Shown: piece after piece, positions 1 through 24,642 of the stretch
How positions within the stretch are numbered: the first letter of the stretch is position 1
Layout: the number at the start of each line of letters is the position of its first letter
Source: Psammoneis japonica
Lineage: Eukaryota
Direction of reading: 5' to 3'
DNA: 24,642 nt
NCBI GenBank assembly: GCA_008632985.1
Contig: QPGO01000016.1
Location: forward strand, 62,001 to 86,642
Position numbers and translations under genes: made by a program
Notes under the pieces: model-generated
What the model saw: the letters and a program-made list of their open reading frames with translations, nothing else
Databases searched by the model: none
Told to the model about the DNA's origin: nothing

Positions 1-2215
1 CAATGCTCTTCGTTTTCGCAGGTCTCATTGTCGTAGCTGATTCATCCCTCACAAGCGAAGACACGGATTGACCAAGGAGATCAAGCAACCGAAGCTCTGT
101 TGCGCCCTTGACGAAAGTGTCTTCTGATGAGGAGAGACGCTCCAAAGCACTTCTCAAAACTAATTTTGCTCGAGAGAAGTGTCCTGGCGATACAAAGAAT
201 GGCATTCCAACATGAGTGAATCTCTGACGATTGCCATCCATGGTAGAGACTGCTTTCTCTCCATCGTTGGATATAAGCCTAAATACGTCGTACACAATGG
301 GATTGTCTCCGCAATCATTCGCATATTGAATGCTGCCATCATCATAGAAGGAGACGTCCGACAATCGGAAAAACATTGCCTCTCCCAGATCGGCAGCCTG
401 CTTTGCATTACGATCGGAAATTTCATCGTACGTACACAACTGACCGTACTTGGACAAGGCTTGAGCCGCCGGAAGGGTCGCAGTCCTTTCTGCGTGACTA
501 GCATACTCTCTGGCGGAAGCGCTCAGAGGGATGCGTTGGGAGGCATCTCGGAGAACTGCGTCGATTCCCACCGAACCAATGTGGCGGGTGTCGCCGTCTT
601 TTTCTTCCTCAAAGTGCCCGAGAGCATAGGAAAGACGATTCCTTCTCGTATCCAATTCCTCCAGCCGCTCCAGCAGCAGTGCTCGGCCACGAATGCGAGC
701 TTTTGGATTGGTAGCCTCGTCCAACACTGGCTGACAAAGCACTTTGACTCCGGCCAAACGCTCGCGAAGCATACAAAGTTCAGTCTTTGTGGGATGTCCG
801 CCAGAAAGATCTCGAGCGATTTGACGCAACTGCATTTCTCCCCAGTCTAAACGAAAGAGACGGCCCTCGAGTGTGTCTAGATCCACAACGACGGCCTCAG
901 AAACAGCGACTGAGCCATGAAGAACGGTGCCTGAACCGTCGTCAACCGTGACAACAACCTCGTCTGAGGTCGTCGCAAGAGGGGAAATTCCTAGCTCCTT
1001 CTGAAGCCAAATTTCGTATGTAATGCGTCCCTCTGCTTCTAAAGCTGTACTTCTTGGTATTGGTTCTGCGAGAGACAGGCCTTTCGGTAACGAAGTTACG
1101 CGAATAGAACAAAAGCCAGAGCTTTCCAGTAAATCGACCAGTCCTCCCGAAAGCCATTCGCTCAGTACTTCTTGTCGGTTTATGTAGTAGTACCGATCGC
1201 TGAGATATTGGCACTGCGCCGGATTGTGATGTTCACCAAAGGCAGCAATGCAAGTGTAGTGTGCGCGACAATTCAAGCCAGTCAAAAAGGACTGGAAAGC
1301 ATCACCGGCCGCTCGAGCCTTGTCGGTAGCAGCTTGACTGGTGTACCCCATAGGAGCAGCCGATGTGTCTTGACCATCTGTAAACAATAGCGTCGTCACA
1401 TCAACGGCACGGACCGCCACTTCCTTATCATAAAGCTTGTCAACCTCACGTTGAATGCATTTCTGGGCAAGTTCAAACGCCTTTTTAAAGTTGGTAAGTC
1501 CGGTTGGAGAAAATTTGGTCCTTAGTAGGTTCGACAAGTCAAGCACAGTTCGAGGTAGCGTCACCTCGGTTGCATCCGTATTGTAGACAATGGCAATCAG
1601 GGAAACGTACGGGTCTCGTAGAGTCTGATCGGTAAACACTCTTGCAAGTGCATCCACAACGAGAGGCCACTGCTCTCTCATGGAGTACGAGTTATCCAAA
1701 ATGGCTGCGAGTATCTTGCGGCGACGACAACCACGTTTAGCACCTCCAACCTCATCATTGGACGGGAATTGCCCACGAACGGCGCAACGCACAATGGCAC
1801 TGTAGTCTCCACCTCCCTGGCAAAGTGAAACGGTGCAAGGATGTACCTGTTTGTTATCGTTGCTGGAGTTTGCCTTTTGTCCAAACGATGAACGATCCTT
1901 ATCGTCGCGAGTATTATTTCCACCAGAGCTTGTTGTACTTGCGACGGCGGCAGCTCCCGCAGGTGGAGAAGATGTTTGAGAAGAAGCAACAGTAGTAGCT
2001 GAAGAGAGTCGGAGCTTACGAACGAGTCCTCGTGCTACCGCGGCCTGAACGGCGTCTCCATTGGCATCGAGTTGACCCTGTAAATCCCCCGCCTCAATGT
2101 CCTGGAGGTATTCAAGTCGTCCAGAACAACGCGACGCAATCAACTCGTGAAAGCATGGTTCAATATCCAGCTGCAAGAGCAGCTGTTTGAGATCTTTGCT
2201 TATTGTCAAAGTCAT
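1..2215 (-). CDS. von Willebrand factor A (vWA) domain protein with a possible N-terminal SAM-like helical domain; 3' end lies outside the window (>738 aa)
   Basis: Manual translation from ATG at 2215 (MTLTISKDLKQLLLQLDIEP...) stays open to base 1, so the ORF track omits it. MIDAS motif ILDNSYSM (~1679-1700), GLTNFKKAFELA (~1465-1500), TTLLFTDGQD (~1367-1395) and IAAFGEHHN are typical vWA elements. A Ser/Ala/Gly-rich linker precedes the domain. Confidence 0.85.
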   Translation of the reverse strand, partial: MTLTISKDLKQLLLQLDIEPCFHELIASRCSGRLEYLQDIEAGDLQGQLDANGDAVQAAVARGLVRKLRLSSATTVASSQTSSPPAGAAAVASTTSSGGNNTRDDKDRSSFGQKANSSNDNKQVHPCTVSLCQGGGDYSAIVRCAVRGQFPSNDEVGGAKRGCRRRKILAAILDNSYSMREQWPLVVDALARVFTDQTLRDPYVSLIAIVYNTDATEVTLPRTVLDLSNLLRTKFSPTGLTNFKKAFELAQKCIQREVDKLYDKEVAVRAVDVTTLLFTDGQDTSAAPMGYTSQAATDKARAAGDAFQSFLTGLNCRAHYTCIAAFGEHHNPAQCQYLSDRYYYINRQEVLSEWLSGGLVDLLESSGFCSIRVTSLPKGLSLAEPIPRSTALEAEGRITYEIWLQKELGISPLATTSDEVVVTVDDGSGTVLHGSVAVSEAVVVDLDTLEGRLFRLDWGEMQLRQIARDLSGGHPTKTELCMLRERLAGVKVLCQPVLDEATNPKARIRGRALLLERLEELDTRRNRLSYALGHFEEEKDGDTRHIGSVGIDAVLRDASQRIPLSASAREYASHAERTATLPAAQALSKYGQLCTYDEISDRNAKQAADLGEAMFFRLSDVSFYDDGSIQYANDCGDNPIVYDVFRLISNDGEKAVSTMDGNRQRFTHVGMPFFVSPGHFSRAKLVLRSALERLSSSEDTFVKGATELRLLDLLGQSVSSLVRDESATTMRPAKTKSI

Positions 2216-3118
2216 GGTTGTTATTTCGATTGGTTGTAGGTCATTCCCAAGTAGTGCGATTTCGATCGAAACTGTTGTGTTGCATTGAAGTTTGTGAAAG
2301 AAGTGTAAAGTGCGCAAATCGAGATTTCAGACGTGCGTGTGCAAGCATGATTCAGCATTCATTCACCGTAGCACGACTGATGATGGCACATCATGTTGTT
2401 TATTCAGACGCGACTCCACGTTTTCAAACGTGTGTATTCGTCCGCAATGTGGGCACGCTTTTCACACTGCTTCAGCATGCGATGCACGTGGTGTGCTGTG
2501 TCGTGAAAATTCACGCCAATCTCCGACGACTATCCAACGCATCCGCATCCGCCGATTTGTACAAAGAAACATTCTACCATCGACAAGGTGAGTGCAGATA
2601 GACTGATGAAGACTTATTGGACATCCTCAATCGAACATCCTGTGCTCAGTGCAAACTCTCCATTCTGGACAGTGCCAATTTATTGACGGGCGCAGTCGCA
2701 TCCGATGCCATGGCCGCCATCTTGGGAGTCTGCTTTCTGCTTCTGCCTTATTGTGCACGCACACTTCTACCGTATGCTGCCTACACCAATACGGACTACG
2801 GACGTGCGCACTGCTCGTGAATCATTTATCATCCATCCCCCGTGCGGTCCCTGGTCTGTGGAAATGGCGGGTTGCTGCTGAATGACGGGATGGTGCGAGT
2901 CCAACTCTCGATGCAGCTTTCATTGATCAGAGGGCTTAGCACTGGCTCAGCAACAAGAAAAGGATCTTGCCGTCCACATTTCCGGGTCATTCGAAAGAAC
3001 ATAAAAGATGGTTTGCTTGCTGCTCTAGCTGGCTGGCAGCAGCAAAGCAGAAACTGCACCATGACCAAGGACGAGGCAGAATGCTTGCAAGAGGCAACCA
3101 CTGTTGAAAGGAGAAATC

Positions 3119-4765
3119 TCAGCCAATGAAGCATTGCAGTTCATTTTGCTCATTGTGTGAGTGTTTGCCATTGCAGGGCCACACATCGAACTCGATGCTT
3201 GCCTGATGATTCTTGTGGATGGCGTTGCAACATTTGCACACGTCCCCGATGCTGACAACAGAACAGTCGAGGTTTCCATCTCCACAGCCACTGTTCTCAT
3301 GATGCCACAAGTCAAACTTGAGTGGCCCAGCACCGCTTTCCACAAGAGAATCAAAGTCCTGCGGTGACACACAATTTCCATTTTGAAGCTTGGATGCATT
3401 GATGAATGACAGATTGCCACACACTCATCTCGCCATTCCAAGATCCACACTCAGCACCAGAGTGTGCCAGTGAGCAGCCATTGAAACACCACATTCACAT
3501 GGAGCAGCAATGTCCTTTTCTGCTTGGTGTTCCTGATCATGACCATTTGCGAACATTGCCCAGCCACCATCTTGAACACCAATGTCCAATGCTTGGCCAC
3601 AGCAGACAGCGGATCAGCAGCAGCTCCAACATCCCACATGGGAGGATTGATGGGATGGCAGCCATTTTGAGCAAGACCTGCATTCTTGTGTTCCTCACAA
3701 GAAGCTCAAACTGCAGATGTGACTGTTGCAATGGAAGAGTCGCAGTTGGGGAGGACAGGGAGTTCAATGGTGGGATTGGGTGCAGAAGGCTTGGGAGTGT
3801 TGTTGTCATTGCATCCAGGAAAGTCGCAGCATCCCAAGCCAGCTTGCATCCATTTGGCATCACACATGGCAATGAGGGCATTGCAGAATGCTTGACATTC
3901 CATGGAATCTCCAAAGTGGAAGAAGTGGTGGCCATTGATCACATTGCCACTCATCTTGCAAAAGCACACATCATCAAATGCGAGACTTGTTCCTTGAGAG
4001 ATGAATGGGTCCGACTCGGCCTTGCATGTGCCAATCATTGCATTGGCACAGTGTTTTTCTTGGTGCAAAGGAAGATGTTTTGCAACTTCAATGAGGGGTG
4101 CTTCAAATGCAGAGTCAGGATCGGCATCGCGACAACTGGCATCACCAACTGTGAATTCGGTGACCCCGACATCACTGCATTCCTTGTCACAAACCTTGCA
4201 GATGACTTTACCTTTGTTGTCCTTGTCCATGTCAAGACAAGTTTCACCCATGATGTGCTGCATGTCAAAAGACATGTCAAAGCCACAGTTGTGCTGGAGC
4301 AAATCATTGTCCTCCAACGCGTCAATGAGAAGTTGCAAGTCAACAGCCTTGGATTTGGCGGGGCAAGAGAATGCCAAGTCATCAAAGGAGTCAAAACAGG
4401 CTGATGCAGTCACAGTTGTGCTGCAGCTGTCTCCTTCAATGCATCCAAGATGACAAGCCGCGTGTCAAGTCATGTTGGTCATGTTGACTTCAAACTTGGG
4501 ATTGGCAGCGAATGATGGTTCACAAGCTTTTGCACTTCCTTTTGCAAGACCAGTGCACTTGAGACAGGGCTTCTTGGGCTTGAGCACTCAAAAGGTGATC
4601 CAATGGATGGAACATGATGAGAGAGAAGTTTGTTTGTGAGTGAGCTGTGGCAAGCCACTTCATTCTCACTCTTGTCCAAGCATCGTCCAAGGACACTTTC
4701 GTTGATGCCTTGAGCAAAGGAAGCATCATTGTGGTTGCCAACACAAAGATGGTGGAGATCTTCAT
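3119..4765 (-). pseudogene. Decayed gene for a secreted, acidic, Cys-containing protein (family not recognised)
   Basis: Signal-peptide-like start MKISTIFVLATTMMLPLLKA at 4765, followed by collinear minus-strand fragments 3706-4413 and 3119-3424 with protein-like Asp/Glu-rich composition. These are interrupted by stops and frameshifts and contain no Tyr. Confidence 0.45.
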
Positions 4766-6589
4766 GACGCTGCCAAAGTGCTTGTGTTTCATTTCAGTTC
4801 ATGTTTTTTGTGTCATGATAAATGCCTGCAAGTTTGTTGGGTTCTCTTTGCTGTTCTCATTGCATGTTTGCTTCCGCACTTGTTGGTGGCACTCGGCACT
4901 GCTTCACAGTGCTTTGTGGGGTGCGTGGCGACAGCATGCCTTCCTCATGTTTTTTGTTTTTTGTCTCAGCATGCATGATGCATGATGCAAAAAATGGTGA
5001 TGCAGTGGCATCAGCAATCCAATGATGCCACAGAGGGAGAGCACATTTCTGCATGACACATGAGGAAATGGATCTTGGTTTTGATGCACCACATGGAGTG
5101 CCTGAGCACAATTGTCCGGGCAGAGACAAGAATTCTGTGATGAGGTCTCTGAAAGCACTCACTCAATCAAGTCATTCTTGACTGCATGAATGGCATTGGC
5201 GTGTGTCTCCAACAGTTTCATCAAGTTCGCCAAATAAATGACAAGGGTGCAAGAGTCTGTTTTGAAGCTTGGACACTTGCTGTGTCCCTGGAGCACTTTG
5301 CTTCATCCCACCAGCCACCACCACACCAGGTGGCAGTCCTTGGTGCAAGGTTTTGGAGACCTCAAGCACTGCTCAACTTTGTTGAGACTTGAGCAAGGGC
5401 AACTTGAGCAAGGACACCTGCATTGAAACACAATGATGGCTCTCCATGCTGTGAGAATTGCGGCCCCCCACCTTTGTTCATTTTGCTTTGTCAACTCCTT
5501 GCTCATTTTGCAGTTGTTGCCTGCTGGACTCCAAGGTGCAGCAACTTGCATTGCATGCTCAATGAGAAAGCCACTTGAATGATTTTTTCTCTCAGAAGCT
5601 TGAGTCAAAGCCATGCACACCGCTGCTCTAGAGTGGAGCGCAACTCCAAAACCAGTCGATTTGGTGCAGCCATGACCAACAACAACAAAAACTGCTTCAG
5701 TTGCTGGCAGTGTTCCCAGCCGTGTGGTGCAAGATGAGCAGAAGCATTTTAAATGAATTGCTGACATTAACTCAAGATTGGAGTGTGGCCACACCATGCT
5801 CTCCAGTGGCTGAAAAGACTCGCCGATCATTTTGAAGTGTGCCAATTGTCATTGTGGGTTCTGCTGGGTCAAAAAAGAAAAAGTGTGCATGACAGCAGAA
5901 GAAACTGTGGCTGGTGTTGTTGCAATCTGATCTTTGAGCTTGTGCATCTCATGGGTGCATCAACCTTGAAGTTGGATGTGTCCAAGCTCTTTTTGGCCTC
6001 CACTGCTGTGTGGGCACAACTCCACATTGAAACATTGTTCTGATGCTCATTGATTTTCACAACCAATGTTGTCTGCAGCAGTGGCACCTTTCATCTTGAT
6101 TTGTTGTGGCAGGTGCATGCAGAAATTCTTTTTTTTGCATTGGCGCACAGCAGCCAGCAACAAACATTGTCACCCCCCCAAAAAAGGTTCAAGATGAAGC
6201 ATCACAAAAACATCATCAAGATCAGACACAATGACATTTTCTTGCTGAACAGCTTAAATTCTGCCAAGTTCACTTCTGCTCACCTGAGAACTGCTTGCAT
6301 CTCAGAAAAAAAGCTCCCAGTGCAAGAGAATCTGGGATGGAGCCACGCGATTCAGCTCCTGTGTAGAACAGGTTGAGTGAGCTTTTGCATGCACTGTGCC
6401 CGTGGCTGGCAGAGCAAGAGCAGTGGCAAGAGAACTGTGGATTGGCTGAGAGGCAAGAGAGGTGGTCATGAGAAATGGAGTGCTGCATCATTCAGCTTCC
6501 TGTGTTGTCGCTGCTGAGTCACCCAAGAGAGGGAGTTGATGAAACAGCCAAAACACAACTGGCCAACTGGCAGTGTGCATTGCCAAAAC

Positions 6590-8430
6590 AATGCACCAGA
6601 TGAGCCTTGCAACACTCCACCATTGTGTTCCCTGGGTTCCACCAGAGATTGTTGCACTGGTTGGTTGGTTGTGTCATGGTGTTCTTTCTCTGAGGAGACA
6701 GGAGTTTTTCTGCTCTCACTCTGGCACAGCTGAAGTGACTGGCTGGTGAGCACCACTGCATGCTTTTCAAAACTCCACCACCACCCTCAAAGTGTCCTCA
6801 GGTCTTCCCCTGCAGATCTTTGATGCCTTTGGCCTGCAGCTCATGGGTTGGTTGGTTGCATCAAGAGGTGCCCTTTCACTCTGGAGCAGGCAGGAATTTT
6901 CCTCCTCTCATTTTGGCATGAATTGAGTGTCTGGGAGCTGGAGCTGCAACAGACAAGCCTTGCAACACTCCACCACTGTTCTCCAAGTGTTCCCTGGGTT
7001 CCATGGGAGACCTTCAACAATGCCCTCAGAAAGCAGTCATTTGGTTGGTGGGTTGCATCAGGGTGTCCATTCACTCTAGAGCAGTTTGGCAGTTTTTCAG
7101 CTTGTCTCAATCTGGCATGAAGCAAAAGTGACTGGGGGCTGCAACTGCACCAGATGAGCCTTGCTGCACCTGAGCACCAATCTCAAAGTGTTCCCCAGGT
7201 TTCACTGGAGAAATTCAATGCCCTCCAGCCTGCAGTTGTTGGGTTGGTTGGTTGTTGCGCCACCAGGGTGTTCTTTCTCTGAGCAGTTGTTGGGCTTTTC
7301 TGCTCTCACTCTGGCATGCACTCAGTGGTTGGTGGCAGCATGCACACCAGATGGGCCTTGCAACACTCCACTGCCATTCTCACAGTGTTCCCTGGCTTCT
7401 TCTGAAGAGCTTCAGTGCCCTCAGCATGCAGCAGTTGGGTTGGCCAGTTGCATGATGTGTTCTTTTTCTCTGAAGAGTCAGGAATTTCAGCTCTCACCAC
7501 GTCATGGAGTGAGTGACTGGGGGCTGCACTTGCACCAGATGGGCCTTGCAACACTCCACCACCAATCTCACAGTGTTCTCTGAGTTCATGTGAAGACCTT
7601 CAATGCCCTCAGCCTGCAGTTGTTGGGTTGGTTGGCTGCATCAGGGTGTTCTTTCTCTGAAGAGTCAGAAGTTTTTCTGCTCTCACTCTGGCATGACAAC
7701 TGCACCAGATGAGCCTTGCAATGCTCTGCCGCTGTTCTCAAAGTGTTTCCTGGGGTCCACAGGAGACCTTCAATGCCCTCAGTTTGCAGTTGTTGGGTTG
7801 TTTGGTTGCATCAGTGTGACCTGTCACTCTGGACACAGGAGTTTCAGCTCCTCTCACTCTGGCATGGATCAAGCAATTGGTGGCTGCATCAACTGTGCAA
7901 GATCAGCTTTGCAATGCTCGCCACTTTTCTGGGAGCATTCCTTTGGTTCCAAGGGAGCATTTCAATGCCCTCAGCCTGCTTTTGTTGGGTTGTTTGGTTG
8001 CACCAGCATGTCCTTTCACTCTGGAGTTAGGAGCTTCAGCTCTCACTCTGGCATGGACAACTTGGTTGGTGGCTGCAACTGCACCAGATGAGCCTTGCAA
8101 GAGTGCTCCACCTCTTTCTTCAAAGTTTTTTTAGCTCCACAAGAGACCTTTGGTGCCCTCAGTTGCAGTTGTTGGGTTGGCTGGTTGCACAAGGGCCATC
8201 TTTCATTTTGGATGCAGCAGTTTCAGGTCTCACCCTGGTGTGGATCAAGTGATTGGTGGCTGTGACTGCACCAGGCCCAGATGAGCCTTGCAGTGCTCCA
8301 CCACTGTTCTCAAAGTGTTCCCTCAAATCCACAGGAGACCTTCAATGCCCTCAGTCTGCAGTTGTTGGGCTGTTTGGTTGCGTCAGTGTGGTCGTTTCAC
8401 TCTGGAGTCAGGAGCTTCAGCTCTCACTCT
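6590..8430 (+). repeat. Tandem array A: ~10 diverged units of ~170-200 bp
   Basis: Anchor CCAGATGAGCCTTGCAA-like motif recurs near 6597, ~6765 (degenerate), 6950, 7150, 7347, 7535, 7705, 7900, 8084 and 8277. Each is followed by CTCAAAGTGTTCC...CTTCAATGCCCTCAG...GTTGTTGGGTTG...CACTCTGG. Confidence 0.9.
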
Positions 8431-8767
8431 TGCTTGCTCTTTAAGCTGACAAAAGTGCTTTTCTTGGCACTCTCCTCCTCCCATTGGAGGGTCACCATTG
8501 GGCAGAAGACAGACCTCCCACACATCACAGATGGTCAACCTCTTGAAACAAAGCTTCAATGTTCACACACAATGACTAAAATTGCAACATGCTTCTTCCG
8601 TGAGATGACCACCATGACTCAGAAGAAATGGAGCATCCAAACAAAGAAGGGGCAGACCATCTGGGCTCAACCTCAGACACACTCCTCCACCCCTCCTTGA
8701 TTTGGAGACATTCAGTGAAAGACGAGTCTCACCCTGGACATGTGTGCCACCCAAGTCTGGAACAAGT

Positions 8768-9225
8768 CAACAGCATTGCATGCTCAATCCCAAAGAAGCG
8801 TGGCAAGGTTGTCAATTTCCACAATTTGGCAGCACAAGAAAAAATGGACCTTGCAACCAATCAATTTCAACAAGGAGTGTGCAAACGTCTCAGCATGTGG
8901 GCATGAAGAACTTTGCTGATCGCAACAACAAAGGACATGAGAGTGTGAGTCATGTGCCAAATCTTGTCCCATGCCTCCCAAAGGAAACCACTGATGATTT
9001 GGTTGTGGCTCTGCTTGCCATGAAACATGTGCATGGCAGGAGATTGACAAAGGCAATGAGCAGTGCAATGAATGTGCAATCACAATGGGGGCAATGGCAT
9101 CAGCAAAGACAGATTGGTGACAACAGTGTTTGTTTCACCAAAAGTTGAAATTGTGTGGTGAGCAAGATGGCCATTCATTGTTGAGGCTGGCACCATTCTT
9201 TGTGAATGTGCAGAGAGACTGTGCC
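8768..9225 (-). pseudogene. Hypermutated paralog of the 5' region and upstream sequence of the gene at 15282-17518
   Basis: Aligns by eye with 17197-17662. GCTCAATCCCAAAGAAG..GTCAATTTCCACAATTTGG matches GCTCGATCCCAAAGAAG..GTCAATTTCCATAATTCGG, and TTGAAATTGTGTGGTGA is shared. Confidence 0.85.
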
Positions 9226-9493
9226 AACCACAAAAACCCATGGAATGCATTCAGTCACTTGCAGGCTCTGGGCAGAAACAATCAAAGGCCGAGACTGATG
9301 TGAAATGTGTCCACAATGAACATTGGCCATTTCAGAGCAATGTTCTCTGCAGGTGCAATGAAGTTGAGAAATTCAAGGTTGCTTCCACAGAGCCCAGCAT
9401 TCCACTTGCTGCTGTGATGTGTGAAACACTCAAGTGCACTTTCCCATGTCACACTGGGCTGCACTCAAAGTCCAAGCTCATGCATCAATCTGA

Positions 9494-10400
9494 GTGGGGG
9501 AGACTGAGGTTTGTCATGCAGTCAAATCTTGGAACACAGGCACAGACGGGCTTGGCATCGAGGAGTTCCACAAGCTTTTTGGTGCCCACACTTGCTCCTG
9601 GCAGCAGAATCACCTGGTGGAGACCAACAACCTTGGCCATGACACTCTTTTCAGGATCAAGAAAGGCAAGGATGGATCTTTGACATCAAAGCTCATTGTT
9701 TTTCACATTGAGCAGGCTTTTGACTTTGTGGCACAGCACCATGGACACACAGGTGGTCATCTCAAGTTGGGTCACACACTCAATGACATGAAGAAGAAAA
9801 GTTTTGCAATGTCGCAGAGATGCTGGTTTCTCACTTGACCTTTGCCCCACTTGCAGCAGCAAGGTGCAGCCATCTGTGGCAAGAGCTCAAGGTGCTTGAG
9901 TCCCTGCCATGAGATCATGAGCTCCTGGAGTTTCCAAGACCATTTCCAGAATGACTGGATGGGTTGCCAAAAAAACTCACACCAGTTTTGCCATGGGACC
10001 CTGACCCCCCAACCATGAAGTGGCCTCATGGCTTCAAAAGATTGCTGCACGAGATTGATCTGAACTGCAGGTTGCTGAGGAGTTTTTTGCCACACTCACT
10101 CTTTGACCAGCTGCTGCTTTGTCAGCCACACAGACAAGAACAAGAAGGAGTTCACAGCAGAGCAAGTGACCAAAGACATCCAGGAGCTCAGCCCGTGCTT
10201 CAGCACTGTCCAGGTGAGGCACCAGGGGTCATCTGTCAAGCACTCCAACTGTGTCCAGTCAAAAACAGCCATTGCTTTGCCAGTGAAAGAGCAGCACTGC
10301 AATGACATCTCTCAATGCAACAACCGACAAAGGCAAAAATGAGTGCTCATCTTAATTTCATGTGTTTCACATGGAACCCAACGAGCTTCTGACCACTGCT
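9494..10400 (+). mobile_element. Degenerate Ginger/KRBA2-SCAND3-like DDE integrase (transposase) remnant
   Basis: Across frameshifts: HHCC zinc finger (FDFVAQHHGHTGGH ~9720-9760; LDLCPTC ~9834-9854), first catalytic-Asp region SWSFQDHFQNDW (~9923-9958, cf. F(R)D(R)FQxD), MKW/LMASKDCCTRL (cf. KW..KDH.T), second Asp HTDKNKKEFTA (~10127-10160, cf. HTDNGKEF), and RHQGSSVK (~10217-10240, cf. QGSVE). Confidence 0.7.
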
Positions 10401-11414
10401 CCTCTCTCACAAAGCTGTCAACTCACCAAGAATGTTGCTGAGCACTGTGTCATCATTGGAGGGGGCTACAAGAGGAAGATGATCCTGGCAGGTGAGGTGA
10501 CTGAGGAAGAGATTTTGGAGTCCCCAGTGCAGAGGTTGGCCAAGGGCATGTGGCTCCTCCTGGAGCTGCCATCATCAACCATCTGTCTCCTGCTTCAGAG
10601 ACAAGTGCTGTTGATGGGGACTTCAAGGCAGAAGGCCCTGAGCTGCAATCCAACACAGTGGGCCCACATGCTGGTGCAACAAGCAGTGCCCTTGCTTTGT
10701 TCTCTCTAACAAAGCAAAGTGCTGGTGACACATTGACGCCAGCCAACATCAGAAGCTGTGGTGCTGCCAAAAGAGGCCCATGTGTCCAAGGAGATGAAAC
10801 AGGGCAGCAGCATGGCACCACAGACAATTCCTTCAAAGAAGAGGAAAGTGGGCATCGTGGAAAAGCCAACCAAGTCAATGCAAAATAAAGAGCAAAATCC
10901 AATAAGTCCAGAGCTGATGGCAAAGCATGGCAGCAGCAGCAGCAGCCAGCCATTGAATGGAGCCAGAGACGTCTTCGTCTGCCTGCATGCCGCACCGGCA
11001 CCGGGCACCGGTGTCAGTATTTTTTTCGGCATGACGATGACAAAGCTCGCCGGATTGTGATCATCACATTAAGTCGACATTTTGCATTGGCGTGTAAAAA
11101 GGAACCTTTTTCGTGGTACGTTGAGTGTTGTTGATCTTCTCAGAAAAAGCATTTGATTACAACAAAGTATGCTTTTGATCTGCGACGCATACTTCTAATT
11201 CTACTTTTCATCTGTTTTTACGTTGGTTCGCGACGTGGTTTGTACCAATATGAAGTTGGGCTCCATGCGCTCGAACTACACTCCTTCCAATCACACTTCG
11301 GCATCAGGCCTCAGACCGGCGGACGCATTGTGCCTTATAACATGAGATTCAAGATGTTCCGCAATCAAGGTTTCTCGTACAATCATTTGTTCATTCCTGT
11401 TGCGCCATTCGCCA

Positions 11415-11990
11415 ATGGCCTTTTCTTCTAAAGCGTCTTCTGCTAGGACCTTTGTTATTACCGGTGCAACCGATGGGATTGGTCGGCACACGGCAGAAAA
11501 GCTTGCTTCTGATGGGTATGGATTGGTTATACATGGACGCCGCCCGGAGGTTGGTATGGAGGTGGCAGAAAATTTGAAAGACCGTGGTGCCGCCTTTTGT
11601 CACTACATCAACAGCGATTTGGCAGATTTAGCTCAGGTGAATCAGCTAGCAAAAGAGATTGGGAACGTGGTAGACAAGATTGACGTTTTAATCAACAACG
11701 CTGGCGTCTTTGATCCAACGCCGAGGATTTCAAAGCAAGGACACGACATGACGTGGGCTGTCAACGTCATGGCTCCCTATTCGTCTTGACACGAAAACTG
11801 CTGCCACTTGTGGCGCGTGGTACAGACCCGAGAATCATTGCAACATCCTCAATAAGCCAGTCATGGTCAATGCCAAGTCTGGATGATTTGTTTGCAAAGG
11901 ATAAAGAATTGGAATCCACGGGATACTCGGCGCACAGAGCCTACAGTCATTCGAAATTGGGGGAATTTGATGTTTATCTGTGAAGCTGTC
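11415..11990 (+). pseudogene. Short-chain dehydrogenase/reductase (retinol-dehydrogenase-like), frameshifted and 3'-truncated
   Basis: TGATDGIG Rossmann motif, DLADL, DVLINNAGV, AVNVMAP. A 2-nt insertion at ~11778 shifts the frame; it then continues FVLTRKLLP...TSSISQ...catalytic YSHSK. Further 1-nt indels occur near 11960-11978 and homology is lost after ~11990. Confidence 0.85.
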
Positions 11991-12641
11991 GGTGCTCAGC
12001 TTGTCTATTTGGAGAGCTTCTCTGTCCACAAAAGGACTTGCAGTGGGCCCATCACAATATCCGGATGCTTATGATGTACGGGTAACTCTCGTATTCCCTG
12101 AAGAGAGCATGGTTTGTGTCTGTGGGTTGTTTCTGACTCCGTTCCCTATACAGGGACATCGCTTGTACATGGAGGACAACTATTTGCTACGTCATGGGTG
12201 GCTTCTCCTCCAGCCTAGTCACCATATTATTGTCCAAAGCCTTTTTGTCAGTTTCTTTGACTCTGACAGCAAGGATGGTTACGGTCGCAGTAGGGCCTGT
12301 TACATGCAATTGTATGTTCACCGTTGAACTCATTGTGGTGCTGTAATGGAAGATGATACAGTGACGGCGTCTCCTGAAAACATTCGTCCTCCAGAAGAAG
12401 TCGTTGAGCGCCGCATTCAAGCAAATGGAGTGGACGAAGAGTAAGAGAAAGATGACGAGAAGACAAATAGCGTGCCGTCGTTTTGGAAATGCTGGGGGAC
12501 TTGCCATCTGCCGGTGAGTATGCACTTGCAAGCGTTCGACCACATTGCTTCTTGTTCTCTTATATGCACTGTGTTTCGTTTTATTGATATCAAAGCTCCT
12601 GAGAAAATTGTGTTTGTTTGCAAATATTGAATCCAGCGACG

Positions 12642-14287
12642 GACTACCGGAACATGCTGGTTGGGGCCGTTCATGGATGCGCTGTGTGATTCTTCAATTT
12701 TGCCGGGTCGGTTGTTACTGCCCCATGGACTTTTTGGCCGCGGATGGTGCTATGCAGGTTGCTCTTTTTGTCAGAGCTTTTCCATCTCGCCCAAGTTGTT
12801 GGGTTTCGTCGAGGATATTGTACGCATGTCTCTGGATCTTGGGTGAATACTCGCATACGGAGGAAACCGATGTGGAGGCCTTTGAAACTACTTCCATCAG
12901 TTAGGTCCGACCCCATCCTTGATCACCAAGGAAGAGAATCATGAAGAGAAGCACGAAGGAGGAGAGGTCCCAAAACGATTTCTAAGAACGTTGTGTCTGT
13001 CGACGTTACTTATGCGACCCAAACCGTCTACTCCGAAGCCTTCTGCCGGACGAGTCGGATAATACTCCTCATTTGCGCAAGATGGCGATTGGTGGCGACG
13101 TCTTTTCTTGGGAACCATTCTAGCGTCCTGCCTGACCAAGTTGTTTTTGTGGGCTATGGATCAGCCTCAAATGGTTGCATTGGCGATTAAGAAAATGACG
13201 TCCGATACGCTGCTTATCATGTGCGGCGAAGTCAGAATATCCGAGGCCAGCGTTTCAGGTCAGCGTCCCGCTGTGGCTGATTGTTCGGAACGCATTACAC
13301 TATGCTGCCGTGCGCTATTGGGCTCCAAGGCTTGTATTTTACTCAAGGATACTCTCCTGAATGATCGCAAAGTAACGTTTGCCCAGTTTCTCAAGACGCT
13401 CAGGGACAAAGAAACCACAGATGCTTCGGCCGACGACGAGGACGACACAGGCATACTGGCCACGGCGCAGCTTGACGACTTGATCCACTTTCGTCAGCTG
13501 TATTCCATGGCTGTTCAGGGTGGTGATGCCGACTTTGATGGCGGAGACGATTTGGAACGTGCCACTGGGTATGCCGGTGCCAACGATTTGCTTAGTTCCG
13601 AACTCAATCATGTCTACCAACTCAGTGGGTTTGCGGATAATGTCTACGCGGAGGCCTTTGTCACGGTCCATGATTATGACATTGTTTTGGAGATTCTGGT
13701 CATCAATCGTACTCCCAACACACTAGTCAACTTTACGGTGGAGCTTGCCACGATGGGTGACATGAAAATCGTCGAACGCCCGCAGTCTCAAAATATTGGC
13801 CTTCTCGATCAGATCACCGTCCGAGCCTCCATCAAGGTCTCCTCCACCGAGTCGGGGCACAACTTCGGCACCATTGTCTACAAAGACACAGCGACATGAG
13901 AGAAGGGATACATCAATCTCAATGGTATTCACATGGACATTATGGGTTACACCCCCCCCGGCAACTTGTACCGACGAAGCCTTTCGATCCACCAGAGCGT
14001 GCCCGTGTGGGATCAGTCCTTATGCGTACCTTTAGCGCATTGGTGCATAATGTCTATTTGCTGATACAACTCGAGTTTCGCAGTCTTTGAACCACCAACT
14101 AACACACTCGTGCTTTTTTTGTTCTTGTAGTGTCTTTGGCGAAGACGCCCTCGTACATGTTTCGGTCGAGAAGGAGGACGACAATGACGGAAAGTTGGCG
14201 GGGTACATACGGATTCGCTCCAAGACACAAGGGATTGCTCTTAAATTTGGGAGATCGCATCATCAGCGTTCAGAGATCCATGCCTGA
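12642..14287 (+). pseudogene. COPB1: Coatomer subunit beta (beta-COP) pseudogene: C-terminal half with deletions
   Basis: Recognisable blocks DYRNMLVGAVHGCAV*, MDFL..DGAMQVALFVR, CLWILGEY, TYATQT, DDLIHFRQL, YQLSGFADNVYAEAFVTVHDYDIVLEILVINRT, IKVSSTESG, INLNGIHMDIM, PATCTDEAFRS, SVFGEDAL and GYIRIRSKTQGIAL. In-frame TGA at 12687-12689 and 13897-13899, plus frameshifts and missing segments. Confidence 0.9.
14098..14130 (+). other. Intron 3' end (branch point, pyrimidine tract, acceptor) retained in the beta-COP pseudogene
   Basis: ACTAAC (~14098) ... TTTTTTTGTTCTTGTAG ends at 14130, directly before T-GTC-TTT-GGC (S/VFGEDAL). Confidence 0.65.
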
Positions 14288-15281
14288 AACCAAGCAGTAA
14301 AGCAAATGATCGGGATAAGGAACACCGAGTGTATTTTAAACTAAAAAATACCACTTCTTTAGCATGACACTGCACGAACTAGCCCCACTGTTGTGTATTG
14401 ATCCTACTCTCTAGAGATGCTTCTCTCCCTCGGTTTGATTTCCCGGGCTACTACTAGGGTCGATCGCTTCCTTGACGCTAATAGGGAACGGGCCTTACAA
14501 GGAAAAGACCCGTGGAATTGGGCTATGTGGCTCAAGCCTCTACTAGCAATAGATATGGTTTGCGATAACAAGATTATAGGGACCCATTTTAGAACAAGAA
14601 GATTGAAAAGCTACATGAATACGAACATCAAAGTTCTATACATTTATTCTAGACGCCACGGAATGTTATCCTTCGTTTACTACCCCAGAGAGGAGCCGCT
14701 ATCCTTCCTGGCGCATAAACAAAGTCATTCCGTGACGCCAATACTTACCTAGCAATATCCGTTCTTTTACAATTCATTCTCCACGTCCGAAATAAGTAAG
14801 GATTTGGTTCATTGACTACCGCGGGTCTTGAACAAATACAGAGTTGTCGTTTCGCATTGAAGCACCAATCATGCCTGGTACACATTTTGTTCCGGAAAAC
14901 ATAAGTCGCGGGGCGGGACCCACTGTTACTTGAACCTTGGTACTTCAAAAAAGACTGACTGCCGCATCGTTTCAAGTCGGGTTGTCGAACCGGGGTATAG
15001 GGTGTATTTCTATGTTGACAAAATAAAGATGAAAAGCAACGTCAGTAAACAAATCTCGAATGAAAAGAAAAATAGACACGAAATCGACTTACATTGGGGG
15101 TGCATTCGAATGTAACGTAACACAACGAACGCACCCCATGGTATTGAATTGCACGACAAACTCGTGCAATGTTGGCGAGTCTTTGATGCGCACAAAAGCT
15201 GTATTGTACCGTGACATGGAATCGAGAGATGCCCCCATGCATGCTCGATTTCCTAGGGTACAGAACAAGCAGTTAATGAGT

Positions 15282-17518
15282 CTAGCGGCGACTCATGATC
15301 CTTGCGGATCTACGCACGACACGCCCAGTGTTGGACGAAAGAAAGAGACTGCCAGTGGCTTGACGGAGCCTAGGCGAGCGTCTCAATGGGACAGGATGGA
15401 CTTTTTCCTCCTTGTTTCTCACAACTGTAGCAAAAGGAACAACACCCTCCTCCACCACTGGATCATCGTCGGCAGCCATATCCAGAACGTCCAATGCATC
15501 GTCAGGCTCCTCGGCTACTACTCCAAGAACGACTTCCTCTTCATCGTATGCAGTAATTGCAGGATCGTTTATGGTGTCAGCAACAGCAGGTTCCTCAATG
15601 ACAGGAGCGGGAATGATTGCCTCTCCGTCGATTGTTGCCTCGTTCATATCAACTGCAGGATCGTCCAAGGCTTCATCGTCAGGAACCATATCCAGAACGT
15701 CCAACGCATCGTCAGGCTCCTCGGCTACTACTCCAAGAACGACTTCCTCTTCATCGTATGCAGTAATTGCAGGATCGTTTATGGTGTCAGCAACAGCAGG
15801 TTCCTCAATGACAGGAGCGGGAATGATTGCCTCTCCGTCGATTGTTGCCTCGTTCATATCAACTGCAGGATCGTCCAAGGCTTCATCGTCAGGAACCATA
15901 TCCAGAACGTCCAACGCATCGTCAGGCTCCTCGGCTACTACTCCAAGAACGACTTCCTCTTCATCGTATGCAGTAATTGCAGGATCGTTTATGGTGTCAG
16001 CAACAGCAGGTTCCTCAATGACAGGAGCGGGAATGATTGCCTCTCCGTCAATTGTTGCATCGTTCATATCCACTGCAGGATCGTCCAAGGCTTCATCGTC
16101 AGCAGCCATATCCAGAACGTCCAACGCAGGCTCCTCGGCTACTACTCCAAGAACGACTTCCTCTTCATCGTATGCAGTAATTGCAGGATCGTTTATGGTG
16201 TCAGCAACAGCAGGTTCCTCAACGACAGGAGCGGGAATGATTGCCTCTCCGTCGATTGTTGCATCGTTCATATCCACTGCAGGATCGTCCAAGGCTTCAA
16301 CGACAGGCTCCTCTTCTACAGCAACAGGAACGCCCATCTCCGCATCGTCTGGTGCGTCGTCAACAGTCACAGTAGGTTCGTTCAAGGCTTCCCAAGGCTC
16401 TTCAACAACATCAGGAACTACTTCCTCCACAGCATTTAGATTGTTGTCCGTGTCCTCAGCCGGTTCCATATCCGAAATATCCGAGGCATCGTCAGCAATG
16501 GGGTTAATGTCCGTAGCCTCAGCGGGTCCAACGGCCGCTGTAGTCCGTACCCAGCCATGCCAATGATCACACCAAAGATCAGAGTCCCAGTAATGAATAC
16601 TTTCTTCCTGACCCGCATCAAATTCGAGCATCGCCACAGCCAACTGCTCATCATTCAACACGGGTATCACACGGGTGTAACGTGCGCGTCGAAGAACGCG
16701 TTTGGCAGGCACACGGGTTGGATTGGGAGGAGCGTCACCAACGCAATGGTTCTTAAGCATCATTTGGTCAGGTTTCCACCTGACATGCCTTTCTACTGGA
16801 ACAGCAAGAGCCTCGGCCGGTTCCATGGCCGCTTGAGTCCGCACCCAGCCACGCCAGTGATCATACCTTGGATCCGCATGACACTCACGAATGTATCGGT
16901 CTTGTTTCCGGTCAAACTCAACCAGCGCTGCGGCCAATCTCTGATCATTCAATACGGGTATCATATGGGTGTAGCGAGGGATTCGAAGAATTCTTGGAGC
17001 AGTCACGCCGGTTGGATTGGGAGGAGCGTCACCAACGTAATGGTTCTTTAGCATCATTCGGTCGGGTCTCCATTTAACAAGACCGCCACCAAATAGTTTT
17101 GCTTCAAGAGCAGCAGCCACGGGAACAGAAACCGCAAGGGAACGTAGAGGGCATTATACATGGTCCATACAACCACTGCAACCGCGAGAGTAGCCGCAAC
17201 CGCATCGCACGCTCGATCCCAAAGAAGAGTCGACAGGTCGTCAATTTCCATAATTCGGCGGTACAAGAAATAGACAATCAACTTCAACGAGGAGTATATG
17301 AAGATCACAGCATATAAAGCGAGGAGAGCTGTACAGACTCCTACAGCGAAGGACGCCAGTTCTTCAATCATGCATCGGATCCCGTCCATTGCAACGCTCG
17401 AGAATATCCAAAGTTCCCAAAGAAACCCGCTGACGATTCGGCCGTGGTTCTGCTTACCGTGAAATACGCGTAGCAGAAGATTCATAAAGAGAACGAGTAG
17501 TGCAATATATGCAATCAT
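15282..17518 (-). CDS. Probable single frameshifted gene: N-terminal hydrophobic/TM region (17054-17518), duplicated ~98-aa domain, four acidic 70-aa repeats and a basic RRSxR tail (15282-17120)
   Basis: The 154-aa hydrophobic ORF overlaps the 612-aa ORF. The latter has only a GTG start with a TAA just upstream (~17155), so one indel would fuse them. C-terminus is LRRSPRL...VRRSARI. Family not recognised. Confidence 0.55.
15463..16299 (-). repeat. Coding tandem repeat, 4 x 210 bp, near-identical
   Basis: TCCAGAACGTCCAA recurs at 15481, 15691, 15901 and 16111. The last copy on + has a 6-bp deletion. The frame is preserved (70-aa acidic unit). Confidence 0.95.
16515..17077 (-). repeat. Older internal duplication, 2 x ~294 bp
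   Basis: GATTGGGAGGAGCGTCACCAACG occurs at 16721 and 17015. The protein repeats W(R/K)PD.MMLKNH.VGDAPPNPT...IPVLND...DHW.GWVRT. Confidence 0.9.
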
Positions 17519-17767
17519 AATGGGGGTAGTGGTATCAATAAAGATAGATTGGTAATAACAGTGTTGGTTTCAATGCAAGCAAAACTTGAAATTGTGTGGT
17601 GATCGTGACGGTCGCTCGTTGTTGTGGCTGGTAGCATTCGTGAATGCGTAGAAACTGTACTGGAAAAGCCCGTAGAGAAGCCGACCGTCAGTCACGCTTT
17701 TCAAGTTTTGACGGGAAGTTGCGGCACGTTTGCATTCGGTTGCTCGTAGGCTCTACACTGTAGCTAG

Positions 17768-19719
17768 CAGCAGGAAGAAACGAAAATCAGAGGTCATCAA
17801 AGCATTCCAAGAGATGCCTGTGGCCCATGGAAATGTTCTGAAACACAGGGAGAGGCAACACACCGGCCTTGAGCGCCTTGGAGCTGATGTCTTTGGCCAC
17901 ATTGGCAAGAACCCATCCCATGCACAAAGTCAAAGGTGTGCTGCAACAAGAGGCAAGGTGTGCTGGGCTTGATGCACTTGTCTCCCACCACCTCAGCAAA
18001 CAACCCAGGTCATCTGCACACAACTCTGCCTTTGATGCAGCTGGCACTTGCTGTCAAAGTGGCTGTGCAGAAATGTGCAAAATGTGGGTGAGACTCATTG
18101 CCAAGTTTGAGCCCACTGCGGCAAGAGAGGGAGACCCTTGCAAGTCAGAACTTTGGAGGTCTCATGACCTGTCCACCCCCTGAGCTGTGGGGCAACAACA
18201 AAGTTTAGAGTGCCAGTGATTTGTTTTTGTGCATGGATCAGACCCAAGCATTTGACACGGATCAAGTGATTGGAGGCTGCAAGTGCAGCAGATGAGCCTT
18301 GCAATGCTCCGCCACTGCTCTCAAAGTGTTCCTTGGGTTGTTCCAAGGCAAACTTCATCGCCCCAAGCCCTCAGTTGTTCAGTTGGTTGGGCGGTTGCAT
18401 CAAGGCCCTCTTTTGCTTGGACTCAGCAGCTTCGGGTCTCACTCACTCTGGAGTGGGTTGAGTGACTCTGGCGGCTGCAACTGCACCAGACAAGCCCTTG
18501 CAACACTCCACTGCCATTCTCAAAGTGTTCCCTGGTGCCCACCAGAGTCCCTCAATGCCCTCAGCCTGCTTTTGTTGTGTTTTTTGGTTGCATCAGTGTG
18601 TCCATTCACACTCTGGAGTCAGGAGTTTCAGCTTTTTCACTCTGTCGTGGATCAAGTGATTGGTGGTTGTGACTGCACCAGGCCCAGATGAGCCTTGCAA
18701 TGCTCCGCCACCATTCTCAAAGTGTTCCCTGGGGTCCACAGGAGACCTTCAATGCCCTCAGTTTGCAGTTGTTGGGTTGTTTGGTTGCATCAGTGTGTCC
18801 GCTGACTCTGGAGTCAGGAGCTTCAGTGCTCACTCTGGCGCGGTGGTGGATCAAGTGATTGGTGGCTGCAACTGCACCAGACGAGCCTTGCAATGCTCTG
18901 CCACTGTTCTCAAAGTGTTCCCTTGGGTCCACAGGAGACCTTCTCAATGCCCTCAGTCTGCATCTGTTGGGTTGTTTGGCTGCATCAGTGTGCCCTCTGA
19001 CTCTGGAGTCAGGAGCCCCCCAGAGCTCTCTCTCTCTCTCTGGCATGGATCAAGTGATTGGAGGCTGCAAACACAGCAGATGAGCCTTCCAATGCTCCGC
19101 CACTGTTCTCAAAGCATTCCTTTGGTTCCAAGAGAGCACTTCAATGCCCCCAGCCCTCAGTTGTTTGGCTGGTTGCGCCAGGCGCCAGGGTTCTTTCTCA
19201 CTTTGGACTCAGCAGCTTCAGGTCTCACTCTGTCATGGATCAAGTGATTGGTGGCTGTGACTGCACCAGGCTCAGATGAGCCTTGCAATGCTCCGCCACT
19301 GTTCTCAAACTGTTCCCTGGGGTCCACAGGAGACCTTCAATGCCCTCAGTTTGCAGCTGCTGGGTTGTTTGGTTGCACCAGCCACCAGCCACCAGCCAGT
19401 GTGTCAATTGACTCTGGAGTCAGGAGTTTCAGCTCTCACCACTCTGGCACGGATCAAGTGATTGGAGGCTGCAAATGCAGCAGATGAGCCTTGCAATGCT
19501 CTGCTGCTGTTCTCAAAGTGTTCCTTGGGTTGTTCCAAGGGAGCACTTCAATGCCGCTGTGTTCCAAGAAGGAATCAGGAACCTTGAAGGGGGGGGGTTG
19601 GAGGCGGAGAAGAACGATTTCTTGTGTCATCATCCGAACAAACGCATCAACACATCTCACTTCGACAAACTGCTGTTGCCCACAGCGTCCACTCTTCTCT
19701 CTTCTTTTGCAAGCTCCCT
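17768..19719. other. TpA-depleted hypermutated domain 2
   Basis: Only one TA seen (TTAG at 18206) in ~1.95 kb, whereas both flanks contain normal TA. CpG is reduced but partly retained. Confidence 0.9.
18258..19555 (+). repeat. Tandem array B: ~7 units of ~190-215 bp, same family and orientation as array A
   Basis: GATCAAGTGATTGG(A/T)GG anchor at ~18260, (18460 degenerate), 18650, 18849, 19048, 19238 and 19452. Each is followed by a GATGAGCCTTGCAATGCTCC...TCAAAGTGTTCC-like motif. Confidence 0.92.
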
Positions 19720-19732
19720 TTACCATTAAAAA

Positions 19733-20143
19733 ATGAGTCTCAATAACATATCCAGCTCTCTCATTACCCCCACGCTTGCGTCCTTTGCAGCGTGCCAAGT
19801 TACTGGGTTTCTTTGGTACGGACCCTTGTTTGGAAAGCTCTGGATGAAAAAGATGAAAGAGGATGATCCTACGTTTGATGTTCACGGCTCGACTCCAGTG
19901 CTTGGAGCCGCTGTCACGTGGTTGACGTCGTCTGCCATGTTTTCATGTTTGGTATCCATGACGGGTGCTGCCAAAGGTGCGGAACTTGTTTCGCTCGCGG
20001 GAACGGCGTGGCTGGGCTTTACCGTGCCCGGTCACGTCTTTGCCGTCCTATTTGAAGGCCGAAACGTGACTGTCAATGTTTTAGGCTCAGCCTACATTCT
20101 TACCTCCCATCTTATAATGGCTGGTGTTCATTATTTGCTTTAG
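19733..20143 (+). CDS. DUF1761-like small multi-pass membrane protein (136 aa)
   Basis: GFLWYGPLFGKLWMK motif typical of DUF1761, four hydrophobic segments, ATG preceded by AAAAA, normal dinucleotide content. Confidence 0.75.
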   Translation: MSLNNISSSLITPTLASFAACQVTGFLWYGPLFGKLWMKKMKEDDPTFDVHGSTPVLGAAVTWLTSSAMFSCLVSMTGAAKGAELVSLAGTAWLGFTVPGHVFAVLFEGRNVTVNVLGSAYILTSHLIMAGVHYLL

Positions 20144-20965
20144 AAGTCAGCTGGGCTCTTATTGCGGGTATATTCGTGGCTGCCAAGTCGGTCGGAGCTC
20201 TACCAGCCAGATATTTGCGAGTCGACGATAAGGAGACTTACTGTATTACGTTTGCATAATCTATCTGTGAATGCATTGGTTGGCGGTAATTACTGCGAAA
20301 CAAAGTGAAGAGGAATAAGGAATAATGGTTTGAACAACAGGATAGATCAAGATTCATTCCATTATAGCAGTATTTATCGTGCTCTGCCAAGAATTGCACA
20401 TCCTCATGAAGGATGACTTCTTTGTTGTTATCATTGATTTATTGAGTGGCGTTATCAACCGAGCAGGACCATTGTTCTCAACGCAAATTGGCCATCTGCG
20501 CTGCCAGAGACACTGTGCACCTTCTTTTTGACAGCACGCTCCGATACTTGTACATACTTCTAATATCTTGATCGACCCAGTTGTTCCAAAACACTCTCAA
20601 ACACTTCCTTCCGGGTGTAAGCACCGGATGCGCTGATTTCAGATTAGTATGGTCCATGGATTTTTAACTTTTCGAGTAAAGGATTTTTCGGGTTTGCCAA
20701 GCTAGAGTCCGCAATTCGGTTTTAGTATCTTGTGCTTTTTCACCTACTGGTATGCACGCACAACGGCCGGACAGAGAGCTACCGTATCATAGGCCGGAAC
20801 GCGTAACGGTTATGAGCACTAACTCAATTTTTGAAAACCGCGAGCTCCATCCAACAAAACAAAAACCGCACGCATCTCGGTATTTCATTCACATCATCAT
20901 CAATCAGCAGAGCACAACTGAACCAGTGGTGTGTCCTTCACTATCATTTTTTGGCGCTTCATACA

Positions 20966-22783
20966 ATGAGACAATTTTATGCTTATACCGTATTCTTGAT
21001 TGCTGTGAAATTACTACCATCGCTGTTAGCCTTTTGTCCTCCCAAACAACAACGTCAGACGCATTCCTTTGCTCTTTTTGACTCGCTGCAGAAAACAGCA
21101 CAACAACTCGACGCTTTGAAGAAATTGAATCCCCGAACTCCAACCGAAAATCATGAGGATGCTCTGTACAGACAATACATGCTTCAGTCGGCTAATTCAC
21201 TCAAACAGGAATTGTCGTCTCGTGGGTTACCCGTGAAAGGTCGAAAGCCGGATCTCGCAAAACGGCTTGTTGATTCTGATTTGCAAACACCACCGACACT
21301 TGAAAATGAAAACGAATCGATACCAACGCCCGATTTGAATACTGAAGTCGCTACTCCGCTCTCTCGTTTCGCTGGATTAAAATTATCCCACACGGCTGGG
21401 TTAGCTCTGGCCCAAGCCAATTTCGTAAGCCCTAGTCCCATTCAAGCCGCCGCTATTCCCCTGCTTGCAAACGGAGAATCGGTCATTTTGCACGCCGAAA
21501 CGGGTTCTGGAAAAACACTGGCCTATCTACTTCCCATGACAGAACAGCTATGGCAAGAAGATAATAATGATGAGTCTTTTTTTGTGGTCATGACACCGAC
21601 TCGGGAATTAGCGGCTCAAGTGGCGGGGATTGCCACGGTTCTGGCACCACCAGGATCGGTGCGACTCGTGTCTCATCCCACCAATCTATTGAAAAATCCA
21701 AACAAGGACCGTGGTGAGAATCCGGAAATGGGTGGACGAAGTATAGAAGAATATGACGGTCCACCGCGATTGGTTGTCGGCAGTGCCAAGAGTATCATGG
21801 TGTCTCTCTATGGCGACAAGAAGCTCCCGGCACCACCCACCTCCAAACCCGAGGCCATGACGTTTTTGCAAAACACAAGGACGGTCGTCATGGACGAAGT
21901 TGATCGGTTGCTCAACATTCAAAAGTCACGTGCGGCATCCCAAAAGAAACTACACGAAAAGCCAGCAGCCATCGTCACATCAGCCGTGACACGATTAACG
22001 CTGGGTCAGTGTCAAGTGGTATGTGCCAGCGCGACCGTGGGTCGGCCGCTGCGACGAGAAGTGGCACGAGTCTTGGGATTACCGGCACAAGATTGTCCAC
22101 AAGTCATTCGAGGAAACGAAATTATGAAACAACCAAAACAACAACAGCAAGGATCGAGTACGAGTCGTGCTGTAACCATTCCTAACTCTGTTGAGAATTT
22201 TGTTCTTGCCGTGGACGGATCGACTGTTGGAAAGCTATTGACGTCGGCCTTTTATGTCATAAAGTCGCTACCCAAGGATTCATCGAAACAAATATTGTTG
22301 GTATTGACACGGGGTTGTGGTGTCAATACTCAAAACGCCATTGGTGCACTGAGGCATTTTGGCTGTAAACCCAATCCACAGTCCTTGTTGGATGCGCTCG
22401 AAGCGGATGGAACCGACAATATGATTGAAGTGCATCGTCAAGTGTTGGGTGCCACTGGTGTGGGTGAGTCATATTTTAGCAACAACGGACAGTCTGAAGC
22501 TACAGACGGTAATGACACCAAGGAATACTTACTCGTGACAGGAGAAGATACCGTTCGGGGATTGCATTTGGATGGGCTTGACATGGTGATTGTTGTGGGA
22601 CGTCCCAATGGACCAGATGAGTACACTCATATTGCTGGAAGAACTGGGCGGGCTGGACGGCGTGGCAAAGTTGTTACTGTGGTTTCAGAAGACAATGCGG
22701 CGGCTTTGAAGTCGTGGGAACGCATGCTGAATGTGCGATTTGAACAACTTGACATGGACAATGTAGCAACAAGCTTGACATGA
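20966..22783 (+). CDS. DEAD-box (DEVD) RNA helicase with SAP domain and bipartite plastid-targeting presequence (605 aa)
   Basis: Q motif FVSPSPIQ, AETGSGKT, PTRELAAQ, DEVD, SAT, VRGLH and HIAGRTGRAG. SAP-like LKQELSSRGLPVKGRKPDLAKRL. The first ATG at 20966 gives the signal peptide MRQFYAYTVFLIAVKLLPSLLA-F. Confidence 0.92.
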   Translation: MRQFYAYTVFLIAVKLLPSLLAFCPPKQQRQTHSFALFDSLQKTAQQLDALKKLNPRTPTENHEDALYRQYMLQSANSLKQELSSRGLPVKGRKPDLAKRLVDSDLQTPPTLENENESIPTPDLNTEVATPLSRFAGLKLSHTAGLALAQANFVSPSPIQAAAIPLLANGESVILHAETGSGKTLAYLLPMTEQLWQEDNNDESFFVVMTPTRELAAQVAGIATVLAPPGSVRLVSHPTNLLKNPNKDRGENPEMGGRSIEEYDGPPRLVVGSAKSIMVSLYGDKKLPAPPTSKPEAMTFLQNTRTVVMDEVDRLLNIQKSRAASQKKLHEKPAAIVTSAVTRLTLGQCQVVCASATVGRPLRREVARVLGLPAQDCPQVIRGNEIMKQPKQQQQGSSTSRAVTIPNSVENFVLAVDGSTVGKLLTSAFYVIKSLPKDSSKQILLVLTRGCGVNTQNAIGALRHFGCKPNPQSLLDALEADGTDNMIEVHRQVLGATGVGESYFSNNGQSEATDGNDTKEYLLVTGEDTVRGLHLDGLDMVIVVGRPNGPDEYTHIAGRTGRAGRRGKVVTVVSEDNAAALKSWERMLNVRFEQLDMDNVATSLT

Positions 22784-23098
22784 AACTTTATTAATGATAT
22801 GAACCAAAAGTCTCGCTTTGATGTTGGAGCTTTATTTGCTGGAGAGAGCGTGTGTGCCGGCTAATAATCGCGCTGATGCTGATATATCACTGTTGAGTTT
22901 CAATGACGACTTTTTTCAATACCATGTGTCGTTAGTGGATTATGATGTTTGATCGATGAAGAACAGTGCGGGGTGGCAGACGCAACGAATCGCGATTTAG
23001 TTGCTTTCCTCAAACTATACTTGGAAAGTACTCTAAAAAGGAATGGATCCATGTTTGACGTTGGTCCCTGTGTTCGCTCTACCACACTCTTGTGATGG

Positions 23099-23142
23099 CT
23101 ACAGTACGACTGTAGAGTGCAGCCCTCTAAAGTAGGGCTGCA
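23099..23142. repeat. Two adjacent perfect inverted repeats
   Basis: CTACAGT-acg-ACTGTAG (23099-23115) and TGCAGCCCT-ctaaagt-AGGGCTGCA (23118-23142). Confidence 0.7.
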
Positions 23143-23311
23143 ACCACAACTGCATAGAGAGCTTTAAGATAGTGAACGATCATGATTTAAATGTTGCACC
23201 ACACTTTCCGCTCGAAGCTAACTGACAACATGTGTCCCCTCGATGCCATTCGAGACTCACTAACGTCTCGATTGCATTCTGTCCCACCTGATGTCTAATG
23301 CTTCCAGGTGC

Positions 23312-24394
23312 TTAAAAGACACCGATTCGAAAGGCGAGCCTGATTTGTTTCAAAGCTGTGACCCAACTTCCAATGGCAGGTTCGGGCACCTCAGCAGCGT
23401 TCTCGGGTTCTTCCCAGGGTTTCAAAACTGGCAGAGAATCTTGCAGAACGTTCATCAAACGCATTGACGTGTCAAACACTTTCTTTCCCTAACATTTTGC
23501 CTTCCACTCAATCGCAGAGCGACTGTCAGACAGAATTGGGTTCAGAAACGAAACCTTTTCGAAAAGAAGGTTCGTCTGAGTCTTCGCTGGCGTAGTCAAG
23601 CGTGTCGACAATTCCAAAACTCTCTTCCCCCAATGTCCAACGCTCGATTTGATCTCAGAGAGATGGCCAGACAAGATTGGGTTCCGAAAAAACAGCAAAA
23701 AATTGTCGCGTTCCTGAAGAACGAGTGCCTGAGTCTGGATTTGCGTGATGACGTTGTTCGAAATTTCGTCTGCAAGTTTCCGCCAAAGCTGAAACGCCGC
23801 CGACTTGACATCCGAAAAGATGCTGTGCGTGTCCGACAAGACGGCCAACTGGATCTCCAAAAATGTCGTGAACGTGTCTTGGAGCACGACTGACTTGGTC
23901 TCAACCGTGCTGTTGGGTGTGGTGTTGTGAAAGAGTTGCTGGAGGCTGCTGTTGGAGTCGCCATTGTTGTCCTGAACAAAATGTTCACAGACACAATGCT
24001 CGTTGGCGTCTTCTGCTGGTGCAATCATGGGCATGGCATTGCGCAGGAGGCCTTGGACGCGACTCGGAGACTTGTCGCCATCGTCAAAATGAGCGCAAAA
24101 GCTGGAAATGAGGATGGCGTTTTCGAAGGGAACAGTGTTGGGAGCGCCATTGCTGGTGATGTCATGGCAGCAGCTGGAGGTGGTGTCAACATCTGAGCAA
24201 CGGGTGTTGTCCAAAAACTTGCACGGGAGCTCTTGGTCAATCATGGCGATGCTGTCGGTCACCACGGTTGCCTCGATCGACAAGGCGCTGACGCCGCGCT
24301 TTGCCGCATCAACAAACGAGGCAGAGAGAGGGCTGATGATGACACCAGTGCTCATGGCGGCAATGACAGCAAGGACAAAGTTCATGATTTTCAT
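23312..24394 (-). pseudogene. Tyr-free gene relic with a signal-peptide-like N-terminus and one internal stop
   Basis: Starts MKIMNFVLAVIAAMSTGVII at 24394. Internal repeat NPILSGHLSEIKSSVGHWGKRV versus NPILSDSRSAIEWKAKC*GKKV shows that the TAG at 23489-23491 sits at a Trp position. The frame continues to TAA at 23312-23314. The 377-aa ORF has no Tyr. Confidence 0.55.
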
Positions 24395-24622
24395 GATGGA
24401 CTGTGAGCTGACGAGCAATTCAGAAATTGTGAGAGCACTCAAACAAGAAGAGATTCTGTCTGCAAGGGAGGTGCCGTGGCACAAGACACACAGAAATCTG
24501 CGTGGCGTGGGCCGTTTCTCCATTGCATTTGAGTTGGAAGAAAGTTTCGCGATGGTTGTTTTGTCGCAGATGGTGCACCTGTCGAGCTTGGATGATCGTG
24601 CTGTTCCACGCAGCTGGCACAT
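23595..24622. other. TpA-free, CpG-retaining domain 3
   Basis: No TA seen in ~1.03 kb, and only two more back to 23315, while CG dinucleotides are abundant. Confidence 0.9.
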
Positions 24623-24642
24623 TAATTCTAGAGTGCGAGGCT

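Follow-up and report, generated by a model that had tools for sequence, protein, structure and literature searches.

Until 2026, when a preprint on one chlorarachniophyte appeared, no targeted hypermutation of nuclear DNA on the adenine side (A:T>G:C) was known. In this preprint, Mettrop et al. (bioRxiv 10.64898/2026.01.13.699255) describe how DNA that giant viruses and virophages left integrated in the genome of Bigelowiella natans is hypermutated specifically at TpA. Two such viral regions had 231 mutations in mutation-accumulation lines sequenced with Illumina; 230 of them were A>G or T>C, all of these 230 were located at TpA, and the rate in the viral regions was around 1000-fold over the background. 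Furthermore, the genome contained 124 clusters of 1-kb windows depleted in TpA and enriched in CpA+TpG (bioRxiv 10.64898/2026.01.13.699255). The initial annotation of the DNA studied here had proposed a process of this kind and knew of no description of it; actually, the preprint reports exactly this signature.

Here "the window" means the whole stretch of DNA that was analysed, 24.6 kb. As far as sequences can be compared, its TpA signature matches the hypermutation of B. natans: A>G or T>C changes at TpA give TpG or CpA within bounded regions, and TpA depletion goes together with CpA+TpG enrichment in clustered windows, where the affected coding sequences of B. natans are enriched for transposon-type domains. 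There are also differences. B. natans is a rhizarian, whereas the window belongs to a diatom-like stramenopile (its genes look diatom-like). The depletion is saturated here, with TA observed/expected ratios of 0.00-0.03 against a Rho of 0.45 in an active giant-virus region of B. natans. The targets of B. natans are viral, whereas we found no viral or transposon hallmark here, and a satellite and a host-type gene relic are among the targets. Unlike in B. natans, a loss of CpG is superimposed in two of the three islands of the window. Finally, the rate was measured in B. natans, whereas here the process is seen through its footprint. In the openly accessible literature we found no report of TpA hypermutation in a diatom.

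The footprint also resembles RIP, in that a whole domain is densely hypermutated by transitions and loses its coding capacity, with a dinucleotide context as the signature. Nevertheless, RIP changes C>T at CpA and so creates TpA, whereas here the opposite happened, TA being removed and CA/TG gained. RIP is triggered by duplication, whereas here unconverted multi-copy and tandem repeats adjoin the converted DNA, and RIP creates stop codons, which the TpA process seen here cannot do. Regarding the deaminase defences (APOBEC3, ADAR hyper-editing, amphioxus ADAT2), they share with the window the clustered transitions in unwanted nucleic acid and the short context. The A>G outcome fits adenine deamination, unlike the C>T changes of APOBEC. 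ADARs, which to our knowledge are known from animals only, act on RNA, whereas the conversion here is in DNA. The amphioxus BjADAT2 is the one ADAT2 with a measured DNA-editing context; its preferred sites on DNA are 5'GAA when it edits A and 5'TCG when it edits C, rather than TpA (PMC10354150).

TA-free islands of the window

Three TA-free islands are a real feature of the window. Their limits were taken from the positions of TA and CG, and they are sharp to within tens of bases:

3027..10970, no strand: domain 1, a TA-free, CG-poor island of 7,944 bp
17766..19720, no strand: domain 2, a TA-free, CG-poor spacer between the multi-copy gene (minus) and ORF 19733-20143 (plus)
19556-19720 (165 bp): right edge zone of domain 2, TA-free with CG kept (0 TA, 6 CG)
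23594..24622, no strand: domain 3, without TA but normal in CG, part of a longer minus-strand open frame

With the density outside the domains (39.4 TA per kb) as the expectation, domain 1 has 18 TA against 313 expected (binomial P ~4e-110), domain 2 has 1 against 77 (P ~5e-33) and domain 3 has 0 against 41 (P ~1e-18). Domain 1 includes TA-free runs of 1,776 and 1,183 bp, and all the 14 longest TA-free runs of the 24.6-kb window are inside the three domains. Thus, the count of about 18 TA in about 8 kb with kb-long stretches at zero, which the initial annotation had given, was right, and so was the recurrence that it had seen at 17768-19719 and 23595-24622. The TA observed/expected ratio is 0.03, 0.01 and 0.00 in domains 1, 2 and 3, respectively, against 0.59 outside.

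The loss of CG, by comparison, had been understated, although in domains 1 and 2 it equals that of TA: domain 1 has 71 CG against 466 expected (observed/expected 0.15) and domain 2 has 28 against 115 (0.20). Domain 3 is not depleted in CG (62 against 60 expected). The observed/expected ratios of TG and CA are 1.4-1.9 in the domains against ~1.2 outside, and in domain 1 they reach 1.73 for TG and 1.91 for CA. The number of pyrimidine-purine steps per base is near equal in domain 1 and outside (0.238 and 0.247), whereas the share of TG+CA among these steps is 95% in domain 1 against 60% outside. By this mass balance, the lost shares of TA and CG reappear as TG+CA. The G+C content is ~49% in domain and non-domain DNA alike. 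Among the surviving TA, 9 of the 19 in domains are in a W-TA-W context, against 144 of 541 outside (P=0.06).

CpG loss is a second process, separable from TpA loss, because domain 3 and the edge zone 19556-19720 are TA-free and yet have kept their CG. It resembles the CpG decay of 5mC-methylated transposons, in which CG changes to TG or CA on both strands in non-genic DNA, but such decay accounts for the CG half of the pattern only. In the diatom Phaeodactylum, transposon methylation depends on DNMT5a (PMC9998398).

Outside the domains, ten non-ORF spacers and gaps have TA observed/expected ratios of 0.37-0.80 and CG ratios of 0.79-1.29; a 1.4-kb spacer (13900-15281) reaches 0.80 for TA. Within the 24.6 kb of the window the conversion is therefore confined to bounded regions, as in the B. 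natans type. The neighbours of domain 1 are divergent, namely a VWA-domain ORF (2-2317, minus) and pieces of a coatomer-beta ORF from ~11400 (plus). When the six domain ends were aligned allowing for transitions, no convincing shared or inverted termini appeared, with one pair at z=6.2 among 30 comparisons of only 20 shuffles each. A repeat search gave only short, chance-like matches, and no element boundary was recognised.

As a background control we took the helicase of the window, collected 80 metagenome loci surrounding its homologues, and scanned these loci in 1,756 windows of 1 kb. In the best 50 of these 80 loci no window had a TA observed/expected ratio below 0.15; the loci are short, gene-centred contigs and are no evidence against the process in other diatoms. 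A first metagenome scan with the helicase had given no match, and the 80 loci came from a second one with alignment A1.

Conversion of a gene relic and of satellites

Domain 1 contains a relic of a gene whose intact paralogue lies in the same window, 8 kb apart:

8768..9258, minus strand: relic, in converted form, of the gene at 15282-17569 (its membrane-span-like 5' part), aligned to 17197-17695
17197..17695, minus strand: unconverted reference paralogue with normal TA and CG, part of the multi-copy gene
17057-17569 and 15282-17120, minus strand: ORF pieces of the multi-copy gene

The two copies are identical in 351 of 524 aligned columns. All the 53 TA and CG dinucleotides of the normal copy are altered in the relic. 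The 24 TA sites became TG in 11 cases, CA in 11 and something else in 2; the 29 CG sites became TG in 11 cases, CA in 15 and something else in 3, so that 26 of the 29 follow CG>TG/CA on both strands. None of either kind was kept. The remaining mismatches (61 of 115) are spread over other positions, and there are also indels. Outside TpA and CpG we counted 17 A>G + T>C, 16 C>T + G>A and 28 transversions. An enrichment of A>G at TpA over other contexts had been set beforehand as a test by the initial annotation, and these counts agree with it, elsewhere the 17 standing against 16 C>T + G>A. The both-strand A:T>G:C transitions at TpA that it had postulated are equally borne out by the 11 TG and 11 CA. 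Judging from this comparison, the TA loss is caused by mutation. As TAY>TGY/CAY predicts, 6 of the 7 aligned Tyr of the paralogue are Cys or His in the relic. The 22 TG and CA outcomes form 8 runs along the relic, a weak hint of clustering.

Two satellites, homologous to each other, are also inside the islands:

6592..8436, no strand: satellite of ~190-bp units in domain 1, ~10 monomers
18253..19555, no strand: satellite of ~197-bp units in domain 2, with a higher-order period of 392, ~7 monomers

In the satellite of domain 1 the CG observed/expected ratio falls to 0.03-0.06. Among the 17 monomers there are 12 dinucleotide columns with both TG and CA, each in at least 2 monomers, whereas the seven other double-transition pairs gave 0-5 such columns. 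At these TG/CA-polymorphic columns some monomers retain CG and one retains TA. Because the monomers differ in this way and hold residual CG and TA, the conversion took place in situ, after the amplification of the satellite.

Taken together, the paralogue comparison, the TG/CA polymorphism of the satellites and the normal TA of the non-ORF spacers outside support a strand-symmetric transition process at TpA (TpA>TpG/CpA). The ancestral state is given by the one paralogue pair of 0.5 kb; for the other ~10.4 kb of the domains, composition and satellite polymorphism point to the same conversion. The initial annotation had seen the pattern in transposase, satellite, gene relic and intergenic DNA in all frames, and this holds for satellite, gene relic and anonymous DNA; the transposase has no Pfam match.

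The initial annotation took repeats and duplicated genes as the target, which the window does not bear out. A 96%-identical tandem repeat of 210-bp units (15463-16307) has kept TA and CG, and so has a high-depth multi-copy paralogue (16649-17982), over which the summed contig depth of a public run, X1, is more than 1,000 against a baseline of ~63. Duplication alone therefore has no triggering effect.

Proposed mechanism and competing explanations

The islands were probably made by a local, targeted TpA>TpG/CpA hypermutation at the DNA level, likely an adenine deamination, which is guided by the domain and not by the repeat. TpA in these three nuclear DNA islands of a diatom-like stramenopile was converted to TpG or CpA until saturation, that is, A>G on either strand. 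The process reached a satellite-filled intergenic spacer, a larger island made up of satellite, relic and anonymous DNA, and part of a multi-copy open frame. It would be aimed at the domain, probably through its chromatin or silencing state, rather than at repetition, and it may serve in defence. The likeliest chemistry would be that an enzyme deaminates the adenine of 5'-TA in DNA, with inosine then pairing as G. A deaminase of the ADAT2/TadA type in this role would be a nuclear enzyme with an HxE-PCxxC site. A second process, apparently slower or narrower, has stripped CpG (CpG>TpG/CpA) from two of the islands, most simply by deamination of 5-methylcytosine in DNA that was presumably methylated.

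The same targeted process might use another chemistry, in which an enzyme modifies the thymine of TpA, for example one of TET/JBP type that oxidises it to 5-hydroxymethyl- or 5-formyluracil; T>C would follow when the modified base pairs with G or is wrongly repaired. Since TA reads identically on both strands, the sequence does not distinguish A>G from T>C chemistry: T>C on one strand equals A>G on the other, and both would leave the 11 TG and 11 CA of the relic. 5-Formyluracil is known to favour T>C transitions, dinoflagellates have the hydroxymethyluracil of their DNA enriched at TpA, and the measured DNA context of an ADAT2 is not TpA. Nevertheless, neither the window nor the literature consulted gives a sign of such modifications in diatoms, and the authors of the B. 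natans preprint prefer adenine deamination, itself a hypothesis. We therefore consider the thymine chemistry unlikely.

A general TA>TG/CA and CG>TG/CA bias with no targeting, under which the islands would be old neutral DNA and genes would keep their TA by selection, suits the intergenic position of the islands and their lack of a recognisable conserved gene. It is very improbable, because the ten non-ORF spacers and gaps keep TA and CG as well, the islands begin and end within tens of bases, and domain 3 is within an open frame that runs beyond both its ends.

Modified TA and CG in silenced DNA could also have been miscalled as TG/CA during sequencing or assembly. The sole matching run, X1 (mean word depth ~63), has no recorded library type and is possibly from the assembly's own sample, thus not independent of the source. 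Its k-mer contigs, however, reproduce the sequence: one of 10,251 nt agrees with 4643-6619 without a single difference, over 1,977 bp of domain 1; another (10677-11169) crosses the right edge of domain 1 with 0 differences; and a third (19491-21102) crosses the right edge of domain 2 with 0 substitutions and 1 gap. A symmetric modification read as TG or CA depending on the strand would give a bubble at each site instead of a long clean contig, which disfavours an artefact. Furthermore, every site is fixed as TG or CA, the differences between monomers of one satellite are fixed, the relic has 61 other substitutions and indels besides, and B. natans gave the same signature from Illumina reads. 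An artefact is thus most improbable. No RNA run was listed as matching 2500-11500. Contigs of X2, a run of unrecorded kind from the same sample as X1, lie over the flanking genes and are absent at 4643-10645, 17983-19316 and 23986-24642; this absence is no proof, and we draw no conclusion on silencing from it.

Hardly more credible is a native composition, either as foreign or viral DNA that was already poor in TA and CG or through selection against TA (a TA-cutting nuclease, TA-targeting transposons). Many viruses under-use CpG and UpA, and the open frames of the islands are all orphans. Against this, the relic, whose paralogue in the window bears TA and CG, was converted site by site, the satellites are polymorphic for TG and CA with CG or TA retained in some monomers, and TA ratios of 0.00-0.03 in all frames and in non-coding satellite are far past known selective avoidance.

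Finally, A-to-I editing of transcripts by an ADAR-like enzyme, followed by reverse transcription and integration, would agree with the 5' U preference of ADAR (bioRxiv 10.64898/2026.01.13.699255), but it can practically be dismissed, since tandem satellites were converted in place and differently from monomer to monomer, the strands were hit equally, the domains mix unrelated sequence types with no recognisable transcript or retro-element boundary at their ends, and the animal-only occurrence of ADARs also counts against it.

Under the preferred reading, a targeted hypermutation at TpA, a saturated footprint in a diatom-like genome would mean that the process is no peculiarity of a single species. 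It would then also occur in a group of major ecological weight that offers transformable models and maps of methylome and chromatin, so that the enzyme, the mark that singles out a domain for editing and the relation to cytosine methylation would become testable. An enzyme editing A at TpA in chromosomal DNA would be of interest for base-editing work. The process could be ancient and extinct. A wider proposal, possible and for the moment doubtful, is that TpA editing of DNA is an old and widespread genome surveillance of SAR (stramenopiles and rhizarians), aimed by chromatin or small RNA and not at repeats, and faster and wider than the decay of methylated CpG.

Open frames inside the islands

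TA is part of two of the three stop codons, and for this reason alone such islands hold long open frames, a point worth taking into account in annotation. Two sets of frames were examined:

3025..4464, minus strand: Cys/His-rich open frames of 252, 133 and 141 aa, with one of 332 aa on the plus strand
23489 to beyond 24640, minus strand: domain 3 open frame, extending past both ends of domain 3

Among 112 stop-to-stop ORFs of at least 60 aa that overlap the domains, 111 had no Pfam match at E<=0.01, and the lone remaining one, to TMEM71, was stray and sub-threshold. The transposase of the initial annotation was thus not found among these ORFs. In Pfam searches with 12, 20 and 112 ORFs, none of the three domains yielded a protein domain of viral or transposon type, so that a targeting of foreign DNA is unproven in this case.

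The frames at 3025-4464 are possibly a converted former gene; Pfam, a word search and the ESM Atlas gave no relative. The length of the 332-aa frame is borderline (P=0.027) against 300 second-order (trinucleotide-preserving) Markov simulations. The domain 3 frame, of which 343 aa are inside the domain, is longer than in all 300 simulations, and its stretch belongs to a multi-copy family, with a summed depth of ~1,309 in X1. A word search, full HMMER against 1.84 billion representatives and the ESM Atlas gave no homologue for it, and a single-sequence AlphaFold2 model (mean pLDDT 34) was too poor for use.

As TA>TG/CA never makes a stop from a sense codon, converted frames stay open, lose all their Tyr and have many residues changed. 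For the same reason, under the wider proposal, editing may yield open and radically recoded Tyr-free frames, some of which may persist, either as new orphan genes or as elements that editing can no longer affect. The multi-copy domain 3 frame would be an example: none of its 377 aa is Tyr, whereas Tyr makes up 1.6-2.6% of four other ORFs in the window.

Three domains almost free of TA

The TA dinucleotide has nearly disappeared from three domains of the window (D1, D2 and D3), which were located by a 500-bp scan together with a listing of all the TA and CG positions. The expected counts were taken from the density outside the domains.

TA and CG counts in the three TA-depleted domains
D1, 3027-10970: TA 18 observed, 313 expected; CG 71 observed, 466 expected
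D2, 17766-19720: TA 1 observed, 77 expected; CG 28 observed, 115 expected
D3, 23594-24622: TA 0 observed, 41 expected; CG 62 observed, 60 expected

These counts confirm the TA depletion described in the initial annotation (binomial P from ~1e-18 to 4e-110), and the 14 longest TA-free runs of the window all lie inside D1-D3. TG and CA each reached 1.4-1.9 times their expectation in the domains, while G+C stayed unshifted at around 49%. Pyrimidine-purine steps had equal density in D1 (0.238 per base) and outside it (0.247), whereas the TG+CA share of these steps was 95% in D1 and 60% outside. A constant density with a shifted split is what would follow if a single transition had turned each TA and CG into TG or CA. 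In D3 the TA share, which is 16% of these steps outside the domains, was wholly shifted to TG+CA and the CG share was unchanged.

According to the list of TA and CG positions, the domain edges are sharp. Furthermore, ten spacers or gaps without ORFs outside the domains had TA observed/expected ratios of 0.37-0.80 and CG ratios of 0.79-1.29, which rules out a bias that affects neutral DNA throughout the genome. As a background control we used 80 metagenome loci around helicase homologues (508 kb, 1,756 windows of 1 kb), whose contigs are short and gene-centred and therefore do not serve as a survey of such islands in other diatoms. None of the 50 best-matching loci had any window with a TA ratio below 0.15. 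Among the remaining loci, two that are GC-rich and match weakly had 3 windows at 0.11-0.13. Thus, TA-free kilobases are not ordinary background.

As read from the list, 15 of the 19 TA that survive in D1 and D2 are in a TTA or TAA context. Ordinary C>T or G>A changes at CAA/TTG could have made these TA anew, or their context could be a poorer substrate; the excess of W-TA-W among the surviving sites was not significant (P=0.06).

The initial annotation had proposed repeats and duplicated genes as the target, but repetition is not the trigger, because two repeated sequences of the window are unconverted. The first one is the following:

15463-16307, minus strand: 210-bp tandem repeat in 4 copies, within ORF 15282-17120, encoding an acidic protein repeat rich in Asp, Glu, Val and Ala

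The copies of this repeat show 96% identity. The second is the paralogue region 16649-17982, where the summed depth of the contigs of X1, a public sequencing run, was >1,000 against a baseline of ~63, with the count restricted to contigs of at least 90% similarity. Since ~10% of the positions would be altered by full conversion itself, many near-identical unconverted copies of this region must exist.

Direction of the change and its separation from CG loss

In the window self-comparison, a gene relic of D1 (8768-9258) matched 17197-17695 as its paralogue, a copy with normal composition that makes up the 5' part of a gene on the minus strand. In their pairwise alignment 351 of the 524 columns were identical. 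The relic retains none of the 24 TA present in the normal copy (11 became TG, 11 CA, 1 AA and 1 GA) and none of the 29 CG (11 became TG, 15 CA and 3 others). The other mismatches (61 of 115) comprised 17 A>G or T>C, 16 C>T or G>A and 28 transversions, which means that A>G changes are enriched at TpA over other contexts and show no excess elsewhere. Where tyrosines of the normal copy align, the relic has Cys or His in six of seven cases, in agreement with the prediction TAY>TGY/CAY. Comparison of this pair thus shows that the pattern is caused by mutation, in the direction from TA and CG to TG and CA. The reverse direction, in which a process like RIP (repeat-induced point mutation) would have created TA in the normal copy, was rejected since this copy has the composition of the other genes and spacers of the window, its frame is open and RIP makes no CG.

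D1 and D2 also have in common a satellite with units of ~190-197 bp. We aligned 18 pieces and counted 17 monomers, leaving out 18097-18289, which showed no clear monomer. There were 12 dinucleotide columns with both TG and CA, each in at least 2 monomers, against 0-5 such mixed columns for the seven other double-transition pairs. At the mixed TG/CA columns some monomers retain CG and one retains TA. This mixture implies that conversion took place after amplification, each site going either way.

The losses of TA and CG are separable. TA is absent from D3, where CG is normal; at the right end of D2, the final 165 bp (19556-19720) contain 0 TA and 6 CG, and the left edge of D1 (3027-3500) has 0 TA and 10 CG (CG observed/expected 0.35). 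TA-free stretches that retain CG suggest that the TA process is faster or further-reaching than the CpG process. The TA-free zone of D2 stops 13 bp short of where ORF 19733-20143 starts with its ATG and ~165 bp beyond the CG-poor zone, and therefore the promoter-proximal DNA of this ORF is TA-free but has CpGs. The CpG process is most simply the decay of 5-methylcytosine. Diatom transposons are reported to be methylated via DNMT5a (PMC9998398), and the D1 and D2 islands may be methylated too.

A sequencing artefact was checked by comparing contigs of X1 over 4643-24642. This run, with a library not on record and a kind that we guessed to be DNA, contained 89% of the words sampled from 2500-11500; it is possibly the assembly's own sample, and its agreement is not a check independent of the source sample. 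An X1 contig of 10,251 nt (depth 63) matched 4643-6619 with 0 differences, a second one was exact over 10677-11169, crossing the right edge of D1, and a third one covered 19491-21102, crossing the right edge of D2, with one gap. If a symmetric base modification were read as TG on one strand and CA on the other, every site would show a bubble and long clean word-based contigs would not be expected. Inherited sequence is also indicated by the monomers, whose TG/CA differences are fixed, and by the relic, which has ordinary substitutions and indels.

Relation to known systems and possible chemistry

The initial annotation read the pattern as an undescribed 'reverse-RIP' defence system. The kind of process was largely right, with a putative role in defence; nevertheless, it is neither repeat-triggered nor unprecedented, since a 2026 preprint on the alga Bigelowiella natans, the sole precedent in the literature searched, already describes what the annotation called 'reverse RIP' (bioRxiv 10.64898/2026.01.13.699255). 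Illumina data of mutation-accumulation lines showed 302 nuclear single-nucleotide mutations there. Two integrated viral regions account for 231 of them, and 230 of these are A>G or T>C; all the GC-biased ones were at TpA and the rate was ~1000-fold over background. Very probably our window records a real and local process of the same kind as in B. natans, a further instance of a very recently described TpA hypermutation. The case adds a second, distant lineage, saturated conversion, targets without viral hallmark, a superimposed yet separable CpG loss and independence from repetition as a trigger. The unconverted repeats are also a clear difference from RIP, and, unlike a RIPped gene, a converted one stays open. 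The literature searched, outside the subscription journals, contained no report of TpA hypermutation in diatoms or other stramenopiles.

The sequence shows A:T>G:C at 5'-TA-3', on one strand or the other, and does not fix the chemistry. Deamination of adenine in DNA would yield A>G at TpA, and we tentatively regard it as the most likely route, with a probability somewhat short of even, because it is the simplest one to A>G and is also the hypothesis of the preprint (bioRxiv 10.64898/2026.01.13.699255). However, DNA contexts have been measured for a single ADAT2, which is reported to favour GAA and TCG, not TpA (PMC10354150). A route through thymine modification is a real rival, although an unlikely one.

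Contents of the islands and neighbouring genes

Apart from the satellite and the gene relic, nothing in the islands was recognisable. The 'transposase' announced in D1 could not be confirmed, as the 112 stop-to-stop ORFs of at least 60 aa gave no real Pfam match. Long open frames are expected in the islands because TAA and TAG cannot occur. From the genetic code, TA>TG/CA never makes a stop from a sense codon, the sole route being TAA>TGA, already a stop; therefore a converted gene remains open though heavily recoded. The D3 frame has 343 aa within the domain, or 377 aa when counted from its first ATG, is open beyond the window end, contains no tyrosine and was longer than those of all 300 second-order (trinucleotide-preserving) Markov simulations. 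Word search, full HMMER search and Atlas found no homologue of it, and its single-sequence fold was useless. The frame extends past both TA-free ends, where TTA and CTA codons occur at 24623-24631 and further TA close to the stop, so the converted tract (23594-24622) lies within a longer frame. Loose X1 contig ends at 23613 suggest the edge of a repeated unit near the TA-free edge.

The repeat gene (ORF 15282-17120) is without a Pfam domain, has an older internal duplication (16515-16778 versus 16809-17072, 74% identity) and, as its contig depth suggests, belongs to a multi-copy family. In the antisense frame of its 210-bp repeat (15060-16439, plus strand) there were weak Pfam matches (MTaX1, zinc ribbons) with no stretch passing alone; a methylase-associated gene was rejected here, since the matches look like low-complexity noise.

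The window is eukaryotic and encodes the following:

2-2317, minus strand: VWA-domain ORF
13108-13899: coatomer-beta C-terminal region
20831-22783: DEAD-box helicase with SAP domain

The best database relatives of the helicase showed 62-63% identity. Among the matches listed and read, those named by organism were all diatoms (Cylindrotheca, Nitzschia, Amphora, Staurosira, Pseudo-nitzschia and Chaetoceros) and therefore we take the source to be a diatom-like stramenopile. B. natans itself was rejected as the source, since its public proteins would have given matches near 100%.

Contigs of X2, a run of a kind not on record from the same sample as X1, skip 68-145 bases at 12005-12151, 12082-12151 and 12512-12586 in the coatomer-beta region, which could be introns or allelic indels. 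The skips at 12657-12726, 22092-22298 and 22955-23036 are common to the X1 and X2 contigs.

Follow-up and report, generated by a model that had tools for sequence, protein, structure and literature searches.

Flank-dependent loss of TpA steps from three domains of a Psammoneis japonica contig

The window analysed here is a stretch of 24,642 nucleotides from Psammoneis japonica (GenBank assembly GCA_008632985.1, contig QPGO01000016.1, positions 62,001 to 86,642, forward strand), and all coordinates are counted from its first letter. Genes with normal TA content, among them those for a coatomer and a helicase, adjoin three domains that are poor in the dinucleotide TA (R, purine; Y, pyrimidine; o/e, observed over expected):

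3027–10880, no strand: domain 1, TA-poor and CG-poor, with 16 TA, 11 of them YTAR
17800–19600, no strand: domain 2, TA-poor and CG-poor, mostly satellite, with a single TA at 18206 (TTAG)
23200–24642, no strand: domain 3, TA-poor but CG-normal (TA o/e 0.00, CG o/e 0.92)

These domains are real. The TA o/e per kilobase is 0.00–0.09 over 3001–11000 and 0.02 over 18001–19000, and TG and CA in the TA-poor kilobases stand at 1.5–2.3 times expectation. Pooled, domains 1 and 2 have o/e values of 0.03 for TA, 0.15 for CG, 1.90 for CA and 1.71 for TG, compared with 0.61 for TA and 1.00 for CG in the TA-normal DNA of the window. AA is not depleted in TA-poor DNA (o/e 1.13 and 1.38, versus 1.11). The loss is directional, specific to TA and local: borders are sharp (3027–10880, 17800–19600 and from 23200) and the genes between them carry 3–18 TA per 200 bases. 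Domain 3 has no TA at all over 23594–24622 and eight at its edges, seven of which are YTAR; because it lacks TA yet keeps its CG, the purge of TA is separable from, and independent of, CpG decay.

Little can be said of what the domains encode. A search of Pfam with the open reading frames of domain 1 and with a six-frame read-through translation (stops written as X) gave no family match, and no deaminase domain was found among the open reading frames of the window that were scanned. In domain 3, an open frame on the minus strand (23489–24640) is, in translation, without any tyrosine; a search for homologues among proteins of 210–671 residues returned none at E ≤ 0.001. The two copies of a small repeat in the same domain (23454–23548 and 23595–23689) show one TA difference between them.

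The initial annotation had counted 18 TA between 4209 and 10904 and described them as biased to YTAR, the context with a purine after the A on both strands. Every coordinate and context in that list is correct: 11 sites are YTAR, seven have a pyrimidine after the A (TAY) on one strand and none is RTAY.

YTAR sites of domain 1: 5629, 5750, 5768, 6255, 7077, 8028, 8132, 8442, 8577, 10353, 10707
Sites with TAY on one strand: 4209, 4819, 5235, 6364, 10467, 10886, 10903

The six sites that it gave elsewhere (18206, 23296, 23313, 23490, 24623 and 24629) are likewise all YTAR, and we found three more TA in the low-TA zone of domain 3 (23219 CTAA, 23261 CTAA and 23593 GTAG). In TA-normal DNA of the window, YTAR makes up 73 of 526 TA (13.9%) and RTAY 173 of 526 (32.9%). 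Against this background, 11 YTAR among 18 has a binomial p of 4.5e-6, and the 12 among 17 inside our own domain boundaries a p of 1.6e-7. Taking TA-normal DNA outside long open reading frames as background (YTAR 32/189, 17%) gives p = 1.5e-6, and taking the flanks of all TG and CA steps in TA-poor domains, which are the steps that could give rise to new TA (YTAR-type 620/2,366, 26%), gives p = 1.6e-4. Under each of three nulls, the excess of YTAR among the remaining TA is thus far larger than chance would produce, in a sample that is small (17–22 sites in the window). It does not depend on where boundaries are drawn: when the low-TA class was defined by local density alone (below 15 other TA per kb at distances of up to 300 bases), 15 of 22 were YTAR, seven had a single TAY strand and none was RTAY, compared with 80 YTAR among the 538 other TA. 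With both strands combined, a purine follows in 37 of 44 half-sites of the remaining TA (background 41%). TAT and TAC are equally depleted, with two and three half-sites left (background 301 and 325), and TAG is over-represented, at 11 of 34 half-sites versus 210 of 1,052 (20%) in the background. Two ATAA sites persist (4819 and 5235), or four if those on the domain edge are counted (10886 and 10903), even though their opposite strand reads TAT.

The direction of change can be read from a pair of paralogous copies, one of them inside domain 1:

8768–9245, plus strand: converted copy, matching 17197–17677 at 68% identity, or 84% in purine/pyrimidine code
17197–17677, plus strand: TA-normal and CG-normal copy, the reference for polarizing changes

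At 23 of the 24 TA of the normal copy the converted copy reads TG or CA, and the same is true of 28 of 29 CG. Per base, A>G occurred at 24/53 A in TA, 8/68 in AA and 7/65 in GA. The claim that most changes between these copies take the form RTA>RCA or TAY>TGY stood up, with 19 of 24 TA fitting, four exceptions and one transversion; among the 14 informative sites, 10 fit. RTAR became RCAR at 9 of 13 sites, which alone is not significant (one-sided binomial, approximately 0.13).

It is hardly credible that such differences are artefacts, with the heavily modified bases of silenced DNA miscalled and TA and CG merely appearing as TG or CA. The only sequencing runs found are three from one sample, probably the source of the assembly, and the agreement of a contig from them is not independent: a contig of 10,251 letters matches the window over 3001–6619 with no other letters. 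Among the 40 listed of approximately 2,490 places at which reads and window differ, none lies in a TA-poor domain. Miscalling is contradicted by the converted paralogue, which differs from its relative also by indels and 28 transversions and is therefore an old, real copy, by the occurrence of both TG and CA outcomes at equivalent sites, and by domain 3, which loses TA and keeps CG. One run (X2, its kind guessed) has zero cover over 3001–11004, almost none over 17675–19675, and covers the genes.

To compare the rates at which contexts were lost, ancestral counts were scaled from TA-normal DNA within flank classes that transitions leave unchanged. In purine/pyrimidine code, the steps of the TA-poor domains comprise 663 Y_R, 1,306 single and 568 R_Y. 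Survival was 12 of approximately 63 for YTAR (19%), 5 of approximately 215 for single-TAY sites (2.3%) and 0 of approximately 129 for RTAY (0%), where the ancestral flank composition is taken from the TA-normal, gene-rich part of the window and not from the ancestors of the converted repeats. In an additive per-strand model the rate ratio is 3.5, and 0.4 RTAY would be expected to remain. The choice of ancestor would matter if YTAR had been common and RTAY scarce in the converted repeats from the outset. Domain 1 has no family matches by which its ancestors could be identified, and YTAR is slightly commoner in non-coding than in coding DNA (17% versus 13%); however, the sole unconverted relative in the window, the normal paralogue, has no YTAR among its 24 TA, and the 568 R_Y steps show that RTAY-type slots are plentiful in the TA-poor domains. 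We therefore consider ancestral composition extremely unlikely to account for the bias.

Conversions that have already taken place carry the same preference. As estimated from the excess of TG over CA, approximately 72% of sites with TAY on one strand were converted on that strand (bootstrap 95% confidence interval 0.53–0.92, P(≤0.5) = 0.014), compared with 78% predicted by the rate model. By domain, the estimates are 0.66, 1.03 and 0.75 for domains 1, 2 and 3, domain 1 alone being non-significant (P = 0.086). The estimate assumes that CpG decay is split evenly between TG and CA, and shifts to 0.61 or 0.84 with a split of 0.6 or 0.4; the CpG changes of the paralogue pair (13 TG to 15 CA) support the even split.

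A satellite shared by domains 1 and 2 bears on the origin of the remaining TA:

6590–8435, plus strand: satellite array of 10 monomers of approximately 190 bases (TRF, nhmmer and monomer alignment), with TA at 7077, 8028 and 8132
18259–19555: the same satellite in domain 2, seven monomers

The initial annotation had treated the residual TA as survivors. This does not hold where it can be checked: the monomer consensus reads TG or CA at all three polarizable sites (7077, 8028 and 8132), whose TA are therefore derived. Such derived TA show that the purge removes new TA too, and they do not refute the flank rule because new TA are expected in YTAR just 26–34% of the time. Monomer-specific C>T at CpA and G>A at TpG amount to 2 in 404 opportunities, compared with 29 in 508 for C>T at CpY and G>A at RpG; of all satellite transitions, C>T at CpA (1/192) is the rarest. 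At the CpY/RpG rate, 38.8 new monomer-specific TA would be expected and three are seen, a 13-fold shortfall. The three fall in the Y_R class, in which 13.1 would be expected, and the other classes have none (25.7 expected). Taken by itself, the shortfall shows no more than that TA arising after the monomers diverged were removed as well. Mixed TG/CA columns of the satellite are few and structured by subfamily, and give no clear reading of strand choice.

These derived sites also invite the reading that the purge has no flank preference and that the TA present today are simply new mutations arising preferentially as YTAR, with C>T at CAG/CTG (methylated cytosine outside CpG) or at TC as possible routes. 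Besides the derivation of all three polarizable TA from TG or CA, this reading draws on sites 7077 and 8028, both of which are C>T at a C before AG on one strand, and on the 9 of 17 remaining TA that are NTAG or CTAN. The other eight (five TTAA, two ATAA and one TTAC), however, cannot come from CAG/CTG, the strand-choice results concern conversions and are left unexplained, and the 13-fold satellite shortfall implies that removal acts on new TA. A bias in creation alone is, in our view, very unlikely.

The preference for TAY that had been read from the remaining TA thus extends beyond them, to strand choice and to the satellite shortfall, as a difference of approximately threefold per strand. 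As an absolute rule it fails: YTAR sites are also mostly lost, with approximately 80% of the expected number gone. Survival, strand choice, the paralogue pair and the satellite give four partly independent estimates that agree: TA followed by a pyrimidine was lost approximately three times faster per strand.

We propose a local mutation process that would change TpA to TpG or CpA (A:T to G:C at TpA only) in three blocks of repeat, satellite and gene-fragment DNA. On each strand, the A of 5′-TA-3′ would be changed approximately three times faster before a pyrimidine (TAT or TAC) than before a purine (TAA or TAG), with some further protection, it seems, from an A at +2. RTAY would be lost fastest because both of its strands are good targets, sites with one TAY would be intermediate and YTAR slowest. 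TA present today would form the slow class: old sites that have so far escaped, or new transitions derived from TG or CA that await removal. As agent we envisage an enzyme with DNA as its substrate; the simplest candidate is an adenine deaminase, which would turn A into inosine (read as G) and would reach a pyrimidine-flanked A on its own strand more easily. We think it likely that a flank-dependent process erasing TpA explains the observations as a whole.

The same flank-dependent process could also operate by other chemistry, through modification (for example, hydroxylation) of the T of TpA and its reading as C, or through error-prone repair synthesis that places G opposite a T after T. Sequence cannot separate A>G from T>C on the other strand, TAY being RTA by symmetry. 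Polymerase-eta-type WA mutagenesis produces A>G at both TA and AA; repair synthesis of that type should therefore hit AA, but AA o/e is unchanged and A>G at AA is about as frequent as at GA. We consider a route without adenine deamination unlikely.

Several known systems resemble this process in part. Repeat-induced point mutation (RIP) of ascomycete fungi ruins repeats by local, dinucleotide-specific transitions and spares adjoining genes, as seen here, but it turns CpA into TpA in duplicated DNA and thereby enriches TpA. It was rejected because the direction is opposite and the base another: TpA is nearly absent here, CpA is enriched and satellite C>T at CpA is the rare event given above. 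Methylation-driven CpG decay converts CG to TG or CA in parallel in domains 1 and 2; it differs in being separable from the TA purge, as the CG-normal domain 3 demonstrates. ADAR prefers G after the edited A, and the over-representation of TAG among remaining TA makes it a poor target here, which counts against ADAR-type editing. ADAR acts on double-stranded RNA. It converts A to I with U favoured before the A, according to the discussion of a preprint (bioRxiv 10.64898/2026.01.13.699255), which also mentions RIP. An RNA intermediate would not account for changes on both strands, in a satellite and in a gene fragment, as found here.

For TadA/ADAT enzymes, the natural target A34 follows an invariant U33, in the U-A-C context of the tRNA-Arg anticodon loop. 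The requirement for T-A fits, and T at −1 is observed here, which would make such an enzyme a candidate by target context alone, one plausible effector, as the initial annotation had suggested. At +1, a pyrimidine is preferred here but there is no C-specificity, TAT being as depleted as TAC. A review (PMC13109818) reports a preference for YAC in a variant of TadA-8e (A48E). The one natural ADAT shown to edit DNA, BjADAT2/3, prefers GAA rather than TA for A, and TCG for C (PMC10354150). A single 5′-T-specific deaminase of both TA and CG, with a BjADAT2-like TCG preference, was rejected: the remaining CG are not poor in TCG (48 of 184 half-sites versus 436 of 1,520), and in domain 3 TA is lost while CG stays normal. 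GCG is somewhat enriched among the remaining CG.

The closest parallel, and the only report of a TpA-erasing process found in the literature on diatoms or other algae, is a preprint on Bigelowiella natans (Mettrop et al., bioRxiv 10.64898/2026.01.13.699255). As described there, integrated giant-virus and virophage DNA undergoes hypermutation restricted to TpA, and reverse transcriptase and DDE domains are over-represented among coding sequences depleted in TpA and enriched in CpA and TpG. The likeness to that account lies in the change, A:T to G:C at TpA only, giving TpG or CpA, and in its confinement to foreign or repeat-like regions amid normal DNA. B. natans is, by contrast, a chlorarachniophyte, the depletion here is far deeper than that described there (o/e 0.03), and the process here has struck a satellite, the copy of a gene fragment and unclassifiable DNA. 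The preprint's main text describes no +1/+2 flank rule and does not contain the words context, flanking, neighbo-, trinucleotide or tetranucleotide (its mutations are listed in Table S2). Beyond the window, a 21-base satellite word had no matches in metagenome contigs, and in 74 metagenome loci around relatives of coatomer-beta (422,082 bases) every 1-kb window had a TA o/e of at least 0.15, although these are gene-rich contigs of other organisms that say nothing on the spread of the process.

More tentatively, the lineage may possess a natural DNA adenine deaminase that is targeted to chromatin or repeats and continuously purges TpA from silenced DNA, with T at −1, an approximately threefold preference for a pyrimidine at +1 and protection by A at +2, independently of the decay of methylated cytosine. 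The flank rule is unlike those of characterized adenine deaminases (UAC for TadA, UAG for ADAR and GAA for BjADAT2); the candidate enzyme would therefore define a specificity class of its own and might even belong to a new family, which we hold to be possible rather than probable.

TpA-specific A:T to G:C hypermutation of selected genome regions has so far appeared in one preprint, on an unrelated alga, which names no effector. Enzymes behind other mutational signatures have been identified from fingerprints of this kind (TC for APOBEC, WRC for AID and the neighbour rules of ADAR). The quantitative flank rule separates enzyme classes, and here it speaks against routes like those of ADAR and polymerase eta. 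Work on base editing would also have an interest in a natural DNA adenine mutator whose context is defined. As newly arising TA are also removed from the satellite, the domains would be at or near a balance between mutation and purge and would not be relics of a single event.

The window is eukaryotic, encoding the C-terminal region of coatomer beta at 13108–13899 and a helicase gene, and it includes three domains that are poor in TA. The features on which the analysis draws are as follows.

Features of the window
3027–10880 and 17800–19600: domains 1 and 2; observed/expected ratios of 0.03 for TA, 0.15 for CG, 1.90 for CA and 1.71 for TG
~23200 to the window end: domain 3; TA almost gone (zero over 23594–24622), CG normal at 0.92
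6590–8435 (part of domain 1) and 18259–19555 (most of domain 2): satellite with monomers of ~190 bases, 17 monomers in total
8768–9245: converted copy of TA-normal 17197–17677, the two forming a paralogue pair
20831–22783: SAP/DEAD-box helicase gene
23489–24640, minus strand: 383-codon open frame with zero tyrosines

The genes that separate these blocks carry 3–18 TA per 200 bases. Domain 3 is depleted in TA yet normal in CG, so the TA purge is separable from CpG decay. Neither open reading frames nor six-frame read-through of domain 1 gave any match to a Pfam family. In the contigs of one sequencing run that were compared with the window (run X1), the summed depth over 3668–5668 is 63, which is that of a lone 10,251-letter contig spanning 3001–6619, and no second contig of this run has at least 80% likeness over the interval. 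As a single contig carries all of the depth, this part of domain 1 is not recognisably repeated now. The two satellite arrays lie 10 kb apart, the second with a 392-base higher-order period, and contigs of the same run link them (for example, 8096 to 18695); further copies of the satellite in the genome are therefore probably numerous.

The paralogue pair shows the nature of the change: the TA-normal copy has 24 TA and 29 CG, and at 23 and 28 of these, respectively, the converted copy has TG or CA. On a per-base scale, A>G changes affect 24 of 53 adenines in TA, compared with 8 of 68 in AA and 7 of 65 in GA. The process is TA-specific rather than WA-specific, and a polymerase-eta-like process acting at WA is disfavoured because AA is unaffected. 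The divergence of the copies is old and real, given that 28 transversions and several indels also separate them.

The initial annotation proposed that the remaining TA sites are biased to YTAR (TA between a pyrimidine and a purine, with TAY on neither strand) and that this implies a T-A-Y target preference. Its counts are exact: the 18 TA over 4209–10904 comprise 11 YTAR, 7 with TAY on one strand (single) and no RTAY, which has TAY on both, and the six TA that it listed elsewhere are all YTAR. The TA-normal DNA of the window (1–2800, 11100–17780 and 19650–23200; n = 526 TA) has the opposite spectrum, with 73 YTAR (14%), 280 single and 173 RTAY (33%). On this spectrum, the genes show no sign that the purge has acted on them even weakly. 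Relative to TA-normal DNA, the YTAR excess has p = 4.5e-6 for the initial set and p = 1.6e-7 for the 12 of 17 within our own domain boundaries; it persists against TA-normal DNA outside long open reading frames (32 of 189 YTAR; p = 1.5e-6) and against the flanks of all in-domain TG/CA steps (26% in the equivalent Y_R class), the null for freshly arisen TA (p = 1.6e-4). A count that is free of boundaries, restricted to TA whose surroundings hold under 15 other TA per kb, gives 15 YTAR, 7 single and 0 RTAY, and the other 538 TA include 80 YTAR. All of the results draw on one 24.6-kb window with 17–22 informative TA, a borrowed ancestral spectrum and sequencing runs of a single sample.

With both strands combined, the remaining half-sites are 18 TAA, 11 TAG, 3 TAC and 2 TAT, compared with 216, 210, 325 and 301 in normal DNA. 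At the +2 position, A occurs at 22 of 44 remaining half-sites versus 25% (p = 0.004, five positions tested), and there are hints that an A-run 3′ of TA protects beyond the +1 base. The TA at 4819, 5235 and 5750 have the word TAAATG in common, and that at 6255 is TAAAT; two of these four (4819 and 5235) are ATAA, with TAT on the opposite strand.

Whether the bias reflects a target preference is addressed by four lines of evidence: survival by flank class, strand choice, the paralogue pair and the satellite. Transitions leave the purine/pyrimidine flank class of a site unchanged, so YpR steps were tallied by this class, with ancestral TA numbers scaled from TA-normal DNA. Across the domains, an expected ~63 former YTAR are reduced to 12, ~215 single to 5 and ~129 RTAY to 0. 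A rate model in which each strand is independent, with rate a for TAY and rate b for TAR, fits with a/b = 3.5, predicts 0.4 remaining RTAY (0 observed) and predicts conversion on the TAY strand at 78% of one-TAY sites. Strand choice was estimated with no use of the remaining TA. The one-TAY flank classes contain 686 TG-type and 533 CA-type steps in the domains, and 542 and 465 in normal DNA; if CpG decay is split evenly, the TAY strand accounts for ~152 conversions and the opposite strand for 58, a TAY-strand share of 72% (bootstrap confidence interval 0.53–0.92; P(≤0.5) = 0.014). The value is 0.61–0.84 for CpG splits of 0.6–0.4, and 0.66, 1.03 and 0.75 for domains 1, 2 and 3, respectively; CpG changes in the paralogue pair split 13:15. 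The 13 RTAR sites of that pair changed mostly in the predicted direction (9 to RCAR and 4 to RTGR), a result that alone is not significant. We conclude that a local, flank-dependent and TA-specific A:T to G:C process has been active on both strands.

The satellite bears both on the target preference and on the question of survivors or newcomers. Monomer-specific transitions that would create TA number 2 of 404, whereas similar ones without that effect number 29 of 508. The latter rate predicts 38.8 new TA across the two arrays, which hold 3; these 3 belong to the Y_R class, for which 13.1 are predicted, and the other classes have none against a prediction of 25.7. New CG is likewise short (4 of 401 versus 37 of 853). 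The TA at 7077 is TG in eleven other monomers, that at 8028 is CA in twelve and that at 8132 is TG in the aligned monomers, so these three are derived from TG or CA and are not ancestral relics. The initial annotation held that a recent origin of the residual YTAR sites would count against the T-A-Y preference. Such an origin applies to these three, but it does not refute the preference, because new TA would be YTAR in only 26–34% of cases given the TG/CA flanks, and the missing TA far exceed those present. On the simplest reading, TA that arose within the satellite were purged as well, with YTAR sites persisting longest.

Elsewhere in the window, a young tandem repeat (15463–16307; four 210-base units, 96% alike) within a long open frame (15282–17120, minus strand) is TA-normal, spared by the purge although only 1.5 kb from domain 2. 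The 383-codon frame of domain 3 is open in DNA that has been stripped of every TA and has kept its CG. It matches no Pfam family, a comparison with proteins 210–671 residues long gave no homologue at E ≤ 0.001, and it contains an internal repeat of ~140 bases (23454–23548/23595–23689). It may be a gene or element that was hit recently, its Tyr codons turned into Cys or His.

Adenine deamination would be the simplest chemistry for the TA change, and an A may be more readily extracted when both of its neighbours within the strand are pyrimidines. An ADAR-like enzyme is disfavoured by the protection of TAG, and both the CG contexts and domain 3 speak against a single 5′-T-directed A/C deaminase for both TA and CG. 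The likeness to TadA extends only to the two adjacent bases (T at −1, pyrimidine at +1); here TAT and TAC behave alike. An ADAT2 that naturally edits DNA is reported to favour GAA and TCG (PMC10354150), and one engineered TadA variant to favour YAC (PMC13109818).

The only other description of TpA-restricted hypermutation that we found in the literature is a preprint on Bigelowiella natans, the main text of which also presents an ADAT2-like candidate (Mettrop et al., bioRxiv 10.64898/2026.01.13.699255). Table S2 of the preprint holds 230 de novo TpA mutations. Judged from the main text, the process is of the same kind in another genome, and the purge in the window is much deeper. The main text does not address the base after the A; relative to it, the flank rule seen in the window is new.

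Follow-up and report, generated by a model that had tools for sequence, protein, structure and literature searches.

The window analysed here, a stretch of 24,642 nucleotides, carries three domains from which the dinucleotide TA has been almost completely erased, leaving 6 TAs outside the context YTAR against ~388 expected across the three domains together. A mutator that acts at TpA on DNA itself and is targeted regionally is the reading we favour, at a probability of about 0.8.

Three domains of TA erasure

Counting of dinucleotides along the window delimits the following domains:

3027..10885, no strand: domain D1, TA- and CG-erased, occupying the interval between two genes in divergent orientation (dinucleotide counts)
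17766..19720, no strand: domain D2, TA- and CG-erased, between the intact gene X and a DUF1761 gene (dinucleotide counts)
23171..24642, no strand: third domain, TA erased, CG normal, running off the window (counts of TA outside YTAR)

With expected counts taken from the frequencies in the rest of the window, D1 contains 16 TAs (307 expected) and 71 CGs (458 expected), together with 918 CAs (604 expected) and 868 TGs (572 expected). D2 retains a single TA (76 expected) and 28 CGs (114 expected). The third block, counted as 23594-24622, holds no TA (40 expected) and 62 CGs (60 expected). Its start moves to 23171, with the domain extending to the window end, when only TAs outside YTAR are counted, and over these 1472 bases its 86 CGs correspond to normal density. 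The observed/expected ratio (o/e) of TA is 0.00-0.03 in the domains, and that of CG is 0.15-0.20 in D1 and D2. The summed frequency of TA, CG, CA and TG measures 0.238, 0.225 and 0.249 in the domains versus 0.247 outside, and GC content is also unchanged. This constancy of the pyrimidine-purine step totals indicates that TA and CG became CA and TG.

The erasure is regionally confined, to three discrete domains with normal neighbouring DNA. Positions of every TA and CG reveal edges that are sharp to ~100 bases, and the ends of D1 and D2 lie 12 to ~700 bases from the flanking frames. Division into 500-base bins gives a bimodal distribution of TAs outside YTAR, with 0-2 per bin inside the domains and 5-31 outside, edge bins excepted.

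The top TA density of the window (o/e 0.8-1.0) is found at 14001-14750, an AT-rich stretch at the convergent 3' ends of the coatomer and X genes that includes 10 YTAR sites in 500 bases.

Flanking genes and content of the domains

Genes of normal composition flank the domains, and one long open frame lies inside the third:

2..2317, minus strand: normal gene to the left of D1, with a weak VWA_2 match (Pfam)
13108..13899, plus strand: normal gene to the right of D1, C-terminal exon of coatomer beta (PF07718, E = 1.5e-45)
19733..20143, plus strand: normal gene encoding a DUF1761 protein, with its start 12 bases beyond D2 (PF08570, E = 8.8e-20)
23489..24622, minus strand: 377-codon frame without Tyr, inside the third domain, for which no relatives were found (open frame, searches)

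The window also encodes a SAP and DEAD-box helicase, whose named relatives, among the matches listed, are all diatoms (Cylindrotheca, Nitzschia, Amphora, Pseudo-nitzschia and Chaetoceros), with a best identity of 62-63%. Named relatives of the coatomer piece are stramenopiles, comprising a diatom transcriptome, a brown alga and a raphidophyte. Judged from its sequence, the host is a stramenopile, most likely a diatom.

D1 and D2 are made up of a satellite-like repeat, the broken copy of a gene and sequence in which no coding is recognisable. Across the three domains, neither viral nor transposon protein domains were detected, with none of 98 stop-to-stop ORFs of at least 60 aa reaching the Pfam cut-off, and viral contigs contained no relatives of the 377-aa frame or of one D1 frame. 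A protein atlas gave no usable match for either of these two frames, searches with the 377-aa frame returned no homologue, and Rfam and tRNA scans yielded nothing. A foreign origin of the target, as in Bigelowiella natans, was not observed here, a weak negative since heavy mutation could hide the origin; one target is a paralog of a host gene.

In the 377-codon frame (23489-24622, minus strand), TA is absent in all reading frames and CpG is normal, and a signal-peptide-like stretch lies ~77 residues in. The frame may represent a gene caught early in the process. Conversion of TpA to CpA or TpG cannot create an in-frame stop and removes TAA and TAG, so long open frames in these domains are no evidence of function. 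CA spanning codon position 3 to 1 occurs in this frame at 0.185 per codon, versus 0.075-0.148 in four normal frames, an excess at a mostly silent position that hints at selection during the process, the numbers being small.

That selection rather than mutation produced the domains, with TA and CG avoided because they are read by a nuclease, a TA-targeting transposase or UpA/CpG-sensing RNA decay, is very improbable. The CA excess of the 377-codon frame, at a junction where T to C is mostly silent, does suggest purifying selection among outcomes. Among the contents of the blocks, however, are a pseudogene with a broken frame, tandem repeats that have degenerated and DNA with no coding that could be recognised, and their depletion is near total, affects both strands and every frame, and has its edges at gene borders; selection of such strength on junk DNA is implausible.

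A broken gene copy records the substitutions

The window holds two copies of the first part of gene X, one inside D1 and one beside D2:

8768..9258, minus strand: X_D, a hypermutated and broken duplicate of the first part of the gene family next to it (alignment)
17197..17695, minus strand: X_N, the intact paralog of X_D, of normal composition (alignment, ORF)
17054-17518, minus strand: ORF of X_N, 154 aa, hydrophobic, without family (open frame)
15282..17120, minus strand: rest of the intact X gene, a 612-codon frame (two 294-nt repeats; four 210-nt acidic repeats, 96% alike)

Local alignment of X_D (8768-9258) with X_N (17197-17695) spans 524 columns, 58 of them with gaps, and 351 columns are identical (75% of the ungapped ones). 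The examples and coordinates of a preliminary description of this pair proved right, with the homology extending ~33 bases past the end that it had given. Its statement that nearly all alignable TAs are CA or TG in the 8.8-kb copy is borne out by tabulation against X_N: all 24 aligned TAs are altered, 22 of them to CA (11) or TG (11), with one AA and one GA. CG changes alongside, as it had also described, with 29 of 29 CGs altered (15 to CA, 11 to TG, 3 to others), so that 26 of the 29 aligned sites read CA or TG in X_D. The pairwise alignment with dinucleotide tabulation that it had suggested thus separates TA, with 0 of 24 kept, from the remaining 14 dinucleotides of X_N, which are 41-80% conserved. 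At a conservation of ~62%, the chance of keeping 0 of 24 TAs is ~8e-11 and that of keeping 0 of 29 CGs is ~7e-13.

The two copies differ by 115 substitutions, including 81 transitions, 48 of which fall within a TA or CG of X_N; X_D also departs from X_N by indels and 61 other substitutions. Not one CA or TG of X_N stands opposite a TA or CG in X_D. Once the letters are reduced to purine or pyrimidine, the two copies are identical over stretches of 36, 46 and 59 letters, and self-comparison of the window recoded in this way revealed no paralogy beyond this pair and the tandem R arrays described below. X_D makes up 0.5 kb of the 7.9-kb D1, and the depletion also covers otherwise unrelated D1 sequence; the pair is a sample of a wider regional feature.

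Codon-by-codon comparison reveals that the amino acid is kept in 57 of 107 aligned codons. The five aligned Tyr codons of X_N are replaced by His (4) and Cys (1) in X_D, whose frame carries one CGA to TGA stop and is broken by indels of 1, 2 and 4 bases. X_N lies ~70 bases outside D2 and has normal composition. Among 1.84 billion representative proteins, its 154-aa product gave one weak match (E = 2.7e-5) over a 27-residue stretch, and the 612-codon frame of the intact gene is without a Pfam family. A metagenome scan with a 17-base word common to both copies, a word too short for that collection, revealed no related DNA of the family: its 120 loci included none homologous to the window by blastn and none with a TA o/e below 0.3, and are chance matches.

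Two repeat blocks of normal composition lie in the intact gene on the minus strand. Four 210-nt tandem repeats at 15463-16332, 96-100% alike, encode an acidic repeat, and two 294-nt repeats at 16618-17079 are 79% alike.

CA and TG are equally frequent (11:11) and interspersed over the 490 bases of the alignment, in agreement with action on both DNA strands, as the preliminary description had proposed. Editing of RNA followed by reverse transcription, in which A-to-I hyper-edited transcripts are copied back into the genome, is improbable. One RNA strand would be expected to yield one outcome, not an 11:11 mixture within 490 bases. Poly(A), terminal repeats and inverted repeats are absent, and the domains end at the gene borders of their neighbours. 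ADARs have a loose sequence preference, unlike the near-complete editing of TA only that this route would demand. In its favour stands the 5' U preference described for known adenosine deaminases acting on RNA (Mettrop et al., bioRxiv 10.64898/2026.01.13.699255).

Tandem arrays and the direction of change

Self-comparison identified two related tandem arrays inside the domains:

6592..8433, no strand: R array 1, ~10 tandem units of ~190 nt, inside D1, 66-74% identical to array 2 (self-comparison)
18251..19555, no strand: R array 2, ~7 tandem units, inside D2 (self-comparison)

Sixteen of 18 units were used for alignment, two edge units being dropped. In this alignment CA and TG occur together in 28 column pairs, and in 11 of these each is carried by two or more units; the seven other double-transition pairs give 0-21 (0-5 by the stricter count). 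Some units retain CG or TA at the mixed columns. The coexistence of CA and TG implies that units were hit independently, on either strand, after the arrays had formed.

Internal evidence supports change from the state of X_N to that of X_D, with TA and CG lost in the damaged copy, in keeping with the preliminary description, which had placed the 17-kb copy nearer the ancestral state. This evidence comprises the background composition and 154-codon frame of the 17-kb copy, the domain-wide depletion, the constant step totals and the repeat-unit columns. The reverse polarity, in which TA and CG were gained by the 17-kb copy (much as repeat-induced point mutation, RIP, generates TpA in fungi) and the 8.8-kb copy represents the older state, is so improbable that we give it almost no weight. 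It needs two opposite transitions, C to T for TA and A to G for CG, each occurring only at CA/TG, and it must accommodate a frame that is open in the 17-kb copy and broken in the 8.8-kb copy. It also fits poorly with a depleted state that spans 7.9 kb of unrelated sequence and with R units that keep CG or TA where other units show CA or TG. On its side, the o/e of TA and CG in X_N (0.8 and 1.2-1.3) slightly exceeds the normal mean of the window (0.59 and 0.99), and neither the 1.84 billion representative proteins nor the metagenome scan provided an outgroup for formal exclusion.

YTAR sparing and separation of TA loss from CG loss

The TAs that persist in the three domains are concentrated in YTAR, with 20 in this context and 6 in others, compared with 75 and 459 in the normal part of the window (Fisher p = 6e-12, odds ratio 20.4). 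In the third domain, YTAR TAs are as frequent as expected (8 versus ~8) and only one other TA is present (~50 expected); in D1 and D2, YTAR TAs are reduced to about a fifth. Residual CGs in the domains display no such flank preference. The TA process therefore reads beyond the dinucleotide, and YTAR, which is the same on both strands, is a poor substrate.

A strict single-strand motif, in which only an A before a pyrimidine is hit (TAY), fits only partially. Such a motif predicts CA alone at RTAR sites, where X_D carries 9 CAs and 4 TGs opposite X_N, and the third domain has an excess of TGR as well as of TGY, contrary to the strict model.

TA is lost without loss of CG in the third domain (23171-24642) and in 165 bases of D2 (19555-19720). 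The normal CG content of the third domain indicates that TA loss and CG loss are separable. The simplest reading of these sequence patterns would be a fast TpA mutator and a slower CpG decay, both operating in the same silent chromatin.

At its right end, D2 regains CG at ~19555, ~165 bases before TA (19721), and the TA-erased zone comes to within 12 bases of the DUF1761 start codon; a tract of 8 G is located at ~19591. Within D1, the part at 3027-5900 keeps ~3 times more CpG than that at 6400-10850, with equal TA loss in both. D1 may thus be composite, its parts differing in age or methylation.

Accuracy of the sequence

Contigs of the public run X1 match the window without a single differing letter over three segments: 2500-6619, 4.1 kb that cross into D1 from the left; 10677-11169, which spans the point where D1 ends; and 19491-21000, which does the same for D2. 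These are k-mer contigs at a depth of ~60-63, from the same sample as the assembly and possibly from its very source run. Their identity to the window indicates that accurate reads carry the domains and three of their edges. This excludes assembly or polishing error, and, as run X1 is possibly the source of the assembly, it does not amount to independent replication. Contigs of a second run, X2, whose kind is guessed, are absent on 3117-10520 and 17925-19158 and cover the genic parts, a pattern that is not evidence of silence.

On some long-read platforms, modified bases lead to miscalls that are systematic and depend on context. If the DNA were heavily modified (5mC, modified T or A), miscalling during sequencing or polishing could have produced false CA and TG, and the confirming run comes from the same sample as the assembly source and is perhaps identical to it. 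Such an artefact is nevertheless very unlikely: k-mer contigs at a depth of ~63 match 4.1 kb of D1 and three domain edges with 0 differing letters, X_D differs from X_N by indels and the 61 other substitutions as well, and methylation miscalls predict neither the sparing of YTAR nor a third domain with normal CG.

Summed contig depth in run X1 is ~420-1850 over part of the first R array (6819-8052) and ~1000-1400 over the intact X region (16691-17924), compared with 63 over the left of D1. Some contigs join units of array 1 to units of array 2. The sample probably contains extra copies of the R array and of the X_N region.

Proposed mechanism

We propose a mutational process that acts directly on DNA and targets defined tracts of chromatin, whether silent, non-genic or repeated. 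It would convert the T:A pairs of 5'-TpA-3' to C:G through A to G changes on either strand, giving TG or CA, and would go on until almost no TA remains, halting within ~100 bases of neighbouring active genes. TA within 5'-YTAR-3' would be largely spared, the preferred site having a purine before TA or a pyrimidine after it. A second, slower process would remove CpG (CG to TG/CA) in older or more strongly silenced domains, most simply by deamination of putative 5-methylcytosine in methylated chromatin. X_D, a duplicate of the first part of a lineage-specific gene, would have been destroyed inside such a domain, and X_N, just beyond the border of the next, would have been left untouched.

The most probable candidate enzyme is a DNA-acting, zinc-dependent adenine deaminase of the TadA/ADAT2 type, which would deaminate adenine to hypoxanthine, pairing as G. 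TadA and ADAT2-ADAT3 act on tRNA in the context U33-A34. The T that precedes the target in TpA matches this context. We infer the TadA/ADAT2 class, but the pattern would be no different if an oxidised or otherwise modified thymine mispaired with G.

Silent chromatin or small RNAs may provide the targeting signal, and the process may serve genome defence. The domains show no viral or transposon hallmark, so defence against foreign DNA finds no support here. Run X1 shows the left 3 kb of D1 as apparently single-copy, and repetition is therefore not an evident trigger.

Tentatively, and at somewhat less than even odds, we entertain a broader proposition: diatoms may possess a saturating, DNA adenine-editing genome defence, independent of cytosine methylation, that erases TpA (except YTAR) from silenced genes, pseudogenes and satellites. 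Under this proposition, the defence would be shared with chlorarachniophytes, an old SAR trait and a natural source of a context-specific DNA adenine deaminase. If it exists, it would remove Tyr codons, TAA/TAG stops, TATA boxes and AATAAA signals while GC content is kept.

Comparison with known systems

A search of the full-text literature for TpA-directed hypermutation returned only a preprint on Bigelowiella natans (Mettrop et al., bioRxiv 10.64898/2026.01.13.699255) and no diatom report. Our finding is a new case, in a second algal lineage, of this very recently described hypermutation. The text of the preprint describes TpA hypermutation of integrated giant-virus and virophage DNA; in mutation accumulation, two viral regions gained 231 mutations, 230 of which changed A to G or T to C, every one at TpA, and the mutation rate in viral regions was ~1000 times background (10.64898/2026.01.13.699255). 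The B. natans genome contains 124 clusters of TpA-poor, CpA+TpG-rich windows, and the authors propose an ADAT2-like adenine deaminase acting on DNA, citing relatives of TadA/ADAT2 reported to deaminate DNA in amphioxus and Trypanosoma (10.64898/2026.01.13.699255). Its main text leaves CpG, flanking bases and diatoms unmentioned, and its supplements may hold flanking contexts (10.64898/2026.01.13.699255).

As far as that text describes the B. natans system, the two cases share transitions that are almost confined to TpA and yield TpG and CpA. In both, targeting is regional, clusters of windows combine a deficit of TpA with a gain of CpA+TpG, and many of the genes affected are unannotated. They differ in host (here a stramenopile, most likely a diatom; there a chlorarachniophyte) and in degree, erasure being saturated here (TA o/e 0.00-0.03) whereas the viral region of B. 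natans has a value of 0.45. No viral or transposon domain was found in our domains, and the DNA hit includes a paralog of a host gene and a satellite-like repeat. CpG is also lost in two of the three domains and YTAR is spared, again unlike what the preprint text describes. The long-term genomic footprint in B. natans is only moderate (10.64898/2026.01.13.699255), whereas this window, from another major algal lineage, presents the end state: blocks of kilobase size, essentially free of TA, beside normal genes, with a paralog pair that reads out each substitution. Three points are testable, namely that TA loss and CpG loss are separate processes, that YTAR sparing constrains the recognition site of the enzyme, and that targets need not be recognisably viral.

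CpG decay results from deamination of 5-methylcytosine in methylated DNA. Our domains resemble it in the conversion of CG to TG/CA (26 of 29 sites in the pair) and in the scarcity of CG in D1 (71 of 458) and D2 (28 of 114), but it explains only half of the signature, as the third domain and 19555-19720 lose TA with CG intact. The likeness to TadA and ADAT2-ADAT3 lies in the U/T that precedes the target adenine; in place of their tRNA, the proposed substrate here would be algal chromosomal DNA.

RIP of ascomycete fungi changes C to T at CpA, creates TpA, lowers GC and hits both copies of a duplication. As in RIP, selected DNA of the window has been inactivated irreversibly by transitions that are dense and tied to a dinucleotide context, and the compositional domains have sharp edges. 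RIP itself was rejected as an explanation, since TpA is erased rather than enriched and the 17-kb copy of the pair has normal composition. In this window TpA has been lost, GC stays the same and one of the two paralogs has escaped. If confirmed genome-wide, the process would amount to a genome defence that resembles RIP but has the opposite polarity, in algae that dominate ecologically and have genetic tools, and would point to a natural enzyme that edits adenine in DNA.

Follow-up and report, generated by a model that had tools for sequence, protein, structure and literature searches.

Loss of TA with retention of CG in a repeat copy on a diatom contig points to a probable, undescribed, very fast, TA-directed mutation of DNA in particular domains

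RIP, which is known from Neurospora and other ascomycetes, is a RID/DIM-2-dependent process that converts CpA to TpA and leaves behind TA-rich, AT-rich and stop-laden DNA. It is premeiotic, requires a methyltransferase of the RID/DNMT4 type, and is confined to duplicated sequences above a threshold of length and identity. A-to-I deaminases of the ADAR or ADAT2/3 (TadA-type) kind prefer a 5' U, act on RNA and leave the genome unchanged. To our knowledge, all the repeat-directed hypermutation described in eukaryotes, i.e. RIP, the TCG-context mutation of basidiomycetes and the action of APOBEC on retroelements, proceeds by cytosine deamination and towards AT, and we know of no TA-directed component in the basidiomycete process. 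Hypermutation in the TCG context has been reported for transposons of Microbotryum and other basidiomycetes (PMC3318451, PMC5381629). In diatoms, transposable elements are reported to be methylated by DNMT5a, and many of these algae encode a RID-related DNMT4, the function of which is given as unknown in the relevant passage of the same source (PMC9998398). Suppression of both UpA and CpG has been described in RNA viruses and cytoplasmic mRNAs (PMC3829696).

In this paper, we describe a stretch of 24,642 nucleotides from the diatom Psammoneis japonica (assembly GCA_008632985.1, contig QPGO01000016.1, positions 62,001 to 86,642; hereafter the window), in which TA has been lost from three domains (Table 1). 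A sequence-only reading had pointed to about 1 kb without TA yet with dozens of CG, and this is what the counts give: neighbouring TAs at 23593 and 24623 leave a TA gap of 1030 bp, with 0 TA between them against 39.2 expected if TA were as frequent as it is elsewhere in the window outside the domains (538 in 14148 bases; Poisson P about 1e-17) and with 62 CG (o/e 0.92, vs 0.97 outside the domains). Both of the example strings that it had quoted are present in the sequence. Mononucleotide shuffles of the stretch (n = 2000) contained 60.0 TA on average and 38 at the minimum. In the whole of domain 3 (23314-24622), which has a GC content of 0.51, 2 TA stand against 44.8 expected and 78 CG against 81.6; the only internal TAs are at 23490 and 23593, and beyond its edges TA reappears at 23313 (left) and at 24623 and 24629 (right). 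The edges of the TA-poor domains are sharp to tens of bases. The 43 TA missing from domain 3 are accompanied by an excess of 36 TG+CA with CG unchanged, the excess on the + strand being about 25.7 to 30.8 for TG and about 9.3 to 10.1 for CA. GC-biased gene conversion was considered and rejected, as AA, AT and TT are not depleted in the focal stretch (o/e 1.38, 0.89 and 1.10).

Table 1. Positions in the window of the domains, reading frames and repeats discussed in the text
Feature	Position	Strand	Basis
Domain 1: TA- and CG-poor, TG- and CA-rich	3027..10886	none	dinucleotide counts
Relic or unusual ORF in domain 1	3028..4464	-	479 codons, 2 TGA stops only, clear 3-periodicity
TA-free, CG-poor satellite with tandem units of 188-199 bp, in domain 1	6590..8437	+	repeat units
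TA- and CG-free paralogue of 17197-17677, in domain 1	8768..9245	+	self-comparison
TA-containing, membrane-like ORF of 171 codons (Tyr 5.8%), unconverted counterpart of 8768-9245	17054..17569	-	DNA match 17197-17677
Domain 2: TA-free, mostly CG-poor	17766..19721	none	dinucleotide counts
Second array of the satellite family of 6590-8437, in domain 2	18259..19555	+	repeat units
Domain 3 (focal): TA-poor, CG-normal	23315..24622	none	dinucleotide counts
Open frame of 377 codons without Tyr (P0001 including the open end), orphan	23489..24622	-	coding-like codon-position composition
Internal ATG followed by a hydrophobic stretch; possible true start	24392..24394	-	position computed
Internal repeat, two copies of ~141 nt (47 aa), 3' part of the focal frame	23440..23741	-	alignment
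In-frame TAG, opposite TGG (Trp) of the adjacent internal repeat unit	23489..23491	-	repeat alignment
Continuation of the frame beyond the TAG, 58 open codons	23312..23488	-	translation

Domain 1 contains 16-17 TA, depending on which of two counts is used, and has a CG o/e of 0.05-0.31, with 662 TA+CG missing and a TG+CA excess of 603, and domain 2 has a CG o/e of 0.2, with 165 missing and a TG+CA excess of 119; in each of the three domains the excess of TG+CA approximates the missing TA (+CG). Non-coding flanks lack TA to the same degree, and the ordinary genes of the window have a TA o/e of about 0.57. The loss of TA had been read as uncoupled from that of CG, and this holds both for domain 3 and for the final 167 bp of domain 2 (19555-19721), a TA-free strip in which CG is restored to normal; no 300-bp bin combines low CG with normal TA, and CG loss is seen only where TA is lost too. 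Decay of methylated CpG resembles the change of CG to TG/CA, with its matching TG/CA excess and low CG o/e, in domains 1 and 2, but it cannot remove TA, and CG is normal in the focal domain. Moreover, the nearly intact frame of 479 codons in domain 1 suggests a process faster than spontaneous decay: with its 2 TGA stops and retained periodicity, it makes the loss of CG in domain 1 look fast as well. The proposal that domains 3, 2 and 1 form an age series (CG intact, partly lost and mostly lost) consequently stands only in part, since the nesting of CG loss within TA loss agrees with it, while slow decay of CG is unlikely in domain 1.

Pfam gave no match to the read-through translation of this relic frame (P0002). 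When 38 stop-to-stop frames from domains 1 and 2 were searched, a single match passed the cut-off, DUF1761 at 19730-20140, which lies outside domain 2, and neither these frames nor the focal ORF contained a reverse transcriptase, integrase or transposase domain. Apart from the satellite, no inverted repeats or LTR-like direct repeats, and no LTR or TIR, were found in 2800-11200. Searches of the window sequences against Rfam and for tRNAs gave 0 matches each. Weak Pfam matches on 15060-16439(+) (MTaX1, zinc ribbons) were discarded as artefacts of a low-complexity repeat, with 0 qualifying stretches.

The direct evidence for a change of TA to TG or CA comes from a single 480-bp pair of paralogues, 17197-17677 and 8768-9245, which is old (about 22% other divergence); the two are 68% identical, and 83.6% identical in purine/pyrimidine space. 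None of the 28 TA of the unconverted copy is kept in the converted one, where 14 are aligned with CA and 11 with TG (25/28), and none of the 31 CG is kept either, 14 being aligned with CA and 13 with TG (27/31), while the other dinucleotides are kept at 31-80%. Each of these 25 and 27 sites differs by a single transition, split nearly evenly between the strands, and a test for strand runs was not significant (26 runs vs 28.7 expected, P 0.27). In the protein alignment, YY stands opposite CH, and a single Y opposite H and opposite C. A control duplicate outside the domains (74% identity) kept 2 of 7 TA and 8 of 18 CG. The suggestion that TA had been converted to TG/CA, with Tyr replaced by Cys or His, is borne out by this domain 1 pair and agrees with the dinucleotide mass balance of the domains. 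The pair, with its Tyr aligned to Cys or His, supports a mutational origin of the TA loss. A self-comparison of the window in purine/pyrimidine space revealed no further converted/unconverted pair. The ORF at 17054-17569(-) had no homologue among 1263 candidates and no Pfam match, so the pair could not be polarised by outside sequences.

The satellite, the period of which is not a multiple of three, shows a related pattern. When its 16 units are compared, 12 of 193 column pairs have CA in some units and TG in others, with two or more units for each, as would be expected if ancestral TA or CG had been resolved independently in each unit; for the six other double-transition pairs, the corresponding figure is 1-5 column pairs. 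These statistics rest on few sites. Three motif loci in metagenome contigs with normal TA and CG, tried as relatives of the satellite, were chance matches.

The focal ORF had been described as a mostly open frame of 377 aa lacking Tyr, and indeed the frame (383 aa including the open end) has 0 stops in the 343 codons of the TA-free run, where the other five frames have 5, 6, 16, 9 and 8, and its Tyr content is 0%. Its 3-periodicity (chi2 75.1) lies in the range of real genes, such as those for a helicase (68.7) and a coatomer (62.9) in comparison, and this intact periodicity, together with the open frame, agrees with the view that TpA conversion ran ahead of other decay. The N-terminus after the internal ATG has what we take to be the character of a candidate signal peptide, and the 76 codons upstream of that ATG may be open only as a product of the absence of TA. 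As it is aligned with TGG (Trp) of the neighbouring repeat unit, the in-frame TAG probably arose by a secondary nonsense mutation that created a new TA; the protein similarity to the upstream unit runs on past it, and the continuation ends in a TAA (23312-23314) whose position coincides with the left boundary of the TA-poor domain. The two copies of the internal repeat are identical at 87 of 149 aligned columns, CA/TG alternations account for 3 of 28 double differences, and one aligned codon, TGT (Cys) in one copy and CAT (His) in the other, is the sole hint of a former Tyr in the focal gene. The ORF contains 70 CA, or 62 per kb vs 28-49 per kb in two genes; the excess lies mainly at synonymous junctions of the form NNC-ANN, a bias that could be compatible with selection during a slower process.

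Word-indexed searches with the focal ORF yielded no match at E<=1e-3 among 4218 candidates of near length and none among 273 shorter ones, a full phmmer search against 1.84 billion representatives gave 0 matches, and so did Pfam at both E<=0.01 and E<=1. Neither the 40 pattern matches in viral contigs nor the 108 in metagenome contigs included a relative, and the Atlas returned no usable match (recognition 1266). An AlphaFold2 model made without an alignment had a mean pLDDT of 33.5 and was unusable. As these sequence, viral and metagenome searches turned up neither a paralogue nor an allele or homologue for the focal domain, its ancestral TAs are inferred rather than seen.

Contigs assembled from k-mers of run X1, which is listed as 'DNA?' and is possibly the source of the assembly, agree with domain 1 over 1977 bases without a single difference, at a depth of 63, and with two more pieces with at most 1 difference. 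The runs that contain the sequence all belong to a single sample and study, again a possible source of the assembly, and none of those listed is an RNA run. The summed contig depth over 23319-24642 is 1752-1777, against 58-63 in single-depth bins, figures that add up every contig of 80% likeness or more and should not be read as copy numbers; in the DNA run, the focal domain appears to be multi-copy. One of the contigs listed, on 23435-23861, has 72 differences, and 13 snippets from other copies (265 nt) contain no TA. TA-free domains are found at high summed depth, yet a trigger by repeats is doubtful, because TA is retained in a 210-bp tandem repeat of 96% identity (15463-16307) as well as in the high-depth region 14.6-17.7 kb, and 4643-5976 lacks TA though at single depth. 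In run X2, which is of unspecified kind and from which no expression reading was drawn, the ordinary genes are covered, 23150-23985 has a depth of 3-5, and there is no contig cover over 4643-10645, 17983-19316 and 23986-24642.

We consider it rather probable that the focal domain is a copy of a multi-copy, lineage-specific element, which was saturated by fast TpA transitions and later acquired a nonsense mutation. The element, some 1.3 kb long here and apparently multi-copy, would carry an orphan ORF whose product may be secreted; near-saturating transitions at TpA on both strands would have turned TA into TG or CA (A:T to G:C), and the same process, together with a change of CG to TG/CA, would have reshaped the two other sharply bounded domains, the focal copy gaining at least one ordinary nonsense mutation after its conversion. 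The responsible activity may be enzymatic and directed at silenced or repeated DNA. Its simplest chemistry would be the deamination of an adenine preceded by T, which is then read as G; alternatively, T might be oxidised and then mispair with G. CG may be the target of a separate step, by 5mC deamination or a RID-like activity, which would not have reached the focal copy. As both the reading frame and its codon periodicity outlasted the conversion, we infer that TA was converted at a rate that must exceed that of ordinary substitution by a factor of tens or more, and this tempo, with erasure saturated before other decay, argues for a TA-specific hypermutation. No in-frame stop can result when TA changes to TG/CA, because TGA arises only from TAA; such a system would therefore rewrite proteins (Tyr to Cys or His) without truncating them, and would be self-limiting, halting once TA is exhausted. 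More tentatively, and at somewhat less than even chances, this would be a heritable, DNA-level TpA hypermutation system, the first RIP-like defence or domain marking that works through A:T to G:C, by an adenine-directed deaminase or a thymine-modifying enzyme, separate from the CG step and apparently earlier or more efficient than it.

A slower origin has to be weighed against this burst. A modified base at TpA (e.g. oxidised T or modified A), along with 5mC at CpG, might raise the rate of transitions, and long-silenced domains would then drift to TG/CA by a context-dependent bias in silent chromatin. The nesting of CG loss within TA loss fits such a drift, as do the inclusion of satellites and single-depth sequence besides recognisable repeats, the age of the converted paralogue and the lack of strand runs. 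We nevertheless hold it to be unlikely, since about 43 of the 45 expected TAs of the focal domain were lost while the 343-codon frame stayed open and gene-like in periodicity, and the 479-codon relic collected 2 stops only; with both frames nearly stop-free, the TA-specific rate would have to exceed the background by well over an order of magnitude, and the sharp boundaries are also at odds with a slow bias. Selection against TA, and in places CG, in functional elements, with the focal ORF as a working Tyr-free gene, could be motivated by escape from a TA-cutting nuclease, from TA-targeting transposons or from UA-directed RNA decay, and would account for an open and periodic frame, for a TG/CA excess concentrated at synonymous codon junctions and for an original stop exactly at the domain edge. 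It is a quite unlikely account of a loss that extends equally to non-coding flanks and to a satellite whose period does not follow codons, of a frame in which a nonsense codon stands opposite a sense codon of the internal repeat, and of a converted stretch whose paralogue has normal TA and Tyr; furthermore, TA o/e in the ordinary genes is about 0.57, and the focal protein is without relatives or recognisable features.

Sharp boundaries could also be insertion ends if the RNA or cDNA intermediate of a mobile element had been hyper-edited before insertion, either by A-to-I editing that prefers a 5' U or by a deaminase with cDNA as its substrate, and the apparent multi-copy state of the domains and the asymmetry of the focal excess on the + strand (TG > CA) would suit this origin. 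What makes it very improbable is that CA and TG outcomes stand side by side in the paralogue pair (14/11 for TA, 14/13 for CG) without strand runs, that neither domains of mobile elements nor LTRs or TIRs were detected in the sequences searched, and that the tandem satellite was converted too. The unusual cleanness of the pattern, and the derivation of all runs that contain the sequence from one sample and study, might raise the suspicion that heavily modified DNA had been misread, miscalled or misassembled. We give this hardly any weight: the exact agreement of the run X1 contigs with domain 1 speaks against it, and a systematic miscall would not be expected to leave residual TA and CG, ordinary divergence from one satellite unit to another, or a coherent coding frame.

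Among the described systems, a TA-directed hypermutation would be comparable to RIP, with which it shares dinucleotide-specific, near-saturating transitions in DNA on both strands, seen as such in the paralogue pair, and sharp-edged domains that overlap repeats and contain gene relics. It differs in that TA is the substrate and the change runs from A:T to G:C, so that the TpA excess typical of RIP is replaced by a lack of TA (0 in 1030 bp) with TG and CA in excess, GC is barely altered and no in-frame stops are possible; in addition, the host is a stramenopile alga. The deaminases of the ADAR and ADAT2/3 kind may offer a likeness in chemistry, as an A read as G after a T/U would match TA to TG on either strand, but here the change is complete and fixed in DNA on both strands, the converted state being present in the genomic window and in the contigs of the 'DNA?' run. 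The basidiomycete TCG mutation is likewise RIP-like with a lineage-specific target context, but is, as far as the cited reports describe it, still a cytosine deamination from C to T. The suppression of UpA and CpG also leaves both dinucleotides under-represented, but is described in the cited source as partial and bound to expressed RNA, whereas here the depletion is near-total, domain-wide and includes a non-coding satellite and flanks.

The literature searched contained no account of TA erasure in diatoms or other algae, and nothing similar was found in print. We are probably dealing with a new form of mutagenesis of the genome that resembles RIP. If true, the erasure of TpA to TG/CA would represent a new mutational chemistry in a nuclear genome and would imply a natural double-strand or transcription-coupled DNA editor directed at adenine or thymine, which would be of interest for base editing, as well as an extra layer of genome defence or chromatin marking in diatoms, an ecologically major group. 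TA-free domains also inflate ORFs, because TGA is the only remaining stop, and may mislead gene prediction.

A dinucleotide scan of the window showed that no TA occurs in the 1030-base gap between those at 23593 and 24623. At the background frequency, taken from the part of the window that is not TA-poor (538 TA per 14148 bases), 39 would be expected (Poisson P ~1e-17), and 2000 mononucleotide shuffles of the TA-free stretch contained on average 60 TA and never fewer than 38. CG is retained in this stretch, with 62 occurrences and an observed/expected ratio (o/e) of 0.92 vs 0.97 outside the domains, and TG and CA are both over-represented, at o/e 1.60 and 1.41, respectively. The two observations of the sequence-only reading, namely about 1 kb without TA in which CG is kept, and an open frame of 377 codons without Tyr, which lies on the minus strand at 23489-24622, are borne out.

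The focal stretch belongs to the last of three TA-poor domains, the edges of which are sharp. At the left edge of domain 2, TA is found at 17747, 17754, 17761 and 17765 and then only at 18206, and at its right edge TA is absent before 19721 and resumes at 19727, 19744 and 19749; at the left edge of domain 3, TA at 23261, 23296 and 23313 is followed by just two over the next 1.3 kb. In a 300-bp map of the window, all CG-poor bins had no TA or almost none, domain 3 contained TA-free bins in which CG was normal, and no bin was found that had lost CG and retained TA. We also observed a TA-free strip of 167 bp with 7 CG (19555-19721), directly upstream of the DUF1761 gene (19730-20140), so that TA loss extends beyond CG loss at that edge.

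TA-poor domains and satellite arrays, with a mass balance in which the expectation is taken from the o/e values outside the domains
Feature	Position	Composition	Missing	TG+CA excess
Domain 1	3027-10886	16-17 TA in 7.9 kb; CG o/e 0.05-0.31; TG/CA o/e 1.5-2.1	TA+CG, 662	603
Domain 2	17766-19721	1 TA; CG o/e 0.2	TA+CG, 165	119
Domain 3 (focal)	23315-24622	2 TA; CG normal (78 observed vs 81.6 expected)	TA, 43	36
Satellite array, domain 1	6590-8437	tandem, unit 188-199 bp		
Satellite array, domain 2 (same family)	18259-19555	tandem, unit 188-199 bp		

Four lines of evidence, the last two of them weaker, indicate that the TA-free state was derived by conversion of TA to TG or CA. One is the mass balance of the table, and another is a pair of paralogous segments, one in domain 1 (8768-9245) and the other outside the domains (17197-17677), where it overlaps a membrane-like ORF of 171 codons with 5.8% Tyr. 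The two are 68% identical, and 83.6% identical when purines and pyrimidines alone are scored. None of the 28 TA of the outside copy is kept in the domain 1 copy, 14 being CA, 11 TG and 3 other; likewise, none of its 31 CG is kept (14 CA, 13 TG, 4 other), and the remaining dinucleotides are kept at 31-80%. In the protein alignment, YY stands opposite CH, and single Tyr residues stand opposite His and Cys, so that the test proposed in the sequence-only reading is passed by this domain 1 pair, in a domain neighbouring the focal one. The direction, from TA and CG to TG and CA, follows from context: the recognisable genes of the window all have ordinary TA and CG, and for the reverse, transitions in two opposing directions would have to be targeted at a functional gene; a homologue search found no outside sequence able to polarise the pair independently, and only this one converted/unconverted pair was found in the window. 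As a control, we took a duplication at 16515-16785 and 16809-17079 (74% identity), which lies outside the domains; 2 of 7 TA and 8 of 18 CG are kept in it, and the conversion pattern was not seen. This duplicate is internal to the acidic ORF at 15282-17153, in its N-terminal part, and reaches 88% in purine/pyrimidine space.

The third line comes from the satellite family (18 hits, 16 near full length), which is TA-free and CG-poor, with a period that is not a multiple of three. CA and TG, each in at least two units, alternate at 12 of the 193 column pairs of the 16-unit alignment, vs 1-5 column pairs for each of six other double-transition combinations. These few sites, in units that are not independent, may mean that each unit resolved an ancestral TA or CG separately. 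X1 contigs, assembled from a public DNA-type run with 69% of the sampled words, connect both arrays, and further copies elsewhere are suggested. The fourth line is an internal repeat of the focal frame (two units of 141 nt, 47 aa), in which 3 of the 28 double differences are CA/TG alternations; a TGT (Cys) vs CAT (His) codon among these 3 gives a hint of an ancestral TAT.

The focal frame, 383 codons long with its open end, has no stop in the 343 codons inside the TA-free run, vs 5, 6, 16, 9 and 8 stops in the other five frames. Its third codon positions are gene-like in composition (A 14%, C 39%), and its periodicity (chi2 75.1) compares with 68.7 for the helicase gene and 62.9 for the coatomer gene. 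An internal Met at 24394 precedes a hydrophobic stretch, a putative signal peptide, and the 76 codons upstream of it may be open through TA absence alone. Homologue and family searches found no relatives or recognisable family for the protein, and a single-sequence structure model was unusable. The frame has some damage: the TAG at 23489-23491 that ends it lies opposite a TGG (Trp) codon of the other repeat unit, and the protein similarity of the repeat extends past it. Of the two TAs left in the domain, this one is thus probably a nonsense mutation that arose later; the second, at 23593, is the junction of ACT and ACG codons. Read-through gives 58 further open codons, up to a TAA (23312-23314) exactly at the domain edge.

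Since TGA arises only from TAA, conversion of TA to TG or CA never makes an in-frame stop; the open focal frame is therefore expected, and is no proof of a gene that still functions. Domain 3 has lost about 43 of the 45 TAs expected, and the 436-codon frame carries one nonsense mutation and no frameshift, which argues that few other changes have accumulated there. We estimate that the TA-specific rate exceeds the background by well over an order of magnitude, in support of the earlier claim that TpA conversion was fast. A slow, modification-driven bias in silent chromatin was considered as a rival. A slower, selection-filtered process draws its main support from the excess of the focal ORF, which is concentrated at synonymous NNC|ANN junctions; this concentration could stem from a strand bias or from selection for some outcomes over others. 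An age series of domains 3, 2 and 1 agrees with the nesting of CG loss in TA loss, but the CG loss of domain 1 also looks rapid. There, a Cys-rich minus-strand frame of 479 codons (3028-4464) has only two stops, both TGA, strong 3-periodicity (chi2 47.5) and no Pfam matches, and could be the hypermutated relic of a gene or else a gene of an unusual kind; as it is near-intact, slow CpG decay fits poorly, and the change directed at CG was probably rapid there as well.

We also considered TA avoidance by selection in functional elements, and editing of a mobile intermediate before integration. As to an artefact, X1 contigs at depth 63 are identical to domain 1 over 1977 bases; this composition is thus present in the reads, beyond the assembly, although X1 is possibly the assembly's own source and all read evidence is from a single sample. 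GC-biased gene conversion was excluded, as it would have depleted AA, AT and TT too, and these show no depletion.

The converted domains coincide in part with repeated DNA. Summed contig depth in X1, which is not copy number, is 1752-1777 over 23319-24642 vs 58-63 in the lowest bins; among the contigs listed, one of 429 nt on 23435-23861 shows 72 differences and 8 gaps, and 13 snippets from other copies (265 nt by our count) contain no TA. We read domain 3 as a member of a family of diverged copies, the left end of which is the start of the TA-poor domain. A tandem repeat at 15463-16307 (210 bp, 4.1 copies, 96% identity) has normal TA and CG, TA is retained throughout a high-depth region at 14.6-17.7 kb, and 4643-5976 is TA-free at single depth; repetition alone is thus insufficient and not clearly necessary. 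The tandem repeat, which thus escaped TA erasure, sits in a 623-codon acidic ORF (15282-17153, minus strand) and can be read without stops on either strand; its summed contig depth is very high both in X1 and in a second run, X2.

The transitions are domain-limited, affect both strands and are dinucleotide-specific, and a targeted activity may have acted on the TA-poor domains. In the simplest chemistry, adenine after T would be deaminated and read as G, giving TG or CA according to the strand; alternatively, the thymine of TpA could be oxidised to a form that mispairs with G. The closest known system is RIP, which likewise makes context-specific transitions on both strands, comes near to saturation in discrete domains and leaves relics of genes. 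RIP converts CpA to TpA, however, and with its defining substrate and product reversed the window process is not RIP; by analogy, it would work like a RIP-type process with new specificity. CpG decay accounts only for the loss of CG in domains 1 and 2. ADAR/ADAT editing matches in chemistry and neighbour preference but acts on RNA. Diatoms carry RID-related DNMT4 genes of function not established (PMC9998398), which could be relevant to the CG component, not to TA. Searches of open-access full text found TA erasure described neither in diatoms nor in other algae, a limited scope that leaves absence unproven. The best reading, which we hold to be moderately probable, is that a repeat copy bearing a gene underwent hypermutation directed at TA and uncoupled from the loss of CG. 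The earlier interpretation is partly supported: it stands in that TA loss is separable from CG loss and fast, but only partly in its age series.

The gene content of the window is eukaryotic, with a coatomer-beta C-terminal region, a DEAD-box helicase with a SAP domain, the DUF1761 protein and a weak VWA match; the closest Atlas clusters of the helicase are mostly Bacillariophyta, a lead, short of proof, towards a diatom or close relative. At many ordinary-gene sites (11300-17500 and 22500-23050), most contig depth in X1 and X2 disagrees with the window letter, e.g. at 13454 (542.7 of 611.3 in X1, 548.2 of 548.2 in X2) and at 17494 (15 of 15 X1 contigs), and the sample probably contains several haplotypes, homeologues or strains.
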